From the IMG/VR virus record IMGVR_UViG_3300032562_000016: a stretch of DNA of 64,000 nt. One strand, 5' to 3'. Position numbers and translations under genes: made by a program. This DNA comes from a virus. Numbering within the stretch: the first letter of the stretch is position 1; every line of letters starts with the position of its first letter. Below the pieces are notes generated by a model, which did not search any database, had not been told where the DNA came from, and was given only the letters and a program-made list of their open reading frames with translations. Shown piece by piece: positions 1 to 64,000 of the stretch.

Positions 1-864
1 TTCAGAGTACTTAGCTTCATAGTACTTAACCATATCCTCTTCGCCCTTCATGAAGATCATTGCTTCGCGCATAGCTCCATATAAAAGCACGGGATCAAAG
101 TTATCCCCCAACCAGCTTGTGCCAGTTGAGTTGTTAATCGTTGCAACTGGAACGGAAAAGCCAGAACCAGAGCCGCCAACATAGGTAGACAATACGCTCA
201 ATGTATCTCCTACCTGGTAGAAGTTACCACCATTTTGCAGAGTAACTGAAGAAACCGTTCCGCCAGAACCAATCAAAATATCTCCATAAGCGCCGTTTCC
301 AGATCCGCCAGACAACGGTACATTCTGATAAAGACCAGGAGTATATGTAGATCCAGCAGTTACCGATCCAAGGCCAGTAATAATGCCTTGAACGATCGAG
401 GGCGGATAAAAGAAATAGTGCAGTTCTACGTTATAAGTATTTGTAGAATCTGGGGTAGGACCAAGAATACAAGATAACTCATTAGCATTGCCGTACTGAG
501 GGCCAAATATCGCATAATACTTAGGAACGCCAGTAGCATTTGGGCTAGGATAAGCTTCTCTAATAAAGTTAACGTCTTTATTAAGCAGATAAGTAAAAGG
601 TACAGTAGTATAGTCAGACGTATAAACAGCTATTGAATAAGTAGATAGCCAATCTAATGGCAAAGATAAATACTGATTCCCGCCGGTTAAAGTACCTGTT
701 ACGTTCTTACGGAGTGAGGCAAAATTAATCGTGTTATACACACGCTCCTCACACTGCTGAACGAATATAGGAATATTTGAAAGAAACAAAGACTCCGTAT
801 TCTCAGCATACGCTTGGATCGTGTTGTAGAGAGATTCGTAATTGATTTTCAGTCCCCTGGTGTA
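1..864 (-). CDS. Structural protein (tail/baseplate-like), 3'-partial in this window; the C-terminus runs off the left edge. Start is uncertain: the frame is open from 864, there is no in-frame ATG between 603 and 864, and the alternative starts are GTG at 741 and TTG at 789.
   Basis: Open minus-strand frame from position 1 up to the stop at 865-867. Translation is G/S/T/N-rich with an internal YNTI repeat, typical of virion proteins. It is not in the ORF track because it is incomplete. Confidence 0.4.
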
Positions 865-1182
865 TTACGCCATTGGTCCTCTGGACATAAATCCACGCTC
901 AGCAGCACCTGCGCCACGCATCTTTTGACCGTCAGTTTTTACATCATCAGCAGCAGGATCGCCCATGCTTACACGCATAGCGGCTGTTCTTGTGTTTTGT
1001 TGGCCAGCCAATAGTCTATTAGGATCTTGAGTAACAAAAGAATCCGTCTTAGGGCTAATCTTTTCGCCATTCATTTTGTGCGGTGCAGCATAATCTGATG
1101 CAGGAGCATCAAACTTACCTTTACCAACTTTAACAGCAGGACTGTTTTTAGTTGTGGGTTTTACGTTCTTTGCAATAGCCAT
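865..1182 (-). CDS. small basic (Lys-rich) protein
   Basis: ORF track: 105 aa, K/A/G-rich, no recognisable domain. It lies in a run of small basic proteins in the late block. Confidence 0.45.
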   Translation of the reverse strand: MAIAKNVKPTTKNSPAVKVGKGKFDAPASDYAAPHKMNGEKISPKTDSFVTQDPNRLLAGQQNTRTAAMRVSMGDPAADDVKTDGQKMRGAGAAERGFMSRGPMA

Positions 1183-1358
1183 TATTTGCTCCCAGGTTTT
1201 TGGTTGTGAGCACGAGCTAAGTTACGTCCAACAGCACGCATTGCTTTGCCAGTCACTCCACCTTTAGCCATTTTTTTGACGCCAAGCTTTTTCTCTTCAG
1301 CTTTGATCATCTTTTTAAAGAGCTTTTTGTCTTCTGCTTCGTCTTCATGTTTAGCCAT
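1183..1358 (-). CDS. small Lys-rich protein (58 aa, below the ORF-track cutoff)
   Basis: Manual translation gives MAKHEDEAEDKKLFKKMIKAEEKKLGVKKMAKGG.... There is a strong SD (AGGAG, 6 nt before ATG). Its stop overlaps the downstream start as TAATG. Confidence 0.45.
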
Positions 1359-1367
1359 TTTCTACTC

Positions 1368-1790
1368 CTACGTTATTGTTACAGAATTTACAGTACCTAT
1401 TGCCACCAAATAGTTTGGAGTTAACTTGCGATCAAAGCTACTAGCTCCTCCCACTGGCCTCCAACCCCATTGAATCACCCTGCTACCAGTCTCAGGATAT
1501 CCAGATTGTGTAACAACGTTACCGCTGCCATTCTGAACCTGTAATCCACTATTACCAGATCCGTAATAACTGATATCAGGCCTTGGTTCTCTAACAGCTT
1601 GCGGATCATTAACGGGATACAAACCAAGTTGTAACTGAGGCTGATCTTCTTCCCAGCACTCAGGACATACCTTGATATTAACCTGTTTTGTCTTGATTGT
1701 CAGCTTTGCTAACTCAACAAGTTTATACCTAAAACCACATCTATCACATTCGCTTATGGCCCATTTGCCAGAAGAATATTTACTAGGCAT
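1368..1790 (-). CDS. Cys-rich zinc-finger protein
   Basis: 140 aa; CDRCG...CPEC motifs. Starts MPSKY, as do several neighbouring genes. Confidence 0.4.
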   Translation of the reverse strand: MPSKYSSGKWAISECDRCGFRYKLVELAKLTIKTKQVNIKVCPECWEEDQPQLQLGLYPVNDPQAVREPRPDISYYGSGNSGLQVQNGSGNVVTQSGYPETGSRVIQWGWRPVGGASSFDRKLTPNYLVAIGTVNSVTIT

Positions 1791-2445
1791 TTAAATCACC
1801 TAAGTGCTCTGGATACCGTCTAATATATTCTTGCTGCCAAACATCACCGTAATTACGTTTCATATTTGAAATTCTTGCCGCTTTTCTTCTATTTTCTATT
1901 TGTTCTGGATTGCATTTATAACCTTTGCTATAAGCTTTACCTTTTCTTGATGCAATTGCTTTTTCTCTATATTCTTTATTTTCCCATAAAAGCTTAGTTC
2001 TTTGTGAACGTTTTTTGCATTCCTCATCATTCATTGACAAATTAATAGCAGCCGTTACTTTTGATCTATATTCTTTATCTTCCCACATTTTAGAAGATGC
2101 CTTGCCAACTTTTTCTTTATGCTCTTTTGTTAAGGTAGCACCAATAGGGATTCCTGCATATGCACTTTTAGATTGATTAAATTGAGGTTGTAATTTATCC
2201 AGAATAAGCTGTTCGTAAAAACGAATTAGTTTTGGCTCGCAAAATAAAACCATTTCAAACTTAAAAGCATCCTCGCCATATTTAATCCAAGAATTTTGTA
2301 AATGTTTATTTTGGTGATACCCGCCCCTTAAAGCCGTCTTATGCTGGTTAAACCTTCTGAAACAAAAACTTGAAGATCCAACATACCATTTACCAGATAT
2401 GGTATTTAGTATTTTATAGACCCCAGCTTTGTACTTACTTGGCAT
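1783..2445 (-). CDS. GIY-YIG homing endonuclease
   Basis: N-terminal GVYKILNTISGKWYVGSS...R...H...L..G.H.N..LQ..W.KYG..F.F is the GIY-YIG catalytic module. The basic C-terminal DNA-binding tail is typical of phage homing endonucleases. Confidence 0.75.
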   Translation of the reverse strand: MPSKYKAGVYKILNTISGKWYVGSSSFCFRRFNQHKTALRGGYHQNKHLQNSWIKYGEDAFKFEMVLFCEPKLIRFYEQLILDKLQPQFNQSKSAYAGIPIGATLTKEHKEKVGKASSKMWEDKEYRSKVTAAINLSMNDEECKKRSQRTKLLWENKEYREKAIASRKGKAYSKGYKCNPEQIENRRKAARISNMKRNYGDVWQQEYIRRYPEHLGDLNA

Positions 2446-2448
2446 AAG

Positions 2449-3378
2449 TTACCTCGAATAGAATAAATTCCTTGGAACCCAACGAATCGGAGCCGTCTCC
2501 CTGTCCTCCTGGGCGGCCAAGTCAAAAGCTTGTTCATAGTCCTGTTTCAAGAACAAGACCCTAGCTGGATCTACTTCCGGCTTTTTGACGCTAATCAAAT
2601 AAGCCAACCCTGCAACCATGCAAGGTATAAATCTAAATGGAACGTCTTGGATATTAACCCCAGTTCCAGCATCCTGAATCCTTCTCATTCTCCAGTACAC
2701 CATTGTGTAAGTGGTAGATGAATCTGGGCAAGGCCAAACAGTTACGTTAGGCAAATACTGTACATAAACTACTGCCCCAGCCGTATGAGAAACCGCAGTC
2801 GTGCCGTTCTGTCCACGGTAACAGTTTGTAATCGTATTGCCAGATATATTTGCGTACCCAATAATCTCGTTATCAAGCTGTATATAGCCGCTTGAGCGAA
2901 GCCCAGTGACGGAACTAAGGGTAAGAGTAGTATCTGTTGCCGCGCACGTTGTAGCGAGCGTTATAGTCGTTATATCTGAATTGCCAGTTTGACGATTAAA
3001 CCAGGCCTGAATAGGGCGTCCAGTCGTTAATTTGTTAGGTATAGTGGAATAGGTACTTTCACTAATACGGCTTAAATTAATATCTTGCTGATTGCTTGTG
3101 CTGGCGTTGCTTGTACGAGTAACTAAATCAAGAATATCTACAGTGTCATTTGGCACTGGATAAAAAGCCTGGCCAGGAACCAAAGTAACAACGCATTCCT
3201 CAACTGTCCACAAGTTAATCCCGCGGTTAGCCCATTCCACCGCCATAAGATTCATTGATCTTCTTGCAGTTCTTAGGTCATAACCTGACCGGGATTGAAG
3301 ACCACAGCGCTCATACGCCTCCTCTACTAACTCAGTAAAGTCTAGGTTAAACGCTGTAGATCCACTTGTATATGCCAT
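2449..3378 (-). CDS. structural protein (unknown function)
   Basis: 309 aa, S/T/N-rich, located within the late operon. Confidence 0.4.
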   Translation of the reverse strand: MAYTSGSTAFNLDFTELVEEAYERCGLQSRSGYDLRTARRSMNLMAVEWANRGINLWTVEECVVTLVPGQAFYPVPNDTVDILDLVTRTSNASTSNQQDINLSRISESTYSTIPNKLTTGRPIQAWFNRQTGNSDITTITLATTCAATDTTLTLSSVTGLRSSGYIQLDNEIIGYANISGNTITNCYRGQNGTTAVSHTAGAVVYVQYLPNVTVWPCPDSSTTYTMVYWRMRRIQDAGTGVNIQDVPFRFIPCMVAGLAYLISVKKPEVDPARVLFLKQDYEQAFDLAAQEDRETAPIRWVPRNLFYSR

Positions 3379-3551
3379 TACTTCATGCCTTTTAACGTCT
3401 CAGCCAATCTAGCACGTTTACCAATTGTGCCCGGCTTTTTAGCAGCAGCAGCAAGTTTCTTAGCTGGTATTGTTTTGCCCTTCTTGACACCCAACTCTTC
3501 ACGAAGAGCACCGGGCTTCTTGATGGCTTTTTGAATCCACTTCTCTGCCAT
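3379..3551 (-). CDS. small Lys-rich protein (57 aa, below cutoff)
   Basis: Manual translation gives MAEKWIQKAIKKPGALREELGVKKGKTIPAKKLAAAAKKPG.... Its stop overlaps the next start (TAATG). Confidence 0.4.
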
Positions 3552-3553
3552 GA

Positions 3554-3865
3554 TTAATTAGCAACATTAGCTGCTGATTGTTCCTGAGCAACTGTTTGTG
3601 GAGCTTCAACCACTGGTGCTACAACTGGAGCAACTGGAGCAGCTACAACCACTGGCGCTTCTACTGTTGCAACTGGAGCCACTACTGGTCCTTCAATTAC
3701 TGGAGCAGCAGGTTTAGCCAATCCTAAATGATCTTCAATCTTCTCAAGCAATGCTTGAGTTTCTTGAGTTATTGCGCCGTGAGCAGCCTCTTGAGTAGCG
3801 GCTACATGCTTAATCAAAGCATATAAATGCTCAACGTTTTCTTCAATATGCTTTAATAAGCTCAT
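3554..3865 (-). CDS. hypothetical protein with PV/AP repeats
   Basis: 103 aa; C-terminus has repeated APV(V)A units. Confidence 0.4.
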   Translation of the reverse strand: MSLLKHIEENVEHLYALIKHVAATQEAAHGAITQETQALLEKIEDHLGLAKPAAPVIEGPVVAPVATVEAPVVVAAPVAPVVAPVVEAPQTVAQEQSAANVAN

Positions 3866-4101
3866 CTATTTCTCCTGGTTTTAGCTGCTTCAATAAAATC
3901 TTGATCTGTTGGGGCGCCTTTAGATCCTGGCTTTCTCATCTTTGCACCACGCTTTTGTTTAGCATGTATATTGGCATAAAGACCAGTAGAGCCACCCTTT
4001 TTATAAACCTCTACATCGTTCGGATTATCCGTCCTAGTAATGGTCTTTTCTTTGGGCATCTTGGACGGGCGAACAGCGCCCATCCCACGGCTGGCCATCA
4101 T
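3862..4101 (-). CDS. small basic protein
   Basis: 79 aa, K/R-rich. Confidence 0.4.
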   Translation of the reverse strand: MMASRGMGAVRPSKMPKEKTITRTDNPNDVEVYKKGGSTGLYANIHAKQKRGAKMRKPGSKGAPTDQDFIEAAKTRRNR

Positions 4102-4292
4102 TTCTTTTTAGCCATTCCACCACCGCACATAGCTTCTACATGCTCATGGTGCTTTTTATGATCAGCCTTATGCTCGCCATAAATCTTATGGTGATGAATA
4201 TGACCGCCATCTTCCAACTTTTCCATCATGTGCACATTGTGCGTATGAACTGGAGTTGGCTCTTTCATTAATTGAGGATGATCGTTTTTCAT
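4098..4292 (-). CDS. His-rich small protein (putative metal-binding)
   Basis: 64 aa with about 25% His (HTHNVHMM...HIHHHKIYGEHKADHKKHHEH) and a C-terminal Cys. Confidence 0.4.
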   Translation of the reverse strand: MKNDHPQLMKEPTPVHTHNVHMMEKLEDGGHIHHHKIYGEHKADHKKHHEHVEAMCGGGMAKKK

Positions 4293-4301
4293 AATTAATC
4301 C

Positions 4302-4742
4302 TTAACAAAATTTACCACGAGTTTTGCCTTTTTGAGCAATACCGTCTGCACGAGCTGAAGCTGTTCCGCCAGAAGCCATCTTCTTAACAGTCTTGCCGCC
4401 TTTTTTCATGGTATTGACTGGAGCGCCGGTACCAATATCATTGCCCTTCATTTTAGGCATTTCATCACGAGTATGACCGCGCTTTTGAATAGCATGCTCA
4501 CCGTGCTTAATATCTTTGTTAGATCCCTTTTCTACGTCCTTAGACATAGTTCTTGGGCCCATTGTTTCACCGCCCATCGCCATCTTCTTTTTCATATCTT
4601 CACCTTTAGAAAATTTCTTGCCTTTATCGGCTTGACTAAAATCTTCCCCAACTTTCTTGGGGACTCCTACTTTCTTGGCGAACGAAGGTGAATGAGCCAA
4701 CGCCTCCATGAAATTGTGCTGAGCTTTAGACTTACTTGGCAT
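4302..4742 (-). CDS. Lys-rich basic protein; start re-assigned to the internal Met (MPSKSKAQ...)
   Basis: The track ORF 4302-4946 overlaps ORF 4732-5001. The internal ATG at 4742 has a perfect SD (GGAGG, 6 nt before ATG). Protein is K/G-rich (KGG-like repeats). Confidence 0.45.
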   Translation of the reverse strand: MPSKSKAQHNFMEALAHSPSFAKKVGVPKKVGEDFSQADKGKKFSKGEDMKKKMAMGGETMGPRTMSKDVEKGSNKDIKHGEHAIQKRGHTRDEMPKMKGNDIGTGAPVNTMKKGGKTVKKMASGGTASARADGIAQKGKTRGKFC

Positions 4743-5001
4743 TCCTAACCTCCATAAGTCTATCCAATTTTTCATCCAATCTATCAAAACGATCCAAGAC
4801 CCTTGTGATATCGGCGTGTACTTCTTGCTTTGTAACGTACTCTTTAGCAATTTCCTCTCGGGTTCTGTTAAGAAGGATGGTAACTCTTTGGAGTTCAGAT
4901 TTTGTTTCATCAAACTCCCTTTCCTTCGTCTTAACGCCCCAGGCAATTAAACCTAAGATTATTGTTAGACCAGCATTCCATATGGGCATAAACTGTTCCA
5001 T
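4732..5001 (-). CDS. small membrane/coiled-coil protein
   Basis: 89 aa; N-terminal hydrophobic segment (TIILGLIAWGV) followed by a charged helix. Confidence 0.45.
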   Translation of the reverse strand: MEQFMPIWNAGLTIILGLIAWGVKTKEREFDETKSELQRVTILLNRTREEIAKEYVTKQEVHADITRVLDRFDRLDEKLDRLMEVRNAK

Positions 5002-5418
5002 TTAACACTTCCATGCTTCTTTGTATTTATCCCACTCTGGCTTATCTGCCGAAGCATACAAATATTGCGCTGCAAATTCAAGTAGCGTAGGATCATCTCT
5101 AAAATGTCCTAAACCACGATTGCAATGATTACATAACATTCCACGAATTTTACCGGTTATATGGTCATGATCAACAACTAATTTAGTTTCATCTCCGCAT
5201 ATAACACATTCTTTTGTTGTTGCTTTAAGCTCTTTTAAAGCTTCATCCGAGATAACATCTCTATGTCTACCGCGGCAATTTTCATTTCGATAAGAAGCAC
5301 GGCAAGAACGACACCAGCTGTCAAAACCTGATTTAGTTTTATTGTGTAATGGGAAATTAACCGCATCTAAAGGTTTTTCCACTTTGCACTTGGTGCAGCA
5401 CTTAATTAACAATTCCAT
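5002..5418 (-). CDS. HNH endonuclease, T4 endonuclease VII-like zinc-binding type
   Basis: KLVVDHDHITGKIRGMLCNHCNRGLGHF matches the EndoVII/HNH signature (DH.H.TG..RG.LC..CN..LG), with additional Cys pairs. Confidence 0.7.
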   Translation of the reverse strand: MELLIKCCTKCKVEKPLDAVNFPLHNKTKSGFDSWCRSCRASYRNENCRGRHRDVISDEALKELKATTKECVICGDETKLVVDHDHITGKIRGMLCNHCNRGLGHFRDDPTLLEFAAQYLYASADKPEWDKYKEAWKC

Positions 5419-5642
5419 GCTTTTAAAGACAATGCTTTACGCGTTGACTCTCCTTTTTCGTCTTTCATTGGACCAGGCATACCACTCATCCTGGCGCAAA
5501 ATGAATCCTTCCTGGATCCGCCTTCAGGCTGGGGAGGCTTTAAGTTCATCCCTTCCTTTTTAGCGGAAGCTCGACCCTTAGCATTTAAGCCGCCCTTTGG
5601 GTTCTTACCCTCTTTGCGTTGCCATGCAGGGGTCTTAGCCAT
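5406..5642 (-). CDS. small basic protein
   Basis: 78 aa, K/G/P-rich. Confidence 0.35.
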   Translation of the reverse strand: MAKTPAWQRKEGKNPKGGLNAKGRASAKKEGMNLKPPQPEGGSRKDSFCARMSGMPGPMKDEKGESTRKALSLKAWNC

Positions 5643-6418
5643 TATGTATTTCCTGCGTCTGCTGCGTTTTTAATCAAATAACCTTCTTGCGAAACTGTCA
5701 AAGCCGCAGTACCGGTACTAACTTTTGCTTGCAATTGAATGTCTGTTTTTTCCGGAACAGCCCTAGGCATTACTCGCTGTGTATGGTAGTTGTTTGTAAA
5801 CGGAGCCACAACAGTAACGCTAGATACCCCTGCACTACTTGTTTGGTAGTTTTGATACGTTGCAAAACCTGCGGGGTTGGCGTTTAAGCTGGTGTTAATA
5901 TCAATCCGGCTCAAGTAGAACGTATATCCGGCGGGAACCGTGTAAATGCCCATCAAAGTACGACCATTACCTGCTGCAATCTCTGCATACAACGTTGTAT
6001 CTGATGTATCTTTTAGCGTAATGTTACCAGTAGGAGCGCCACTAGCAACTGCCATACTATTGATACGGAAATAAGACTTAACCGTAGTTACAGACGTTGT
6101 ACCATTAAGCTTTATATTTTCAGAAATTTGGTTGTAATTCGCATCCAAGCCGTTGATGGTTATCAACGAAGTTGCATCAGCACCTGTGTTAACAGAGCTG
6201 ACAAGATGCATTTGAATAGCAGATGACGGAAAAGTATAGGAGGTATTACCTTCCCACACAGGCACAAACGATGTACCTACCGCTGTTTGATAACCATAAA
6301 TGTTTAAAACACTATGACCATAAATTTGACCGCGTGCAACTTGCAGGTCAAATGGTTCCGTCTTGTTTTGACGTGTTGATGACGATATTATGCCGCCGCT
6401 AGATAACGATGTTGCCAT
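5642..6418 (-). CDS. virion structural protein
   Basis: 258 aa, S/T/N/G-rich beta-rich composition, in the late operon. Confidence 0.45.
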   Translation of the reverse strand: MATSLSSGGIISSSTRQNKTEPFDLQVARGQIYGHSVLNIYGYQTAVGTSFVPVWEGNTSYTFPSSAIQMHLVSSVNTGADATSLITINGLDANYNQISENIKLNGTTSVTTVKSYFRINSMAVASGAPTGNITLKDTSDTTLYAEIAAGNGRTLMGIYTVPAGYTFYLSRIDINTSLNANPAGFATYQNYQTSSAGVSSVTVVAPFTNNYHTQRVMPRAVPEKTDIQLQAKVSTGTAALTVSQEGYLIKNAADAGNT

Positions 6419-6430
6419 GAATAATCTCCT

Positions 6431-6459
6431 TAAAGGTTAAAGATAGGGGCCGAAGCCCC
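6431..6459 (-). terminator. Stable hairpin GGGGC-UUCG-GCCCC (minus strand) followed by a U-rich stretch; possible attenuating terminator or mRNA-stabilising hairpin.
   Basis: Perfect 5-bp GC stem with a UUCG tetraloop at 6446-6459, read directly from the sequence. The downstream U-tract is moderate. Confidence 0.45.
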
Positions 6460-6465
6460 TAGAGA

Positions 6466-7167
6466 TTAGTCAAAGTTACCGTATGGGTAAGCTGAGCTTG
6501 TACCAATATTCATGTCATTTTGGTTGTAACGCATTGTTACTTCAATTTGACCTGATGTTGGAGTTGTTAAGCCAGTGTTAGTAATTTTAAGTGTTACAAC
6601 AACTTGACCAAACCATGCTGGATCTGTACCAACTTGTGGGTTTTGGAAGTCTTGTAATGTTGCACTAGCATAAGGCAATTGTGAGCCAACATAAGTTGCT
6701 GTTCCACGAGTAGCTGAAGTGATTGCAGCCATCGTAGCATATACACCAGTAGATGTAGCAAAGTTGTTAGAAACATAAGGCTGAATTGAATTGGCTGTTA
6801 CGCTTCCATCAGTTGGCAATGTACCAACGTCAACAATCACATCAGTGATATTGCAAGAATAAGGAACATAGAAAACTACGCCGCGATAAATAGTACCCGT
6901 AGCGTCAGCAGTTGGAGCAGAAGCTTTAGTAGGTCCGCTATTACTAAATACGCCAGCTTGTGGGGTATAAATAGTAGCAATACTATTTGGGATGTTGTTA
7001 GACGCAACAAAAATACCAGAGCCGCCACCGTAGTTAGCAGTATTAGGTGTTGTTACAGAAAAATCTAATAGAGCCGTTTGAACGAGGTCTGTATAACCTA
7101 CATCTCTAATAGGTCCAAAACGGTTTTGCCCAGAAAGAATTGGGCCGGAAAATGTGGAACGTGCCAT
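6466..7167 (-). CDS. virion structural protein
   Basis: 233 aa, S/T/N/G-rich. Confidence 0.45.
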   Translation of the reverse strand: MARSTFSGPILSGQNRFGPIRDVGYTDLVQTALLDFSVTTPNTANYGGGSGIFVASNNIPNSIATIYTPQAGVFSNSGPTKASAPTADATGTIYRGVVFYVPYSCNITDVIVDVGTLPTDGSVTANSIQPYVSNNFATSTGVYATMAAITSATRGTATYVGSQLPYASATLQDFQNPQVGTDPAWFGQVVVTLKITNTGLTTPTSGQIEVTMRYNQNDMNIGTSSAYPYGNFD

Positions 7168-7266
7168 GACAATAAGTCCTTATGCAAAAGTTACCTTGTT
7201 AATCGTTGCATCGTCTGCTGGGCCAGTGGCAACAAGGCGAAAACTCCCAGATGCACAAATAATACA

Positions 7267-7857
7267 CTATTTTTGGTGTGAGTCAAGAAGTTTGTTGGAC
7301 TTTTTAAGATTTTCTTCTTGGGTGATTACTCTTAAATTCCAAGGTACATGGAGACCACAGACTTCAGGAGAAATCAAAGGAATGATATGGTCAACAACGT
7401 ATCGCTCCCCCGTCATTTTAGTTAATGTTTGCGCATGTAGGTATAGCTGGCGCATGGCTAATTTTTGTTCGGGGGTAATCCATTTAGGTGTGGCGTTTTT
7501 ATGTCTGCGCCTACGAACACTTACAAATGCTTTATAAAGTTCTGGATTTTGCGCTTTATATTTTTCTCTGTGAAACTTGCGTTGTTCTATGGGTCTCGCA
7601 GCAGCTCTAGCAATTACCTGTTCTTTATTACGCTCGTAGTATTCTTTCTTAGCTTTTTGCCCTGCATCGGACTGGTTGTACTGCTTAAAATATTCTGCAC
7701 GGGTTTCATTTCCTTTAACCCATTCAACCTTTAAACACTCCGTGCACGAGCCTTTAGTTTTGCGTAAAGCTATATGACCATGTTTGCACGGTTGTCCAGT
7801 GAAATAGTACTTACTGCCGGTTTTCTTTGCTTCTTCTCTTGTATTTGGGTATTCCAT
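7267..7857 (-). CDS. HNH homing endonuclease
   Basis: C-terminal RYVVDHIIPLISPEVCGLHVPWNLRVITQEENLKKSNK is the HNH motif. The N-terminus is a Cys-rich zinc ribbon. The gene is inserted between structural genes. Confidence 0.7.
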   Translation of the reverse strand: MEYPNTREEAKKTGSKYYFTGQPCKHGHIALRKTKGSCTECLKVEWVKGNETRAEYFKQYNQSDAGQKAKKEYYERNKEQVIARAAARPIEQRKFHREKYKAQNPELYKAFVSVRRRRHKNATPKWITPEQKLAMRQLYLHAQTLTKMTGERYVVDHIIPLISPEVCGLHVPWNLRVITQEENLKKSNKLLDSHQK

Positions 7858-7894
7858 ATTAAATCCTGTATTACGACACAGGTAAGTATAGCAT

Positions 7895-7922
7895 AAAAGA
7901 AAAGGGCCCCGAAGGGCCCTAG
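7895..7922 (-). terminator. Intrinsic terminator downstream of the capsid gene: GGGCCC-UUCG-GGGCCC hairpin plus UUUUCUUUUAU (minus strand).
   Basis: 6-bp GC stem with UUCG tetraloop at 7907-7922, immediately followed on the transcribed strand by a U-tract. This is the classic position for a strong terminator after a major capsid gene. Confidence 0.65.
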
Positions 7923-7945
7923 TTACGTTAAAAACTAATATTAAA

Positions 7946-8848
7946 TTAGTAAGAACCGTATGCGCCTAGTGGATCTGAGTATCCAAAAGAATAACGCTCT
8001 CTTGATTTGTAACGAACGTTCCCTGTATCGAAGTCCCCGTCCATAGAATTTTGCAATGGTGTACGAACGAAGTGCTTGAGGCCGTTAGGTACGTCAGTTG
8101 TCAAGAACCAAGCATTAGGCGCTGTCAAGAAGTGGTTAATTGTGTAACCATCTGGAACAGAACCATTGTTCTTGATTGCGTTGATATCGTTGTTGTTTGT
8201 ACCAACACGGAGTTCAGTTTCGAGCAAACGTGTTGCAACGAACTGGAGTGCTGGAGGAACAACCAACTTCTTAGGCTTAGCGGCGATCAAAAGCCCACGC
8301 TCGTCTGTCCATGCGGCGACCTGAATAACAGCATTTTCAAGGGCTGTTTCGTTCAAGTCAGCAGGAGTAGAAGGTGTGTTCGCGTTTGTACCGCCGTTCA
8401 CCAATGGGTGAGCTGTAGAGAACAAAGACTGACCGTCACCACCAGTGTAAGCGCCGTTGAAGCCGTTATTTAAAACAGCAGCAGCTTTAACTTGCTTGGT
8501 GTAAGCCATTGCGCGAGCAAGACCTTTTGTGTAACGAGCAGACAAGCTGTCATACAAGTTATCTTCAATAGCTTCTTCTGTTAAGGAAAAGCCAAGAGCG
8601 ATAGTCTCGTGTGTATAGCGAGCTGTCCATGCTTCTTGTGCATTGTCATAAGCGATGGCATTGCCCTCGGCCTTAACAGGTGCTGCAGAGAAACCTGACA
8701 GTTTTGTTTCTTCTTCGAATGAACGCTCAGAGGTCTCTGTTTCATAGATCTCTTTGTGTTCTTCGCCGTAGCGTGCGTACTCTAATCCAAACAATGCGTT
8801 CAGTCCAGGGAGCAGCTCTTTGAGCAGTTGTGCGCGTGAAATTGCCAT
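7946..8848 (-). CDS. major capsid protein candidate
   Basis: 300 aa. It follows scaffold-like and 278-aa genes and precedes a strong terminator. Composition is consistent with a major capsid protein, but no search was possible. Confidence 0.5.
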   Translation of the reverse strand: MAISRAQLLKELLPGLNALFGLEYARYGEEHKEIYETETSERSFEEETKLSGFSAAPVKAEGNAIAYDNAQEAWTARYTHETIALGFSLTEEAIEDNLYDSLSARYTKGLARAMAYTKQVKAAAVLNNGFNGAYTGGDGQSLFSTAHPLVNGGTNANTPSTPADLNETALENAVIQVAAWTDERGLLIAAKPKKLVVPPALQFVATRLLETELRVGTNNNDINAIKNNGSVPDGYTINHFLTAPNAWFLTTDVPNGLKHFVRTPLQNSMDGDFDTGNVRYKSRERYSFGYSDPLGAYGSY

Positions 8849-8861
8849 TTTATGTTACTCC

Positions 8862-9698
8862 TTAAACAGCGGTTGCAGTGTAATACTCATGTATACCGAA
8901 ATTCAATTTAACAAGAACTTCAGGATAGTTTGTAAACACAATGGTTGATGCGGAAGGAATAGCTGTTACGCCACCCGGTACTGCTGGAGCTACGTTTAAA
9001 GTTCCAGATGTTGCGCCGGCTGAAATAGCTGCGGTAACAAAAGATCCAGTTTCAATTAACTGTCCATTAGTTGCTAAGTAAGCTACGTCAGCACCTTGCA
9101 ACACGTTACCGTTAGGTCCGGTTGTCATAGTGATAGTAGTTGTGCTTGAGCTACCAACAGCAGAATAAGACTGAGCTGTATCGCGAACAATATCAACAAC
9201 ACGGATTGGGAATGTGCTTGTTGTCAAAGTTGCAGAGTAAAGCAATGCGTTAGCAGAATCACCAGTATTGACGTTACCAGTGTTGTTAATCATCTGGTAG
9301 TTTTGGCCAATCATGGGGATGCTTGCTGATGCAACAGTAGTTCCAGATGAGCAAACAACAGCTTTGAAAACTGTGTCAGGATCATCGCAAACAACTGCTT
9401 GTGCGTCACCAGCTAAAGTGCTTGCTGGCCAATATTGGCTGAAACGCTTTTGCTTAGTTACTGGGTCTGTATAGTTACAGCCAAGGAAAATACCAACCAT
9501 GCCTGATGCGCCACCACCAGTAGAAACTGATTGACGGTTTACAAAGCCTTGGGTAAGGTTAACAAAATCGCCGTAAAAAATACTGGTAGCGTAGCCGTAC
9601 TGGATAGGCAACTGACGAGTTGATCCAGAAAAAACTTGTCCACCAATAAGATTTACAGGCTTCAGGCCGTAAGGGGCCGATACTGTAGGATATGCCAT
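8862..9698 (-). CDS. capsid-associated protein (second capsid or decoration candidate)
   Basis: 278 aa, G/S/T/V-rich, directly upstream of the capsid candidate. Confidence 0.35.
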   Translation of the reverse strand: MAYPTVSAPYGLKPVNLIGGQVFSGSTRQLPIQYGYATSIFYGDFVNLTQGFVNRQSVSTGGGASGMVGIFLGCNYTDPVTKQKRFSQYWPASTLAGDAQAVVCDDPDTVFKAVVCSSGTTVASASIPMIGQNYQMINNTGNVNTGDSANALLYSATLTTSTFPIRVVDIVRDTAQSYSAVGSSSTTTITMTTGPNGNVLQGADVAYLATNGQLIETGSFVTAAISAGATSGTLNVAPAVPGGVTAIPSASTIVFTNYPEVLVKLNFGIHEYYTATAV

Positions 9699-9717
9699 TT
9701 AAATCTCCAAAAAAAGT

Positions 9718-10170
9718 TTACTGACCTTTGCCAAAGCTAGTCGATGATCTACTTTCTTTAAAAATAGGCATACGACTGTCACTTTGACGCATTAAATTGT
9801 TATCTACTGCATCTGCGTTTGCTTGCGTTTGCTCAGCATAATATTTCATCTGCTGTGAATCAAACTCAATTGGACGCTTGCATAGTAACAATCCGCCAAT
9901 CTCGATGTTGTCTTTGAATCGACTTTCGGGATCGACTAACAGTGTGAATTTAGGCTGCTCTTCTATGCCCACCGGCTCATATCCCTCACGGAATCTCGTA
10001 CTGATATTCCTGGGATCTGCTTGATTTAGCATAGAAACCCGAATCCATTTATAACCGTACCCCGGCTGTTTGTCTGGCTCAGGAAGTAACTCAGGGGGCA
10101 TCCACTGTTTAGGACGCTCAGAGAGCGCACGAGTTGTCGTTTCACGGTCAAGTTGTTTTGCATTAGCCAT
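9718..10170 (-). CDS. hypothetical head-morphogenesis protein
   Basis: 150 aa, lies between the scaffold and the capsid genes. Confidence 0.35.
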   Translation of the reverse strand: MANAKQLDRETTTRALSERPKQWMPPELLPEPDKQPGYGYKWIRVSMLNQADPRNISTRFREGYEPVGIEEQPKFTLLVDPESRFKDNIEIGGLLLCKRPIEFDSQQMKYYAEQTQANADAVDNNLMRQSDSRMPIFKESRSSTSFGKGQ

Positions 10171-10173
10171 TTG

Positions 10174-11121
10174 TTAGGCCTCCATTTTCATAAGTTCACG
10201 GACATATTGCTCATTAGATAACCCAAGCCTCTTCGCTATAGCGACTTGAGATATGGTTAGCCTAACCTTTTTCGATGCAGTCGATCTACTTGCGGGAGCT
10301 ACTACCGTGGCCGGCTTTCGGGGAGCGTCTTCCCTAGATGGAGCCTGGCTTTCTTGCGATTCCTCAAAATTCTCTGGGAATCTTTTTCGCATAGTCTTGT
10401 CCAACTCTGCGTAATATCTGTCAGATCCAACAACTATACCACTCTTCCTGAGCTTTTCGTGGAGCCCAAGAGCTGATGCAGTCATCTCTTCGTCTTGTCC
10501 GAACCAGGGATTTCTGCTCTGCCATTCCATGACTTTTTCATCTGGTTTAGCAGGTTGTTGGTACTGTTGTTGCGTTTGTACCTTAAATTCTTCTTCTTGT
10601 AAAGGGGGTAGTTTAAAACTATTTGCCTTTTCAAGTTGCATTGTTGCTTTAGTTAATGCTTGCTGAGCCTCAACTAACTTATCAGATTCGCCTGAATCGT
10701 ATGCGTCTCTATAGGCTTTCTTGGCCATTTCAAGCTGCATTTCAGAAGAGCTTTTTACCGCCGCAACATACTCTTTTTCTCCTGAATTTAAGAGTTGTTT
10801 GATGCGCTTATTCTCTTCGTGTAATTTCTGCGCTGCATCTATAGCTGCTTGACGTTCGCGTTCTGCTGATTCTGCGCGTCTACGCTCGTCATTCCAAACT
10901 CTCTTCATCTGGATTAGCTTATCTTTAGCGTCTTTGCTGTATTTGTCTAAGTCATCAACTTCGACTTGAAGCTGTTTAACGCGCTCAGGATCGGCAGGTT
11001 TTCTATTCCTATCTTCCTCTGGCGTATCGTCTTCAATCTCAATTTCTAACTGATCTTCTGGTTCTTTTTCAACCAAATCTTCTGGTTCTGGGAACCCGCT
11101 TGCTGATTCAAATGTTGCCAT
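10174..11121 (-). CDS. scaffolding protein candidate
   Basis: 315 aa, very acidic N-terminus, long coiled-coil E/K/Q-rich helices. Position between portal and capsid. Confidence 0.55.
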   Translation of the reverse strand: MATFESASGFPEPEDLVEKEPEDQLEIEIEDDTPEEDRNRKPADPERVKQLQVEVDDLDKYSKDAKDKLIQMKRVWNDERRRAESAERERQAAIDAAQKLHEENKRIKQLLNSGEKEYVAAVKSSSEMQLEMAKKAYRDAYDSGESDKLVEAQQALTKATMQLEKANSFKLPPLQEEEFKVQTQQQYQQPAKPDEKVMEWQSRNPWFGQDEEMTASALGLHEKLRKSGIVVGSDRYYAELDKTMRKRFPENFEESQESQAPSREDAPRKPATVVAPASRSTASKKVRLTISQVAIAKRLGLSNEQYVRELMKMEA

Positions 11122-11132
11122 GTCCGGCTCCT

Positions 11133-11534
11133 TTATTTACGTCTAATTCCTCTTGGATCTTCAACTACACCCTCAACAGAGTCGTCGTTGATCATCCTCA
11201 TCTCTCTACCATGAATAACTAATCTGCTACCTGCGTTGGGGCGCACAAGTATAAAGTCACCCTCTTTACACCACGGGCCAGATGGGAATCTAGCTTTGTC
11301 TTGGTAACAGTCAGGCCCTAAAGAAACTACAAATAGTACTGTTGTCAGTAACTCTTCGTAATGAACTGTAGTGTCTGCCTTAGCTATACCACTTTCAAAC
11401 TCCTTTTCCACTTCTGGTATGGCGCAGAGTATGCGATATCCAGAGGGCTTTGGTAGCTGTGTTGCCTTTTCTTCTGCGTTTTTATGAAGAATGGCATCAA
11501 GATCAACTGCCAAATTTAGGTTTATGTCACTCAT
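11133..11534 (-). CDS. hypothetical protein
   Basis: 133 aa. Confidence 0.4.
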   Translation of the reverse strand: MSDINLNLAVDLDAILHKNAEEKATQLPKPSGYRILCAIPEVEKEFESGIAKADTTVHYEELLTTVLFVVSLGPDCYQDKARFPSGPWCKEGDFILVRPNAGSRLVIHGREMRMINDDSVEGVVEDPRGIRRK

Positions 11535-11721
11535 CGTCCAAATGCTCCACTTTTTGTTTAAGGTCTATGATGATTCCACATGCAGCTTCAAGACCTCGCA
11601 ACTGGCCGCATATGTATTTATATTCTTCATAAGAAGTCGCATTACCCCTGGCCAATGCTTGTTCAAGCATGTCAATACGGTCTTTGTACTCCCTTAAAAG
11701 AAAGTCTAAATTCTGGTCCAT
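11527..11721 (-). CDS. hypothetical small protein
   Basis: 64 aa, overlaps its neighbours by a few nt. Confidence 0.35.
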   Translation of the reverse strand: MDQNLDFLLREYKDRIDMLEQALARGNATSYEEYKYICGQLRGLEAACGIIIDLKQKVEHLDDE

Positions 11722-14267
11722 TATTCACCTCCCTGTTGTGGTGTTTGTTGATTCATTTGAGCTTGTTGTATCTTTGAATCGTGCTCCATTCTTTTGTGTA
11801 AAGTCTGGGCTATCAAGCCTTCGCGGCTTTGATCTTTTTCATGCTCATGTTGAGCCAATGTTTTAACAGCATCTTTTCTGATATCTGCTGATCGGAGTTG
11901 TTTCTCCATCTTCATTTCAGCAGTAGCTTTAAGTGCGTTCACATCTATCTGCTTCATTTGCGTAGCTGTTTGCGCCGCAATTCTTGCCTTTTCAATCTCT
12001 TGCTGAGACTGTTTTAAAGCAATATCAGCTTGATCTTTTTGAGCCTTGCGTTGTTGCTCGGCTTGCTTAATAGCAATCTCTTGCTGTTGCATTTGAACCA
12101 ATGGATCTTGCTGTTGTTGCTGCGCTTGCTGCTGTGCAACTTGAGCTTGGTTAGACTGAAGCAACCTAGTAGCTGCTTGTGCAAGTATCGGCGCAAGTCT
12201 TGCCTCAACTTGTGGGTCAATTGGTATATCTTCACCGGACGCATCTGTCTGCGGCGGCAATGTCATACCAAGTTGTTTCTCAATCTCTATTCTGTACTGG
12301 AATCCTAAGTGCTCATTAACGTGAGCCATCATAGCGGCCTCTAATTGCTGAGCCATTGGGTTATTCTGTAGCAACTGCATGATCTTTGGATCTTGCATAG
12401 CCGCCATATGAACAGTAATGTGAGATGTATGATCCTGATATGCAAACGCTTTGACCGGCTTCATCATAAGAACGTTTTGGTTCTCTGTGATTGGATCCAT
12501 TGGGCGCATATCTTCAGGTAAAGGTATCAGCTTTGCCGCATTTTTAATGCTCAAAACTTCTAACATTTGCCTATATAAGAACGGCATATTGAATAATTGA
12601 GGCTGTTGCTGCGCTAATTGCATAACCGCCTGGTATTGAACGATCTTTTGAGCCATTGTTGAGGCATTTGGATCACTCACTGGGATCACATCTACGCTCT
12701 CATAATCAGACTTTTTAGCCCTTTTTCCGCCGACTTCGGGCTCATAATCGTAATCTTCAGGCGCATTTGCAGCAATAATTTCCTTTAAAAGCCTCAATTC
12801 TTGCTTTAAAGAGTAGTGAATACGAGCTTGAACCGCAGACATTACCTTAAGTGTGCGCTCTAATATAGCTAATGTTGTACCAACTGGGGCTGCCGCAGAC
12901 ATATCGCTGACCTGAAGATCTGCTGTATTAGCAAATCTACGTCCTTCTTCAACGATCTGATTGAGCAACGCCAGAAGAGTTTGGCTTGGCTCTTTATATG
13001 GCAACGGTACGATGTTGTCTTTAATAGATCCACTAGGTACGTCCACATCTCTGAACTCGCCCGGTGCAATTGGTGTATCGTCACCCTTAACGCGTAAACC
13101 TCTGGTCTTAAATCCGCCTTGTAAATTAGACAGTGATCCAGCATCAACCAATTGGCGAATAATAGAAGTTCCTGATTTTGCATATGCTCCAATTAAATGG
13201 ATCAAACCAAAACAATAGAAACCAAATCCAGGAATATATCCATAATGTACAAAGTGCTGGCGCTTTAAATATAAGCTATCGTTTTCTTTCCAGTTACGGC
13301 GAATAGCCAATACATTCTGAGTACCTTTCTCAATAGTAACTATATAAGGCAAACCAATTTCTGTATGGTTTCCGTGTTCATCAGTATGCTCAAATCCTTT
13401 TAAATTAAGATTTACACTGACTTCAAAGATCTTATATCTATCATCAGACGTAGCTCTAAAGCCAAGCTTTTCTGCGATTTTCTTTTCTACTTCATCCAAT
13501 ACATTGACTGGATCGCCTATATCTATATCTCGATATACCCCAGCATCTTGGAGTTTTCTAATTTCATTTTCTGTCTTGCGCATTACATGTGTAACACGCT
13601 CTGCATTTTCTAAGCTAGATGCGCCGTAAGGTACAACTACATCTTCAGCAGGTACATATAAAGATACTTGTCTTCCAAGTGTTGGATCTTCGTATACTTT
13701 CTTAAAAGCATTTCCAGCTAGACCCAAGCCCCACAACATTCTTTCTGTCTCAGGGCGATACTCAGGCATCTTTTCCGTCAACTCAAGATTCATGTCATCT
13801 TGAACGCGCTCGGCAGAGTCTTTTTTCTCTGGCGTTTCTTTTCCTATAACGTGAGTCTTAACAGGACCAGTCGCAGGAAAAATACTCATCATTGTTTCGG
13901 CTTGGAACTTAACCAAAGCTTCAGCTAATAATGGGTGATATACACCACATGCGCCTTCCCAGGGCTCTGATCTTTCTTCAATCTTTAAGCCCAATAATTC
14001 TAGGCCGTCTACATAAGTTTGCAGCCAATCTTTCCTGGCATCTATGTCATTACTAATATCTTCTATTAGTTCATCAGCAATAATTTTTAATTCTGATTCA
14101 TCAATTAGATCTGCTAAGTTTTCATAAAATCCGCCTGGTGGACCTGGATCTGGCTGATCCTCATCTTCTTCTCCTGGCAATTGAATTTCTATTTCTATCT
14201 CTGGCATCTGCTCCGCTAAAGCTTCAATACCTTGGGGTGCTTGTGCTAATGACTTATCTATTGACAT
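11721..14267 (-). CDS. portal protein candidate (848 aa) with Q-rich C-terminal tail
   Basis: Large protein immediately downstream of the TerL region in the canonical TerS-TerL-portal-scaffold-capsid order. C-terminal QQQAQQQQQ low-complexity tail. Plus-strand ORFs inside it (12014-12308, 12869-13218) are judged spurious. Confidence 0.55.
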   Translation of the reverse strand: MSIDKSLAQAPQGIEALAEQMPEIEIEIQLPGEEDEDQPDPGPPGGFYENLADLIDESELKIIADELIEDISNDIDARKDWLQTYVDGLELLGLKIEERSEPWEGACGVYHPLLAEALVKFQAETMMSIFPATGPVKTHVIGKETPEKKDSAERVQDDMNLELTEKMPEYRPETERMLWGLGLAGNAFKKVYEDPTLGRQVSLYVPAEDVVVPYGASSLENAERVTHVMRKTENEIRKLQDAGVYRDIDIGDPVNVLDEVEKKIAEKLGFRATSDDRYKIFEVSVNLNLKGFEHTDEHGNHTEIGLPYIVTIEKGTQNVLAIRRNWKENDSLYLKRQHFVHYGYIPGFGFYCFGLIHLIGAYAKSGTSIIRQLVDAGSLSNLQGGFKTRGLRVKGDDTPIAPGEFRDVDVPSGSIKDNIVPLPYKEPSQTLLALLNQIVEEGRRFANTADLQVSDMSAAAPVGTTLAILERTLKVMSAVQARIHYSLKQELRLLKEIIAANAPEDYDYEPEVGGKRAKKSDYESVDVIPVSDPNASTMAQKIVQYQAVMQLAQQQPQLFNMPFLYRQMLEVLSIKNAAKLIPLPEDMRPMDPITENQNVLMMKPVKAFAYQDHTSHITVHMAAMQDPKIMQLLQNNPMAQQLEAAMMAHVNEHLGFQYRIEIEKQLGMTLPPQTDASGEDIPIDPQVEARLAPILAQAATRLLQSNQAQVAQQQAQQQQQDPLVQMQQQEIAIKQAEQQRKAQKDQADIALKQSQQEIEKARIAAQTATQMKQIDVNALKATAEMKMEKQLRSADIRKDAVKTLAQHEHEKDQSREGLIAQTLHKRMEHDSKIQQAQMNQQTPQQGGE

Positions 14268-14268
14268 A

Positions 14269-14958
14269 TTAAACCTTAATAATAATTGGAGCGTGGCCTT
14301 CTTTTTTTGCCGTTAAAGAAATATTGGAGTCAAAGTCTACCTCCGGCATATTTAATCTCATTCTGATTTTATTTAATGTATATTTTCTATTTATATATTT
14401 ATATTCGGCGGTATAAAAATCATAAGCTACATTATCTGGAATATCAAAATAATCATTTTTCTTGTCTTCTGATTCTTCTCTAGTTAGATATGTATCGCCC
14501 CACTCTATGAGTCTTTCTGATGAAAATTGAGGCCTTGTCCTCCATAACAACATTTTTTTATCATTAGTGGCATTTTGCAATTCATAAAATTCATTATAAA
14601 AACGCTCGGCTAACTGAGCTTCAGCTTTAACAACGTCATCGTTTTCTACAGCATAAGCAAAAGTTGTATAAGTAAATCTATATATATCATGATCGCCAAT
14701 TTTGTTTATATGATTAAACGCATTGGGGGTCATGAATTTTTCAGCATCTTCGCGCTTTAATTCCATAAATGACCTGGGCTCACCATCCACACAATAAAAC
14801 ATTTCAGATAATTTTTTATCAAGCTCAAGCGCAGTAGAGGGAATCCAGTTTGGATTGTATTTATCGTCATGCTCTAAGATATTAAATTTTTTAATATCTG
14901 TAGCAGCCAATGCTGTACCACCTAAAGCTGTTGCGCCTAAAAAAAATCTGCGTTTCAT
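14269..14958 (-). CDS. Tat-signal secreted protein (moron) between TerL and portal
   Basis: N-terminus MKRRFFLGATALGGTALAA has a twin-arginine motif (RRxFL) followed by a hydrophobic h-region and AxA. The gene is markedly AT-richer than its neighbours. Confidence 0.5.
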   Translation of the reverse strand: MKRRFFLGATALGGTALAATDIKKFNILEHDDKYNPNWIPSTALELDKKLSEMFYCVDGEPRSFMELKREDAEKFMTPNAFNHINKIGDHDIYRFTYTTFAYAVENDDVVKAEAQLAERFYNEFYELQNATNDKKMLLWRTRPQFSSERLIEWGDTYLTREESEDKKNDYFDIPDNVAYDFYTAEYKYINRKYTLNKIRMRLNMPEVDFDSNISLTAKKEGHAPIIIKV

Positions 14959-14966
14959 AATTTCCC

Positions 14967-16457
14967 TTAATAATAATTGGCCCTGCGTCTCGGACGATAC
15001 TCATCTTTTTCGTCAGAGTCTAAACTAATAAACCCACCTTTTCTAAAACGAATCAATGCCTGGGTGCTGGAGTCAACCAAGTCATCGTGCGCAGCATTTG
15101 GAAATGAAGCCATCTGCTCAATAACTTCATCCGCCCACCGAGTCTCTGGAGCCCATACTTTACCAGACCTAAAGAGATCAGTCACGCTATTCATACGAAC
15201 AAATTTATCATTACCACGGCTCGGCGTAAAATCTTCTACCGGAACCCCCATTCTACGCAATTCAAATATCAATGGACTACCCGCCGCCTTAGCCTCGATC
15301 AAACAACAGTCCGGGCTGTACTCTTTATACATAGCTAATGCTTTTTCTTTTAACTCAGGGAACTCCATCCTCTGCTGAAAAGCATCCAATAAAATAATAT
15401 GAGGATCTTCTATATTCTCATCCTTATAAAATATCCCCCAAGTCGTACAAGCCGAGAAGTCACTTCTCTCACTCTTAGTAAACGCCGTATCCCAGCTCTG
15501 TAATATAAACTCACATCTCGGCGGCCTATCATCGCTCCATCTTTTCCACCACTCCCTCTTAACTAAAGCGCCTTCCTCACCAGTCGGACTTTGTTGATAC
15601 TGCGCATTCCATTTAGCCGGCGGTAACTCCTCTTTTAAAGCCTCTAATTCTTCGATACTCCAGAACTCAGGCCAAAGCGGCTTACCAGTAGGCATAATAG
15701 CGGGCAACTCTATCAGCTCCCACTGCTCTCCCTTTTCCCTCATTAACGAATCTTTAAGTACTCGACCCGTTAAATCCGCCTCACCCCACCTGGTCATCAC
15801 TATAACAATCGACCCGCCCGGCTGTAAACGCTGTCTCGGTCCAGACGTATACCACTCATACACTTTCTGATAAACCTCCGGATTTCCAGCAGCCATAGCA
15901 GCTTCTTGCTCACTATGCGGATCATCAATAATAAGCAAATCCGCGCCCTTACCCGTTACAGTACCCCCAACACCAATAGCAAAGTACTCCCCGTCATGGT
16001 TAGTAGCCCATCTACCCGCCGCTTTACTATCTTGTCTTAGCGCAACGCCAGGAAATACCTTCGCATAAGCCTCAGAACCTACCAAATTCCTCACTTTTCT
16101 ACCAAATCCAACCGCTAAATCCGCCGTATTAGACGTCTGAATAATCTTTTTCCCAGGATATCTACCCAAAAACCAGCTCGGCAGCAAAAAAGACGCAAAT
16201 TCCGACTTCGTATGACGCGGCGCCATATTAATAATCAACCGCTTTATCTTCCCACTAGCTATCTCTTCAAATTTTCTAGCCACTAAAGCATGATGCCTTC
16301 CCGGAATAAACCCCGGCCACATCATCTTTACATAATGTATGAAATTTTCCTGCGCCTTCTCCCGGTCCATCGCGTCCTTATAGACCTGGAAATCATGAAA
16401 TAACTTCTCCTGCTCGTTTATCGGCAGTTTTGCAATCAATTCAGCTATATCACTCAA
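14967..16457 (-). CDS. terL: terminase large subunit
   Basis: 496 aa. ATPase region with a Walker-B-like LLIIDDPHSE. C-terminal RNaseH-like nuclease region (ILQSWDTAF...LIEAKAAGSPLI). Position next to TerS. Confidence 0.8.
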   Translation of the reverse strand: MSDIAELIAKLPINEQEKLFHDFQVYKDAMDREKAQENFIHYVKMMWPGFIPGRHHALVARKFEEIASGKIKRLIINMAPRHTKSEFASFLLPSWFLGRYPGKKIIQTSNTADLAVGFGRKVRNLVGSEAYAKVFPGVALRQDSKAAGRWATNHDGEYFAIGVGGTVTGKGADLLIIDDPHSEQEAAMAAGNPEVYQKVYEWYTSGPRQRLQPGGSIVIVMTRWGEADLTGRVLKDSLMREKGEQWELIELPAIMPTGKPLWPEFWSIEELEALKEELPPAKWNAQYQQSPTGEEGALVKREWWKRWSDDRPPRCEFILQSWDTAFTKSERSDFSACTTWGIFYKDENIEDPHIILLDAFQQRMEFPELKEKALAMYKEYSPDCCLIEAKAAGSPLIFELRRMGVPVEDFTPSRGNDKFVRMNSVTDLFRSGKVWAPETRWADEVIEQMASFPNAAHDDLVDSSTQALIRFRKGGFISLDSDEKDEYRPRRRANYY

Positions 16458-16506
16458 AAAAGAATCTCACTTATAGCTATAAACAAAACAATCAATATAA
16501 ACCACA

Positions 16507-16827
16507 TTACTCAATATTCCTAAAATTTATATATACAGGCCGAATACTTCTCTTCCCTTTCACTTTCTTTAAAACACCCAACTCCACAAGCCGATCAACC
16601 ATATGGCTCGTACTCCCTATACTTTTTACCCCCCTTTGCTCACATATATCCCTTATAGACGGACTATATCCAAACCTCTTCCACCACTCATCCACAACTA
16701 TAAACACTTCCCTTTGCGCCGGCGTCATATCTTCCTCCAAACATTTTTCAAAAGTTGTCCTCTTTCTAACCGCCATTTCGCGATTTATTAATAACTTCGT
16801 TTTCAAATCTTCTCGTTTTATCTTCAT
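16507..16827 (-). CDS. winged-helix DNA-binding protein (LexA/MarR-like N-domain)
   Basis: 106 aa; SIRDICEQRGVKSIGSTSHMVDRLVELGVLKK resembles a wHTH recognition helix and wing. Immediately preceded by copy A of the 44-bp element. Confidence 0.45.
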   Translation of the reverse strand: MKIKREDLKTKLLINREMAVRKRTTFEKCLEEDMTPAQREVFIVVDEWWKRFGYSPSIRDICEQRGVKSIGSTSHMVDRLVELGVLKKVKGKRSIRPVYINFRNIE

Positions 16828-16829
16828 AT

Positions 16830-16873
16830 TAATACTTTATGGTGGGACCATTATTACCGTTATAATTGTCCCC
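16830..16873. repeat. Copy A of a perfect 44-bp element (TAATACTTTATGGTGGGACCATTATTACCGTTATAATTGTCCCC); its inverted partner is at 39232-39275.
   Basis: Verified base by base: the reverse complement of 39232-39275 equals 16830-16873. The element contains an internal imperfect hairpin (GGTGGGAC...GTCCCCTC). Confidence 0.9.
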
Positions 16874-16943
16874 CCTAAAAGTTCTAAAAATATACCCCCC
16901 ATGTAATACTTTACGTTTCGATAAGGGGGTGTTTTCCATAAAA

Positions 16944-17645
16944 TCACTCCGATTTGTCGTCAGAATTTTTTATAGGGGGTGGGGTCAAACTTTCTGATGA
17001 CGATAGGGTGTCTGGAATAGTATGTAGGTCGGATAGGGACTCCTGAACGCCAAAAGGGGGTGTGGGGGGTGTCTTGGTCGTCCCGGATAATTCATCGAGC
17101 AGTAGGTCAACTTCCTTAACGTCAACGTCTATTGCTTGGCTCTTTATCATATCTTTAAGCTCCTGCATAATTTTTGATCTAGCATCTGCGCTGTTCGTAA
17201 TATGCGTTACTTCCTTGCGTTCGGTGAATGCCGAGACTTCAGTTACTGTGCCTAGAACTTTGCTTGCGTTGATCTTTGCACTGTGTGAAGCTTCTGGATC
17301 TATGACAACTTGAACTAATGATTGGATAACGAGAGCCCTTAATTGTGCAGGTGTACGATGTTTTTCCGCTTCTATCGCCAGCGAGTAGGCTTCTATTTCC
17401 GCCCTGATTCGTGTATCAGCTTTAAGCTTACTTGCATTATCTCCAATTGTTTTAGGTGTTCCGGTTGCGTTATATGCGTTTCGGTAAGCATCTGCACCGG
17501 TTAAACCGAGAGCGACACCCTTCGCAAAATCTTTTTGTTTTTGGGTTAGTTCGCCGGGAACGTGAAGGATTTGATCTAATGGGATTTGGTTTAATCCTTC
17601 TTTTACTTGTTTACGGCTTAGACGTTTAATTGTTTTAGTATTCAT
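16944..17645 (-). CDS. terS: terminase small subunit candidate
   Basis: 233 aa; N-terminal HTH-like region (TQKQKDFAKGVALGLTGADAYRNAY) resembles the TerS DNA-binding domain. Located directly upstream of TerL. Confidence 0.5.
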   Translation of the reverse strand: MNTKTIKRLSRKQVKEGLNQIPLDQILHVPGELTQKQKDFAKGVALGLTGADAYRNAYNATGTPKTIGDNASKLKADTRIRAEIEAYSLAIEAEKHRTPAQLRALVIQSLVQVVIDPEASHSAKINASKVLGTVTEVSAFTERKEVTHITNSADARSKIMQELKDMIKSQAIDVDVKEVDLLLDELSGTTKTPPTPPFGVQESLSDLHTIPDTLSSSESLTPPPIKNSDDKSE

Positions 17646-17779
17646 ACTTCCCTACTGTCTGAGTTAATGTATTAGACGTGATTATATGGGAACAATCAGA
17701 GAAACTGTATCGCTTCGCTATGAATAAAAGCGCGCGTTAACCAATTAATACTTTGGTTCTAAGGGTTTATAGTAGCAAA

Positions 17780-17825
17780 ATAATTGCTTGAGTAGTTGAG
17801 AAGTGTAGAAAAGTATGATAAGCTA
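17780..17825 (+). promoter_or_regulatory. candidate early promoter region in the divergent intergenic region
   Basis: TTGAGT/TTGAGA and TATGAT hexamers lie upstream of the first early gene. Spacing is not ideal, so the call is tentative. Confidence 0.25.
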
Positions 17826-17878
17826 TGCTTTATCGTGATTAAGCGATACAAAGTAAACCAAACCAAAGGAAATACAAA

Positions 17879-18091
17879 ATGTTATTAAAAGCTAGATTCA
17901 CAATGACAGTAGAAAACTTAGATTTAATCGTTAATCAATATCAGAGTTTAAATGGAAAGGTTAAGTTCTTAACTCAACCTGCATTTAATAGCAATAGTGA
18001 AATCGTAGGCGAACAGAATGAAATTATGTTTTTTATTGGATTTGTTGCAGGACTAGGAGTACATGACTTAGAGCATGTTAATAAAGCTTGA
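17879..18091 (+). CDS. early protein (70 aa)
   Basis: First ORF of a densely packed plus-strand block of small genes; SD AAAGGAAAT before the ATG. Confidence 0.5.
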   Translation: MLLKARFTMTVENLDLIVNQYQSLNGKVKFLTQPAFNSNSEIVGEQNEIMFFIGFVAGLGVHDLEHVNKA

Positions 18092-18104
18092 TAGGTAACT
18101 TTAT

Positions 18105-18133
18105 AAGACTATTCCCGGCGAGTAGTCTTATGA
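18105..18133 (+). promoter_or_regulatory. intercistronic hairpin (ATAAGACTA...TAGTCTTAT, 9-bp stem)
   Basis: Perfect 9-bp inverted repeat seen in the sequence. No U-tract follows, so it is more likely an RNA processing or stability element than a terminator. Confidence 0.35.
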
Positions 18134-18169
18134 GGCATAAGCCTAAAACCCAAAAGGAACTAAAACCAA

Positions 18170-18357
18170 TGCTAACACTATCAACAGAAACTCCACAAAG
18201 CTACTTCACGCCTAAGCAGGCTCAGTTTATTTGTTACCAAAACAATGCGGATGAGTTAGACGGATGGACATATAAAGTAGAAGATGTAAATAACTCTAAG
18301 GGATTAGTAGTAATCCGTGTTTATGACGAAACCGGGCATCCTTTAGGATATTTTTAA
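18170..18357 (+). CDS. early protein (start moved to MLTLSTETPQ...)
   Basis: The track ORF 18088-18357 begins inside the upstream hairpin. The internal ATG at 18170 has an SD (AAAAGGAAC). Confidence 0.45.
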
Positions 18358-18361
18358 TTTA

Positions 18362-18411
18362 GGTTAACTGATGAGACTTTAATAGTCGAAACCGCTCCGG
18401 CGGTCTTAACC
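18362..18411 (+). ncRNA. type-I hammerhead ribozyme; predicted self-cleavage after C18405 (GUC)
   Basis: GGUUAA(stem I)-CUGAUGA-GACU/UUAAU/AGUC(stem II)-GAA-ACCGC/UCCG/GCGGU(stem III)-C-UUAACC(stem I). Every conserved core nucleotide is present, including the G10.1-C11.1 and A15.1-U16.1 pairs. Confidence 0.8.
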
Positions 18412-18431
18412 AAATAAAAGGAAATAAACCA

Positions 18432-18752
18432 ATGAAAGATCATTTATATATTGGCTCAACGCCAACAGATGAGGATTGCGCTCAGGTAGGCTCAGAGAAT
18501 TATGCGAACCGTGCTCGCGCAGAATGTAGACTTTTTGCGATACAGATACTTAAACACTATCCCGAGCCAGAAAAAGGATACTTATCAATAAAGGCTAATT
18601 CGCACGACTTCGGCACTTATTATGAAGTGGTTGCAGTTTATGACGATGAAGATGAGGACTCGACCAATTGGGCATATGACGTAGAAGCGGACGCGCTCAA
18701 CGTTCTATCTAATTGGGATGAAGAACTAAACCCTGCAACTGTTCCCGCCTAA
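18432..18752 (+). CDS. early protein (106 aa, acidic)
   Basis: ORF track; SD AAAAGGAAAT. Confidence 0.5.
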   Translation: MKDHLYIGSTPTDEDCAQVGSENYANRARAECRLFAIQILKHYPEPEKGYLSIKANSHDFGTYYEVVAVYDDEDEDSTNWAYDVEADALNVLSNWDEELNPATVPA

Positions 18753-18803
18753 GGTCTACTGATGAGGCCTAATTGGCCGAAACCCCTTCCCGGGGTATAG
18801 ATC
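18753..18803 (+). ncRNA. type-I hammerhead ribozyme; predicted cleavage after A18797 (GUA)
   Basis: GGUCUA-CUGAUGA-GGCC/UAAUU/GGCC-GAA-ACCCC/UUCCC/GGGGU-A-UAGAUC. All core nucleotides conserved; stem I has one G-U pair. Confidence 0.8.
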
Positions 18804-18824
18804 AACACTAAAGGACTATTAAAA

Positions 18825-19058
18825 ATGTATATTCCAAAAAGAGCTTATAAAGAAATAAACCGGCGACTAGAAGAAGGGCAGACGTACATAGATGCCATTA
18901 AGTACACCGCCTATTCGCACGGACTCGAACCCGTAGAGCTTCGCAAAGCATACGAAACGAGAAGCCACAGACTAGAAGTATTGGACAATTTATCCGTGGC
19001 AATTGGCATGATATTGGTCTTATCTATTCCCGTATCCGCCTTTTTATTTAGGGGTTAA
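18825..19058 (+). CDS. early protein with C-terminal TM segment
   Basis: 77 aa; C-terminal hydrophobic helix AIGMILVLSIPVSAFLF. Confidence 0.45.
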   Translation: MYIPKRAYKEINRRLEEGQTYIDAIKYTAYSHGLEPVELRKAYETRSHRLEVLDNLSVAIGMILVLSIPVSAFLFRG

Positions 19059-19060
19059 TT

Positions 19061-19336
19061 ATGATCGCATACATTAATTCACACGCACAACGAGAAAACG
19101 GAATAAAGGATAGCTTCTTAACTATTTCCGCGCCAGTAAAAAATGAGCCCTTACCGTGGCAACTTTTAGGGCTTCAATTTACCGGCTCGGGTTATGGCTC
19201 GCGCATCCCTACCCAGTACAAGGTGAAATACTTTGGAAAGTGGAGAAGAGTTTATTGCCGCATTTATTCCAATATTGGGACTTTATACATTGGCAAATTA
19301 TCGGATAACTTAATTATCAATATTAATGAGGGATAA
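19061..19336 (+). CDS. early protein
   Basis: 91 aa. Confidence 0.45.
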   Translation: MIAYINSHAQRENGIKDSFLTISAPVKNEPLPWQLLGLQFTGSGYGSRIPTQYKVKYFGKWRRVYCRIYSNIGTLYIGKLSDNLIININEG

Positions 19337-19339
19337 ATT

Positions 19340-19594
19340 ATGCACTGTTTAATTTTTGACCGCTCGGGCGATTTGCTTGCTAACTTTTTGCTAGATGATA
19401 ACGATCCATTAGATTGTGACTATTACGCGGAAAGGTACGGGAACTCGCACGGCGTAGAACTTGAGGGAGAGACACCCGGCGCAATGATACCGGACGGAAC
19501 AGAAGATTTGAGCGTAGTTATCTTAGAAAACCCTGGTAACCGGGTTGTAGTATGGAATTCTCACAATTACATGATTAAACAAGAGGAGTATTAA
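19340..19594 (+). CDS. early protein
   Basis: 84 aa, acidic. Confidence 0.45.
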   Translation: MHCLIFDRSGDLLANFLLDDNDPLDCDYYAERYGNSHGVELEGETPGAMIPDGTEDLSVVILENPGNRVVVWNSHNYMIKQEEY

Positions 19595-19596
19595 AA

Positions 19597-19899
19597 ATGA
19601 AGACTTATAAATTTTACGAGGATAGCGGGCACGGTTGGCTAAAGGTTACATTTAATGAACTGCTAGCCCTAGGTATCGCCGATCAAATTAGCCACTACTC
19701 ATACATTAAACCCAGTAAGGACGGCCAAACGCTTAATTGTTACTTAGAGGAAGATTGTGATTATTCAGTATTTGAGCGAGCAATGCAATCCCGAGGCATG
19801 CAATGGAAGGTTAAATCCTACCGCTCCGAGCGCTCCGCAATTCGTAATTATGACAGTTATTCTCGCGTAATCAAAACCATATCAACTCAAGGAGCATAA
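19597..19899 (+). CDS. early protein
   Basis: 100 aa. Confidence 0.45.
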   Translation: MKTYKFYEDSGHGWLKVTFNELLALGIADQISHYSYIKPSKDGQTLNCYLEEDCDYSVFERAMQSRGMQWKVKSYRSERSAIRNYDSYSRVIKTISTQGA

Positions 19900-19902
19900 A
19901 CC

Positions 19903-20349
19903 ATGAAAAACCAAATTATTAACGCGCTTTACACCTTCGCCAACAAACGACCAGGGCTAGAACCCCGCGACTATATTAGAAGTTGGGACGATAGCGAAGG
20001 CCGGGCAACATACCGCGCAGAATCCAGGAATATAACCAAAGACCTAAACCATGCCCGCGCACTACTTCGCCGGCTCGAACTCTCAGGAATCACCGCCGAG
20101 GAAATAATCGAGGCATCAAAAGAGGCATTCTCCGGGCGTTTAAGTATTTCAGTAACAAATGACGGGATTGTTAAAGTGTCCTATTGTGTTGGGCAATACT
20201 TCCCTACTGAGTACAGAAAGGCAGTTGCTAGCGTATGCGCTCGCGCATTATGGAGCTACTGGCGCGAAGATTCAAAAACCGCCGATAGTATTAGACAACT
20301 CGCCCGCCGTGAATTTCCCCGTGCTATCGCTCGCGCTTACTTTAATTAA
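19903..20349 (+). CDS. early protein
   Basis: 148 aa, largest gene of the early block. Confidence 0.45.
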   Translation: MKNQIINALYTFANKRPGLEPRDYIRSWDDSEGRATYRAESRNITKDLNHARALLRRLELSGITAEEIIEASKEAFSGRLSISVTNDGIVKVSYCVGQYFPTEYRKAVASVCARALWSYWREDSKTADSIRQLARREFPRAIARAYFN

Positions 20350-20358
20350 GGTCTAAAA

Positions 20359-20550
20359 ATGAACAATCCAATTATTGCTTATCATAAAAAATCAGAGCTT
20401 CGCGGTTGGTCTGAGGTATGCCGTGATTCTATATATTGGGAAGGTTGGCACGAATTCGACCGATCAATGATAGAAGAGCTTCTTAAATCAGGGGAAGAGG
20501 TAATAACCTGCGGTTGGAATATGTACCAAGTAATTAAGGAGGCCAAATAA
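20359..20550 (+). CDS. early protein
   Basis: 63 aa. Confidence 0.4.
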   Translation: MNNPIIAYHKKSELRGWSEVCRDSIYWEGWHEFDRSMIEELLKSGEEVITCGWNMYQVIKEAK

Positions 20551-21329
20551 TGTACAAAATAATTGAAAAGAATAACCCGCTCGCCGTGCACTGTATTTGT
20601 GACACCCTAGAACGCGCCGAGTACTGGATTAAACAAACCGCCCCGGAATATTGCTTAAAGGGTTATTTTATGGATAAGACCTTGACCCCGGAAAGCTTCA
20701 CAATTAAAAAGGGTTAAACAATGTACACCGTAACCTATAAAGACACAAACGGCGGACTGTTCGGCGATTCTATGGAAACGCGGACATTCTCTAACTACCA
20801 AAGTGCCCGAGTATTCGCCCGGGTAAAAAAGGGAACTATTACAAGGGTTAAACCATGAAAGAGATTATCGAAAACCTTTTAAGAATTCAAGAACTATTAA
20901 ACGATCCGGAAGCGGATGATTACTTCACCCATAACGAAATCGACAGACTACTAACCCAAACGCTAGAAAAACTAAAGGCTAACCAATGAGAAAAATTAAG
21001 ATTGAATTAACTATTGAAATAAAAGAACATGATTCCTACGGATGCCAAAGCAATGCAGACTGGGTTTATAACACTATTGAGGAGCAATTAGACCCCGGAG
21101 AATCAATAATTGATTACAAAATAACAGACGAAAAATCAGATATTACAGAAGAGGCTAATTAATGAAAACACTATTTCACGATCAACTACACGCGCACCGC
21201 ACCGCTCGCCGGGCTCAGAAAAACGAACCCGATCATAGATTTATTGTCGATCAAGTTATTTGGGGAACTAATCCGGCCTGGATTATCTACCGATTAGACT
21301 CCGCCGGGCGAATAATTGGCCGTCTCTAA
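20550..21329 (+). other. Run of five sub-60-aa, translationally coupled early ORFs: 20550-20717, 20721-20858, 20855-20989, 20986-21161 and 21162-21329.
   Basis: Manual translation. Each has an ATG preceded by an SD. Stops and starts overlap as TAATG, ATGA or TGATG, and there is no gap between consecutive ORFs. Confidence 0.4.
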
Positions 21330-21370
21330 AATTCACGCCTGAGTCAGGCTTACTAAAAAAGGAATTAACA

Positions 21371-21565
21371 ATGAAAAAATTTATAGTGTATATGGTTCGA
21401 GTTGAGCACATTATTTACCCCATAAATGTAGAGGCAGAAGATCAGGAGGAAGCGGAAGAACTGGCGCGCAAAAAATGGGATGACGGGGATTTTAATTCAA
21501 AAGGAGAGGTTGTATACGGAGAAGAATTTATAAACCAAGTAGACGAAATAATGGATGAAAAATGA
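21371..21565 (+). CDS. early protein
   Basis: 64 aa, acidic. Confidence 0.4.
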   Translation: MKKFIVYMVRVEHIIYPINVEAEDQEEAEELARKKWDDGDFNSKGEVVYGEEFINQVDEIMDEK

Positions 21566-21882
21566 AATACACAATAATTACAGGTAACCCAGTGGACGGA
21601 TTTAGGTCGATAGGTATATTTGATAGTAGCGAAGATGCAGTCGCGCACGGAGATATGCAGAGATTATTCCACGACTATTCAATTATGGAGATTGATGAAA
21701 TAGAAAAACACACGACTGTTACGCGCAATGAAATGATTCAGGCTTTGATTGATCGAACGCTAGAAAAATGGAATAGTAACGACCAAAAAACCGCGTTTTT
21801 ATCTAGTTTTCTCAGAAATGGGTATGCAGGATTAGAAAAATTAAGTGATGATGAATTGATCGAAAGGTATAACCAATTATGA
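21562..21882 (+). CDS. early protein
   Basis: 106 aa. Confidence 0.45.
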   Translation: MKYTIITGNPVDGFRSIGIFDSSEDAVAHGDMQRLFHDYSIMEIDEIEKHTTVTRNEMIQALIDRTLEKWNSNDQKTAFLSSFLRNGYAGLEKLSDDELIERYNQL

Positions 21883-22157
21883 ACGACTTACAACGCGCAA
21901 TACTTAAAAAAGTATTAGAAAAAGGATACACCCTAAACCCGATGGAATATTGCCCGGACGGACACTATACCGATTATGATGAGTGGGACTCGGTTAACCT
22001 GGGCGATGGATTTGAATTTGATATTAACTTTTATAGTGATGGACAATATTTTTATATTACCGCCTACGATTTAATTCAAACCGACTCAGGAATGATGACC
22101 AGAAACAATCAGAGTTTTTTCCATTTAATCAAAATGCCAATAGTGGAGGTAGTATGA
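21879..22157 (+). CDS. early protein
   Basis: 92 aa. Confidence 0.45.
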   Translation: MNDLQRAILKKVLEKGYTLNPMEYCPDGHYTDYDEWDSVNLGDGFEFDINFYSDGQYFYITAYDLIQTDSGMMTRNNQSFFHLIKMPIVEVV

Positions 22158-22303
22158 CAGTAGCAGAACTAATTCAAGAGCTTTTAAAAGTGGACGATAT
22201 AACCAAACAGGTATATACATTCAATGACCACGAACTACGCCCGGTAACAATGGTAGACGAACTATCAGACCGGGTAGATATAAACCTGGGAGACATATTA
22301 TGA
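22154..22303 (+). CDS. early small protein (49 aa, below cutoff)
   Basis: ATGA overlaps at both ends. Confidence 0.35.
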   Translation: MTVAELIQELLKVDDITKQVYTFNDHELRPVTMVDELSDRVDINLGDIL

Positions 22304-22506
22304 GGCTAACTAAAAGAGATATCATTGAAAATTCAATTATCTACGAATGGGAGTGGCTACAAGAACGCGCCCAGGATGACCCAAAGGTCTACGAGGATGC
22401 AATTAAGACTATGCTCCGTTACGGGTTTATTGGTTACGAAAAAATGGATAACGATTCCCTGATAAATAAAGCGATTGACACCGGACAACTAATGGAAGAT
22501 TTATAA
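22300..22506 (+). CDS. early protein
   Basis: 68 aa. Confidence 0.4.
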   Translation: MRLTKRDIIENSIIYEWEWLQERAQDDPKVYEDAIKTMLRYGFIGYEKMDNDSLINKAIDTGQLMEDL

Positions 22507-22527
22507 ATAAATCATACAATTATTCGC

Positions 22528-22725
22528 ATGATTAAAGCCCTTTTTACGATTGATCTAATTGAGGACGAGGACGGAAATGTTCTCGTTCGTTCTAACTATA
22601 CCGGCGAAGGCGAGGCAGTAGAGGAAATAGGACATGATATCCTACGTCAGCTACTCCTTGCCGAGTCTATTAGCAACGGAAATATAACCGTTCAATCCCT
22701 GCATTATTTAGCGCATATTCAATAA
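22528..22725 (+). CDS. early protein
   Basis: 65 aa; its 3' end overlaps the convergent primase-like gene. Confidence 0.4.
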   Translation: MIKALFTIDLIEDEDGNVLVRSNYTGEGEAVEEIGHDILRQLLLAESISNGNITVQSLHYLAHIQ

Positions 22726-23541
22726 CTGATTCAGGCTTAAACCGAATTTAAGAACCCCTACCCGCCTAGAATAATCGTTCGCATCTTCGCCTACTGTATC
22801 GCTCATCCAGTATTTAGAGCCGATTTCCTTGGCTATTTTCTCCCCCGTTCCGCTCGCGTCATTGTCAGCAATCACCACGATTGGGTCAGGCTTTAATGAT
22901 TCAGCTATCTTTTTCATGTTACTGGCACTGAAACACACATGTATTCTGTACTGGCGCTTCATACTTTTTAAAGCTTTACGGATACTAAGCCCAGTAGCAT
23001 ATCCCTCACAAAGTATATGAACCCCCCCATTATCAAATATGAACTCTGCGTTACTGGTTCTTTGACCGAATAGGAACTTTTTCCCGCCGTCCTCATCAAT
23101 TAATTGACATCCGACAATCGTATCGTTAACCCTCATTGGTATAACTAAAAGCCGGCTTGAGTCACGGTTATAGATTAAACCCTCCTCCTCATCAAATCCT
23201 TTTGCCTTTAAATAAGAATGAGTCCCGATTTGGGATTGGGATATGATTGATTCCGCTTTTTCCTTAGCCTCCTGATTCAGTCTTCTGCGCTCCTGATCTG
23301 CTTTGTCGATTAATTGCCTGGCCTTTTTAGCATCTATTTGAATATTTCCTGATTCAGGGTTCCAAATAGACACTTCTGCATCTATCGCATGGTTCTGGAT
23401 AAATGCCATATTACCCATGAACTTTACCGCTCCATTCTTTTTATTTGGGTGATCTGTAGTTGGATATCTCTTCCATATACCCAGGGGAGGCATATGATTT
23501 ACGATAATCCCGTGCACCCTACAAAAATCAATCAAATCCAT
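22708..23541 (-). CDS. Toprim-domain protein (putative DNA primase)
   Basis: ILCEGYATGLSI...PIVVIADNDASGTGEKIA matches Toprim acidic motifs (E...DxD), like DnaG/T7 gp4 primase cores. Confidence 0.5.
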   Translation of the reverse strand: MDLIDFCRVHGIIVNHMPPLGIWKRYPTTDHPNKKNGAVKFMGNMAFIQNHAIDAEVSIWNPESGNIQIDAKKARQLIDKADQERRRLNQEAKEKAESIISQSQIGTHSYLKAKGFDEEEGLIYNRDSSRLLVIPMRVNDTIVGCQLIDEDGGKKFLFGQRTSNAEFIFDNGGVHILCEGYATGLSIRKALKSMKRQYRIHVCFSASNMKKIAESLKPDPIVVIADNDASGTGEKIAKEIGSKYWMSDTVGEDANDYSRRVGVLKFGLSLNQLLNMR

Positions 23542-23809
23542 TTACTTCCTTTAGTTTTCTCTGCAATGCCAGGCCAAATGTTTCAGGCTTAGACGTACCG
23601 TAATCCGCCCATACGTCTAGTATTTCCTTCTCGTTTAGATCTATCCATTCCCGCGGGTTAAGTTGTTCCATCATGTCATAGATAGAGCTTAGACAAGTAG
23701 GGCAAAATGACATTGGCAACATTCCAAAGTAACCCTGGATTCCGCCTTCGTCATCGGTATAGTCGCACGAACAAGCCGTACATTCGTGCTTTTCTGATTC
23801 ATGGTTCAT
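23528..23809 (-). CDS. Cys-rich zinc-binding small protein
   Basis: 93 aa; CTACSC...CPTC. Confidence 0.4.
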   Translation of the reverse strand: MNHESEKHECTACSCDYTDDEGGIQGYFGMLPMSFCPTCLSSIYDMMEQLNPREWIDLNEKEILDVWADYGTSKPETFGLALQRKLKEVNGFD

Positions 23810-23959
23810 GTATTCTTTTCCTTAAAAAATTCGTTAAAAACTTTTGCACATATTTCATCCCATTTGTCTTGTGAATATTTTTTATTCGTAGTATTTTCAT
23901 CTTCAGTTATAGGTACCCAATTGTCATTCTCATACTTGTACCACCAAGGTTTACCGTCT

Positions 23960-24370
23960 TTATTTCCCAGAAACCACATGATTTTTCTCCTTTAATTTAG
24001 CTTCTATACGTCTTGCATCAAGTAATAATTGGTCATGGTTATAGTCAGGATCGCCTCTGTATGTGCCGAAGATGCCAAAGATATCCTCGTCTGTCAGACT
24101 TACCCATGTGCATTTTTTAAGGCGTTCAATCTCTGCCCTCAATTCTTCATTGATTTTGTGTTCTTCAATGCCTTTTCGGATTAACTCGCTAGTCACTTGC
24201 GTTTCACGATGTTCCCAATCGCTGTACAACATATTGGTTCGCGCAAGAAACTCAATCTTTTCATTCAGGCGTTTGATTTCCGCATCTTTGTCATAGTAAG
24301 CAAGAGTGCAGTTGTCGTAGTTCTCACAACAAGTATCAACCATCCCATTTGGGCAAACAGTTCTGTTCAT
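23960..24370 (-). CDS. member 1 of the tandem paralog family (W[VI][GS]LTDEDI ... EAKLKEKN)
   Basis: 136 aa; shares CTWVSLTDEDIFG and the C-terminal IEAKLKEKN with its three upstream neighbours. Confidence 0.5.
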   Translation of the reverse strand: MNRTVCPNGMVDTCCENYDNCTLAYYDKDAEIKRLNEKIEFLARTNMLYSDWEHRETQVTSELIRKGIEEHKINEELRAEIERLKKCTWVSLTDEDIFGIFGTYRGDPDYNHDQLLLDARRIEAKLKEKNHVVSGK

Positions 24371-24816
24371 GTATTGCGTTCCTTTAATTTAGCTTCTATT
24401 GCTTTAACCAAATCTCTTAAAGTACCGCCTTCTTCCCAATCAATATCATCTTCATCAGTTAACCCTACCCATTCTTTAGTTTGTGGTTTGGTGTAGAGAG
24501 GAATGTGGTCATGTTGAAAACAACCATCAACTTGTTTGCTTGTGTAAACAGTGTGTTCATCTTCACTCATCCATGCAACAGGCTCACCCTGCTCTTGCTT
24601 TGGAAACGCTCTTGCACCACCTCCACAAATTGGACAATCAATTTCTTGCCATCCAAGTCTTGCTAACTGCTCACCCTGATCTTGCTTGGCATTCATACGT
24701 TCTAATAATTCAGCCGCTTCAACAGATACTGGGTCGCTATTTTCATATAGAGCTTCAATCATTTTTTGAATGTAGCTAACTGAATCATCTTGCTCTTGTG
24801 TTACTTCTTTAGTCAT
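24367..24816 (-). CDS. member 2 of the tandem paralog family
   Basis: 149 aa; TKEWVGLTDEDDIDW, C-terminal IEAKLKERNT, N-terminal MTKE. Confidence 0.5.
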   Translation of the reverse strand: MTKEVTQEQDDSVSYIQKMIEALYENSDPVSVEAAELLERMNAKQDQGEQLARLGWQEIDCPICGGGARAFPKQEQGEPVAWMSEDEHTVYTSKQVDGCFQHDHIPLYTKPQTKEWVGLTDEDDIDWEEGGTLRDLVKAIEAKLKERNT

Positions 24817-25072
24817 GTGTTACTCCAAAATGTTTTTTAATTTCATTTGAATAATCAGCAATAGCCGCTAATAAAAATGTATGTTCTTGCTCAAAATGCT
24901 TATTGATATAATGATTTGCTAAATTATTACCGCACTCAATACATTCTTTCACAATCAACTCGGCAAACTTATGGAGCAGTTTAGATTTGTTGGTGTGAAT
25001 TCCAGCCTTAATAGCAAGTGCTTTAATTCGTTTGTTTATTACTTCTTTAGTCATGTGTTGCGCTCCTTGCAT
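24809..25072 (-). CDS. small protein (likely starts at the internal MTKEVINK)
   Basis: 87 aa track ORF. The internal start at 25056 has the same ATGACTAAAGAAG start as its neighbours. Confidence 0.4.
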   Translation of the reverse strand: MQGAQHMTKEVINKRIKALAIKAGIHTNKSKLLHKFAELIVKECIECGNNLANHYINKHFEQEHTFLLAAIADYSNEIKKHFGVTHD

Positions 25073-25338
25073 AGTTGTACTATCGCTCTGCCTACTTCAA
25101 ATATATTTACACTTCCTTTGATTCCACCTTTGGGGTCAACAACCTTAAGATGACAACTTTCGTCAAAACAATTTTCTATATCTTCATCAGTTAACCCTAC
25201 CCATTCTTTAGTTGGTATATTCTCTATAAACCAATCATTCATCATTTTCCCAACTTGATTCCAGTTTTCTGCTTGTCGGTCAATTAAGTGCCAAGCAATA
25301 GATCCATCCATACCCTTCCAATTTTGTTTAGTATCCAT
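25051..25338 (-). CDS. member 3 of the tandem paralog family
   Basis: 95 aa; PTKEWVGLTDEDIENCF, C-terminal CKERNT. Confidence 0.5.
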   Translation of the reverse strand: MDTKQNWKGMDGSIAWHLIDRQAENWNQVGKMMNDWFIENIPTKEWVGLTDEDIENCFDESCHLKVVDPKGGIKGSVNIFEVGRAIVQLCKERNT

Positions 25339-25699
25339 TTTTTTCCTTTAATTTAGCTTCTATTATTCGGGAAATGACATATAACTCATCAGCACTGCAA
25401 TCTAATTCCACGGGCGATTCCATACAAGCCTCCCAAATTTCCTCACCCGTCAACCCTACCCATTCTTTAGGATGAGTATAGAGAGTAACTCCGGCAGATC
25501 CGTCTGTAACTTCTCGCCATATGCCATCGGTAAACTTTGCAAACTTACCCATAGGCTCACCTTGCTCTTGCTTTAATGCTTCTTCTAAGGCTTTAATTGC
25601 ACTTTGAGCTTTATCTGCCCAGTCACCATCAACTATTTCATCGTGCCAATTACATCCTCCAAAAACTTCAAGTGCTTGTTTTATTGCTTCTTTAGTCAT
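25328..25699 (-). CDS. member 4 of the tandem paralog family
   Basis: 123 aa; HPKEWVGLTGEEIWEAC, C-terminal IIEAKLKEKNGY, N-terminal MTKE. Confidence 0.5.
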   Translation of the reverse strand: MTKEAIKQALEVFGGCNWHDEIVDGDWADKAQSAIKALEEALKQEQGEPMGKFAKFTDGIWREVTDGSAGVTLYTHPKEWVGLTGEEIWEACMESPVELDCSADELYVISRIIEAKLKEKNGY

Positions 25700-27183
25700 C
25701 TTGCCCTCTTCATCTTTTTAATATATGCCTTGATTCGCGAGTCTACAAACTTCTCTACTTCTAAACTAGGTTGCTTTGGGGTATCTGATAGGTTCTTAGG
25801 CCATACTCCAAATTTATCCTTATAAGTATGAGCTGCTCTGCCCTGCGACCACCCAGAATGCTCCGTATACCACATCAGTTGTGACCACCATTCCTGCTTA
25901 TTCTCGCGGGACATAGTAGCCAACTCAGACATTTCACCCGGAACAGATTCAACCTTATTCCTTCTCTCCCTTACATGCCCGCAATGACTGCATACATCCA
26001 TATATCCAGGCATATACATAGAACATTTAGGACACTTAGCTTCTTTCTTTTCCTTCTCAGTAGGTTCTTTCTTAGGCTTTTCCTTACTGTCGTTTAACTC
26101 ACTTACGCCGTTCTCATATACGTCTTCCCATTCTTCTCTGAACCTGAGATAGTTACCGCTATGATCTAGCCATACCGCAAACTTCTTTGATTCCGGGTCA
26201 TCCTGATTCGACCTCATCACGCGCCCCATCTGCTGAATGTGACTTGATAATGATTTTGAAAAAGGACGGGCTGATACGCCGATCATTACATCTGGAACAT
26301 CAAATCCTTTTGTTAAGATATCCGTAGCTATTAAGCCGTGAATCTCTGTATCCGGCTTACTGAACTCCGCTATAACTTCCTTCTTGAATTCGTCATCATC
26401 CTTATAGCTGATTGAGATAAAGTTATATCCTTGCTCCGCAAACTTCTGGCTTAAATCTATTCCGTGCGCTACCCCAGAACAGAAAACAATCGTCTTTCTT
26501 GGTGCTCCAAATATCTCATGCGTTTTCTTAATCCACTCGGTAACTATATCTCCGGTGATCTGCATTCCTCTTGTTGTTGTTTCTTTCTGCGACCACTCCC
26601 CCGCTACCTTTTTAGCCCCCTCCATATCTATCTCTTTGGCTACAAATACTCTAAGCGGTACTAATACGCCTTGATCCACGAGATCTTTTGTTGTTATTGT
26701 GGATACTACATTCTGGTATATCTTGCCGAGCCCTTTGGTAAATGGTGTAGCCGTTAAGCCAATTACTTTTACATCTGGATTGTTCTTAATAAACTCAACC
26801 GTCTGCTTTCTCTGTTGATGTACCTCGTCAACAATCAACAAAGATAAGCCTGGAAATGACCCACGCTTTTCTAAGGTCTGCGCCGAACATACCTGGATAT
26901 TCTCATAAGGTCTAAAGCGCCAGTGGCCTGACTGCAATACCCCATGCTCTATCTTGTACTTATCTAGGCGTTGACTGGTTTGATCGCAAAGAACAATCCT
27001 ATCCAATATCATTGCTGATTTGTTTCCCTTCGATCTAGTGGCTTCTAAGAGGGCAATAGCCATCTCAGTTTTCCCACCTCCAGTGCCAAGATATAGGATT
27101 TGACTTCGGTATCCTTTAGCAAAACCCTCTCTTAGCTTCTGAAGTCCAAGCTCTTGATAAGGCCTAAGCTTTAAACTAGACAT
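25696..27183 (-). CDS. SF2 DEAD/DEAH-box helicase with C-terminal zinc ribbon
   Basis: Walker A GTGGGKT, DEVH box, LTATP (motif III), QQMGRVMR (motif VI), and a C-terminal CPKC...CSHCGH zinc ribbon. Confidence 0.85.
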   Translation of the reverse strand: MSSLKLRPYQELGLQKLREGFAKGYRSQILYLGTGGGKTEMAIALLEATRSKGNKSAMILDRIVLCDQTSQRLDKYKIEHGVLQSGHWRFRPYENIQVCSAQTLEKRGSFPGLSLLIVDEVHQQRKQTVEFIKNNPDVKVIGLTATPFTKGLGKIYQNVVSTITTKDLVDQGVLVPLRVFVAKEIDMEGAKKVAGEWSQKETTTRGMQITGDIVTEWIKKTHEIFGAPRKTIVFCSGVAHGIDLSQKFAEQGYNFISISYKDDDEFKKEVIAEFSKPDTEIHGLIATDILTKGFDVPDVMIGVSARPFSKSLSSHIQQMGRVMRSNQDDPESKKFAVWLDHSGNYLRFREEWEDVYENGVSELNDSKEKPKKEPTEKEKKEAKCPKCSMYMPGYMDVCSHCGHVRERRNKVESVPGEMSELATMSRENKQEWWSQLMWYTEHSGWSQGRAAHTYKDKFGVWPKNLSDTPKQPSLEVEKFVDSRIKAYIKKMKRAR

Positions 27184-27185
27184 GC

Positions 27186-27971
27186 TTAAGCCTTTTTAAG
27201 CTGACGTTGATACCTCGCTATCGTCTTCTTAAGCTGAGCATTCTCCGACTGGAATGTATCCCTGCTCTTTGTTACGGCCTTGAGCTCGATCTTTAATTGC
27301 TTAATCTCATCTCTTAACTCTTGGATTGTTTCTTCTGCAAGCTTTGGATCTGGTGCGGATACGGTTGCCAGTTGATCGGATAGCTTCTCGTTTTGCTCCA
27401 TTAAATAATCTATTGTTTCTTGATCTTTGTTATGGACTGGGGCTACTTCTACCTTTGGCTCTACTTTGGTTTCTTTGGTAGACCTGGTGCGCTCGTACTC
27501 TTGCCCATCTTTGGTCTTAACCGTTATGCTCTTAGGTGCTGTTCCGGCTTTGTTCCTGATCTTGCTGACATACGGCTGAGATACGCCACAATGCCTAGCT
27601 ATCTCTGTATCTGTCCAGTCTGACCACTCAAAATCTTCCACCATCTTCTGGGCGTTCTTGCACCGCTCGGCGCGAGTAGGGGGCTTACCGTGAGCATTAT
27701 TGGCATTCATGCCCTTTAGCTCTGCATCCCTCTGAGTTCCAGTTAAGACCTCTGCGTTTATGTATTCCTCTCCGTTCCTAAGTGAAGCATGGATACGGTG
27801 AAATCCATCTGCTGGCCATACATCTGTTCCATCGTGGAAAACAATAATAGGAGGAAATATAGTACCGTCTGCCATTGCTTCGGCATATTGGGTAACTGTC
27901 TCCTGGTCAAGTGCTCGGGATTGTGTGTTGCCATCCATGCGGATAGCTGAAATTAGTACGTCTTTAATCAT
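27186..27971 (-). CDS. ParB-like nuclease domain protein with C-terminal coiled coil
   Basis: N-terminus IFPPIIVFHDGTDVWPADGFHRIHAS matches the ParB/Srx fold signature; HTH-like middle; coiled-coil tail. Confidence 0.65.
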   Translation of the reverse strand: MIKDVLISAIRMDGNTQSRALDQETVTQYAEAMADGTIFPPIIVFHDGTDVWPADGFHRIHASLRNGEEYINAEVLTGTQRDAELKGMNANNAHGKPPTRAERCKNAQKMVEDFEWSDWTDTEIARHCGVSQPYVSKIRNKAGTAPKSITVKTKDGQEYERTRSTKETKVEPKVEVAPVHNKDQETIDYLMEQNEKLSDQLATVSAPDPKLAEETIQELRDEIKQLKIELKAVTKSRDTFQSENAQLKKTIARYQRQLKKA

Positions 27972-27973
27972 TA

Positions 27974-28156
27974 TTATTCCTTAGAAAAGTTCCAACCTAG
28001 GTAAAAGTACATCCATTTAACTTGGATATTCTTAGATGTATACCGTGCCCCGTCCCAAACAAAATCCAATCCGCGCATTTGAATATATTCCTCAAACTTC
28101 TTACGCGCCGGCTCCATATTAGTCGTTACTTTCTTTACATTCTTTTCCATGCTCAT
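27974..28156 (-). CDS. hypothetical small protein
   Basis: 60 aa. Confidence 0.35.
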   Translation of the reverse strand: MSMEKNVKKVTTNMEPARKKFEEYIQMRGLDFVWDGARYTSKNIQVKWMYFYLGWNFSKE

Positions 28157-28343
28157 CGCCTTCTTGTTGATTTAAAAATATCTTTCCGCATACCGTACAT
28201 CTGTAGGCGGGTTTAATTGTGTGAACTATCTCGCCCCTCACGTTCGTGCTTCTCCCCAGATATGTCCTTATCTTCTCTATCATCCTTCTCCTCCTTGTTT
28301 TTATCCTTAAAGATTCTGTCCCAATTACTTGAATACTGTTCAT
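28119..28343 (-). CDS. C2H2-like zinc-finger small protein
   Basis: 74 aa; CTVCGKIF...HGKEC. Confidence 0.4.
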   Translation of the reverse strand: MNSIQVIGTESLRIKTRRRRMIEKIRTYLGRSTNVRGEIVHTIKPAYRCTVCGKIFLNQQEGDEHGKECKESND

Positions 28344-28381
28344 GATTTGTTGGCCTTTGCTTTGAACCCTTTCCCGCCTCT

Positions 28382-28741
28382 CTACTCATCTTGATCTCCC
28401 TCTATCATTTCATCAAATATCTTCTGGTCAATATAATCATCCAAATCTTCCTTGCAAGTAAATCCTTCTGTCATATCTAAGAACTTACCTTCCTCCCATT
28501 TATTGCATAACCAGTTGTAATGCTTGGAATCCCTGATTACAAAAGCATCATTACGAACTCTTAACTCTTCCATTGCTTCTGAATGCAACATGGATAGTTT
28601 GTTGTAAGACTGCTCAAAATGATCTATAACAATTTCCCTTTGGCGCAATAAAAGCTTTTCCAGATCTGCATGAGTCATATTTAATGGATCATTTATCTTT
28701 GCCAAATACTTTCTAAACTCTTCAAATTTTTCGCTATTCAT
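28382..28741 (-). CDS. hypothetical protein
   Basis: 119 aa, acidic. Confidence 0.45.
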   Translation of the reverse strand: MNSEKFEEFRKYLAKINDPLNMTHADLEKLLLRQREIVIDHFEQSYNKLSMLHSEAMEELRVRNDAFVIRDSKHYNWLCNKWEEGKFLDMTEGFTCKEDLDDYIDQKIFDEMIEGDQDE

Positions 28742-29170
28742 TAAATCCTCCTAATATTAATATTACATAACAGAACACCGCCACTATCCAGATCGCCGAT
28801 ACAGTCAAAACGCCCATAAGTAACAGTATGTCTAATATGTCATTCACTTTTGACTCCTATTGATTCCTGCAAATGATTATCCATGCGTTGCTTAGAAAAC
28901 TTAATTTCTTTTAACAGCGTCTCTAACTGCTCTATGGTGTACCACCCCTCAGCGATATAGAACTGTGATGTGCCAAATACCTCTACCTTATATTCATCCA
29001 TTTTTTGCCTTTATTGCTGATTTATAACCCTGCTCCCACGTTTTGTAATGGTTCTCTACAAAAGGATCTTCTTTTAAAAATTCCAATGCTTCCTGAGTTT
29101 TCTTCCATCTATGATGGCTACTCTTATCTAGGAAATCTTGTAGTATCTTTATTGCTTCTTCTTTAGTCAT
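28734..29170 (-). other. Three sub-60-aa ORFs: a 27-aa TM mini-protein (28734-28817, MGVLTVSAIWIVAVFCYVILILGGFNE), 28840-29001 (MDEYKV..., 53 aa) and 28994-29170 (MTKEEAIKIL..., 58 aa).
   Basis: Manual translation. Each overlaps the next start. The mini-protein is a single hydrophobic helix whose stop sits in the SD/start of the downstream gene. Confidence 0.35.
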
Positions 29171-29363
29171 TTAAGTTCCTAAAATGTCCATGCCTTACGT
29201 TCCAAAGTACATAGCACCAAGCATAATTAGGAGTGATATCTCCATCCATGTACTTGTTAACATTGCTCTCCACTTCCGCCCAGTCAACTGAAACCAATCC
29301 GTTTTTATCTATCATCGCCACTGCGCTATTGTTAACTTCAGCAAATTTATAGTTATTACTCAT
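29163..29363 (-). CDS. hypothetical small protein
   Basis: 66 aa. Confidence 0.4.
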   Translation of the reverse strand: MSNNYKFAEVNNSAVAMIDKNGLVSVDWAEVESNVNKYMDGDITPNYAWCYVLWNVRHGHFRNLND

Positions 29364-29802
29364 AGAACCCCCTAGAAAGTAAACCTAGAAAAGCATAAAT
29401 CAATATGCCGTACAGCGCGAACAGAAATACCGTATCAGACGTCCAATAAGACTCAATACCTAAAATAACCCTCTGCACCCAATCCTGATCCGGGTTGTAG
29501 TGGTTCTGTTTAGGCTCGTAATAAAGGCCAATCTTGACCTTGCCAGTGTCATAAGGCGGTGTCTTCAATGCGCCTCCTTTAATAATCTCTTTAACCTGCG
29601 TTCCGCTATTCCAAAGGACTTTCTGAACGCGTAAGTAGCCTTCTCCTCCTCCATTCCCGCCTCCACCGCTACTGTCGCTAATGCCATGCTCAAGCCCGAT
29701 AGAATGTCCCGCACATCCGCCGATGCTTTTGTCGCTAATATTTGCAATATCTCTACTGCTACCTTTTCTGATGCCGTTCTTTCTGTCATTTCTTTTCCCC
29801 AT
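29356..29802 (-). CDS. Gly-rich protein with C-terminal TM anchor
   Basis: 148 aa; GGGGNGGGEG stretch; C-terminal hydrophobic FLFALYGILIYAFLGLL. The nested ORF 29565-29789 is judged spurious. Confidence 0.45.
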   Translation of the reverse strand: MGKRNDRKNGIRKGSSRDIANISDKSIGGCAGHSIGLEHGISDSSGGGGNGGGEGYLRVQKVLWNSGTQVKEIIKGGALKTPPYDTGKVKIGLYYEPKQNHYNPDQDWVQRVILGIESYWTSDTVFLFALYGILIYAFLGLLSRGFYE

Positions 29803-29949
29803 AAAATAACTTCCTTTTTAAATCTCTATACGTCTTCAGAAGGCCTTTTACTTCCAACAAACGATAATAGTATCCAATCTTTCCCGTATTATTATATTTA
29901 GTTTTTAGCTTTTCAATACGAAAAAGTAATAATAATTCACAATCTAGCA
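29787..29949 (-). CDS. small basic protein (54 aa, below cutoff)
   Basis: ATG at 29949 with GGAGG 8 nt upstream; MLDCELLLLFRIEKLKTKYNN.... Confidence 0.35.
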
Positions 29950-30026
29950 TAATATATCCTCCTTAGATGTGATGGATTATAACACTACTAGGTGTGCTAA
30001 AGTGAAATTATTTATAATAAAACTAC

Positions 30027-30353
30027 CTAGAACGATAGTAGTATTTTTATAGATTCTTTTTCAGTTTGATCTATTGTGTGTTCACAATCTTCCCAAGGGG
30101 GAGTAGTACAGTTGCATAACGGCTTATATACGCCAGTAGTAAAAACAACTTTAGATTTCGTATTGTTTGTATTAATAGATAATTTTCTTTTGCCAAAAGT
30201 TAAATGAGATAACTCGGCAGTATTATTCTGATACCTTTTCGCCCACCCAGGCCGTAGCGGATAAGGTATACCAAATGCTCTGGCTGATGTAGCAGTAATA
30301 GATATATTATCTGGATAGTACTTACTTAAGAAATCTTTAAGTGTAATTATCAT
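30027..30353 (-). CDS. hypothetical protein
   Basis: 108 aa, Cys-containing. Confidence 0.45.
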   Translation of the reverse strand: MIITLKDFLSKYYPDNISITATSARAFGIPYPLRPGWAKRYQNNTAELSHLTFGKRKLSINTNNTKSKVVFTTGVYKPLCNCTTPPWEDCEHTIDQTEKESIKILLSF

Positions 30354-31514
30354 TTTTAGTGAGCCAGAGTGAGTGAAGTGATATTTAGAGGAAAGCTATG
30401 CCTATAGGAGACCTAAGCCTCCTATATAGCATTACCTGAGCCGTCGGTCGTTCGTTTCAACCCGTATCAGGGGAGCTGTAAAGTTGTTCGCCAGCTCCTA
30501 TCTTCCAACGTTATCTGCTCAACATGCAGCGTTCCCTTACCACACCGTCGGAAGGCATCCCTATCGTTGCCACCGTGTACCGCCTCATTGAAGAGCGGAT
30601 TGGTATAGCTATTTTCGAAAACACTCTATCCCTATGCGTCCGGATGGGGATGCTTCTGTCCGGAATACAACACAAGCCAGAACCGTCGTGACTCTGCTCC
30701 TCAGGGACTACGCTTTCTAAACCTTTTCAGGCTACCGATACCATGACGTATGACGGCTACTCGCTTCCTCTACCCTCGGTATGAAATCTTTTCCCGATAG
30801 ACTCTTATGTCGGGTAACGGCAGAAAGCAAAAAACCCTTACTGAAAGATACGAGCTTTAGGCTTGGTTGCCGCATACAAGTCTGCCATACCAGAATCTTG
30901 TAGCTTTGACGAAGCCCGCTCCTTCAGTAAGGGTTCGGGACTGTTTCGTTATATGGAACTACAACGGGTTACCAAGCCGTTGATGGGGGGAGTATATCAA
31001 ATAATTTCAGGTTATGTCAAACCCAAGTAAAAATATATGTAGTCTTTTACACGGGGAAATAGTTGTTGGTGCTCACATAAAGCAGTGTTTTGTTACCAAT
31101 TCGACTCTAATGGATCATAAAAAAATGATTATTAGATTACTGGCGCTAACCCAGTAAACACCAACAAGAATGAAGACTGCTACCCGCTGTTCACAGAGCA
31201 GGAAACCTGCATTTCTCGCAATCCTCATACTTGTTAGCTGTTGGCAAAATAAGACTTTCTTAATGCATCATAACAATGCTCCGCCTCGTATATACCAACA
31301 AGAATGAGGACTACCTTTATGTCTTTATCCCGTGGCTGGCCTTGTCACAGCCCTTTGGACTCGGGTTAAAGCTGGGCGTCCCCCAGCAATCCTCATGCTT
31401 GTAAGTACTCCCCCAGCAGTTGTAGCCGCCGAGGGAGAAGGACAACATTTGTCCGAACAAGTATGAAGACTCGGAGGCTTTTATTTCAGTTAGCCACGAT
31501 GCCTGAACACACCG
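30354..31514. ncRNA. Large ORF-free region (about 1.16 kb) with higher GC and many hairpins; candidate large structured ncRNA(s) and/or origin or other cis-acting locus. Strand unknown.
   Basis: No ORF of 60 aa or more in six frames over 1161 bp, in an otherwise roughly 95% coding genome. Hairpins visible: CTATAGGAG/CTCCTATAG (around 30395-30430), GGAGCTG/CAGCTCC, TCCGGA...TCCGGA, CCCTTACTGAA...TTCAGTAAGGG (11-bp stem enclosing about 80 nt), plus three 13-bp-stem hairpin units at 31163-31540. Confidence 0.45.
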
Positions 31515-31540
31515 TTATTGTGAATCTTCATACTTGTTAG
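31163..31540. repeat. Array of three long hairpin units. 5' arms AACAAG(A/T)ATGA(A/G)GACT are at 31163-31178, 31297-31312 and 31456-31471. 3' arms (C/G)AATC(C/T)TCAT(A/G)CTTGT(T/A)AG are at 31219-31237, 31387-31405 and 31523-31540.
   Basis: Read directly. Unit 3 arms form a perfect 13-bp helix. Units 1 and 2 have 1-2 mismatches with partly compensatory changes. Loops are 40-75 nt. The array is bracketed by roughly 90-nt direct repeats (GCTCRCATAAAGCAGYGTT...GGCGCTAACCCRGTA) at about 31066-31160 and 31546-31625. Confidence 0.7.
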
Positions 31541-31748
31541 TTTGGGACGGCTCGCATAAAGCAGCGTTATTTTGTGCCTCATTACTCCAAGGAGATACGG
31601 CGCTAACCCGTATTACCGCCCCAAGGTTTTTATTATAAGCAGAAATATTAATCCGTTTCTTGTTGGGGCATTTTTTACACTTAATCCCCTGGCAAACACC
31701 TAGTTGTTCACACCTTGTAATCTTCATAAAAAAATGGGGATGCCGCAC
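31515..31748 (-). CDS. doubtful ORF (GTG start, Cys-rich, overlaps repeat R2 and a hairpin arm)
   Basis: The 77-aa track ORF starts with GTG and spans the conserved non-coding repeats. Probably not a real gene. Confidence 0.2.
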   Translation of the reverse strand: MRHPHFFMKITRCEQLGVCQGIKCKKCPNKKRINISAYNKNLGAVIRVSAVSPWSNEAQNNAALCEPSQTNKYEDSQ

Positions 31749-31794
31749 GACACCCCCAAAAGTTCAACAGGAACTACCAATGAAAGACTATATT

Positions 31795-32082
31795 CTACTC
31801 GCATTTTTTAAGCATTGCTAAAGCTTCTTCAACAGAATTTACTATCGCCAGTAGCCCTCCCGTCCATTCATTGAAAAACTTCTGTTCCGCGTCCGTCAGC
31901 TTTCTAGCACTAGGAACTTTTTTACCATCTTTAACTTCTAGCAAAAGGGTATACCCCATATACCCCACCAAAAGATCCGGTACTCCGTCACCCATAGTGA
32001 TTATTCTTACAGTAGCACCCGCCTTACGGAGGGCGTCCACTATGTCGTTTTGATTGGCGTCAATTCTATTTGCATATCTCAT
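31795..32082 (-). CDS. VRR-NUC domain nuclease
   Basis: 95 aa; GVPDLLVGYMGYTLLLEVKDG...L...Q..F..W.GG...IV.S.EEA matches the VRR-NUC (PD-(D/E)XK-fold) signature D...E.K. Confidence 0.65.
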   Translation of the reverse strand: MRYANRIDANQNDIVDALRKAGATVRIITMGDGVPDLLVGYMGYTLLLEVKDGKKVPSARKLTDAEQKFFNEWTGGLLAIVNSVEEALAMLKKCE

Positions 32083-32162
32083 ATAAATATTTTACAACAT
32101 ATTGCAAACGGCTGGATATATGTGGTACATTACACTCCCTTGCAATACATAAGGAACTAACA

Positions 32163-32435
32163 ATGAAACATATCCACGCAGACTTAATACATGCTTGGGC
32201 AGATGGTGCTCAGATTCAACGGAAAAGAAATAATGAAGATTGGGATGATGCTCCTTATCCAATTTGGGATGAAAATACTGAATACAGAATAAAACCAGAA
32301 TCTAAATCAGATTATGTTAGATATCTTGAAATGCCTATGTTTTGGGGATATGTCGAAAGAAGACCAGAATCAAATATGAAAGTTGTATTTGATGGCGAAA
32401 CAGGCGATCTTAAATCAGCGGAGGTGCTTAAATGA
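32163..32435 (+). CDS. hypothetical protein (start moved to MKHIHADL...)
   Basis: The track ORF starts at 32070. The ATG at 32163 has an SD (AAGGAACT). Confidence 0.4.
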   Translation: MKHIHADLIHAWADGAQIQRKRNNEDWDDAPYPIWDENTEYRIKPESKSDYVRYLEMPMFWGYVERRPESNMKVVFDGETGDLKSAEVLK

Positions 32436-33307
32436 AATTAACAAATAAATTTGGCTTGCCAGAAACCATAGTAAACGTCTTAAAGCGCCCCACCTATTCC
32501 AAAGGTAAGGCTCATATATCTGCAACTGAGCTCATAAACTCACCAAAGATCGTACAGCTTAAAAGAATGTATTGGGACGAGCTGGAGGAGGATGCAAGCT
32601 CTATGGTCTGGTCTTTGTTTGGATCTGCTGTTCATAACATCCTAGAGCACGGTAAAGCGGATAACCATATCGTAGAAGAAAGAGTACACGTTACCCATGA
32701 TGGATGGAACATATCCGGAGCAGTAGATCTTCAGGAAGTATACGAAGACGGAATAGTTATTAACGACTATAAAACTACTACCGCCTGGGCAGTTCAAAAC
32801 GACAAGCCGGAATGGGAAGAACAGCTAAACATCTATGCCTGGTTATTACAGAAAGCCAAGAATAAACCCGTCAAAAAGCTTCGTATTGTGGCCATAGTGC
32901 GCGATTGGAGCTCAAGGGAGGCCAGTACCAAGGAAAGCTATCCACAAGCCCCCATCGTGATCCTAGACCAGACCTTATGGCCTTTTGAGCGGGCAGAGTT
33001 ATTTATAGACGAGAAGTTAAAGTTACACGGCGAAGCTTATTTTGAATCTGAGACAGACGGAGATCTACCGGACTGTACGCCAGAGGAGATGTGGGAGAAG
33101 CCAAGTAAATATGCTGTTATGAAAGATGGTGGATTAAGAGCAAAAAGCGTACACGACACTTTAGAAGAAGCTCAAAAAGCACTGCCGGAGAAGGGGTATT
33201 CCATTGAATGCAGGCCCGGAGAAAGAACAAGATGTAAATCTTATTGTCAAGTATCAAAATTTTGTAATCAATATAAAGAATACATTAAAAATAATAGCGA
33301 TCTTTAA
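32432..33307 (+). CDS. PD-(D/E)XK nuclease with C-terminal Cys cluster (Cas4/RecB-like exonuclease)
   Basis: VDLQEV...IVINDYKTTT (D..E.K core) and the C-terminal C...CKSYCQVSKFC cysteine cluster typical of Cas4/AddB-type nucleases. Neighbours an ERF annealing protein. Confidence 0.5.
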   Translation: MKLTNKFGLPETIVNVLKRPTYSKGKAHISATELINSPKIVQLKRMYWDELEEDASSMVWSLFGSAVHNILEHGKADNHIVEERVHVTHDGWNISGAVDLQEVYEDGIVINDYKTTTAWAVQNDKPEWEEQLNIYAWLLQKAKNKPVKKLRIVAIVRDWSSREASTKESYPQAPIVILDQTLWPFERAELFIDEKLKLHGEAYFESETDGDLPDCTPEEMWEKPSKYAVMKDGGLRAKSVHDTLEEAQKALPEKGYSIECRPGERTRCKSYCQVSKFCNQYKEYIKNNSDL

Positions 33308-33310
33308 TAT

Positions 33311-33835
33311 GTGGGAATTTGTGATATTATTCCCACATTTAAAGGGGAAATAATGAACATATCTCAAGAATATTTAAAAGAAGTTTTTATATATAAAGAT
33401 GGAGTTCTTTTTTGGAATGTTGATAAAAGAAAAATGAAGATTGGAGAAAAAGCAGGTAGAACAAAAAAAAATGGATATTGTGAAATTAGATTAAATGGAA
33501 AACTTTATGGCACTCATAGATTAATTTTTTTAATGTTTCATGGATATCTTCCAAAAATTATTGATCATATTGACGGGAACCCTTCAAACAATTTAATTTC
33601 AAACTTAAGAAGCGCAACTCATGCAGAGAACATGAGAAATTCAAAAAAACCAATTAATAACAAATCAGGATTTAAAGGAGTTTATTTCAACAAAGAAACA
33701 AAAAAATGGATAGCTCAATGCGTTGTTAATAATAAAAAACATCATATAGGAAGCTACGAAGACATTCATGAAGCCGCAAATGCAATTATGAGTTTTAGAA
33801 ATAAAAACCATAAAAATTTTGCAAAACACAATTAA
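33311..33835 (+). CDS. HNH homing endonuclease with AP2-like DNA-binding domain (probable start at 33353)
   Basis: GYCEIRLNGKLYGTHRLIFLMFHGYLP...IDHIDGNPSNN (HNH_3) followed by KGVYFNKETKKWIAQC...HHIGSYEDIHEAANA (AP2-like). Confidence 0.7.
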   Translation: MGICDIIPTFKGEIMNISQEYLKEVFIYKDGVLFWNVDKRKMKIGEKAGRTKKNGYCEIRLNGKLYGTHRLIFLMFHGYLPKIIDHIDGNPSNNLISNLRSATHAENMRNSKKPINNKSGFKGVYFNKETKKWIAQCVVNNKKHHIGSYEDIHEAANAIMSFRNKNHKNFAKHN

Positions 33836-33862
33836 ACAATTTCAACAATACAAGGAACAAAA

Positions 33863-34780
33863 ATGATCTTATTTTTTATTGCGATTTTTCTATTAATCAT
33901 TCCAATTGGCATTGGATATGCTCTTCATTTTAATTATTTAGACAGTATAAAAACTCAAAATACATTTAAGAGCGGAGATAGCAAGATACCCGAACCAGTA
34001 TTTAAGCCAACAATACCGGTTATTGCGGGCTTAGTTTTAATGCTCATATATATTTGTCTTGAGTCCTACGTTATCGTACCTGCTGGCCATATCGGCATTC
34101 AGGTTACGTTTGGTACGGTCAATCAGGCAACACTTGGAGAAGGATTACATTTTGTAAATCCATTATCTAGCGTACAGAACCTGGACGTTCGTTTGGTATC
34201 AGCCAAGCTTGTAGGATCAGCGGCGGGTACTAAAGATCTACAGCAAGTACATACCGATATCGTTGTGAACTACCGTATATCCGGCGATAAAGCGGCTCAT
34301 ATCTACAAAGAGTTTGGCCTGGATCTTCAGGATAAAGTAGTTATGCCCTTTGTTAACGAGTCCTTTAAAGCCATTACCGCGCACTACACCAGCGAGGAAT
34401 TAATTACCAAGCGGGACGAAGTATCAGCAGGAATTAAGCAGGAGCTCTCAGACAAACTGGGAAAGTACAACATAGTTGTGAGCGATATTTCTTTGGTGAA
34501 TTTCGGTTTCTCTGCCGAATACCAAAAGGCTATTGAGGCAAAGGTAATAGCAACCCAGAGCAAGCTCCAGGCCGAACAAGATCTACAAAGGATTGAGGTA
34601 GAAGCCAAGCAAACCATTGCTAAGGCGGAAGGTCATGCTAAAGCTATCCAGATCGAAACAGCGGCTATCAACTCCCAGGGCGGACAGTCATACGTTCAGT
34701 TAAAAGCCATTGAGCGTTGGGACGGGAAGATGCCACAAACTATTGCCGGAGGCGCGACACCGTTCGTGAATTTGAAATGA
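33863..34780 (+). CDS. SPFH/band-7 (prohibitin/HflC-like) membrane protein
   Basis: N-terminal TM helices, then a typical SPFH core (IQVTFGTVNQATLGEGLHFVNPL...IVVNYRI...) and a coiled-coil C-terminus. Confidence 0.75.
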   Translation: MILFFIAIFLLIIPIGIGYALHFNYLDSIKTQNTFKSGDSKIPEPVFKPTIPVIAGLVLMLIYICLESYVIVPAGHIGIQVTFGTVNQATLGEGLHFVNPLSSVQNLDVRLVSAKLVGSAAGTKDLQQVHTDIVVNYRISGDKAAHIYKEFGLDLQDKVVMPFVNESFKAITAHYTSEELITKRDEVSAGIKQELSDKLGKYNIVVSDISLVNFGFSAEYQKAIEAKVIATQSKLQAEQDLQRIEVEAKQTIAKAEGHAKAIQIETAAINSQGGQSYVQLKAIERWDGKMPQTIAGGATPFVNLK

Positions 34781-35124
34781 TTGAAGATCGTGAAGATGCA
34801 TATGAAGACCTTATGAAGTTCTTGGAAGAAGGAGAGTCCGTTGAGGGAATAGTCTTTGGAGAGTACGGATGGGGCGGGTACGGAGAAAAAGAAAATCACA
34901 AAGTTCAAAAGAAAAACCAAGGAAAACTAATGACATTGGCTGAGGCAGAGCCACTGATGCATGGTTGGACTTTCTACGGAGGCTACGGAGCACCTGAATG
35001 CAATGCGATCTATGTATGGACAAATAAAAGGATTATTTGGGTAACTCAGTACGATGGTTCTACCACCTTGGATTCCGCTCCACGAGATCCAATTGACTGT
35101 ATACCTGATATGCCAGGCGGATAA
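34777..35124 (+). CDS. hypothetical protein (start re-assigned; ATGA overlap with SPFH stop)
   Basis: Track ORF 34717-35124 overlaps the SPFH gene. The ATG at 34777 overlaps the TGA at 34778-34780. Confidence 0.4.
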   Translation: MIEDREDAYEDLMKFLEEGESVEGIVFGEYGWGGYGEKENHKVQKKNQGKLMTLAEAEPLMHGWTFYGGYGAPECNAIYVWTNKRIIWVTQYDGSTTLDSAPRDPIDCIPDMPGG

Positions 35125-35142
35125 TTAACAAAGGAAAACAAA

Positions 35143-35859
35143 ATGACAGTATTTAAAAAACTACAAAAAGCACGAGCAGAAATAGCTCACAAGCCACTCA
35201 AGAAATCCGGCAAGAACAAGTTTGCAGGATATGAGTACTTTGAATTGGGAGACTTCATACCCACTGCTCACGACATATTCGAGAGTCTTGGATTGTGCGG
35301 AGTATTCAATATCAACTATGAAACTGCTACGCTTTGCATCCACGATGTTGAAAGCGGGGAAGTGGTTCAGTTCTCCTCCCCAACAGTAATGGCAGAGAAC
35401 GCTAAAGTTCAGGCTATCCAATCAATGGGATCAACCCACACCTACTATCGCCGTTACCTTTGGTTAATGGCCTTAGAGCTTACCGAGCACGATACGGTAG
35501 ATTCATCCGATCCAGGAGAAAAGAAATCAGAGCCAAAGCCAAAAGCTGAAGCTCCAGTTGTTAAAGAATCAGTTGATCCAAAGACCGGAGAGATCAAGCC
35601 TCCAGTAAATATTGAGGGCGAGAAGAAGGAATGGAACTTTAAGGTCACAGCAGAGCCAGGAGCATCTGTAGACGGATGGATTCAGATCGTCAAAGACGCC
35701 GCCGAAATAATGCTCAGCGCAGCACAGTCCAGGACTGACGTAACAACTATATTCACAACCAATAGGAATATATTCAACAAACTTAAAGAGCTGAGCGCGC
35801 AAGAGCATACAGCTTTGATGGACACATTTAAATCTAAGAAAGAATCATTTAAGGAGTAA
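35143..35859 (+). CDS. erf: ERF-family single-strand annealing protein
   Basis: N-terminus KLQKARAEIAHKPLKKSGKNKFAGYEYFELGDFIPTAHDIF matches the ERF superfamily N-terminal core. Low-complexity acidic/Pro C-terminal half. Confidence 0.6.
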   Translation: MTVFKKLQKARAEIAHKPLKKSGKNKFAGYEYFELGDFIPTAHDIFESLGLCGVFNINYETATLCIHDVESGEVVQFSSPTVMAENAKVQAIQSMGSTHTYYRRYLWLMALELTEHDTVDSSDPGEKKSEPKPKAEAPVVKESVDPKTGEIKPPVNIEGEKKEWNFKVTAEPGASVDGWIQIVKDAAEIMLSAAQSRTDVTTIFTTNRNIFNKLKELSAQEHTALMDTFKSKKESFKE

Positions 35860-35862
35860 AAC

Positions 35863-36156
35863 ATGGCTAATCAATATCCAAACAGCGGGCGTTTATCAAC
35901 AAACAAATACAAGGAAATAGGCGATAAAAAGCCTGATCTAGTAGGCGATATCACAATGACCAGAGAAGCCCTTAAAGGCCTATTAGACGAGCATCCAGAT
36001 GACGAAATAGTTATCAAGCTATCCGCCTGGAATATGAGCGGTAACTATGGTCCTTGGGTTCGTTTAGCCTGGAATAACTATAAGCCAAAGACTGATGCGG
36101 CTCCAGTACAGAAGGCTATTCCAATAGACCCACTAGACGATTCGATACCATTTTGA
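35863..36156 (+). CDS. hypothetical protein
   Basis: 97 aa. Confidence 0.4.
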   Translation: MANQYPNSGRLSTNKYKEIGDKKPDLVGDITMTREALKGLLDEHPDDEIVIKLSAWNMSGNYGPWVRLAWNNYKPKTDAAPVQKAIPIDPLDDSIPF

Positions 36157-36575
36157 TGGACACCATTCAATATGAGGCGGTAAAGGTAGCATTAAAGCAG
36201 GATAAAACCGGCTTTATGCTGACCTTAAACATACATCCGGACGAGATACCAAATGACTTAATTCGTGACTTCGTGGGGGCGCGGTATCAGGTTGTTATGG
36301 TACGTCTTGACGGGAATAATCAACCAATGGATCGCAAGGAGAACTTTAGAGATCCGGTTAAGTTAGCCGTTTTGCTTTGCAAAGATCCCGATTTTTCCAA
36401 GTTTCTTTACGAGACTTCTCAAAGCTTAGAAAAGGAAATGACGGAGGAGGACTTAACCAATTGGTTAAAGCTTGAACTCAATATCACGTCCAGAGCAGAT
36501 CTAAAGAACGATGCAGAGGCTACTCGGCATTTATACACAATTAATCAGGAATTTAAAGCATGGAAACAAATCTAA
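36153..36575 (+). CDS. hypothetical protein
   Basis: 140 aa. Confidence 0.4.
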   Translation: MMDTIQYEAVKVALKQDKTGFMLTLNIHPDEIPNDLIRDFVGARYQVVMVRLDGNNQPMDRKENFRDPVKLAVLLCKDPDFSKFLYETSQSLEKEMTEEDLTNWLKLELNITSRADLKNDAEATRHLYTINQEFKAWKQI

Positions 36576-36865
36576 TCCCGTACTCGGTTTACCTGAGCTC
36601 GGAAATACATAAAAAATTAAAGGAGGCGGCGGAAGATAGAAAAGCTTCTGGAATAGTTAGAGATGCTATTAACGCCTATTTTGAAAATACGGACGCGATG
36701 AACACAGGATACAACAGTGCAATAGGAGATGTAATTGACATTATCGCCAAGGACAAACTGGTATCTGGGCTAACTATCAATAGCAAAGAAGTCGATATGC
36801 AGTTGATCAATAAAATCTTAAAACTTAAAAGGAAAGAAAATGGCAAGAAAAAAAGAGGGGCTTGA
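36560..36865 (+). CDS. ribbon-helix-helix (CopG/Arc-like) DNA-binding protein
   Basis: YSVYLSSEIHKKLKEAAEDRKASGIVRDAINAYF is a beta-strand plus two helices (RHH signature). Confidence 0.55.
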   Translation: METNLIPYSVYLSSEIHKKLKEAAEDRKASGIVRDAINAYFENTDAMNTGYNSAIGDVIDIIAKDKLVSGLTINSKEVDMQLINKILKLKRKENGKKKRGA

Positions 36866-37043
36866 ACTGCTCCAGGCAAAACAAGATCCCATATCTATCG
36901 AGAAGATTACCATGCTTGACTGGTACGCCGCACAAGCTATTAAACACGTTCAGCTCAGCGAGATGGAGAGAAGTGCAAAACTTATCTTTGACTTTGCTGA
37001 GGCTTGCCTGAACGAGCGGACAAAAAGGATTGGGAATGACTAA
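36840..37043 (+). CDS. hypothetical small protein
   Basis: 67 aa. Confidence 0.35.
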   Translation: MARKKEGLELLQAKQDPISIEKITMLDWYAAQAIKHVQLSEMERSAKLIFDFAEACLNERTKRIGND

Positions 37044-37404
37044 TGAAGAATTAATGCAGTTGATGACTGATATGGATTTGCATGAAGGTGGTATGGAAAA
37101 CTGGGTTCTTGATAATGCTTGGTTGCGGGTGGCTAATGCAGTTGAAGAAAAAGAACGTGAGCGTATAAAAAAACAGAACGCACCCGAGATTGAAAAGACT
37201 AATGCTTACATAAAACAACTAGAGCTAGAAAAGATGGAGTCTGACATTTTGCACAATGAGCACCTAAAACTGTTGGGCGAAATTAAAGCTATGACAGAAG
37301 CATCGAGATCGGCTGAACGTGAGGTGATTCTTGATTTGGTTGACGGTTACGCAAAAAACAACACAGACCTAGTTGAGGCAATTCAAGCAAGGGGACAAGA
37401 ATGA
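37030..37404 (+). CDS. coiled-coil protein ending ...EAIQARGQE*
   Basis: 124 aa; the 3' end is the conserved junction GCAAGGGGACAAGAATGA. Confidence 0.45.
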   Translation: MGMTNEELMQLMTDMDLHEGGMENWVLDNAWLRVANAVEEKERERIKKQNAPEIEKTNAYIKQLELEKMESDILHNEHLKLLGEIKAMTEASRSAEREVILDLVDGYAKNNTDLVEAIQARGQE

Positions 37405-37562
37405 AGATTAGGGTATGGCGCAGACAGATGACCAGAAGGGACACAGGTTTTGTAAGATCATTGGATAGGTTGATGGATCTAATGGCATATCACTCGAATA
37501 AACTTTCAAAGACGTTACAAGATGTTTATACAAATTCTTTACGAGCAAGGGGACAAGAATGA
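37401..37562 (+). CDS. small protein (53 aa, below cutoff) ending ...SLRARGQE*
   Basis: Manual translation MKIRVWRRQMTRRDTGFVRSLDRLMDLMAYHSNKLSKTLQDVYTNSLRARGQE. Both ends use the conserved ATGA junction. Confidence 0.4.
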   Translation: MKIRVWRRQMTRRDTGFVRSLDRLMDLMAYHSNKLSKTLQDVYTNSLRARGQE

Positions 37563-37789
37563 ATAAAATAATTGCACTAAGAGAAGGAATGGCAACTGTT
37601 GGGGATAACGCTTTAGAGTACATGGATGAATGGAAATCGGAAATGATTACTAGCTCCAAAGTTGTGATTATTTTTAGCGATGAGGCAGGTGCTTATAACA
37701 CCTATTCTGTTAACTGCAATATGGCTGAAGCGATTGGTTATTCGACACTTGCGCAAGAGATGTTGCTTAATCAGATAAGACCACAATGA
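37559..37789 (+). CDS. hypothetical small protein
   Basis: 76 aa; starts in the conserved junction. Confidence 0.4.
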   Translation: MNKIIALREGMATVGDNALEYMDEWKSEMITSSKVVIIFSDEAGAYNTYSVNCNMAEAIGYSTLAQEMLLNQIRPQ

Positions 37790-38091
37790 ATAAAGAAGAA
37801 ATAATTGAAGTTGCTATACAGGCGGGAATTAAGCATAGGACAGATGAATTTTATTCAGAATTTTGTGATGGCGTTTATTTCGATGACCTTATAACCTTTG
37901 CCAAACTAATAGCAGAAAAAGAACGTGCGTCAAATCATGCATACATTTATGAATTGGAACGTGATCTAGAGGTGGCGCAAGACAAGATTAACGATTGTCT
38001 TGTATGTCTTAACTTTAACCCTTTAGAGGCGGCGCAAGATAAGATTAAAGGTTGTCTTGGAATTCTAAACTATAACCCAAGGGGTAAATAA
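37786..38091 (+). CDS. small protein, paralog of 38424-38642, with internal tandem duplication
   Basis: Shares TFAKLIAEKERE with the downstream paralog. Internal duplication AQDKINDCLVCLNFNP/AQDKIKGCLGILNYNP is a roughly 57-nt DNA tandem repeat at about 37960-38075. Confidence 0.45.
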   Translation: MNKEEIIEVAIQAGIKHRTDEFYSEFCDGVYFDDLITFAKLIAEKERASNHAYIYELERDLEVAQDKINDCLVCLNFNPLEAAQDKIKGCLGILNYNPRGK

Positions 38092-38273
38092 TGGGTGATA
38101 TGGCTGAAGTGTGGAAAGATTGGAAAGAATACAAAAAGGAACGTAAAGATCGTTTAGGGATGCCATGCCCTGATTGCACCATTCGCTTACCAAAGGCTCA
38201 GCCAAAGATTCTCATGCCAAATCAGAAGTGTTGGTGTGGTTATGTTGATAAAAGAAAGAGGGGACAAGAATGA
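38091..38273 (+). CDS. Cys-containing small protein ending ...KRKRGQE*
   Basis: 60 aa; CPDC...C. The 3' end is the conserved junction variant AGAGGGGACAAGAATGA. Confidence 0.4.
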   Translation: MGDMAEVWKDWKEYKKERKDRLGMPCPDCTIRLPKAQPKILMPNQKCWCGYVDKRKRGQE

Positions 38274-38431
38274 ATTTTAATCAAGGTAAATTAGCTGAAG
38301 GTCTTGTTGATGAAGTATTACAAATAATTCACAATTATGACGATACCCTTTACATGGCAACCGTAATTGGATGTTTGGAGTTGGTGAAGCAACAGTTAAT
38401 TAATGATGCTATGGAGGAAGATAATGACTAA
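38270..38431 (+). CDS. small protein (53 aa, below cutoff)
   Basis: Manual translation MNFNQGKLAEGLVDEVLQIIHNYDD...; starts in the conserved junction. Confidence 0.35.
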   Translation: MNFNQGKLAEGLVDEVLQIIHNYDDTLYMATVIGCLELVKQQLINDAMEEDND

Positions 38432-38642
38432 AGAAGAAGAAATAATTGAAATTGCTAGACATGCAGACCGAGAATGGGATTGCGACAGAGATATGTTTGA
38501 ATGGCTTGAAACTTTTGCCAAACTAATAGCAGAAAAAGAACGTGAGGAATGTGCAAAGGTGTGTGATGCGTATGACAACGGTAGATATTCAAATGCCGCA
38601 GATTTGTGCGCTGAAGCAATCAGAGCAAGGGGACAAGAATGA
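38424..38642 (+). CDS. small protein ending ...EAIRARGQE* (paralog of 37786-38091; MTKEE start)
   Basis: The track ORF starts at 38403; the ATG at 38424 has GGAGG upstream. The 3' end is the conserved junction. Confidence 0.45.
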   Translation: MTKEEEIIEIARHADREWDCDRDMFEWLETFAKLIAEKEREECAKVCDAYDNGRYSNAADLCAEAIRARGQE

Positions 38643-38881
38643 TTAAGCTAACCTACGAACATATTTGTGACGGATGCAAGAAAACGCTTGATACAGAAGT
38701 TTATGAATGCAGTGACTATCCTGGAATGGAATTTCCAAAAACACACAGAATGTTTTCATTTCATTGGCGAGGATTAAATGCTCAGCTTTGCAAAGATTGT
38801 GCGGCTCCTTTGTATGAAGCACAAGAGCAAACTATGAAAATAATTATTGCTAATAGGGATCAAGACATTTTGATAAATTAA
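38639..38881 (+). CDS. Cys-rich small protein
   Basis: 80 aa; CDGC...C...C. Confidence 0.4.
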   Translation: MIKLTYEHICDGCKKTLDTEVYECSDYPGMEFPKTHRMFSFHWRGLNAQLCKDCAAPLYEAQEQTMKIIIANRDQDILIN

Positions 38882-38911
38882 CTGACGAAGAAAACGTTAT
38901 ATTTTTATACT

Positions 38912-39196
38912 TTGATAGGAAAAGAATTCTTGAACAACAAACTATCCGCGAAAGAAAGACAGTATGTAGGGTTAGTTAAAAGCTTACCCTGCTCCGTCTG
39001 TGACGCGCCAGGCCCTTCAGATGCTCATCACGTTAAACAACATAGACAATACACCGTTGTTGCTTTGTGCAGAGATTGTCATACAGGATATAATGGATGG
39101 CATGGAACCAAAGCATTTTGGCGAATACGTAAGCTAGATGAATTGGATGCTCTTAATATAACCATTGAAAGAATGGTTGAATTACTTAAATCTTAA
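38912..39196 (+). CDS. small HNH-like zinc-binding protein
   Basis: CSVCDAPGPSDAHHV...CRDCHTGYNGWHG has His/Cys spacing reminiscent of small phage HNH nucleases. Confidence 0.35.
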   Translation: MIGKEFLNNKLSAKERQYVGLVKSLPCSVCDAPGPSDAHHVKQHRQYTVVALCRDCHTGYNGWHGTKAFWRIRKLDELDALNITIERMVELLKS

Positions 39197-39231
39197 ATAC
39201 TACATTTACTTTAAATATTAATACTTATAGA

Positions 39232-39275
39232 GGGGACAATTATAACGGTAATAATGGTCCCACCATAAAGTATTA
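39232..39275. repeat. Copy B of the perfect 44-bp inverted repeat (partner at 16830-16873). It overlaps the stop codon of the 2125-aa gene.
   Basis: Exact reverse-complement identity to 16830-16873, verified base by base. Confidence 0.9.
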
Positions 39276-42200
39276 CTTTTTCATAGACAGCCTAATACTT
39301 TCTGCTCTCTGTGCTAGATCAGATATCAATCCTTTAAGTCTTAAGACCTCATTTGCCTTCTGTTCTCCGGTCAAAGATGTATTGTTTGGATCTTGAATAT
39401 GATTCAACTGCTTACGAATGTTAGCCATATTCTTAGACGTTGCATCATACATTTTCTCAAGCCGGATCAGATCGCCCTTCTCTTCTAATATCTGCTGAAC
39501 CTTAGAAGAATCTCCAATCTCAGCATAATGCCTCATATCTGCATATGCTTCGCTGATAGCCTGGTTATTCTGATAGAAATCAGTAACGTAAGTAGATTGA
39601 ACGCTAGGTAGTTTTTGCACAAAACCTAAGCTCATCCGCTTTTGCCAATCCGCATCCGCATAAACACCATTATTAAACGGCATCATTGCATATTGAGATG
39701 TAGTCGCTATAGTTCCACCAAGCCATCCTAGATAGCTTTTAATCATGTAATCTATCTGTACTGGAGACATTTCTGCCTTGCCGCCGGAAACAGCTCCTAG
39801 GGCCTTGGAAACGCCTCCTAGACCCTTTGCCAAAGCACTGGTTTCATTGGTCATACGTTCTTGCTTAGATAACCGCTCCATGCCCGCAGTTTCAATCGGC
39901 GCATTGGTAAAGGAATCTTTATTAGCATAGACGTCAATTAAAGGCTTAAAGAACTGAGGAGTAGGATCCATAGAGAAAGTCTGGAACACCATTCGTCCAA
40001 TACTCTCTCCAAAGCGTTTTCCTTCTACGTCTTTATCTACGATCTGCTCCAAAGACCGCTCGGCTAAAGTACCAATAGATCCAAATTCAAACGGCTTAGG
40101 AATGCGAATAACTTCCTGGGTTCCAGGTATCTTAAACCACCAGAAGAAATCACGATCCCACTGCTCGCGCTTCTTAAAGTCATCATCATCTTTGAATGCC
40201 ATGTACAAAGCCATAGACGCTAAAGATATTGCGCCGGCAACAGTCATAAAGGACTGAGCCTTTTGTTTTTCATCTTGAGTAAGCGGATTACCATCTGGTC
40301 TATAGAACACCCTTACCGTAGGAATAACACCGTCTCTACCAAGCTTATACAAGCCCTGCAAACGAGCATTCAAAAACGGAACGATCTGAGACAAATACCT
40401 GATAGCCCCACTAGATCCTTGCATGGAGAAGTCCATCAAATCGCGAGCGTGGTAGCTGGCCTCTAAGTGGCTCATGCCTTCACTTTTTAACTTTTCATAT
40501 AAAGCTATGCGGTTAATATTCTCAGATCTATTTCCTATGTCTTCATAGTTATGCCAGATCTTAGTTAGCCAGAACTTAGCCTTTTCCTTGGTATCAACAA
40601 TATTATCTCCATTGACACCGCGGGCCAATAGCTTCTTAATTACTTCACTTCTATTACCTTCTAATGTAGTGCCGTAATTAAATACACCGCCACCGGCGAG
40701 AGCGGCTATGTAAACGGGCGAATCTTTATGAGAAGATGCCCATCCATCCATTACGTTCTTAACAAAGTTATTATTAAGGCCAGATAGACCTGCCGCCTGG
40801 ATCGAATCCTTAATCAAGTTAGATGCCTTGAAAGCGGGAGATAGCGTTACACCAAACCGTAGCGCATTCTTAAACCCGCGCATAACATCAAGAACTTTAG
40901 ATTGTGGTCCTAAATATGTAACAGCACTGAGAGACTCAAAAAGGAACGGATCATTGATATGAAAATGAGTTTCATGTCCTTCAATATTTACCTTGACCGT
41001 TTCGCGCCCAGCAGTTGTATAGCTGAGCATCTTTTTATTCCCATCCTCATCCTTACCTTCCTGAACCAGATCTCCATTGCCTACAATCTTGCCAGTCTTT
41101 TCATTGTGCACTGCACCATCTTTCCAGAAAAATCCTTGCTTAAGATTTGGAGTAGCAGCGCCTAGTCCAGAAGCATCTTGAATGGTTGTCAAAGACGCTT
41201 GATTCTTCATAGAGGCGGAAAGGATATGGCTCCAGTTTCTAAGCGTATTCTCCATAAGATCGGAGAACGGCTTTTCGCCTCCTCCTTTAAGCATCTTAGA
41301 GAATTGCTGGTTGGTCATCCTGGAGGCGGTACGGATTGATTCAATCTTTCCATCTTCCATTACCTTATAAAAAGGAACGAAGAAGGCATCATTAGAAAAT
41401 CTTTCGTATGCTTCTTTGTCTATTAAATTTTGCTTGAGCGCAACATCTAAAACAGACTTATTAAGCGCCATCATATCCTTACGAGCTTGCTCATAAACTC
41501 CGTCTTTGCCGTTTTTATCTTTTCCAATTCTTGGTCTTCCGTTAATCTCGCCTTTAACGTACTCATCTTTCTTGGATACAAGATTGGCCAAGGCAGGAGT
41601 GCGCTTATGCTCTGGCAATAATGCCTCTCTATTAAGAGCCATCCACTGCTGGAACCTATCCACTTCTTTACCAAGAGGAGCTAAAGCCTGGATCATCCCT
41701 TTAAAATTATCTCCTTGCTTAATGGTTAGCGCTCCGTCTTCTAGCGCGATATGGCCATTAAACATCATGCCATGCAACCCTCCGTCAACAGATGATGCTA
41801 GACGAGCTTGCATATAACCCATAGGAGAGAAATCTTTAATAGCGCGGTACTGATCAACAGTCTTTTGCGCAATCATCTTCCAGAAGTTATCTTTGTTCTC
41901 TGCAATACGGTCTATGATTGTCTTGCTTCTAGGATGGAATATTTTTTCTGCCTCATCAACAGTAGAAGAAGGCATCCCCTCATAAGCACTTTTATCCGAA
42001 GGTGCGCGTTTTTGTAAAACGTCCTGAGCTTTATTTACTGCCGCCTGAGCCATTTCTGGAACAGACTTCATAGCAAACATCTCTTGCGCTTTCTTAGAGA
42101 ATAGCGACTGCTGAACCATTTTCCCGGTAGACGGCTTGCCTAAAGCATAGCCCTCCTTAACCATTCCATTTTGTAAAGGAATTAGAGTGTCATCCAGTAA

Positions 42201-45200
42201 TGATTCAGTTGTTCTAACCAGTCTATCTAATGCTGTTTCAAAGTTCTTAGCAATGCCTAGCACCTGGCGAATCAAACCAATAATGTGAGAAAAGACTGTT
42301 TTATTTCCTACCTTAATATCAGATAAGAATTTCTGCATTCCTTTATCCGTCATACCCCAGGAGATAAGCTCATCAGGATCTGACAAAGCATTGTTCATGC
42401 GCTTGTAGTAATTCTTTAAAACATCAGGTAAATCAGCGCCTTTATTCTTTGCTATTTCCTCGTTAAATTTATTAACAACAGTCTCATGCAAGCTTCTAAT
42501 CTCTTTTACCAATGGATCTGTACTGGCCAAAAATCTCATCTGACCGCGAGTAGCAGCGTGGAGCAGTTCATGTAGCACCACCGTATAGTCCATACCAGAA
42601 GGGAAGCCATTTTGATTGGCAAATACTGGAGCACCATTTAGCTTAATGGAAATAAGCGTAGGCTGTCCTTGGGCGCCCCAAACAAAACTTGTTAATCCCT
42701 TAGCAGACCTTAGATCCCCAGTCCTGGAGTTACCGCTTGCGACTTCAAAGTTATATACTACTCCGGCCTTTTGCATAGACTGGAGGCGGGTTAAAACTTT
42801 ATTGGCTACAAACCTAGCAAAGCTATTTGGCGCGTTGGCAATAGCCCATTGAGCAGCCTGAATGAATGTTTTACCAGTAAGCTCTTTCTGAATCCTAGCT
42901 TCTTCTGGATTATTTGCCGGCTTATTGCTTACATCTTTTGATTGTAAAGTCTCAGGTTTATTGCCAAGATAATCCTTTATAGCTGAAGTCAAAAACTGAT
43001 GATACATATCCTCAGCTTCAGCTTGAGTTTCTCCTCTGGTAAAGGCTTCCTCATGTATTCTTCTTGTATCAATACCTATTTGCTTGGCAAAGCTTATAAG
43101 GTTATCTAGTAACTCATTTTCTAATTCGTCTTCATATATGGGCTTACCATTTAAATGGGCAATGAGTAGACTTTTTTGATAGTCTTTATACTCCTCATCT
43201 CCTTTTTGATTTAATGATTCCTCTATATTTTCTGGTTTTTGTCTATCGTTTTTAATTGCTTGTCTAGCATCTTCGTGATCACTAGGATCTAAAATGTATC
43301 CAGACTCATGCAAAGCTGTAGCGGCTTTATCCATCCGCATCCCTTTTTCGGGATTATTTTGCCCTGCGTATAACCATCCAGCACCAACTTTAATATTAGG
43401 CACATCCTCATGCCCCATCTCAGTTTTCTCATCTGGATGTAGTCCACCTTGCGATGCTATAAAACTCCTAGCACCCATCTTTTCGCCGGAAGCAGTGACT
43501 TTACCTAGGTTGCGATTATTCTTTTTCTCAGAATCTAACTGAGCTTGTGTCTTTGGAGTAAGAACAAATTCATTGCCAATCGGCAATATTCGCATTAATG
43601 GTTGCAATTTCTTCGCTTGAATAGCATCTTCTTTATGCTTAAAGCGAGTTGCTCCCTCTGACAATAATCCAGTAATGGGATTATTTAAATCGTCATATCC
43701 AACAATGCCTATGTTTTCAGGATGCTCAGATGATTTAATTTCTGGCTTAGGCTTTGTAACCGTTTCTTTTGGCATGGTCCCGTAAACTTGGTCCCATTGC
43801 TCATTCTCCATCATCTTTTGTCTATCTTCCCACTTTTGCATCCACCTATCTTTTGATGAAGCAGTCTGTATAGCTTTCTTTTTCTCATCAGGAGACATGG
43901 CATCCCAAGCTTGTTGAGCTGTAGGAGGAGGCGGTTGCATAGGAGCATTTTCAACAACAGGAGCTCCAATGGCTTGTAAAGCTCTATTGCGATCTAATTT
44001 GTCCTTAATAGGATCATCGCTAAACTTTGTTTTATTAATCTGAGCTATAGCCTTTTTTTGCCTGGTATCTTGCTCTACTTGTTGCGCTGCAACATTAGTT
44101 CTTGCTTGTCCCAATAATTGATTATTTATATTTTGCTGGCCAAGTAATTGGCTCATTGGTGTATTTGTCAATGATTGACCAAGCTGAGGAGCAACCGGCG
44201 CTTCTGGAGCGGCTTGTTCGGGTTGCATTGCAGCCACTTGTTGCGGTTGTAAAGCAGCTAATTCTTTGTTTTGAATTAACTGATTCATCATTGGATCAGT
44301 GTGATATTGGGTTTGTTTAACTTGTTTTATTTGTTCTTGTCTTTGAGCTTCTGCTTCAGCGGCGGCCTGAGCTTGTTGTTGACGAGCAGCATCTAAAAAT
44401 CCCATTTGATTTGCAGGACCGGCAAACCCAGGAAGATTACGGAACCTATCGGATTGATCCCCTTCAAACATAGGAGCATAAGAACTAGGCTGTTCTTCTT
44501 GTTCTGGCTCTTGAATTGCTTGCGCTTGTTTAATAGGCGCAGCATTCATTCTTGTATTAACACCGCCTACGCCGCCAGGAACTATGCCCATAGCAAACGC
44601 GCCACCAGCAGTATTAATATACTCATTGATAGCGTTCTTATCTGCTAACGGTAACCCAGCACCATAACGCTCAGCAGCTTGTTGGACGAGCTCAGGAGGA
44701 ACTTCTTTAGCACCAGTGGCTAACATTCCTTTACCAATATCCAAAAATAAATTGCGGGTAGATTTAGATCCTATTCCTTCAAGTCCACCTAGACCAATCT
44801 TTTCAGCAGCAAAGTCGGCAAGAGAATGAACCGCAACAGCAGGAGCTAACTTAGAAAAGTCAATCTTATCTGTATCGTATCCGGCTTCCTGGGCAGCTCT
44901 ACTTGTTGGTTCACCAATACCATGAAATAAAGCTTGGCTGGCTACTCCAGCATTCTGTCCAAAAGTAGATGCTCCTGAACTAGCGTACTTAGCTAATTCT
45001 TCTTTTGCCAAAGTTTGCTTAGCTTTATCTTCTACAAAGGTCTGGGCCGCAATCTTAGCTGCATCTTTAGTAGCTCCATTCTTAAGCTCATTCTCAAGAA
45101 CTTCCTTTGCTGCATTCTTAATCCCTTGCTTAACCAATGACTTGTTTAATATAGGAGCCATTGCGCCTTCTAGCGTACCTGCTCCAGGGGCTATAGCTGT

Positions 45201-45650
45201 TCCAAGAGCTCCGCCGGCCAAAGCAAATGCGCCAGTCTCGGCCAAGTTAGATACGCCGCTACCAATCTGATAAGGAAGCCAATCTGTGAGAACCGTACTA
45301 ATCCCTTTGTGATAAGCATTTTCTAAATCATCAGATTCTTTAGCATTCTTTTCCTGGGATTCGTTTGCTTCTTTAAGGTTCTTAACCCCTTTGCCTAGCA
45401 AATAGTCAGATACTACGCCCTTACCTAAGACATGCTTAGCACCTGCCCCTAGTAGGGTTTGCAATCCGCCCAACACTTCTTGGTCTTGAGATCCAATAGA
45501 AGTAAGGCCACGCATAAAGTCGCCTTGACCTTCTTTTGCGTTACCAAAATTTGCTTGAGCATAAGATAAAACTTGGTCTTCTGTAGCTCCCTCTGGAGCG
45601 TTAACGGTATATACCGTACCAGACGGATCTTTAACTTTAAAAGACGGCAT
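39273..45650 (-). CDS. giant virion protein (2125 aa): putative ejected/internal polyvalent protein with zincin-like HExxH motif and a Q/A-rich linker
   Basis: Single uninterrupted ORF. Motif VVLHELLHAATRG (HExxH) near residue 1000. Long QQQAQAAAEAEAQ low-complexity segment. Located next to the SLT-domain protein in the late operon. Several short plus-strand ORFs inside it are spurious. Confidence 0.6.
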   Translation of the reverse strand: MPSFKVKDPSGTVYTVNAPEGATEDQVLSYAQANFGNAKEGQGDFMRGLTSIGSQDQEVLGGLQTLLGAGAKHVLGKGVVSDYLLGKGVKNLKEANESQEKNAKESDDLENAYHKGISTVLTDWLPYQIGSGVSNLAETGAFALAGGALGTAIAPGAGTLEGAMAPILNKSLVKQGIKNAAKEVLENELKNGATKDAAKIAAQTFVEDKAKQTLAKEELAKYASSGASTFGQNAGVASQALFHGIGEPTSRAAQEAGYDTDKIDFSKLAPAVAVHSLADFAAEKIGLGGLEGIGSKSTRNLFLDIGKGMLATGAKEVPPELVQQAAERYGAGLPLADKNAINEYINTAGGAFAMGIVPGGVGGVNTRMNAAPIKQAQAIQEPEQEEQPSSYAPMFEGDQSDRFRNLPGFAGPANQMGFLDAARQQQAQAAAEAEAQRQEQIKQVKQTQYHTDPMMNQLIQNKELAALQPQQVAAMQPEQAAPEAPVAPQLGQSLTNTPMSQLLGQQNINNQLLGQARTNVAAQQVEQDTRQKKAIAQINKTKFSDDPIKDKLDRNRALQAIGAPVVENAPMQPPPPTAQQAWDAMSPDEKKKAIQTASSKDRWMQKWEDRQKMMENEQWDQVYGTMPKETVTKPKPEIKSSEHPENIGIVGYDDLNNPITGLLSEGATRFKHKEDAIQAKKLQPLMRILPIGNEFVLTPKTQAQLDSEKKNNRNLGKVTASGEKMGARSFIASQGGLHPDEKTEMGHEDVPNIKVGAGWLYAGQNNPEKGMRMDKAATALHESGYILDPSDHEDARQAIKNDRQKPENIEESLNQKGDEEYKDYQKSLLIAHLNGKPIYEDELENELLDNLISFAKQIGIDTRRIHEEAFTRGETQAEAEDMYHQFLTSAIKDYLGNKPETLQSKDVSNKPANNPEEARIQKELTGKTFIQAAQWAIANAPNSFARFVANKVLTRLQSMQKAGVVYNFEVASGNSRTGDLRSAKGLTSFVWGAQGQPTLISIKLNGAPVFANQNGFPSGMDYTVVLHELLHAATRGQMRFLASTDPLVKEIRSLHETVVNKFNEEIAKNKGADLPDVLKNYYKRMNNALSDPDELISWGMTDKGMQKFLSDIKVGNKTVFSHIIGLIRQVLGIAKNFETALDRLVRTTESLLDDTLIPLQNGMVKEGYALGKPSTGKMVQQSLFSKKAQEMFAMKSVPEMAQAAVNKAQDVLQKRAPSDKSAYEGMPSSTVDEAEKIFHPRSKTIIDRIAENKDNFWKMIAQKTVDQYRAIKDFSPMGYMQARLASSVDGGLHGMMFNGHIALEDGALTIKQGDNFKGMIQALAPLGKEVDRFQQWMALNREALLPEHKRTPALANLVSKKDEYVKGEINGRPRIGKDKNGKDGVYEQARKDMMALNKSVLDVALKQNLIDKEAYERFSNDAFFVPFYKVMEDGKIESIRTASRMTNQQFSKMLKGGGEKPFSDLMENTLRNWSHILSASMKNQASLTTIQDASGLGAATPNLKQGFFWKDGAVHNEKTGKIVGNGDLVQEGKDEDGNKKMLSYTTAGRETVKVNIEGHETHFHINDPFLFESLSAVTYLGPQSKVLDVMRGFKNALRFGVTLSPAFKASNLIKDSIQAAGLSGLNNNFVKNVMDGWASSHKDSPVYIAALAGGGVFNYGTTLEGNRSEVIKKLLARGVNGDNIVDTKEKAKFWLTKIWHNYEDIGNRSENINRIALYEKLKSEGMSHLEASYHARDLMDFSMQGSSGAIRYLSQIVPFLNARLQGLYKLGRDGVIPTVRVFYRPDGNPLTQDEKQKAQSFMTVAGAISLASMALYMAFKDDDDFKKREQWDRDFFWWFKIPGTQEVIRIPKPFEFGSIGTLAERSLEQIVDKDVEGKRFGESIGRMVFQTFSMDPTPQFFKPLIDVYANKDSFTNAPIETAGMERLSKQERMTNETSALAKGLGGVSKALGAVSGGKAEMSPVQIDYMIKSYLGWLGGTIATTSQYAMMPFNNGVYADADWQKRMSLGFVQKLPSVQSTYVTDFYQNNQAISEAYADMRHYAEIGDSSKVQQILEEKGDLIRLEKMYDATSKNMANIRKQLNHIQDPNNTSLTGEQKANEVLRLKGLISDLAQRAESIRLSMKK

Positions 45651-45662
45651 TAAATGCTCCTA

Positions 45663-47990
45663 TTATTTTTCGATGCTCCAACCTGCGCCGCCTGGAGTCG
45701 GTTTTTCCTGGTCCACGTCTGGATACATGCCAAATCTTTGCTTATGCGCTTCTCTAAATGGAGTATCTTTAGTGTGCATTTTATACAGTTCTTCAGCGAT
45801 GATCTTATCTTTCTGATCTTGCGTCATTAATGGATCTTTGGCCCTAGCCAATGCCCTTGTTGTAAAAAGCTTCTCACGCATATTCATGGTGTCATCAGCT
45901 TCTTTCTTTTTTCTTTCCTCTAATCCTTGCTGTCTTAGATCTAAAGCATTTTGAGCGGCATTGTGTTGCTCAAGGATTTTTGCGTAACCTAAGTTGTTTA
46001 CAAGTTCATGCTGATATTTTTTTTCCTCGGCTTGTTGATTTTGTAAATCACGCAAGCTACTATATCTAGCAATGCCTAACTTACCGGTAAGAATAGCATT
46101 CTCTTCTGCGGCGTTTTCTTTGTTGGCATTCATAGCGTAAGAAATACCAGGCAGAGCGCCTTCTCCAATATCTCCAGCAAGGGTGTGCACTTCACCAGGC
46201 TTAACTGTTCCAGCTTTACCCATCATTCCAAGACCTGCGCTAAGCAAAGACATGTAAAAGTCTTTTTGCTTCTTATCTTGCAAAGCTCCTTCGCGCTTAG
46301 CCAAATAATCATTAAAGCTATCAAATGGATTTGGAGCTGCTTTTTCCACGGCAGGAGCGGCAACGGGTCCTCTTACATAAGAAGGATTAAGTTGATCTTG
46401 TGCATTAGCTGTTTCATCATATCCGCCTAAAGCATTAGATGCAGCTTCAGTTGCAGAAGGAGCAGAAGTAATCAACCTAGAATCATTAGCCATAGTTGGT
46501 CTTCCGCGAGCAATATCAGCGGCAGCAGGTGCAACAGCTACATCAGGAGCAGCAACTTGTGGATGCCTAGGGTTATAAGATCCTGGATGTGAACTAAAGA
46601 AGCTTGCCAAACCAGATAACGCATCTTGCTGTTTTTTTGGATAAACCGGCGTATGGGTATCCACTGGAGCAGCTACTGGCGTATTTCTATTTATAGCATC
46701 TCTATATAACGTAGATTTTGCTAACTCTGGCAAAGACGAGTAATCGTAATTAGGCGTTTCTATTGCCCGGTTAGGCATTAAAGTTTGAGCGGCAGGAGCG
46801 GCGTTACTAACTGGATATGTAGCAGGAGGGTTTTTAACTGCATTTAAAGCATCCGCATAAGGAGTTCCTGTATCCATTCCTGGAATAGTTGTGTAATCCA
46901 TATCGCCTACAAGACTACTATCTGTTCCATTAAAGTGAGCTATTCCACCTTGAGCCAAGCCAACAGTATAGTTCTGGGTTTCTTTAGGTACTGCTCTTGG
47001 ATCTGCTCCATTAGCTAACCATTTGTCTACATTACCAGGACCCCAGTTATAAGCCATAGCAGCAAGCTTAGGATCTTTGTATTTGTTTTCAAGTTTAGCC
47101 AAATATTTAACGCCGCCTCCAATATTTTGCTCAGTATCAAAAGGATCTGTAATTCCCAATTCTTTCTGGGTTCCTTTCATAATCTGCATAATGCCTTCTG
47201 CTCCGGCGGGAGATACAGCATTAACTCTATCCTTTAATCCACCGGTTTCTTTATTGGCAACATGTAATGCAAGCTTCGGATTAGCGTTATATTCTTTAGC
47301 CTTTTCCAATACTATTTTGTCAATATCTTCATTCTTTGTAGGTCTAGCAACTCTAGTTTCTTCCTTGTGCGCTACAACTGGCTGAGCCATTCCAGGCCCT
47401 TGATAGGCTTGGGTTTGCCCCATTTGCTCCGTCATCATAGGAGAGATAGATTCAATACCAGGACTCTTGGCATTCATACCGCCGGCAACAGCATCTTCAA
47501 ACTCTTGATCCTCGTTGTCTGCCTCATCATCCTCTTCATCATCAGGCTTCTCTGATAAATACTGTCTAGCCATTTCCTCCGGATCTGGAACTCCGCCCAT
47601 AGCAAAGCCCATGATGCCGCCAGTAGCAGCTTGAGTAGGTAGATTAGACTGAGCAGCAGCAATACCAGGAGAAGGTTGCTGGGCTTGTTGTGGGGTTTGA
47701 GGAGCTTGTGGAGCTGGCTGTGGAACTTGAGGAGCTTGAGCTTGAGCCAATGTTTGCTGAGCAATAGGAGGCTGATTGAGTAACCCAGACTTCATAGCCT
47801 GAGCACTCTTCATCTCATTCATCTTTGCTGTAATCTTAGAAACCAAAGGTACGCCAAGATAGCCGTACAAAGAACCATCTTGTACAGATTGAGCTATGTG
47901 CTGTTGAAGAGATTGAGCCTGAGAAGGGTCTTTGATATTATCAATTAGCTGACTGTAATGGTTAGCTATTTGGTCTTGAATATCGTTCAT
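45663..47990 (-). CDS. internal virion protein with lytic transglycosylase (SLT) domain
   Basis: AGAEGIMQIMKGTQKELGITDPFDTEQNIGGGVKYLAKL matches the SLT catalytic region (E...GLMQI). The flanking sequence is low-complexity Q/P/A-rich. Confidence 0.65.
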   Translation of the reverse strand: MNDIQDQIANHYSQLIDNIKDPSQAQSLQQHIAQSVQDGSLYGYLGVPLVSKITAKMNEMKSAQAMKSGLLNQPPIAQQTLAQAQAPQVPQPAPQAPQTPQQAQQPSPGIAAAQSNLPTQAATGGIMGFAMGGVPDPEEMARQYLSEKPDDEEDDEADNEDQEFEDAVAGGMNAKSPGIESISPMMTEQMGQTQAYQGPGMAQPVVAHKEETRVARPTKNEDIDKIVLEKAKEYNANPKLALHVANKETGGLKDRVNAVSPAGAEGIMQIMKGTQKELGITDPFDTEQNIGGGVKYLAKLENKYKDPKLAAMAYNWGPGNVDKWLANGADPRAVPKETQNYTVGLAQGGIAHFNGTDSSLVGDMDYTTIPGMDTGTPYADALNAVKNPPATYPVSNAAPAAQTLMPNRAIETPNYDYSSLPELAKSTLYRDAINRNTPVAAPVDTHTPVYPKKQQDALSGLASFFSSHPGSYNPRHPQVAAPDVAVAPAAADIARGRPTMANDSRLITSAPSATEAASNALGGYDETANAQDQLNPSYVRGPVAAPAVEKAAPNPFDSFNDYLAKREGALQDKKQKDFYMSLLSAGLGMMGKAGTVKPGEVHTLAGDIGEGALPGISYAMNANKENAAEENAILTGKLGIARYSSLRDLQNQQAEEKKYQHELVNNLGYAKILEQHNAAQNALDLRQQGLEERKKKEADDTMNMREKLFTTRALARAKDPLMTQDQKDKIIAEELYKMHTKDTPFREAHKQRFGMYPDVDQEKPTPGGAGWSIEK

Positions 47991-49123
47991 TTTGCACCTT
48001 TCATGGCGTTATATAACCCAAGGCTAACAATTCCTCCGGCTGCATATGATTTAACTTTTCCGCCTTTTGCCTGATTTACTGGGGCAGATCCTGAGTTGGT
48101 TCCAGTACCATTAATATTAATTGTTGGAGAGCTTGGATTAGCCAATCCATAGATACCGGCTCCAGCAGTACCAAGTCCCGCAAGTTGAGAAAAAGTATTG
48201 GGCGCAGCAGCTTGCTGAGTAGTCGTTATGTCGGATATAGGCAACCCAGACGTTAAGTTCTTGAGCTGACCAAGTTGCGTCATAGGATACTGCTGAGCAG
48301 TAGCATAATTCTGCATTGCCTGGTTGATGATGTTTTGCTGTTGCTGTTGCTGTTGTCCGCCAACTGTTCCTTGTTGGTTAAGGATATTTTGCTGATTAGC
48401 CAATCCTTGAGTTCCCAAAGCACCGAGTTGACCTGCATTTTGAGCAGCTTGATTAGCAGCTTGTAAAGCAAACGTACCGCTTTGGTTGTATTGGTTTTGA
48501 GCAGCGCCAAACGCATTGTTATATGCGTTACCAATCAACTGTTGCTGAGCTAAGTTCTGGTTCTGAGAGTTAAGCGCATTCATTACCGCTTCTCTGCTTC
48601 CGCCAAAAGCACCGGCTTGTGTAGCAGAACCTTGCTCTTGTGCAGCTTGTTGACCATATTGCTGATTTAACAATTGCAAACTAGGAGCAAGTGACTGTTG
48701 AAGATACGGATTCATGTATCCACCAACTTGATTTTGAAAATCTTGTGGATTAGCAGATGCGCCTAGTTGGTTAGCAGTGTTGATCGAATTTATTGTCTGA
48801 CCAGATGCAGCACCAGTTTGCCAAGGATTTTGTAAACTAGCTACGCCTTGCTGTTGTTGCGCCTGAAGCGGTGTAAATCCAGCAACTGACGACTGAGCAG
48901 CGGCTTGTGAACTTGGATCCATGCCGTACTGTCCGCCAGCAGGTGTATATGATCCATAAGGGTTATAAGGGTTTATACCAGTAATCTGTCCAGATGGATT
49001 TGTATTAAATACCTGGCTTTGAGCGGCGCCAAGAATATCAGTGATATACGGCTGAGCCCAAGGCGATAGACTTGAATATTGATTTGATTGTGCGGTTTGA
49101 CCGCTTCCTCCGCCACCACTCAT
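47987..49123 (-). CDS. Q/N/G-rich low-complexity virion protein
   Basis: 378 aa with over 30% Q+N and long QQQQ runs. Confidence 0.45.
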   Translation of the reverse strand: MSGGGGSGQTAQSNQYSSLSPWAQPYITDILGAAQSQVFNTNPSGQITGINPYNPYGSYTPAGGQYGMDPSSQAAAQSSVAGFTPLQAQQQQGVASLQNPWQTGAASGQTINSINTANQLGASANPQDFQNQVGGYMNPYLQQSLAPSLQLLNQQYGQQAAQEQGSATQAGAFGGSREAVMNALNSQNQNLAQQQLIGNAYNNAFGAAQNQYNQSGTFALQAANQAAQNAGQLGALGTQGLANQQNILNQQGTVGGQQQQQQQNIINQAMQNYATAQQYPMTQLGQLKNLTSGLPISDITTTQQAAAPNTFSQLAGLGTAGAGIYGLANPSSPTININGTGTNSGSAPVNQAKGGKVKSYAAGGIVSLGLYNAMKGAK

Positions 49124-49132
49124 AATAGACTC

Positions 49133-49546
49133 CTAAATATCTGTTTTTACAACCGTATATTGCTTATTAAAGCCATACCGTCTAAGCCACCTAGCTACAG
49201 AATCTCTAACCGCACCCTGTATTCTAGTTGCTCCCATGTTTTTTAGTAACACTTTTAGCTGAGAAAAAGTGTCTTCATTTGAAATTAATCTGCCGCCAAT
49301 GGTCGTAAAAAACGCCGTCCTGTGAAGCGGATCATTTATAAAAGTAACCGTCCCCGCGCCATGTATAACGCCGTCCTCGTCTAACGCAACAAATAGCGCC
49401 CAAGAACCGGTATTAACATACATTTGAGCCTGTTCAAGCGTATAGTCTTCGTTACCGTAATTGTGCGCTTGAGCTATATACCTCTCAACCAATGGCCAAG
49501 CCTGGGCGCAGTGGCTAAGGGGTATATGCTTTACAGACAATATCAT
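49133..49546 (-). CDS. hypothetical virion-module protein
   Basis: 137 aa globular. Confidence 0.4.
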   Translation of the reverse strand: MILSVKHIPLSHCAQAWPLVERYIAQAHNYGNEDYTLEQAQMYVNTGSWALFVALDEDGVIHGAGTVTFINDPLHRTAFFTTIGGRLISNEDTFSQLKVLLKNMGATRIQGAVRDSVARWLRRYGFNKQYTVVKTDI

Positions 49547-51114
49547 GTTGGGATGTACTTTTCTGCATCAATTTGTTTACCTTGTCTGGTATGACCTGTT
49601 CTGGCTTTGCGAACTTTATCCATCATTGCATAGAGATGTTTAGCGCCAGCATCAGTAGAGCCATTACCAAGATGAGAAACCACATCAGATGGCACAACAA
49701 ACTCACCTTCAGCCAATCTTGCAGGTTGTTTATCAGCAATACTAGCGGGAATATCATCAGACATGCCATCCCCAGGGCCTTTAAGTAAACGTCCACCATC
49801 TGAATAACTTCCTAAGTTATAACCTGTATCTCCTCCAGATGCCAAGCCTAAGCTCCTGCCTATAGAGCTAACTCCGTTACTAATACTTTGTCCAATACCA
49901 TCTATGCTTTGCCCTATACCGCCAAGGAATCCTGGGCCACTGCTAAATTGTTCTTGGTTGTAAGGAACTCCGGTTTTAGGGTCTATTGAATCAGCTCCTT
50001 GAGCGGAATACATTTGTTGTAAAGTTTGTCCGCCAGATGCCAAGCCCATGATGCCGCCTTGCGCTGCCGTAATATTTGAAGGCAAACTAATGCCGTACTG
50101 AGATGCGAGATCTTGCAAACTAGAGCTAGAAGAAGGAGCTTGATATACCTGTAAAGGACCACTGCTTTCGCCCGCAGCAGTCATGCCGCCAGACGCCATA
50201 GAGTTGGTAATAGCCTGAGACATAGGCAGATTACTAGGCTCATAACCTACCATTTGATTGGCAGATGTAGGCAGTTGTGTAGGAGCATGGTAAACATTAG
50301 AGCTTAACTGACTCTGTGGATACTCTTGTCCAGGATCGCCCCCCATAGATAAAGACATAATACCGCCCTGAGCTGCGGCGCGATACGGCTGATATCCGGC
50401 GGCTAACGTCCTGCCCAATCCATAAGATGCGGCAGATGGAGGCTGATATGTTGGCATGTAGTTAGGCTTTGTTCCGCCAAGAGCTGAATAAGCAGCAAGA
50501 GCGGCAGCAGCAGACATATAAGGATGATCGTGAACAAAGTTCATCAAACCATTTCCAGCAGAGGATGCGGCAGAACCTATCTTACTCAGCATTGAAGGAG
50601 TATTGGTTGCCTGGGCATTAGCTCCTTGTGCTGCTGTTTGAGCGCCCCATTGGCTTTCATCTTCTGCATACAAAGGATTTGGAGCGCCAGACGGTAAAGT
50701 TGCTGATGCAGAACTTCCGGCTACGTTACTAGCAGTTGGATATCCTACTTGACTAAATCCATTTTCAATCTGACCTGCATATGGGTTAGCTCCGCCTAAA
50801 GCCGAAACCTGATTTGTACCTAATGCGGCCATATCACCTGAAGCAACTGGAGCTGCTGTACTAGCTGCGCCTTGAGCAAATTCTCCGGTTAATCCACTTA
50901 AAGCATCGGCATCAGAAGCAGACATAGCAGCACCAGCACCACTACCTCCAGACAAAAGAGAGCCAATCCCAAAGTCTGCTCCAGCGCCGCCTAATCCAAG
51001 TAGCTCAGGATTCATTGTGCCAACAGCTAAGGCGCCAAGAGCCAGCTCGCCAATACCTTTTGGGCTACTTAAAGTACCGCTAATACTACCTATTGGATCA
51101 GACCAAAAACTCAT
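49543..51114 (-). CDS. G/S/A-rich low-complexity virion protein
   Basis: 523 aa, Gly/Ser/Ala-rich with repeated SGG/MSxGG motifs. Confidence 0.45.
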   Translation of the reverse strand: MSFWSDPIGSISGTLSSPKGIGELALGALAVGTMNPELLGLGGAGADFGIGSLLSGGSGAGAAMSASDADALSGLTGEFAQGAASTAAPVASGDMAALGTNQVSALGGANPYAGQIENGFSQVGYPTASNVAGSSASATLPSGAPNPLYAEDESQWGAQTAAQGANAQATNTPSMLSKIGSAASSAGNGLMNFVHDHPYMSAAAALAAYSALGGTKPNYMPTYQPPSAASYGLGRTLAAGYQPYRAAAQGGIMSLSMGGDPGQEYPQSQLSSNVYHAPTQLPTSANQMVGYEPSNLPMSQAITNSMASGGMTAAGESSGPLQVYQAPSSSSSLQDLASQYGISLPSNITAAQGGIMGLASGGQTLQQMYSAQGADSIDPKTGVPYNQEQFSSGPGFLGGIGQSIDGIGQSISNGVSSIGRSLGLASGGDTGYNLGSYSDGGRLLKGPGDGMSDDIPASIADKQPARLAEGEFVVPSDVVSHLGNGSTDAGAKHLYAMMDKVRKARTGHTRQGKQIDAEKYIPT

Positions 51115-51124
51115 AACTATCCCC

Positions 51125-51463
51125 TTAAGATGTTCTTACTTTAAGCACGTTATCTGCGCTTGTATCTACATAAATATCGCCAACTCTTAACAAACCATTT
51201 GCGTAATCCGTCTGCGTAGGTAAGCTAATAACTTGTCCAGTACCTGAAGTCCCAGGTTGGCTAAAATTTAAAGCAGAAATAACCTGAGCAACCGTTGTTG
51301 AGTTCGGCGCGGTTACCCTTTGCGTAGCCATAGCAGATGGACCCGGACTATCTAACTGCGTAAAGTAAAGCCGTAAAGCATTTAACATCGAGTTAATATA
51401 GGCGGGATCATATTCCGCAGGGGCAATCGGTATGTTGGGTTGGTGTGTGGTTCCAGTTGACAT
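51125..51463 (-). CDS. hypothetical structural protein
   Basis: 112 aa. Confidence 0.4.
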   Translation of the reverse strand: MSTGTTHQPNIPIAPAEYDPAYINSMLNALRLYFTQLDSPGPSAMATQRVTAPNSTTVAQVISALNFSQPGTSGTGQVISLPTQTDYANGLLRVGDIYVDTSADNVLKVRTS

Positions 51464-53907
51464 TACCTTCTCCCATCCGGTCTAATATCAAACCTAGGAA
51501 CACCGAGCTGCCACGCTGTTCCAATTGTATTGGACTCAATTCTAAACGCCATTTGACGTCCTCTGAGCCTTGTATAAACTTGACCAGTAAACTGTTGTAT
51601 GTTGTACGCATTTGTGGCTGCGTAATTGTTTGCACTGACAACCTGTGGAGTAGCCGCCGCGCCGTAAGCAGTTCCAGAATTCTCTCTTGGCTTAACCGTC
51701 ATCGTCACATAAGGTTCAGCAGGTGCTCCAGCCTGGTTTGAATTAGACCCGTTAAAGTTAACGTCCGGTAATATTCTCCAAACAAACCCAAAGTTCTGGC
51801 CTTCTGCAATCTCAAAGTCGGATGATTGAATATAAGCATCTATTGGCAAAACGGCAGCAGTAGACAGATCATCTGTACCGCTTTCATGGTTTAACAATAA
51901 ACCATTTCCGTTGGTTGTCAATACTGTAATCTGGCTATTAGAAGACCCAACAACCTGGCTAGGAGATATCGTATAAGTGCCAACTCCGCCTGTTCCGGTT
52001 CCAAGAGCCGTAATGGTTGTATTTGGAGCTATTCCAGGTCCTGTTAACGTTTGTCCAACAGCTAAAGTACCAAGTGTAATAGCGGTAACATGTAATGTAG
52101 TTGCAGATATATACCCAGTAAAAATACAGTTTGTGTTGTAAGAAGCGGCAACGGGATAGAACTCAATACCGTTCTGTATCCATGCGGTTCTGGACATTTC
52201 CCCGTAATACCAAATATTCTCTAAGTAGTTATAGACTACATAAGAGTCAACAATCGTATTTGGATTTGCGGATGTGCCTGTACCGTTTGGCCCGGCAATA
52301 GAACAATAGAACCACCAAATCTCATTAAACTGCTCATTAGCACCGGCAAATACTTGATAAGACTGCTGTTGGTTTAGCTGCTCAAATACATATTGACGCA
52401 CTGCACAATCAAGCGTAGATACCGTACCTGTATACCGATAGAACTTATCCTGCCCCATCCAATAGGTCGTATTGTTAATCGTCACCATGCAATTGGGAGA
52501 CATAACAGATATATTGTCCATCATGATCTGGAAGCCCCAAACATATGGGGCGCCAATATACTGCATAGAATAAAGAGCAGAATCAGTCCAAACTAATATC
52601 TCCTGGCGGGTCGTTCTGGCTCCAACAATATAAGAACCGTTGCTTAATATGTAATCACCTGCCTGGTTTGTTACGCTAGGCGTCCATTGCTGAGGATTAG
52701 CCTGGTCTGACCAGCGAACGCACATGGGATTAAATGTAGAAGACCCATACGGATTAGCTCCAAAAGCAATAACAAACTGCTGAATGGAAGACGCTATGAC
52801 CTGATACGTTTGAGTTGGTACGTTAGAAGCGCCAGACAAAGAAGACAATGGGGTAGCCCTGGTTCCTACTCCGTTTGCGTCTTGCCAATAATATATAGCA
52901 CCGCCTCTAGGGGCAATAACTAAATCTTGACCGTAGTTATCGTTAGACCAAAGCCTGAGCTGAGATCCAACGCCCGCTCCGGCGTAAGACGTCCCCCATC
53001 CACGAGTACCTGTTTGCTCTTGTACAACTACAGAAGATCCGCCACCGCTACCCGTAGAAGTAGCAGTTAATGTGCTAGAAATTGTGGATGTAGAAATCGT
53101 ATATGTGTTTGTGCCGGTAGAAGTAATCTGATATGCAAAATTATTAAGCACTGATGCCGGTATGCCGTTAGTCGCTGTAGCCCCTGTGAAGATAACAAAA
53201 GTACCAGTCGTTAAACCGTGAGCAGTCTGGGTAACCGTAATAGTCCCGCTTGTATTTGTAGTTGCAAATGGGTTAGATCCTAAAGATACGCTTAAAGGCT
53301 GAGAAGCTCCGCCCCAAGGACCTGCGCCCCATCCGTTACTGACCGTATATACATCAAGACCTGCTGGGACTTCATACCCCGCAGATACCGATCCGCCGCC
53401 AGTAGCACTTGAAGATGCAGTAGTTGACGCAGTAATCGTATATGTATTAGCACTTGGGTTAATAGATACGACTTGATATTCACCACTTATGGTTAATCCG
53501 CCAACAGCAGAGCCACCGCTAAACACAACATAGTCCCCAACACTAGGATCATAGCTTCCATCCGTTACAGTAACCGTTGCAGAACCGGAAGTAGTTGTAA
53601 AAGGATTGGTTAGCGAATCAGACTGGATAAAAGGAGTTATATCGTTATAAGTACCGCCCTGGTAGATGTAATACTTAATCTGGGTTCCTACGCCTATTAG
53701 ATTATTTCCTGCAAGGTCAACCCAATTCCAAAGCGCGCGGGCATGGCCTAAGTACTGATTAGGACTAACCTGGCTCCATCCGCCTATCTTTTCTGGAAAC
53801 CCAGAGCGGAACCGAATGTTATTACAGTCGAACCATCCACCAGTGTTGGCAAAATCTGTGCCTTCACGGTTAACTCCTGGTCTGAACTGTAATTTCTGTA
53901 AGGGCAT
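51463..53907 (-). CDS. large tail structural protein (814 aa)
   Basis: G/S/T-rich beta-rich protein upstream of the fibre cluster. The function (tube, tubular or baseplate) is not resolvable from sequence alone. Confidence 0.5.
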
Positions 53908-53914
53908 AGATTCC

Positions 53915-54520
53915 TCAAGCTAAAACGGACATGGCATGTTGATACCTCGCCATGCGATCCTCTTGCCCAATTGTCCCACCATTTATAGCTTTTGTCAGCC
54001 CCGTAAAGTCATTATTATCCACATGACGGTTTAGATTGTGCTTTTCCCAAAAAACTGCGGCGGAAATAGCTGATCCCTCCGGCGTAGCTACAGCATCAGG
54101 ATTAGATACAAAGTCAATCTGAGTGGCATCTGATAGCTGTTCATATCCTGCTTTACCTGTTGTTTGCAGCCATCCGCGACCACGGTAATTCCACCCATCC
54201 CCAGATTCTTCGTCACCGTTCGACATACGGTTAGCGTAAGCACGGTTAGCTATCTTTTCAGGATTATGAGCATATTCGCTTGCGTTTTCTTCGTTGAAAT
54301 GGCTAGGCCAAGTACGGCACAAAGACTCGGCTTTGTAGTTTAGGTTTTCCTCCATAAACCGAAAGCTGTCAGATTCATGACCGCACTGCGCAATAAAGGC
54401 AGCTAACCTCTCAGGTGTAGACAAATCCGCTTTTTCTATAGCAACGTTCATAGCGTCAATTAGCGCCTCGGCATGACCTAAATCAATATTTGCTGCTTCA
54501 GCGAGTTGTTGTGCTTCCAT
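53915..54520 (-). CDS. endolysin, glycoside hydrolase family 19 (chitinase-like)
   Basis: [12 protein letters not shown] (catalytic Glu), [12 protein letters not shown] and AINGG motifs are typical of GH19 phage endolysins. Confidence 0.8.
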
Positions 54521-54974
54521 TGATTAATTCCTTTACTTGATTATAGGTTGCGATACAGGCGTTGAGTTTCCTGATTGCGAGGTCCCCATCGTCTGTGACG
54601 GAGACAAGATCTGTAGCAGTCTTTGGGTCAAGTTGGGTTGTTGAGGTGTCAGGTCCGCTGGAAGGTCCGGCATCCTTGGAGGGACATACTGTGCCTTTAG
54701 TTTTGACGAAGAGCTGCAACTTGCCAGTAGCAATATCAGCATCACGCTTAGCAATTTGTTTTTGAGCTTCATTTTGCACCTTGTCTAATTGTGTTGATAA
54801 GTCTGTAATCTTTCCGTTAAGCTCTTGTTCTGTAGCCCTTGCTTGTTCGTTAGCCTTAGCTATTTGTAAAGCTACTTCAGTCTGAGATTCATCATACCCT
54901 TTATGATGGCCGTAGAAATACGAAACAGATCCAATCAATATAAAGAGGATGAGTTCTATCTGCGCTCTATTCAT
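54498..54974 (-). CDS. i-spanin (Rz-like)
   Basis: N-terminal TM helix (LILFILIGSVSYFYG), periplasmic coiled coil; overlaps the endolysin start. Confidence 0.65.
   Translation of the reverse strand: MNRAQIELILFILIGSVSYFYGHHKGYDESQTEVALQIAKANEQARATEQELNGKITDLSTQLDKVQNEAQKQIAKRDADIATGKLQLFVKTKGTVCPSKDAGPSSGPDTSTTQLDPKTATDLVSVTDDGDLAIRKLNACIATYNQVKELINGSTTTR
54533..54772 (-). CDS. o-spanin (Rz1-like lipoprotein) fully embedded in the i-spanin gene in another frame
   Basis: Signal peptide with lipobox LLASC followed by a Pro-rich mature region; classic embedded Rz/Rz1 architecture. Confidence 0.65.
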   Translation of the reverse strand: MKLKNKLLSVMLILLLASCSSSSKLKAQYVPPRMPDLPADLTPQQPNLTQRLLQILSPSQTMGTSQSGNSTPVSQPIIK

Positions 54975-55414
54975 AGTGCTGGCCTATCATTTGGGTTGCC
55001 AAAATGGGGAGAAGAAGTTGTTGGGGCAAACGTCTTAGGAGCAGTCGGAACAGAACTTCCAAAAGAAGGAGCACAAGACGTTGTAGGCATTGTAGGCTTT
55101 GGTAGCGTATTAGAACCTTTTGCAATGTAATTTGCCAATATCTGGAGAAGCTGCCCGGCAACTAGGGTAAGTACTGTAAAGATCTGCTTATCAGCGGGAG
55201 CTTCATTAAACAAGGGTTGCTCTGTAAATACGATGCTATAGCCAAAAAGAATAACAATAAATACCAAGGCGATACTGAACATCCGGATTACGAACCGGTT
55301 TGTCTCTGCGTTTAACTGCTCAGTTGTCTTGTGATTTGCCATTAGTTGGTTTGTTAAAGTATTCAGGACACGTTTGAGTAGCGACACATAAGGGCGGTTT
55401 GCAGTCATCATCAC
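54971..55414 (-). CDS. holin candidate
   Basis: 147 aa with two hydrophobic helices (IRMFSIALVFIVILFGYSIVF; IFTVLTLVAGQLLQILANYIA), immediately upstream of the spanin/endolysin genes. Confidence 0.45.
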   Translation of the reverse strand: MMMTANRPYVSLLKRVLNTLTNQLMANHKTTEQLNAETNRFVIRMFSIALVFIVILFGYSIVFTEQPLFNEAPADKQIFTVLTLVAGQLLQILANYIAKGSNTLPKPTMPTTSCAPSFGSSVPTAPKTFAPTTSSPHFGNPNDRPAL

Positions 55415-55495
55415 TCCAATGCTTGGGGTCTTGGCAGTGGTATCTGTACCTGTCGGAGCACCCCACTAACAACATAATCAATAAAGCGCATATTT

Positions 55496-55750
55496 TCATT
55501 TGTCCTTCTGAGCCTCAAGTTCTTTCTTCAGCTTTTCAATTCTTTTGAGATCATTTGCAATTAATATCCTATCCTGGTGTACATCCATGTACATAATACC
55601 AATCACAGGCAATATCAGAACGAATAACAGCGCTAAGATAATGATGGTGATTACATACCCCCATGACTCGCTCGATTTATTGCCCACATCAGTCCCGCCA
55701 AATATATTGCTACAAAGATGACCACCACCGTGTAAGCACTCATCAACCAA
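55496..55750 (-). CDS. small membrane protein (holin or antiholin candidate; start uncertain)
   Basis: 84 aa, one TM (VITIIILALLFVLILPVIGIMY). The 5' end overlaps the upstream ORF by about 100 nt, so the true start is probably downstream. Confidence 0.3.
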   Translation of the reverse strand: MVDECLHGGGHLCSNIFGGTDVGNKSSESWGYVITIIILALLFVLILPVIGIMYMDVHQDRILIANDLKRIEKLKKELEAQKDK

Positions 55751-56304
55751 GCCCTATCTGCCAAATCCCTTGCCTCTGCTTCCCGCTGAGCTTTCTTCCT
55801 AAGCTCCGCCTTCCTTGCGATCTCCTGCTTTGCCTTAACCGTACCGATCATTTCATTGACGCGCGTATAAAGATCTTTTAGTTCTGGCGGGACATGGTAG
55901 ATCATGAATTCCGTTAAATCTGTACCCATTTGCTCCAACTGCGTCTTTGCCAAAACCAACCGAATCGCTATCTCATACGTCTCACCATCTGGATCGTAAA
56001 TTTTTTCAATCCGTTCTTCTTCAGTCCTAATTGCATCCGCACAAGCTTTGTAGTTCTTGAAGAATGAAACTAGCTGATCTCCAATCTCTGCGTAAATAGC
56101 CTTTTCGTCAAACTTTACCTTTTCCTTTTTCTGATTCTTAGGATGAATATCTTGCAGTGTTTTCTTCTCTTCCACCGGAGGGGCAAACAGATTTGTTATC
56201 CACCCCCATATCCCCTTTACCTCTTTCCCTATTTGTTTAACTTCATTGACAGTCTTTTGTACATCTTTGACAAGTGCTTTGCCTTCGTTGTACATAGCGC
56301 ACAA
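55651..56304 (-). CDS. coiled-coil protein with C-terminal TM anchor
   Basis: 217 aa. Confidence 0.4.
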   Translation of the reverse strand: MCAMYNEGKALVKDVQKTVNEVKQIGKEVKGIWGWITNLFAPPVEEKKTLQDIHPKNQKKEKVKFDEKAIYAEIGDQLVSFFKNYKACADAIRTEEERIEKIYDPDGETYEIAIRLVLAKTQLEQMGTDLTEFMIYHVPPELKDLYTRVNEMIGTVKAKQEIARKAELRKKAQREAEARDLADRAWLMSAYTVVVIFVAIYLAGLMWAINRASHGGM

Positions 56305-56370
56305 CTCTTTGACCCCAGTGAATGCGGCATTGGCAGCTTGGAAAAGAAGCAGGAATTCAATGACTGGTCC

Positions 56371-57906
56371 TTAAGTTTTGATGATGAAGTAAATACCTAA
56401 ATATGGAGAAATCGTACTAAATGCAGTGCTTGATCCTGTGTTTCCAATGGTTGTCGTAACGTTTGCATAGCCGGTATTTGTGTTGTAGTTACCAGATGCT
56501 CCAACATCAAGACCTCCACCACCACTACTAGCAGCGTTCGGGTATGCTCGAATAGCGTGTATGTGGCCTGAGTCAGTAGATACAGCAGTATGGCTATGGC
56601 TTGGAAGTTGCGCAGAAGAAGTCAAAGCTGTTGTAGCTGCACCGCCCGTAGAAGCTACTGATATTGCAGATAAAGTTCCAGTCAAACTGGTTGAGGATAA
56701 AGTCTGGGTTACGCTGACCGTGTAAACACCAACCCCTCCAAAAGTTCCAGATACAAATCCAGTAATAGTCGTACCAGAAGCCACGCTACCACCTGTAAGA
56801 ACTTGATTAACACCAATAGTTCCAGATCCAAGGGCGGATACAGTTAGAGTAGTTCCTGAGATACTTCCTGTAAATGAAGATGTGCTTCCAGATGTAGCGC
56901 CAATTGGCATAGCCCCAGCATAATTAGGCAACAAGAAAGTACCGCTTGATCCGCCAAACGTATACCCCAATACGCTAAATAATGCAGAGTAAGTAGAAGT
57001 AGAAACTCCTTGGCCATTACATAGCAAATATCCTGTAGGCGCACTAGAAGTGGCCCACATATTAATAGTGCCTGTTGGAACGGTAAGGATTGAACTGGTC
57101 GAAGTTTGAACAAAAGCTGTAGTGGCTATGTTTACTGAATTATCCCCAGTGGGCATAGTTGGAGCTATTGCCCCCGCAGCGCCTGTAAATGTTGTTCCGC
57201 CCGATACCGTCTGAGATATATTAACCGTCCAAGTAGTACCACTTCCGCTGATAATCTCGGTTCCGCTTGTAACTCCTGTTCCAGAAATCCTTTGACCAGG
57301 AAAAATTACCCCACTGGCTATGGCGCTAACCGTTAAAGTTGTTCCAGAAATACCACCTGTAAATGATGCGGCAGTATAAGCTCCTAAAACCCCGGCAGCA
57401 GATAAATTGCCTACATCCGTTGAATTTCCAGTAACACTTAGGTTACCGTTGATATTAAAGTTACCAGCCGATCCTGTTTGTGCAGAGTAAAAGCCAGCTC
57501 CAGATCCTGTGGCATTTGCTGCATCGCAATAACATTGAGCCGTAGTTCCAGACGAGCCGTAAGGAATAGCTAAAGTAGTTGATCCACCTGTCGCAGACAT
57601 AGTTATAGTCTGACCGCACAAGTTAACAACAATATACATCTTATTAACCAGGGGAGCTACGATAGTTACCCCAGCACTTGGGCTTCCTGTAAACACAAGA
57701 ACCATGCTCCTGGCGTCATCTACAGTGCCGTTATATGCCTGTAATGTATAGGTAGTTAACCCCGTTAAACTGATCGGCCTGACGCCGGAAATAGACTGTT
57801 CAAGCAAAGTTCCAAGGTTAGTATTGGTTGTATTGCCCCAGGTTCCTGACTGGTCGCCCGTGCCCATAATGGCCAGTCTTAGTGATGTTGAGTACGTTGT
57901 TGACAT
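56371..57906 (-). CDS. tail fibre/spike-like protein
   Basis: 511 aa, G/S/T-rich. Confidence 0.5.
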
Positions 57907-57915
57907 AGTAAGTCC

Positions 57916-58641
57916 TTACTGACTGTTGTTTATCTTTACCCAAACGGTTGTTTGACCGTTATTGAGCTGTGTCCAAGTTTCTGATTGACTGTCATTGATC
58001 TGTGCCCAAGATGTACTTTGAGCACTATTTACCTGGGTCCATGTCTCAGACTGTGCATCGTTTACCGCAGCCCAAGTCACTATCTGACTATCGTTGATTC
58101 TAAACCAACCCCCCACGGCGTTCAAGTCAAGGAATGAAAGCAGCTCGGTTATAGCCTCGACAAACTGGGCGGTAATAGTTGGGGAATCTTTAAGGCTAAA
58201 TGCCTCCGTTATGCTGACCGATGTGTTGACAGTTGCAGTTGGAGTATCTGCTAAGCTGAAGTTCTGGGTAATAGACTGGAGGAAAGCTGAAGTCTGGGTG
58301 CTTGAGTCTGCAAATATCAGGTTTTCTGAGATAGAGTTAACAAAAGCCCAAGACTGAGTATTGGAATCGGCTAAGCTAAAGTTCTCTGAGCGCGTCTCAA
58401 GGAATGAGGACTGCTGAGTATTTGAATCGGCAAAAGATACTGGCTCCCCGATACCTTCGATATAGGTGTCAATCTCGCTATTAAAGTCGGTAAAGATTAA
58501 AGGCTCTGATAAAGCCAAAGGGAAATTGGCGGTAATGGTCGGAGTATCCGCAAACCCAACGTTCTGAGTAATCGTTATGATGTACTGAGTTGACCCTAGG
58601 GAAGCAAAGGGGGGTTGGGCGAATGCGGCGTAGCCAAACAT
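57916..58641 (-). CDS. repeat-containing fibre-associated protein
   Basis: 241 aa; roughly 20-aa FADSxTQ repeats and a C-terminal run of six 10-aa W-x3-N-x2-Q repeats (WAAVNDAQSETWTQVNSAQSTSWAQINDSQ...). Confidence 0.45.
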   Translation of the reverse strand: MFGYAAFAQPPFASLGSTQYIITITQNVGFADTPTITANFPLALSEPLIFTDFNSEIDTYIEGIGEPVSFADSNTQQSSFLETRSENFSLADSNTQSWAFVNSISENLIFADSSTQTSAFLQSITQNFSLADTPTATVNTSVSITEAFSLKDSPTITAQFVEAITELLSFLDLNAVGGWFRINDSQIVTWAAVNDAQSETWTQVNSAQSTSWAQINDSQSETWTQLNNGQTTVWVKINNSQ

Positions 58642-59216
58642 TATTCGTATTGAATGTTGATTGATCCTGCGTCAAATGTGTCTGTGCCGTTGACTGTGGT
58701 CAAAATAACACGATCAAGCGTTCCTGAAAGAGATACATGCCCCCCGCCTGTCGTAATAGCAACATTGTTTGACCATCCTGTTGTAAATGAACAGGTCCAC
58801 ACATTTCCCGTTTGTAATGCTAAAATCATATTGCCGCTCATTGTGGTTGCGGCAGTTTGACCTGTGGAATTTAAAGCAAAACCCGAACTATAATTTGTTA
58901 TTTGCACCGAACCTATATGCAATAAATAAGCTGTTGCGCCATTATACCCGGAAGTTGTTGCTGACCCGGAACCCAATTGAATAATTGGGTTGCTTGTTCC
59001 ACTTGTGGAAACGCCCTGAAACATCACAGTAATGCGCTTAGCATAGCTAGGTATTCCAGTAAACGTAATAGCCGTACCAGACGTACTAGCTTGAGCAGTT
59101 CCACTGACAATATTAGTAGATAAGCCCTGTACCGCAACTGTTCCTGCTCCAGATGGAAATGATAAGCTTGGATTGCCCGATCCACCCATACCCGCTTGGA
59201 CTATGGTTAAACTCAT
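58641..59216 (-). CDS. tail fibre-like protein
   Basis: 191 aa, G/S/T-rich. Confidence 0.45.
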   Translation of the reverse strand: MSLTIVQAGMGGSGNPSLSFPSGAGTVAVQGLSTNIVSGTAQASTSGTAITFTGIPSYAKRITVMFQGVSTSGTSNPIIQLGSGSATTSGYNGATAYLLHIGSVQITNYSSGFALNSTGQTAATTMSGNMILALQTGNVWTCSFTTGWSNNVAITTGGGHVSLSGTLDRVILTTVNGTDTFDAGSINIQYE

Positions 59217-59428
59217 GGAAGCGTCTCCATAAATGATTTGATTTGATCAGCAGTCATTGCCGTTCCTGTTGCGTCTTCAAGAGCTACTCCGTTGGCTAGG
59301 TCAGCTTTGAATTTAGTGTAGTCTGTGTTGGCAGGGTCGAAAGGAATAATCATTCCATCAGATAAACGAATGACGCAATTTAAAGGTATAAGTTTGTACA
59401 TTTTTATAGCTCCGCTGAGACAGCCCAA
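59213..59428 (-). CDS. small fibre-module protein
   Basis: 71 aa. Confidence 0.35.
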   Translation of the reverse strand: MGCLSGAIKMYKLIPLNCVIRLSDGMIIPFDPANTDYTKFKADLANGVALEDATGTAMTADQIKSFMETLP

Positions 59429-60483
59429 CCAAACAAAGACATTAAACCAATGCCTGGTAAAACCGTAAATCCATATTGACTATCTCCAGAATAAACAGAA
59501 GTAAGAGCACCTACATTGTTAGCCAAGGAAAGCCCTCCACCAGTCAATGTTGAATATCTACTTGCAGTTCCAGCAGCATCCCAATATTGGAAACCAGCAT
59601 TGCTTCTTTTTGTTACCTTATATTGAATTGTTCCACCCATATAGCTACTTGAAGTTGGGTTAACAGTTGCTGTTATGTGTAATCCAGCATAAGTTCCTGT
59701 AACAGAAGTCCCCGACGCAGTGGCTTGATCATACGATTTCTCATAATACCTCTGACACAAAGCCAACTCAGTACCATACTGTCTATATTCAAACGGAGTG
59801 GCTGTGCTTCCTGCTTCTAGCTGTACGCCTGTGATGTAGAAGGTTGCACCGTTAGTTCCGACTACGGATGTTGCGCCTGTGGTTGATATATATAAAACCC
59901 CTGCCCACGAACCAGCAGTGCCACTATAAGTTGAACCGGTACCAAGACTAAAATTAACGGTCATTCCAATACCGTTAGTTGTTAACCAAGTTCCACTTGT
60001 ATCGCCAGGAATAGTCACTGATACTGCTGTCCAAGTGTTAGCAGAAGATACGGTATAGCTAAAAGGGTAGCTTCTTGAATACCCAGAATTATTAACAGAA
60101 CCGCCAAAAGTTCCTGTTAACGATGAATAAACTTGAAACGATAAAGTAACGGTTTTTGCATTAGATGTACCCCATCCCAAATCGGCAATATTCAAACCTT
60201 CAATAGATTGGTACAAGCCAAAATAATCTGTTGCGCCAACAGAATAAGCAGATGAAGATATTGCTTTTAATGACGAAATATATCCCGATGGGTAAGTAGA
60301 TGTGTCTTGTGAGACTGTTGCTTTAGTTGAAACTGAAGCATTGTAAAACCACCTATCTACTGTATAAGCTGCTGTTGTAACAGAAGTTGCTCTTTGATTG
60401 ATTGCCATCGCACCATTAATGATCCTATTCCTAAACGTAGGATTGCTAGAGCCGTACTGTGCTATTGAGATTGCATTGGTCAT
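59404..60483 (-). CDS. tail fibre/structural protein
   Basis: 359 aa, S/T/G/Y-rich. Confidence 0.45.
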   Translation of the reverse strand: MTNAISIAQYGSSNPTFRNRIINGAMAINQRATSVTTAAYTVDRWFYNASVSTKATVSQDTSTYPSGYISSLKAISSSAYSVGATDYFGLYQSIEGLNIADLGWGTSNAKTVTLSFQVYSSLTGTFGGSVNNSGYSRSYPFSYTVSSANTWTAVSVTIPGDTSGTWLTTNGIGMTVNFSLGTGSTYSGTAGSWAGVLYISTTGATSVVGTNGATFYITGVQLEAGSTATPFEYRQYGTELALCQRYYEKSYDQATASGTSVTGTYAGLHITATVNPTSSSYMGGTIQYKVTKRSNAGFQYWDAAGTASRYSTLTGGGLSLANNVGALTSVYSGDSQYGFTVLPGIGLMSLFGWAVSAEL

Positions 60484-60656
60484 TTTCCTACTGCCTCAAG
60501 TTGTGCTTGCGTTGGTTGTGCAAATGTTGGGTGTTCCCATTTAGCTATGTAGTCGCCTTTGCCGTCTGAGTCGTTTTGTAGTTGGATTGTTCCTCTTGGA
60601 GAAAAATCTTCGTCAGTTAATGATGGGTATATTGATTTGATTTGATCGTATAACAT
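60480..60656 (-). CDS. small protein (58 aa, below cutoff)
   Basis: Manual translation MLYDQIKSIYPSLTDEDFSPRGTIQLQNDSDGKGDYIAKWEHP...; ATGA/TAATG overlaps with both neighbours. Confidence 0.35.
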   Translation of the reverse strand: MLYDQIKSIYPSLTDEDFSPRGTIQLQNDSDGKGDYIAKWEHPTFAQPTQAQLEAVGK

Positions 60657-61687
60657 TAAGCGCTCCTAACCATTACTGCTTGAAAAAATGTTTGATCGGA
60701 ACTACCTTGTACAATTGGAGATACTCCAGTTAAATAACCCCAACCTTCAACATAATCACTTGAACCGTTTAAATAAACTAATGATACTACTTCAGCGGGA
60801 GTATTTGATCCGTTATTAAATTGACGTTTATATAAACTTCCATTTTTATATATTGCAGATTGTGTTGCTGTTGTAGCTGAATTTGGAGAAATTGCTACTT
60901 GAATTTGATAATATCCAGCTACAGTAGGTGTAAATCTGCTAGATGAATACATTCCACTTGTAGTATCAAATTCAGTAGTTTGAAACAAAATTTTTGTAAA
61001 TGTGCTTGAACTAATAGATTGATTAGAACTTGGATAAGCACTAAAAGCTGGCATATTACCGCTAACCATTGCAGTACCAGATACAGCAGGTAAAGTTATA
61101 TTACCGCCACTTGTAGGTAATGTTGTGAGGTTTGCTAATTGGCTAGACCCAACCGCACCTGAAGCTATATAAGAACCTGTCACCGCGCCCGCAGTAGCAG
61201 GGATGGCATTAAGAACAGAACTAACCAAGAAGCTCTCTATCGTTACCGTATCCCCTGTTGTACACCCATTGTTTAAAACTACCGTAGTTCCGTTGGTTGC
61301 TGTGTAGTCTGGGGTCGGCAGGTATACACCGTTTCTGTATACATTAATAAACCCTGCTGTGTAGCTAGGCGGTGAGAATGTAGTCTGTCCTGATGTTGCA
61401 GTAAAGTTAGTTACTGTTCGGTATGCAGTTGTTGTGACATTAGACGCAGGAATGCCTAGATACCTGGCTGATATATTTCCTGTTCCGCTTGGCGGTGCGC
61501 CCGAGAAGGTCAGCGTTGTACCTGATACTGAATATGTACTCGGATCTTGAACAACACCTGATACAACCACCAAGACGGACGCAGTATTCGCAGGTGCAAC
61601 AGACATTGTAAAAACAGTAGTCGAGTTATTCCCGTTGAACGTATCTACTACGAACGCTATTTGGTACGGTTGATTTCCAATGTACAT
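60656..61687 (-). CDS. tail fibre paralog A (shared N-terminal anchor domain MYIGNQPYQ...)
   Basis: The first roughly 70 aa are homologous to the N-terminus of 61750-63381 (MYIGN...FSG...TLTFSGAPPSGT). The C-terminal domain is different. Confidence 0.55.
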   Translation of the reverse strand: MYIGNQPYQIAFVVDTFNGNNSTTVFTMSVAPANTASVLVVVSGVVQDPSTYSVSGTTLTFSGAPPSGTGNISARYLGIPASNVTTTAYRTVTNFTATSGQTTFSPPSYTAGFINVYRNGVYLPTPDYTATNGTTVVLNNGCTTGDTVTIESFLVSSVLNAIPATAGAVTGSYIASGAVGSSQLANLTTLPTSGGNITLPAVSGTAMVSGNMPAFSAYPSSNQSISSSTFTKILFQTTEFDTTSGMYSSSRFTPTVAGYYQIQVAISPNSATTATQSAIYKNGSLYKRQFNNGSNTPAEVVSLVYLNGSSDYVEGWGYLTGVSPIVQGSSDQTFFQAVMVRSA

Positions 61688-61749
61688 TTAGCGGATCTCC
61701 ATTAGGACCAAAGTATTTAAACCTGTATTGTCTATTGTTGAGAGTGGCA

Positions 61750-63381
61750 TTATGCACCTACCTTTGCTTTAAGTGCGGCTATGTCTGCTGCTTGTTGTGT
61801 GATGGTTGCATTGAGTTCTTGGATTGCTGATACAAGATACGGCACTAGGTTTGGATTAATACCATATAGAGTATCTGAACCAGTTAAGGTTTTTTCGTCT
61901 GGACTTGCAGCGTGTTCTTGAACTTGGTCAGGCAATACAGTTTGAAATTCTTGAGCAATAAATCCAGAGTCAGACTTTTTGGTTAAAATATAATCAAAAG
62001 TTACTGGTCGTAATTTAGTAACGGTTTCTAAACCAGTTGTAATGGTTGCTACATTTTCTTTGATGCGTGAATCAGATGTTGTTGACCAACTTGATGAGTT
62101 GTTTCCTTGGTATACACCACCAGTTCCAGGAGCAATAAAACCAGTTGATGAGCCTTTTCCTGTTTGTGATGTTGTTCCAATAACTATTTCATTCGTTGCA
62201 CTTGAACTTCCAGCTTGAATTCCTGTTCCAATATAAACACCATAATATCCTGTGCTTAGATTTGAACCAGCTTGTGAACCTACAAAAACACAAGAACCAA
62301 CAGTTTGTGCGTAACCAGCCTGATAACCGAGAGCTGTTGTATTATTGTTTGATGCTAGAGAATATAAAGCCTGATAACCTACTGCGGTGTTATTAGAGGC
62401 TGTGGTGTTGGAGTAAAGAGCATTTAAGCCAAAAGCAGTATTATCTTGTCCAGTTGTGTTTGATGCTAAAGAAGCATGACCAAAAGCACTATTGTTTGCT
62501 CCAGTTGTATTTGCAACTAAACTATAATTACCAAAAGCATTATTTGCTGAAGCAGTTGTATTTGCGTTTAATGCACCTTTACCTACTGCCACATTATCAG
62601 CACCTGTAGTATTTAAATAGAGCGCTCCAGATCCAATAGCAGTAATTGGTGAACCTGTTGTATTTGAATATGCAGCCAGATAACCTACTGCGGTATTGTT
62701 AGAAGCGGTGGTGTTTGAATAAAGGGCGTTATAACCTAGTGCTGTGTTATAAGATGCGGTGGTGTTTGAATAAAGGGCGTTATAACCTAGTGCAGTATTG
62801 AAAGCACCTGTTGTATTTAATCTATTTGCAGCATGACCAAAAGCAGAATTACCGCCGCCAGTTGTTGTGTTTTGCAAACTTCCCCAACCAAAAGCATTGT
62901 TTGAAGAACCGCTTGTAATTGCATTTAAAGCATTAACACCAAAAGCATGGGTATATCCGCTAGTATTTGTGCCACCAATAGCACCAGCACCAACCGCAGT
63001 AGAATTAGCATCACTACCACCACCTAAACCAACAGTAAGACCATGAATAGTTGCATCTGCAGTAGTTACTACAGTACCATTTGCTAATTGACTAGTACCC
63101 ACAGTACCAGGGCTAGGTGCTATAACTTGAGTAATTAAGCTTGTATATTCTACCCAAATATTATTTGTACCGCTTGGGGGCGCAGAGGCAAACGTAATCG
63201 TATTGCCTGAAACTGTATAAGCTGATCCTGGGTTCTGTGTGACGTTAGCCACTACCACTAACATCTGATATGTAGATGCAACCGGACGAGACAGTGTAAA
63301 AACTGTGGTCGAGGCATTCCCGCTGAAGAAGTCTACAGCAGGTGTGTAAGCTTGGTTGTTTGGGGTATTGCCTATATACAT
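61750..63381 (-). CDS. tail fibre paralog B with C-terminal S74-type intramolecular chaperone/autoprotease domain
   Basis: C-terminus SDSRIKENVATITTGLETVTKLRPVTFDY...GFIAQEFQTVLPDQV matches the peptidase S74 chaperone signature. Central 17-aa beta-helix repeats (NTTASNNTAVGY...). A 38-nt perfect tandem repeat lies at 62705-62742 and 62756-62793. Confidence 0.65.
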   Translation of the reverse strand: MYIGNTPNNQAYTPAVDFFSGNASTTVFTLSRPVASTYQMLVVVANVTQNPGSAYTVSGNTITFASAPPSGTNNIWVEYTSLITQVIAPSPGTVGTSQLANGTVVTTADATIHGLTVGLGGGSDANSTAVGAGAIGGTNTSGYTHAFGVNALNAITSGSSNNAFGWGSLQNTTTGGGNSAFGHAANRLNTTGAFNTALGYNALYSNTTASYNTALGYNALYSNTTASNNTAVGYLAAYSNTTGSPITAIGSGALYLNTTGADNVAVGKGALNANTTASANNAFGNYSLVANTTGANNSAFGHASLASNTTGQDNTAFGLNALYSNTTASNNTAVGYQALYSLASNNNTTALGYQAGYAQTVGSCVFVGSQAGSNLSTGYYGVYIGTGIQAGSSSATNEIVIGTTSQTGKGSSTGFIAPGTGGVYQGNNSSSWSTTSDSRIKENVATITTGLETVTKLRPVTFDYILTKKSDSGFIAQEFQTVLPDQVQEHAASPDEKTLTGSDTLYGINPNLVPYLVSAIQELNATITQQAADIAALKAKVGA

Positions 63382-63382
63382 A

Positions 63383-63709
63383 TTAGATCGCCGTCATCGC
63401 TGAAATCCACACATCGCCAGAAGTAGCTGTGCCGTTTTGCACATACAAGGCATCACTTGCAATCAGTACTACTCTGCTTCCCTGAATCACCTCAAGAGAA
63501 CCACCAGCCGGAACAGTGGCTTGATAGACCAAATAGTAATTAACCGCTGAACGCGTAATATATACAGAAGTCGTAATGGGGGATGCTGTTGTATTAGATA
63601 CGATCAAACTGGCAATAGCTACTGTGCCCGAACTAATCGAAGAAATAACCGCCACCGCTGATGTACCAACGTTCTTATAGGCATAGGATGTATTTGCGTA
63701 TGTGGTCAT
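63383..63709 (-). CDS. small S/T-rich structural protein
   Basis: 108 aa. Confidence 0.4.
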   Translation of the reverse strand: MTTYANTSYAYKNVGTSAVAVISSISSGTVAIASLIVSNTTASPITTSVYITRSAVNYYLVYQATVPAGGSLEVIQGSRVVLIASDALYVQNGTATSGDVWISAMTAI

Positions 63710-63710
63710 G

Positions 63711-64000
63711 TTAGCCCATCATAAAAGATTGAAAGTATGCGCTCTGATCCGGCACGTTTGAATATGCAGAAAACTCAGAGGGGTATGTACAGAACACCGT
63801 CAGTGTATCTGATGTGCTAAAACTAATCAGCGAAGTGTTTCCTGAACTATTAGACAGCACCGTTGTGCGAGATAGCGTATTACCAGAGGAAGTATAAGAA
63901 CCAATCCCAACTTCCCAAGTAGCCGCAGTAGGATCTACGATTGTGTAATAAGTGGAGTTGCCGTTACCAATCCCGTTAGAGAATGTTTGAAAGCTGTTTA
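63711..64000 (-). CDS. structural (fibre-like) protein, 5'-partial (start lies beyond the window)
   Basis: Open minus-strand frame to the right edge. Stop TAA at 63711-63713, immediately before the next ATG. Confidence 0.4.
   Translation of the reverse strand, partial: NSFQTFSNGIGNGNSTYYTIVDPTAATWEVGIGSYTSSGNTLSRTTVLSNSSGNTSLISFSTSDTLTVFCTYPSEFSAYSNVPDQSAYFQSFMMG

Follow-up and report, generated by a model that had tools for sequence, protein, structure and literature searches.

Short conserved linkers mark gene boundaries in mosaic phage genomes, among them the PeSL elements of T4 and the boundary sequences of lambdoid phages, and phage early operons use RNA-based antitermination, such as that of the HK022 put sites. 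The C4 RNAs of P1 and P7 and the CI RNA of P4 are excised by RNase P from longer transcripts. Close to the 5' end of their stem, Y RNAs, including bacterial YrlA, have the GNCGAA(N)G motif to which Ro/Rsr binds (PMC4201824). TIGR-Tas arrays consist of two alternating 8-12-nt repeats with 9-12-nt spacers and have a gene for a Nop-domain Tas protein adjacent to them (PMC12045711). Phage tRNA clusters counter tRNA-targeting defences; a viral tRNA, for instance, neutralises PARIS (PMC11464382).

Three hairpin units were analysed in the window, which is the whole 64,000-nt stretch of viral DNA under study. Their closing helix is of the size of an RNase III substrate (about two turns, ~20 bp, a central internal loop being optional), and they are members of a family of putative phage small-RNA modules, widespread and so far unannotated, which would be made from the minus strand and lie among tRNA-like genes. 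The sequence-only reading had tied them to four gene junctions through a shared sequence core. Such a single motif would have implied a new regulator or shuffling mechanism, which finds no support in the evidence.

Hairpin units and neighbouring elements in the window

The three hairpins were found where they had been placed before (31163-31540; here 31160-31540). The features of this region are as follows.

31160..31238, minus strand: hairpin unit 1, with a ~20-bp closing helix (CUAACAAGUAUGAGGAUUGC...GCAGUCUUCAUUCUUGUUGG as minus-strand sequence)
31292..31408, minus strand: hairpin unit 2, with a 75-nt interior
31454..31540, minus strand: hairpin unit 3, with a 51-nt interior and a closing helix paired throughout
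31240..31299, minus strand: 60-nt element between units 2 and 1, with a 7-bp acceptor-like stem GUUGGUA/UGCCAAC, as read from the sequence
31541..31626, minus strand: cloverleaf-like element E2, copy 1 (repeats D4 and D16), on the 5' side of the hairpin array in the RNA sense
31063..31167, minus strand: cloverleaf-like element E2, copy 2 (inverted repeat I9), on the 3' side of the array
30826..30984, minus strand: small RNA candidate t1, a long-stem hairpin (30832-30936) followed by a U-run, z -4.5
30991..31020, minus strand: putative t1 promoter, sigma-70-like TTGACA-18-TATACT, 11 of 12 matches, with a TG extension
31735..31758, minus strand: intrinsic terminator, 3' of the 95-aa nuclease-like ORF and upstream of the RNA array in the RNA sense
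31795..32082, minus strand: 95-aa nuclease-like ORF, matching PHROG endonuclease and Holliday-junction-resolvase families

The plus-strand 5' arms of all three units read AACAAG(A/T)ATGA(A/G)GACT, and the 3' arms are complementary to them. The interiors (41, 75 and 51 nt in units 1, 2 and 3) showed no mutual relation in repeat comparison, and that of unit 1 folds into two small hairpins. All three units folded better as the minus strand than as the plus strand. The minus-strand z scores were -4.3, -3.9 and -6.9 for units 1, 2 and 3, against -2.3 for unit 1 on the plus strand, and a covariance model gave unit 1 33.8 bits on the minus strand versus 10 bits on the plus strand. When built from the arms alone, the covariance model detected unit 1 and missed units with long cargos; since it handles long cargos poorly, all unit counts were taken from pattern searches.

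The units alternate with stem-closed tRNA-like elements and cloverleaf-like elements. An acceptor-like stem closed the element following the unit in 59 of 142 units (control, 2), and two such acceptor-closed elements, in loci L195 and L109, scored as tRNAs with insertions at 43 and 40 bits. In loci L097, L107, L111 and L017, tRNA genes of the same strand adjoin the units. The fetched loci together with the window yielded 51 distinct instances of element E2, and 11 of its 15 pairs covary in an alignment of 24 sequences. Copy 1 of E2 has the loop GGGUUAGCGCC, the motif CGCUGCUUUAUGCGAGC and the closing stem UUGGGGCGG/CCGUCCCAA, and the closing stem of copy 2 (UUGUUGGUG.../...CACCAACAA) overlaps with the base of unit 1. 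For t1, compensatory variants of the stem were found in L004, L029 and L076.

Comparison of positions 30000-33000 with 50,697 deposited phages gave no DNA match. The whole window contained nothing at gathering score in Rfam 15, a search of 30300-32150 at E values up to 10 returned a chance microRNA match (18 bits) as its sole hit, and 16 related loci yielded genuine tRNAs only. The hairpin scaffold, the tRNA-like elements interleaved with it and E2 are all absent from Rfam. No tRNA or tmRNA gene was found within the window. The hairpin units themselves are not tRNAs, as they have no D, anticodon or T arms and neither ARAGORN nor RF00005 reported a tRNA in the window. Hairpin promoters of an N4-like virion RNA polymerase were also rejected, because the 2125-aa protein of this phage is a polyvalent LPD38 protein and no polymerase, and because the hairpins here are far bigger.

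In 28 loci a homologue of the 95-aa nuclease-like ORF directly precedes the hairpin array and shares its strand. No strong promoter for the hairpin array itself was found in the window, and in several relatives an intrinsic terminator stands immediately upstream of the first unit. With terminators in these positions, expression of the array may need read-through or a weak internal promoter. The units are co-oriented with the genes downstream; the terminase large subunit gene, for example, shares their strand in 35 of 36 loci. Such an arrangement, with terminators just upstream of structured RNA, would suit a cis-acting leader, in which the hairpins would serve the downstream operon as attenuators, antiterminators or mRNA-stabilising structures and would never be released; the put-type antitermination of phage early operons offers a precedent. 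We consider this unlikely. Some 97 unrelated interiors in one to five copies per genome are hard to square with a single cis function, tRNA genes and tRNA-like elements are interspersed among the units, and in the window the promoter-driven t1 and a further ~0.5 kb of non-coding sequence separate the array from the next gene.

The hairpin family, its folded strand and its cargos

Hairpin units were present in at least 119 viral contigs. The pattern-based set comprised 144 distinct units with interiors of 26-157 nt that fall into ~97 families. A scan of a genome collection (596 Gb) gave 72 matches, three of which were real units and the remainder chance matches of an 18-mer; one complete unit adjoins a tRNA-Gly in a Polynucleobacter genome. 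The arm consensus was (C)UAACA(A/C)G(Y)AUG(R)GGAUUG, and AACACGCAUGGGGAUU was the most frequent arm in the family.

In an alignment of 24 units, 93.8% of the cells of the closing helix were paired, compared with 37-46% in slid controls. The helix covaries, with both sides changed in 8 of 18 pairs, and none of 500 shuffles reached these values. Each closing helix has 18-20 paired positions, with a base of CUAACA/UGUUGG and a top of GAUUG/CAGUC that includes a U.G wobble. Position 7 is often a pyrimidine-pyrimidine mismatch, and most units are mismatched at position 7 (and 8). The G.U pairs of the helix numbered 61 in the minus sense and 3 in the plus sense, indicating that the minus strand is the folded strand of the hairpins. 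The fixed bases within the helix (the A-U pairs and the U.G wobble) suggest a specific recognition factor, as generic double-strand cleavage would have no need for them.

The cargos are conserved and covary beneath different arm types (family 0, or families 2 and 6, for example). The interior family of unit 1 is also present in L085, and the interior of unit 2 is nearly identical to that of the unit at 6482-6588 in L001, where the flanking spacer differs. Between close relatives the order of cargos is not constant, and a comparison of the window with L001 showed the interiors reshuffled relative to the spacers. A role of the cargos in antisense targeting was rejected. The complementarity of 144 units to 6 kb on either side gave longest runs no greater than those of same-sense and shuffled controls, and an antisense search of cargos within the window returned 10-13-mers at chance level only.

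Conserved inverted termini around variable centres, as in MITEs and attC sites, could also be read as an element acting at the DNA level, such as a MITE, an attC-like folded site, a single-strand origin or a packaging signal, with the arms as protein-binding inverted repeats. The changing order of cargos in close relatives fits such an element, and so does the location of many phages' arrays between nuclease and terminase genes, where cos or pac would be expected. The 61:3 wobble asymmetry suits folding of one strand and not the binding of duplex DNA, although a minus-strand ssDNA fold would also suit it. In the window the array lies 15 kb from the terminase gene. The recurrent neighbours of the units in 118 loci were nucleases, terminase and small proteins, and the orientation of the units was always that of the neighbouring tRNAs and genes. 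No integrase or transposase match was obtained with Pfam and PHROGs for about 50 scanned ORFs, which included most of the large ones. Interiors that differ wholly between copies are unlike those of MITEs, and MITEs were rejected on the ~97 interior families in 144 units and on the absence of flanking duplications in the sequences read (window and L001). The two strand readings of the termini ([CT]ACCAAC ... GTTAGCT/GTTAGTT and xxYYAAC ... GTTGGTR) both depart from the attC core RYYYAAC ... GTTRRRY, and with no integrase in the scanned ORFs the units were not accepted as integron attC sites. Taken together, we regard a DNA-level element as improbable.

The gene-junction motif and the shared 10-mer

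Six kilobases from the hairpins, a junction motif recurs on the plus strand.

37387..37404, plus strand: junction motif copy 1, ...AIQARGQE* overlapping the next ATG
37545..37562, plus strand: junction motif copy 2, ...SLRARGQE* / ATG
38256..38273, plus strand: junction motif copy 3, with a degenerate 5' part, ...DKRKRGQE* / ATG
38625..38642, plus strand: junction motif copy 4, ...CAEAIRARGQE* / ATG

The 18-mer GCAAGGGGACAAGAATGA is exact at 37387, 37545 and 38625 and has three mismatches at 38256 (expected, 0.06). As the sequence-only reading had stated, all four copies form ATGA stop/start overlaps between plus-strand ORFs; the end of the upstream ORF and the start of the following one lie at 37404/37401, 37562/37559, 38273/38270 and 38642/38639. 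A Shine-Dalgarno-like GGGGA lies in the motif six bases ahead of the ATG. The proposed fixed position relative to start codons held in relatives as well, where all of 35 distinct instances were ATGA overlaps. In 545 of 595 pairs of instances the genes on both sides of the motif were unrelated, and L021 and L026 have an identical upstream gene and different genes directly after the motif. Synonymous variation in the Ile and Arg codons ahead of the 18-mer indicates that the motif is in part conserved at the protein level, as a C-terminal tail, ...AIRARGQ(E/A). The junction motif is an independent feature, in which this tail is combined with a Shine-Dalgarno sequence and an ATGA overlap at mosaic boundaries.

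The 10-mer ACAAGAATGA occurs in seven exact copies in the window, against 0.18 expected. Two are in hairpin arms, four at junctions and one at 44546 on the minus strand. The enrichment claimed before was thus real, whereas the figure of about 10 sites was reached only by admitting copies with one mismatch, at which tolerance the count is 14 against 6.8 expected. Even the exact enrichment is overstated, since the copies fall into two families, each repeated for its own reason, and the actual coincidence is one 10-mer common to two consensus sequences. The chance of this was roughly estimated at ~3e-4 for the single motif pair, with no correction for comparable pairs, which is low enough that a lineage-specific relation of type-A arms to the junction may exist. 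Across 120 loci, the arm 10-mer and the type of junction motif were uncoupled: 13 loci had a ACAAGCATGA junction and arms without the 10-mer, and 8 had arms with it and no junction motif within the fetched stretch. The commonest arm, AACACGCAUGGGGAUU, and the arms of most family members do not contain ACAAGAATGA, and relatives whose arms do not have it retain the junction motif. The 10-mer common to hairpins and junctions looks like a coincidence, a property of one arm variant with no function.

The short MKT/MRT ORFs reported at the plus-strand start of each unit do exist in the window. Their frames and lengths differ, and they are absent where the arms of relatives read CCAACACGGCTGGGGACT on the plus strand. 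The idea that the units code for protein on this strand was rejected, and with it an apparent lipobox (LVSC) in unit 1, because the frames differ between units and the arms of most relatives have no plus-strand ATG.

These data bear on the two functions that had been offered for the shared core. The first held ACAAGAAUGA to be an operator or translation-initiation element for an RNA-binding regulator, with the hairpins as decoys or sequestered starts of tiny ORFs. Arms and junctions do share the exact 10-mer, extended to 13 nt (ACAAGAATGAAGA) between the arm of unit 1 and junction copy 1 (37395), the Shine-Dalgarno-like GGGGA is suitably placed before the junction ATG, and the 3' arm of a minus-strand hairpin RNA would carry the junction antisense. 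Against this stand the G.U pattern, which makes the minus strand the folded one, the commonest arm (AACACGCAUGGGGAUU/AGUCCCCAGCCGUGUU), which does not carry the motif, some arms that contain no AUG at all, the loci with only a junction or only an arm 10-mer, and the inconstant mini-ORFs. The candidate RHH protein (36560-36865) had no Pfam or PHROG family match. We judge this function extremely improbable.

According to the second, the core would be a recombination linker that shuffles small protein genes, the hairpins being donor or empty cassettes. The junctions do lie at mosaic boundaries, with the L021/L026 switch falling exactly at the motif; hairpin interiors are shuffled relative to spacers, and the phage has genes for an Erf annealing protein and an exonuclease. 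The arms, however, are inverted repeats selected for pairing in one strand, the cargos are structured RNAs rather than gene remnants, many phages with hairpins have no nearby junction motif, and hairpins adjoin tRNAs and terminase genes. As a shared function it is very unlikely. A linker role is tenable for the junctions only, as a gene-boundary linker with a Shine-Dalgarno sequence. For the hairpins, a role as decoys, sequestered starts or donor or empty cassettes is not supported, because the opposite strand folds, most arms do not carry the 10-mer, arms and junctions are not coupled and the mini-ORFs are not conserved.

Proposed RNA array and comparison with known systems

The reading we favour, and hold to be somewhat more probable than its negation, is that the hairpins are minus-strand RNA modules in a polycistronic array of stable RNAs, that their 10-mer link to the junctions is without function and that the junction motif is independent. 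An RNA-gene island of ~0.6 kb would occupy 31063-31626, with t1 (30826-30984) just downstream in the RNA sense. This part of the genome is the leftward early region of a podovirus of roughly 60 kb, which probably infects Polynucleobacter or some other bacterium of the Burkholderiales. In every module the conserved ~20-bp closing helix would surround a highly variable structured cargo, and modules would alternate with elements closed by GUUGGUG/CACCAAC, either tRNA-like bodies or E2. The whole array would be transcribed as a single precursor. The long helices could then act as duplexes for processing and protection, resembling the RNase III targets of rRNA and T7 transcripts, the acceptor-like stems could be cut by tRNA-processing enzymes (RNase P), and both cuts together would yield a set of small, presumably stable RNAs. 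For the cargos, protein decoys or other host-directed RNAs seem preferable to antisense regulators.

More speculatively, the locus might be an RNA cassette array, in which two alternating, mutually complementary repeats (in their commonest form CACCAACAAC-UAACACGCAUGGGGAUUG and CAGUCCCCAGCCGUGUUGGUG) close each segment of the transcript into a stem. The repeats would form a universal display and processing scaffold for a rapidly changing repertoire of small structured RNAs (~100 families, tRNA mimics included), acting as RNA processing sites and as points of short-homology exchange in the DNA, and the modules would divert or inhibit host defences directed at tRNA or RNA. We find this extended proposal doubtful; if true, phages would swap RNA modules much as integrons swap genes.

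A hairpin scaffold with hypervariable structured interiors is thus found in more than 100 freshwater phage contigs and in a Polynucleobacter genome. A large and diverse set of small RNAs linked to tRNAs is an obvious place to seek further RNA-based counter-defence, and the scaffold could serve for expressing stable small RNAs. The junction motif provides a concrete, testable case of a coding linker at mosaic gene boundaries.

Like the PeSL elements of T4 and the lambdoid boundary linkers, the junction motif is short and conserved and marks many boundaries of unrelated small genes, where the gene content switches. PeSL elements place an early promoter and a stem-loop between genes; the junction 18-mer has neither a stem-loop nor promoter hexamers, lies within coding sequence and has a ribosome-binding site instead. 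Compared with the linkers of mosaic phages, recombination at the junction motif is our deduction from the gene content around it.

With the Y RNAs bound by Ro60/Rsr, YrlA among them, the hairpin units share a length of 70-130 nt, a long conserved terminal stem, a variable internal module, tandem paralogues and a tie to tRNA-like structure. The units differ in having no conserved tRNA-like interior and no Rfam match. Neither GNCGAA nor GGUCCGA, the stem motifs of Y RNAs, occurs in the hairpin arms, and no gene with a TROVE domain (Ro60/Rsr), which for a Y RNA would be looked for on the same strand within about 4 kb, was present among the scanned ORFs of the window or among the recurrent neighbours in 118 loci; with both the motif and the Ro gene missing, Y RNA identity was rejected.

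In the C4 RNAs of P1/P7 and the CI RNA of P4, the 5' and 3' ends pair and internal hairpins sit on a common stem, as they do here, and excision from a precursor, which is predicted for the units, is a further likeness. The closing helix of the units is much longer, and their cargos have no excess complementarity to neighbouring sequence, so that loops complementary to targets in the same operon, typical of C4, were not found within 6 kb on either side. No Rfam C4 match to the hairpin region appeared even at E values up to 10.

The RNase III stems of rrn operons and T7 early mRNAs resemble the units in that a ~20-bp helix, often interrupted by a mismatch close to its centre, brackets a functional RNA and recurs along a polycistronic transcript in which tRNAs are also present. 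The helix described here differs in its sequence-conserved positions and fixed U.G wobble, its cleavage is a prediction, and the RNAs that it encloses are small (26-157 nt) and extremely diverse.

In attC cassette, TIGR and CRISPR arrays, too, conserved repeats bracket highly variable segments, and in attC the signal is likewise carried by one folded strand only. The scanned ORFs and recurrent gene clusters included neither an integrase nor a Cas or Nop-domain (Tas) protein, and a TIGR-Tas array was rejected given repeats of ~20 nt, variable parts of 26-157 nt and no recurrent Nop-domain neighbour. In contrast to the integron, TIGR and CRISPR arrays, the variable segments of the hairpin family are structured RNAs.

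Setting and fold of the hairpin units

The window encodes the portal, capsid, terminase large subunit, SU10-type adaptor and tail fibres of a tailed phage, along with a 2125-aa polyvalent protein and an internal protein that carries a transglycosylase domain. Its nearest cultured relatives by terminase (identity about 50-57%) were podoviruses of roughly 60 kb infecting marine and freshwater bacteria. The hairpins lie within about 1.4 kb of non-coding DNA separating two divergent early modules.

Early modules on either side of the hairpins, genes in order
Leftward module, minus strand: 95-aa nuclease-like gene, non-coding stretch, small genes, ParB-like gene, helicase, primase
Rightward module, plus strand: exonuclease, HNH endonuclease, SPFH protein, Erf protein, small genes with the junction motif

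A 17-nt repeat, AGGAACTA(C/A)CAATGAAA, was present at 31769-31785 and 32152-32168. The second copy provides the first rightward gene with its ribosome-binding site and start. The first lies at the 3' end of the 95-aa ORF, which runs in the opposite direction, and the only ORF that it starts has 13 codons. Elsewhere in the window, a 5-kb plus-strand block (17879-22725) with about 20 small ORFs of 55-148 aa was flanked by minus-strand modules.

Three hairpin units were found at 31160-31540, with arms and positions as given in the sequence-only reading. Their inverted termini are conserved (AACAAG(A/T)ATGA(A/G)GACT ... AATC(C/T)TCAT(A/G)CTTGT on the plus strand) and their interiors are mutually unrelated. 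For all three units the minus-strand RNA (z values of -4.3, -3.9 and -6.9) folded better than the plus strand, whose values lay between -2.3 and -2.7. When 80 related loci were retrieved via the exonuclease, hairpins were found at the same position with arms that differed yet were still complementary, for example AACACGCAUGGGGAUU/AGUCCCCAGCCGUGUU, AAGAAGUGUAGAGAUU/AGUCUCUACUCUUGUU and AACACACAUGAGCAUU/AGUGCUCAGCUGUGUU. When 24 closing helices were aligned, pairing was seen in 93.8% of cells and 8 of the 18 pairs had changed on both sides; none of 500 shuffles reached these values, and pairing fell to 37-46% when the partner strand was slid. Over 25 units the helix core contained 61 G.U pairs in the minus sense vs only 3 such positions in the plus sense. 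This bias, and the orientation that the units share with adjacent genes and tRNAs, indicate that they are transcribed as RNA from the minus strand, although the folded molecule could formally be minus-strand single-stranded DNA. In the helix of the proposed RNA, the base (CUAACA/UGUUGG) and the top (GAUUG/CAGUC, with a U.G wobble) were conserved. Most units had a pyrimidine-pyrimidine mismatch at position 7, to which the commonest type adds A.G at position 8. Such conservation of sequence within a helix hints at a specific recognition factor.

A search with the 5'-arm pattern matched at least 119 viral contigs. The listed contigs and earlier loci together contained at least 144 distinct units (150 sequences, less those that merely read a near-symmetric unit from the other strand). 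Interiors measured 26-157 nt, and those of the listed units fell into about 97 sequence families. The same interior recurred under differing arm types (family 0 with both AACAAG- and AACACG-type arms) and interiors carried compensatory changes of their own, indicating that they are selected structures and not filler. No interior matched an Rfam family, and in none was complementarity to the 6-kb flanks on either side above controls.

Pattern matches in bacterial genomes were attributable to chance for the most part. Complete units were found in a Burkholderiales MAG and in Polynucleobacter sp. UK-Kesae-W10, where the unit adjoins tRNA-Gly and prophage-like genes; the family is thus present in a cultured bacterial genome too, and the two occurrences point to the likely host group. 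The Polynucleobacter unit lies in about 1.5 kb (L254, 500-2000) without credible ORFs between tRNA-Gly and a prophage repressor-like gene.

The gene-junction motif and its relation to the hairpin arms

The 18-mer GCAAGGGGACAAGAATGA occurred at 37387, 37545 and 38625, with a degenerate copy at 38256, against 0.06 expected in the window. All four copies form ATGA stop/start overlaps of small plus-strand ORFs, in agreement with the sequence-only reading, and the motif was also present, as GCAAGGGGACAAG(A/C)ATGA, at many junctions of relatives. In relatives it lies mostly on the leftward operon's strand, whereas in the window it is on the rightward operon. The Ile and Arg codons of ...AIRARGQ(E/A)* that precede the invariant 18-mer varied synonymously, and the motif is therefore partly a protein tail, one typical of small proteins patterned EREACAKVC...C..AIRARG, a clear member of which is encoded at 38403-38642. 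Small proteins of the form ...FAKLIAEKERE(E/A)CAKVC...C..AIRARG, encoded at 37786-38091 and 38403-38642, were very common near arrays (28 related loci); no Pfam or PHROG family was found for them. The invariant GCAAGGGGA is the predicted Shine-Dalgarno sequence of the next gene.

Among 35 distinct motif instances, the proteins on both sides were unrelated in 545 of 595 pairs, and two related loci (L021 and L026) shared an identical upstream gene while their downstream genes differed straight after ATGA. The presence of the same terminal 15-18 nt in three apparently unrelated window proteins argues for spread of the motif at the nucleotide level, and the pattern is consistent with recombination at this linker. 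The earlier proposal of a recombination linker is thus retained in part, for the junctions alone and not for a link with the hairpins.

That link had been drawn from the exact 10-mer ACAAGAATGA, of which 7 copies were found in the window vs 0.18 expected. The excess is real, but it is an unfair test because the copies fall in two families, each repeated for its own reasons; what is left to explain is one 10-mer common to two consensus sequences. A single motif uniting hairpins and junctions is not supported, given the minus-strand fold, the confinement of the 10-mer to AACAAG-type arms (10 of the 120 loci with units) and uncoupled combinations. Arms without the 10-mer accompanied a ACAAGCATGA junction in 13 loci and a ACAAGAATGA junction in 2, and in 8 loci the arms had the 10-mer but the fetched stretch lacked an exact junction motif. 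With compared loci just 1-17 kb long, these absences are soft evidence. Of the 10 positions in the junction core, the commonest arm equals 8, and the AACAAG type departs from that arm at three 5'-arm positions, so an exact match is reachable by few substitutions. Given this route and the strand evidence, coincidence appears to be the simplest reading of the common 10-mer. Minus-strand RNA of unit 1 could in principle pair with the start region 37391-37410 over about 15 nt, but a functional pairing is unlikely, since the arm would need to exit a helix of 20 bp and conservation of the match is lacking.

The array and its tRNA-like elements

Same-strand tRNA genes directly adjoined units in four loci (L097, L107, L017 and L111), and in L111 the tRNA 3' end abuts an arm. 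One of these loci also carries an array-unrelated int-alpA RNA (L107, 5427-5494; Rfam RF02996, 44.9 bits). Recurrent upstream neighbours were small nucleases (the window's 95-aa gene in 28 loci, HNH in 18, RuvC-like in 11), and recurrent downstream neighbours were terminase genes; the gene for the large subunit was present in 36 loci, in 35 of them on the same strand. This position is where phage tRNA clusters usually sit.

The 3'-arm end GUUGGUG doubles as the 5' strand of a 7-8-bp stem closing the next element. For 59 of 142 units the exact complement lay 25-213 nt further downstream, vs 2 in the upstream control. Elements closed in this way were 57-156 nt long, and two scored above the tRNA threshold. 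These two tRNA-like genes, at L195 1068-1180 (minus) and L109 653-756 (plus), had an anticodon region enlarged by about 30 nt (31-33 nt); their D, T and acceptor arms were normal, and their acceptor stem (U)GUUGGUG/CACCAAC(A) is common to other array elements; default ARAGORN, in a scan without L109, reported no gene on L195.

Many acceptor-closed elements belong to one conserved cloverleaf-like family, named E2, with an invariant loop GGGUUAGCGCC and an invariant motif/loop CNCUGCUUUAUGNGAGC, which could make a 4-bp kissing contact (AGCG/UGCU). It has 51 distinct instances (window and loci L002-L191), and its stems covary strongly, at 11 of 15 predicted pairs in a 24-sequence alignment. E2 is absent from Rfam. 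Its copies flank or interleave with the hairpin units.

Window array in RNA sense, with downstream features
31626-31541, minus strand, E2
31540-31454, minus strand, hairpin unit 3
between units 3 and 2, minus strand, two-hairpin spacer
31408-31292, minus strand, hairpin unit 2
31299-31240, minus strand, 60-nt acceptor-closed element between units 2 and 1
31238-31160, minus strand, hairpin unit 1
31167-31063, minus strand, E2
31020-30991, minus strand, strong sigma-70-like promoter, near-consensus TTGACA-18-TATACT, which would drive t1
30984-30826, minus strand, t1, candidate long-stem RNA of about 155 nt, a 25-bp-stem hairpin with a U-run at its end

Structure over the whole stretch far exceeded that of shuffled sequence (z = -7.6). 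Variants of the t1 stem with compensatory changes were seen in many relatives. Further non-coding sequence at 30400-30830 contained conserved hairpins, such as CCUAUAGGAG...CUCCUAUA near 30400-30430 and CCGAUAGAC...GUCGGG near 30795-30815, the latter also present in the related locus L001.

No strong promoter for the array was detected in the window; a TATAAT preceding E2 by 6-7 nt was conserved between the window and L001, with a poor -35 element. Intrinsic terminators were found just upstream of arrays, and with terminators immediately before the first unit, array expression may depend on read-through. In L005, L007, L010, L029, L076, L089, L180 and other loci, the first unit is preceded in RNA sense, at about 10-110 nt, by a sequence resembling a promoter, a short hairpin and a strong intrinsic terminator.

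Proposed processing and comparison with known systems

The three hairpins at 31163-31540 belong to a family of hairpin-scaffolded RNA modules that is widespread but unannotated, and they lie inside a tRNA-like RNA array. The comparisons show a conserved, covarying minus-sense helix, structured and conserved interiors, alternation with tRNA-like elements and adjacency to tRNA genes. We infer that the whole array would be transcribed as a single precursor. Its helices, about 20 bp long and in many cases interrupted by a central mismatch, would serve as double-strand processing and protection modules, by analogy with rRNA operons and T7 early RNA, and tRNA-processing enzymes would act on the acceptor-like stems. 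RNase P excises the phage C4 and CI RNAs. Processing of the array would yield small stable RNAs, for which decoy or protein-binding roles are favoured because an antisense signal was absent. A less probable reading is that the alternating complementary repeats provide a general scaffold, and also an exchange point, for a rapidly diversifying small RNA repertoire.

The hairpins were also compared with tRNAs, Rfam families, Y RNAs, C4, TIGR, attC and MITEs, and none of these assignments held. No description of such hairpin-cassette arrays was found in the literature searched. We place the arrays with phage tRNA-linked stable RNAs bearing processing stems. In architecture the hairpins resemble Y RNAs or the RNase P-processed small RNAs of phages, and in working they would be closest to processing stems around stable RNAs.

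Follow-up and report, generated by a model that had tools for sequence, protein, structure and literature searches.

A 2125-residue LPD38-class polyvalent protein of a phage, with a zincin-like module and a putative peptidoglycan-opening neighbour

The window, a stretch of 64,000 nucleotides of viral DNA (IMG/VR record IMGVR_UViG_3300032562_000016), encodes a giant protein of 2125 residues that belongs to the LPD38 class of phage polyvalent proteins, an already described class of capsid-borne proteins that are delivered into the host (Iyer et al., 2017, PMC5512222), and that has a well-supported zincin-like fold around its HELLH motif. The class is assigned from a Pfam match near the C-terminus to LPD38, a domain delineated in proteins of this kind, and the protein is a good example of this known class, not a new kind of thing. 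We consider it rather probable, taking the scheme as a whole, that this giant is packed in the virion and ejected into the host, that the neighbouring SLT-domain protein opens the cell wall, and that the zincin module cuts a protein after ejection.

Locus and modular build of the giant protein

The giant gene is an intact open reading frame located 3' of the gene for a 775-residue SLT-domain protein on the minus strand (Table 1), and its ribosome-binding site is a good one, with a Shine-Dalgarno sequence that immediately follows the SLT gene's TAA stop codon. A single reading frame of this length, a Q/A-rich linker, a long conserved-looking C-terminal region and a separate adjoining SLT protein had all been described in an earlier sequence-only reading, and each was borne out. 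The giant gene is the last in a minus-strand late block that contains tail fibre genes, an endolysin, a spanin, a capsid-like protein, the match to a 'DNA ejection protein' and the SLT protein; genes for the large terminase subunit and the portal are also found within the window, while tape-measure, tube and sheath families were not seen among the open reading frames scanned. The same late-block context surrounds relatives of the giant. Its PHROG match is phrog_18222 (E 1.4e-157), and 23 metagenomic contigs, the longest of 68 kb, encode an identical protein.

The SLT neighbour matches PF01464 with E 3.4e-20 (72.2 bits against a gathering cut-off of 21.3), PHROG families annotated as lytic tail protein and as internal virion protein with endolysin domain, and Slt70-type transglycosylases in the PDB. 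It is, on these matches, a putative peptidoglycan-opening internal virion protein.

Table 1. Features of the giant gene and its upstream neighbours, in coordinates of the window
Feature	Residues	Position	Strand	Basis
Giant gene, ATG start	1-2125	39273..45650	minus	ORF list and translation
Shine-Dalgarno AGGAG, 6 nt 5' of the giant's ATG		45657..45661	minus	sequence read
N-terminal conserved module, Gly/Ala-rich	~40-390	44481..45533	minus	family alignment A4
Low-complexity Q/A/P-rich linker, ~250 residues	~391-640	43731..44480	minus	composition by 100-aa blocks
Variable central stretch	~641-915	42906..43730	minus	homologue coverage
Gluzincin-like metallopeptidase module, ~245 residues	916-1160	42171..42905	minus	
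HELLH codons; H1027 and H1031 predicted as zinc ligands, E1028 as catalytic base	1027-1031	42558..42572	minus	
Codon of the third zinc ligand (predicted), 63 residues beyond HExxH	E1094	42369..42371	minus	
C-terminal conserved module, ~880 residues	1246-2125	39276..41915	minus	
Hydrophobic segment SFMTVAGAISLASMALYMAF	1800-1819	40194..40253	minus	Kyte-Doolittle mean 1.72 over 19 residues
LPD38 domain (PF18857)	1822-1986	39693..40187	minus	Pfam, E 7.6e-35
SLT protein of 775 aa, with its own Q/A/P-rich linker		45663..47990	minus	Pfam, PHROG, PDB
SLT catalytic domain of the 775-aa protein	228-327	47010..47309	minus	Pfam PF01464
Protein of 378 aa, upstream of the SLT gene		47987..49123	minus	weak match to phrog_4287 'DNA ejection protein', E 2.4e-10

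The giant is built as beads on a string, with an N-terminal module, a linker, a variable stretch, the gluzincin module and a C-terminal module. The N-terminal module, in which E316, E320 and G362 are invariant or almost so (family alignment A4), gave no match in Pfam or the PDB, and its profile matches 91 of 120 LPD38-family relatives. The linker, covered by few homologues, contains 20 Gln and 18 Ala per 100 residues at positions 401-500 and 15 Gln and 14 Ala at positions 501-600. The central stretch is common to only ~25 of 272 collected relatives; it has no invariant column in family alignment A4 and no Pfam match even at E 10. The C-terminal module forms the family core and is the part of the giant most widely shared among relatives; it is largely alpha-helical and includes one small beta subdomain. 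Its LPD38 domain scores 121.1 bits against a Pfam gathering cut-off of 27. Just before this domain lies the only strongly hydrophobic segment of the giant, which is followed by a conserved DDDD motif, is visible in the family consensus and may form a membrane-interacting helix. The C-terminal module was also found in the cultured phages CF418P1, PTXU04, phiARM81mr, Bacillus phage Page, Pelagibacter phage HTVC034P and Vibrio phage VvAW1, all of which we take to be short-tailed.

The zincin-like module

The central HELLH pointed out in the sequence-only reading is the only HExxH in the giant, where 0.034 occurrences would be expected from its own composition. Across 160 aligned homologous segments with identities down to ~28%, conservation is 100% at H1027, E1028, H1031 and E1094 alike, and E1094 is also invariant in family alignment A2. 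Because these residues are invariant across such diverse homologues, the motif is not a chance occurrence.

That reading had also made its proposal depend on a zincin fold around the motif, and such a fold is what structure prediction returned. The model of the module (pLDDT 93) runs from three strands to the HExxH helix and on to a helix carrying the invariant Glu: HELLH falls within model helix 107-125 (pLDDT ~96-98) and E1094 within model helix 177-186. In the model, the motif sits on an alpha-helix, a beta-sheet precedes the active-site helix, and the overall fold is zincin-like. H1027, H1031 and E1094 are the predicted zinc ligands. The structural neighbours of the module are the protein endopeptidases lethal factor, PPEP, neprilysin and thermolysin; peptidoglycan peptidases of the LAS/M15/M23 type were absent among them, and no Pfam or NCBIfam peptidase model matched the module. 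The model agrees with a published HHpred link between the HExxH region of the N4 virion RNA polymerase (vRNAP) and lethal factor (PMC5512222).

Lethal factor and the Pro-Pro endopeptidases (MEROPS M34), as well as other gluzincins, likewise have HExxH with a downstream Glu, the predicted third ligand here. Sequence identity to them is 8-13%, and extra N-terminal helices and a C-terminal helical hairpin are present in the phage module only; membership of M34 is not claimed.

Relatives and other ejection proteins

Among 193 relatives of 1700-3460 residues, the N- and C-terminal modules are held in common while the centres vary, and ART-PolyVal, RadC/JAB, InPase, DdrB-ParB, LPD1, LPD5 and Zeta-toxin domains occur between the same end modules. 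The likeness to large polyvalent proteins proposed from the sequence therefore stands, as the LPD38 score and these varied payloads attest. Of the several enzymatic activities expected of such proteins in that reading, the zincin is the sole one recognisable in this giant, whose N-terminal module and residues 641-915 are unassigned; Pfam finds neither ART nor any other payload domain in it. In 120 relatives, another Pfam payload domain accompanies the zincin module in 4 of 60 carriers versus 26 of 60 proteins lacking the module (Fisher p 4e-6, with the 120 relatives counted as independent and kinship ignored). The module thus tends to replace other payload domains and not to accompany them, for which reason an effector or ejection-linked role fits better than simple payload processing. 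Some family members, such as the CF418P1 giant, have no HExxH at all, so the zincin is not needed for the core function of the family.

The best-studied LPD38 example is gp47 of phi24B (2807-2811 aa), also a giant encoded by the last gene of a late block and also with Pfam LPD38 near its C-terminus. This protein is abundant in virions by proteomics, is missing from the external cryo-EM model and has been proposed to be an ejection protein (preprint 10.64898/2026.04.10.717836). The whole ~880-residue C-terminal module aligns with gp47 (family profile, iE 5.8e-42; ~21% identity by BLASTP), and the N-terminal modules show weak similarity. The centres differ: that of gp47 carries LPD5, LPD1 and MuF_C, none of which is found in the present giant, and the zincin module was not detected in gp47. 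The gp47 proteomics, together with the late-operon position, suggest that the giant described here is likewise packed in the virion.

The zincin module itself recurs in ejection proteins of the tetrameric gp16 type, both from phiKMV-like phages (LUZ19 / Ar-KM gp43, PDB 9sfn_G) and from Pectobacterium phage PhiM1 (gp48, PDB 8vb2). They are internal virion proteins and the last to be ejected. At about 1250-1340 residues, these proteins have neither LPD38 nor the N-terminal module, and no similarity to the giant was detectable outside the zincin module. The HExxH motif is not mentioned in the structural papers searched on these ejection proteins, and the zincin-module region was not modelled in the Ar-KM ejection-protein structure.

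A weaker match (E 0.025) connects the module with the C1 region of N4-like vRNAP, with HExxH and E-x-x-x-W-G-L aligned; E1094 corresponds to the Glu of 'NEFMAWGL' in the N4-like vRNAP chain and aligns with 'HEFIS' in PhiM1 gp48. N4 vRNAP gp50 (3500 aa), which is ejected into the host, consists of an N-terminal domain, a low-complexity linker of ~100-250 residues, cargo, the HExxH-containing C1 and a huge helical C-terminal domain of no known fold (PMC13434306), and the overall layout of the giant is the same. However, the giant lacks the vRNAP families in Pfam, four of which match gp50, while gp50 has no LPD38 match; homology between N4 C2 and the giant's C-terminal module was not detectable (hhalign probability 0.1%), and the N-terminal domains share a single weak motif of 50 residues. 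With no match to RNA polymerase families and no detectable counterpart of C2, the giant does not group with the N4-like virion RNA polymerases, although it has a C1-like module.

T7 gp16 (internal virion protein D), whose N-terminal SLT domain ties a lytic transglycosylase to a large ejected protein, is a functional analogy only. Its gene lies at the end of the internal-protein set, whereas here the SLT protein and the giant are encoded by two separate genes. The zincin module gave no hmmsearch match in T7 gp16, in which an HERLH at residue 559 is unaligned (hhalign probability 0.3%), and the N-terminal module profile gave weak, insignificant matches (iE 0.048 and 0.43). A T7 gp16-type tetrameric ejection protein was accordingly rejected for want of full-length homology, the phiKMV and PhiM1 proteins sharing the zincin module only and T7 gp16 having been compared by way of the zincin and N-terminal modules.

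Proposed role and alternatives

According to the scheme that we favour, the giant would be synthesized late, stored in the capsid and, together with the DNA, delivered to the host through a short tail. The SLT protein would act first by opening the peptidoglycan, and the giant would follow, its conserved end modules serving packaging, exit and envelope anchoring. The zincin module would be a catalytically competent endopeptidase that cuts a protein substrate after ejection, most likely a host protein or a protein of the ejectosome, making the module a payload or effector; self-cleavage is our second choice. Counter-defence is one of several possibilities for the role of the giant.

Self-cleavage belongs to a broader alternative, possible but on balance unlikely, in which the zincin cuts the giant or its partner ejection proteins into separate pieces after packaging or ejection. 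Such autoprocessing has been proposed for MPTase/zincin domains of polyvalent proteins in general, with the pre-packaging processing of P1 DdrB as one precedent (PMC5512222). The position of the module between two long linker-separated blocks is in keeping with it, as is a fragmentary homologue (P0004) in which ART-PolyVal directly follows the module. However, 56 of the 60 module-bearing relatives have no other recognised payload to release, the module is kept in gp16-type ejection proteins without a known payload, and N4 vRNAP is reported to be packaged unprocessed (PMC5512222). The N4 observation, combined with the lack of any report of proteolysis in the structural papers searched on N4, PhiM1 and Ar-KM, means that the module could be non-proteolytic. 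It might then have a structural or regulatory part in ejection, with a metal site that does not cleave, for example by aiding encapsidation, or refolding once the tail has been traversed. This idea, which we regard as improbable, draws on the reported requirement for the N4 vRNAP region with the related module in encapsidation of that unprocessed protein (PMC5512222), on the allosteric braking of the polymerase by the N4 C-terminal domain (PMC13434306), and on the fact that proteolytic activity is reported for no carrier of the module in the papers searched. Against it, none of the four active-site residues (the two His and the catalytic Glu of HExxH, and the downstream Glu) varies in the 160 sequences. 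In a pseudo-enzyme the catalytic base, at the very least, is usually lost, and a structural keystone is a poor fit with the existence of family members that lack the module, the core function being independent of it.

Two further alternatives carry far less weight. It is very improbable that the zincin joins the SLT protein in attacking the cell wall, cleaving peptidoglycan cross-links to let the ejection conduit reach the inner membrane. The giant gene does adjoin that of a glycosidase, and the phi24B authors suggested such a role for the metallopeptidase annotation of their own protein (preprint 10.64898/2026.04.10.717836), but the phi24B domain concerned is Pfam MuF_C and not the zincin module, the structural neighbours given above cut proteins, and wall cutting in phiKMV-like phages is assigned to an ejection protein other than the module carrier (preprint 10.64898/2026.05.18.726046). 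Hardly credible, finally, is an external tail component, in which the giant would be a fibre, a spike or a tape-measure-like ruler instead of an internal ejected protein. Its gene is located in a late structural block near tail-fibre genes, and relatives are labelled 'putative portal' and 'putative virion structural protein' in one database record each. Nevertheless, the giant has no match to fibre, spike or tape-measure families in Pfam or PHROG, the phi24B homologue is plentiful in virions yet absent from the resolved external structure, and the ART, RadC, InPase, Zeta toxin and ParB-like domains of the relatives make sense only inside the host cell.

The giant gene and its late block

The gene for the giant protein is an uninterrupted reading frame of 2125 codons, according to the ORF list and its translation, and its ATG is preceded at 6 nt by an AGGAG lying directly past the TAA stop of the gene upstream. 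This neighbour, immediately upstream on the same strand, has 775 codons and encodes a protein with a Pfam SLT domain (aa 228-327, E 3.4e-20) and further lytic transglycosylase matches in PHROG and PDB. The sequence-only reading had placed both genes in this way and had singled out a HELLH motif and a Q/A-rich linker in the giant. The motif, at aa 1027-1031, is the sole HExxH of the protein (0.034 expected from its own composition), and composition blocks across aa 401-600 show a strong excess of both Q and A; the coordinates of that reading and these features are all correct.

An identical protein is present on 23 metagenomic contigs, the longest of 68 kb, and the window covers the greater part of a phage genome of ~68 kb for which metagenomes are the only source. 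Megablast searches of 50,697 phage records with the locus and with a 14-kb piece of the late block gave no match; the phage has no cultured close relative. The large terminase subunit and the portal are encoded on the minus strand. Across the window ends, this strand bears a block that runs through tail-fibre/spike genes, endolysin and spanin, and onward through an 814-aa capsid-and-scaffold-like protein, several small ORF products, a 378-aa protein weakly matching the PHROG 'DNA ejection protein', the SLT protein and, last, the giant. The giant gene closes the late minus-strand block and is convergent with plus-strand genes whose end lies at 39196, and a simple scan found no terminator 3' of it. 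No tape-measure, tail-tube or sheath families were matched among the ORFs scanned, which fits a short-tailed phage without proving it. Other features of the window are collected in the table. Judging from its match, the 814-aa protein may be a major capsid protein that carries a long extension at its N terminus, and the three endonuclease-family ORFs in the head/packaging block suggest several selfish insertions in the structural module.

Coordinates of the giant gene and of other features in the window
Feature	Position	Strand	Remarks
Giant	39273-45650	-	2125 aa
Q/A/P-rich low-complexity linker of giant	43731-44480	-	aa ~391-640
Near-invariant N-terminal motif of giant	~44580-44740	-	aa ~303-357; E-x-P-P-E-x-x-Q...G-x-G
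SLT protein	45663-47990	-	775 aa; Q/A/P-rich low-complexity linker at aa ~70-130
814-aa protein	51463-53907	-	PDB 9nwi_Y 'capsid and scaffold protein', E 4e-18, aa 361-571; weak ubiquitin-E1 FCCH-like match, aa 221-276
Homing-endonuclease-family ORFs (GIY-YIG-type, endonuclease VII/HNH-type; n=3)	1783-2445, 5002-5418, 7267-7857	-	Family matches
Separate 300-aa ORF	7946-8848		Matches major-head and protease PHROGs
GroES-like co-chaperonin ORF	11133-11534	-	Adjoins portal gene
ParB-like protein	27186-27971	-	Replication region, beside helicase and primase

Polyvalent architecture and probable virion packaging

The only Pfam domain recognised in the giant is LPD38 ('large polyvalent protein associated domain 38'), which spans aa 1822-1986 and scores 121 bits (cut-off 27). 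The sole strongly hydrophobic segment of the giant, aa 1800-1819, lies just N-terminal of this domain. The protein belongs to phrog_18222, whose members are ~2100 aa long and without known function, and had no match in NCBIfam or, as a single sequence, among PDB sequences. A search of five segments against Pfam at E 10 returned LPD38 together with sub-threshold matches to RavZ_C and DUF1340, which were regarded as noise. Among 5.8 billion proteins searched, 193 relatives were found; almost all of them carry LPD38, and almost all are between 1700 and 3460 aa long. BLAST coverage along the giant revealed three conserved parts, an N-module (aa ~40-390), the HExxH module (aa ~916-1160) and a C-module that includes LPD38 (aa ~1246-2125), with poorly conserved stretches between them. 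In a set of 120 relatives, the N-module profile matched 91, the HExxH module profile matched 60, and LPD38 was present in nearly all. According to the relatives search and a Pfam scan of three representatives, the relatives have ART-PolyVal, RadC/JAB, InPase, DdrB-ParB, LPD1, LPD5, DUF7178 or Zeta-toxin domains between the end modules.

Proteins with such variable centres were named polyvalent proteins by Iyer et al. (PMC5512222), who listed LPD38 among the domains exclusive to the phage type. The class, with LPD38 and zincin, has been known since 2017, and one member has since been detected in virions; on its domain content, the giant is assigned to it as a new member, divergent in sequence and encoded by a phage not in culture. 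Slightly beyond the papers searched is the finding that the conserved unit is the 880-aa C-module, larger than the 165-aa LPD38 stretch. No solved structural relative of this module was detectable.

The full C-module aligns with aa 1867-2787 of gp47 of Stx phage phi24B (iE 5.8e-42, family profile), to which the N-terminal region of the giant aligns weakly with the same profile. This homologue carries LPD5, LPD1, MuF_C and LPD38. In a 2026 preprint it is reported to be abundant in purified virions by proteomics and missing from the cryo-EM model, and is proposed to be an encapsidated ejection protein (10.64898/2026.04.10.717836). Other carriers of the C-module are Achromobacter phage CF418P1, Escherichia phages PTXU04 and Pondi, Aeromonas phage phiARM81mr, Vibrio, Shewanella, Thalassomonas, Pelagibacter and cyanobacterial phages, and Bacillus phage Page and its relatives. 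Two relatives checked in their contigs both lie in prophage late regions, one of them beside an SU10-type adaptor gene. Because a homologue is found in virions, the C-module recurs in other phages and relatives lie in prophage late regions, it is reasonable to infer that the giant is packaged in the virion of its own phage.

In phi24B gp47 (HM208303, 24149-32572), MuF_C was called a metallopeptidase in the phi24B preprint (10.64898/2026.04.10.717836) and was classed as a predicted BECR-fold RNase by Iyer et al. (PMC5512222). The protein has two HExxH motifs, at aa 1297 and 1564, neither within any copy of the zincin module that could be detected; the HEIIH at aa 1564 was marginal with a 30-sequence profile and scored negative with a 160-sequence profile. 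The 2684-aa CF418P1 homologue (6454-14508), annotated 'putative portal', has the C-module only and no HExxH, so that its label is almost certainly wrong; the synteny match to this phage was limited to the C-module, with no neighbour matches. Other relatives have been labelled DNA methylase, DarB-like antirestriction or RelA/SpoT, according to the payload domain carried.

The giant parallels the N4 virion RNA polymerase, gp50, in layout. In N4 gp50 as described, an N-terminal domain that binds lipids is followed by a low-complexity linker of ~100 residues, the polymerase, a C1 subdomain with an HExxH, and C2, a ~1100-residue helical region with no structural relatives (PMC13434306). The linkers of the giant and the SLT protein are similar in kind to that of gp50, and such linkers may be a common trait of proteins that thread a narrow tail channel. 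Homology of the C-module to C2 was rejected at the sensitivity of a profile-profile comparison (hhalign probability 0.1%, with a C2 profile built from 20 homologues). N-terminal similarity is confined to the near-invariant motif of the N-module, which resembles gp50 aa 384-435 weakly over ~50 residues (8 bits, E 7e-5, one-sequence search); this could reflect a shared membrane- or partner-binding motif, or chance.

The HExxH module and its wider occurrence

No Pfam or NCBIfam model covers the HExxH module, which therefore currently goes unannotated. When 1.84 billion representative proteins were searched with a profile of the module, 746 homologues were recovered at E <= 0.001, of which 138 reached E <= 1e-30; most are parts of larger proteins, 1300-5000 aa in length. 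Across 160 aligned homologues, H1027, E1028, H1031 and E1094 were 100% conserved and G985, G1019, T1034, W1098 and Q1106 at least 90% conserved; in a 30-sequence alignment with identity down to 28%, the only invariant columns were H1027, E1028, H1031, E1094 and Q1106. The sequence-only reading had allowed that structure prediction might find no zincin fold around the HExxH; the AlphaFold2 model of aa 916-1160 (mean pLDDT 93, pTM 0.91) predicts one. Its N-terminal helices, three beta-strands, long HELLH helix and later E1094 helix follow the order of elements by which zincins are defined (PMC5512222), and its structural neighbours include PepO/neprilysin, MtfA, CapP, botulinum light chain, SprT and thermolysin.

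A tblastn search with the giant matched 119 Pseudomonas phage records, in every case through aa ~926-1230. The LUZ19 match covers aa 352-557 of a 1337-aa gp16-like 'DNA ejectosome component' (BLASTP E 5e-16) and aligns VLHEAVHAAT with VLHELLHAAT of the giant. Searched against PDB, the module profile matched a 1337-aa 'internal virion protein' (9sfn_G, E 4e-40), the PhiM1 gp48 'tetrameric ejection protein' (8vb2, E 4e-6), the 1239-aa 'gp10' (23sg_S, E 3.5e-4) and a virion RNA polymerase chain (11fw_A, E 0.025), the last with HExxH and E-x-x-x-W-G-L in register. N4 gp50 aligns at aa 2184-2319, around HELVH 2228, which is the C1 subdomain whose HExxH was noted in the 2026 N4 structure paper (PMC13434306). 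The PhiM1 and Ar-KM structural papers make no mention of the motif, and the model of Ar-KM gp43, a gp16-type protein, covers residues 74-332 only. In T7 gp16, hmmsearch with filters off gave no match and hhalign a probability of 0.3%. A HERLH at aa 559-563 lies roughly at the expected position, allowing for an extra N-terminal SLT domain; it was rejected as a degenerate copy and is probably coincidental, because neither profile nor profile-profile comparison detects any resemblance to the module. Again slightly beyond the papers searched is the finding that LPD38 giants share this zincin clade with phiKMV-/PhiM1-like gp16-type ejection proteins.

Possible roles of the zincin

Giant capsid-packaged proteins are a route by which many short-tailed phages deliver activities into the cell before phage gene expression. 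The giant locus is a clean minimal example, with conserved end modules and a single recognised enzymatic domain, and is therefore a convenient system for finding the substrate of the zincin. Therapeutic phiKMV-like Pseudomonas phages also carry the module, its four active-site residues intact, in their 'enigmatic' gp16-type ejection proteins, and a related form is present in the N4 virion RNA polymerase, so that a substrate found in one system would probably inform the others.

Full conservation of the catalytic base and the three putative ligands argues that the zincin is an active enzyme, and the reading adopted here is that of a predicted endopeptidase delivered with the DNA. It may instead be a pseudo-enzyme, as the papers searched report no proteolysis for N4 gp50, Ar-KM gp43 or PhiM1 gp48, and packaging of N4 gp50 is reported to occur without processing (PMC5512222). 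A peptidoglycan peptidase is unlikely, being disfavoured by the structural neighbours of the module and by the placement of the wall hydrolase of phiKMV-like phages on another ejection protein (10.64898/2026.05.18.726046). A broader and rather improbable proposal is that three ejection systems of short-tailed phages, unrelated in other respects (LPD38 giants, phiKMV/PhiM1-like gp16-type proteins and N4-like vRNAPs), would have this ~245-residue HExxH...E module in common as a catalytic part of the proteins that are ejected last and reach the membrane or cytoplasm; the module would supply a protease activity needed for a shared genome-delivery step and overlooked in structural papers. Candidate steps would be cleavage of a host protein, either of the inner membrane or of a defence system, or disassembly of the ejection channel to let the membrane reseal.

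For an active endopeptidase, a host or ejectosome protein is tentatively ranked first as substrate and self-cleavage second. An effector or ejection-step protease would fit three observations: the module occupies the central 'payload slot', protein endopeptidases are the folds closest to it, and its gp16-type carriers have no other payload. Self-processing, the general proposal of Iyer et al. (PMC5512222) and the second choice here, predicts that the module occurs alongside other payloads; however, among the 120 relatives, other payload domains accompanied it in just 4 of 60 carriers and were present in 26 of 60 non-carriers (Fisher p 4e-6, a value that ignores kinship, with close sequences inflating the count). 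Like the other points that go past the papers searched, it is a modest refinement that in LPD38 giants the zincin tends to replace other payloads, not to accompany them.
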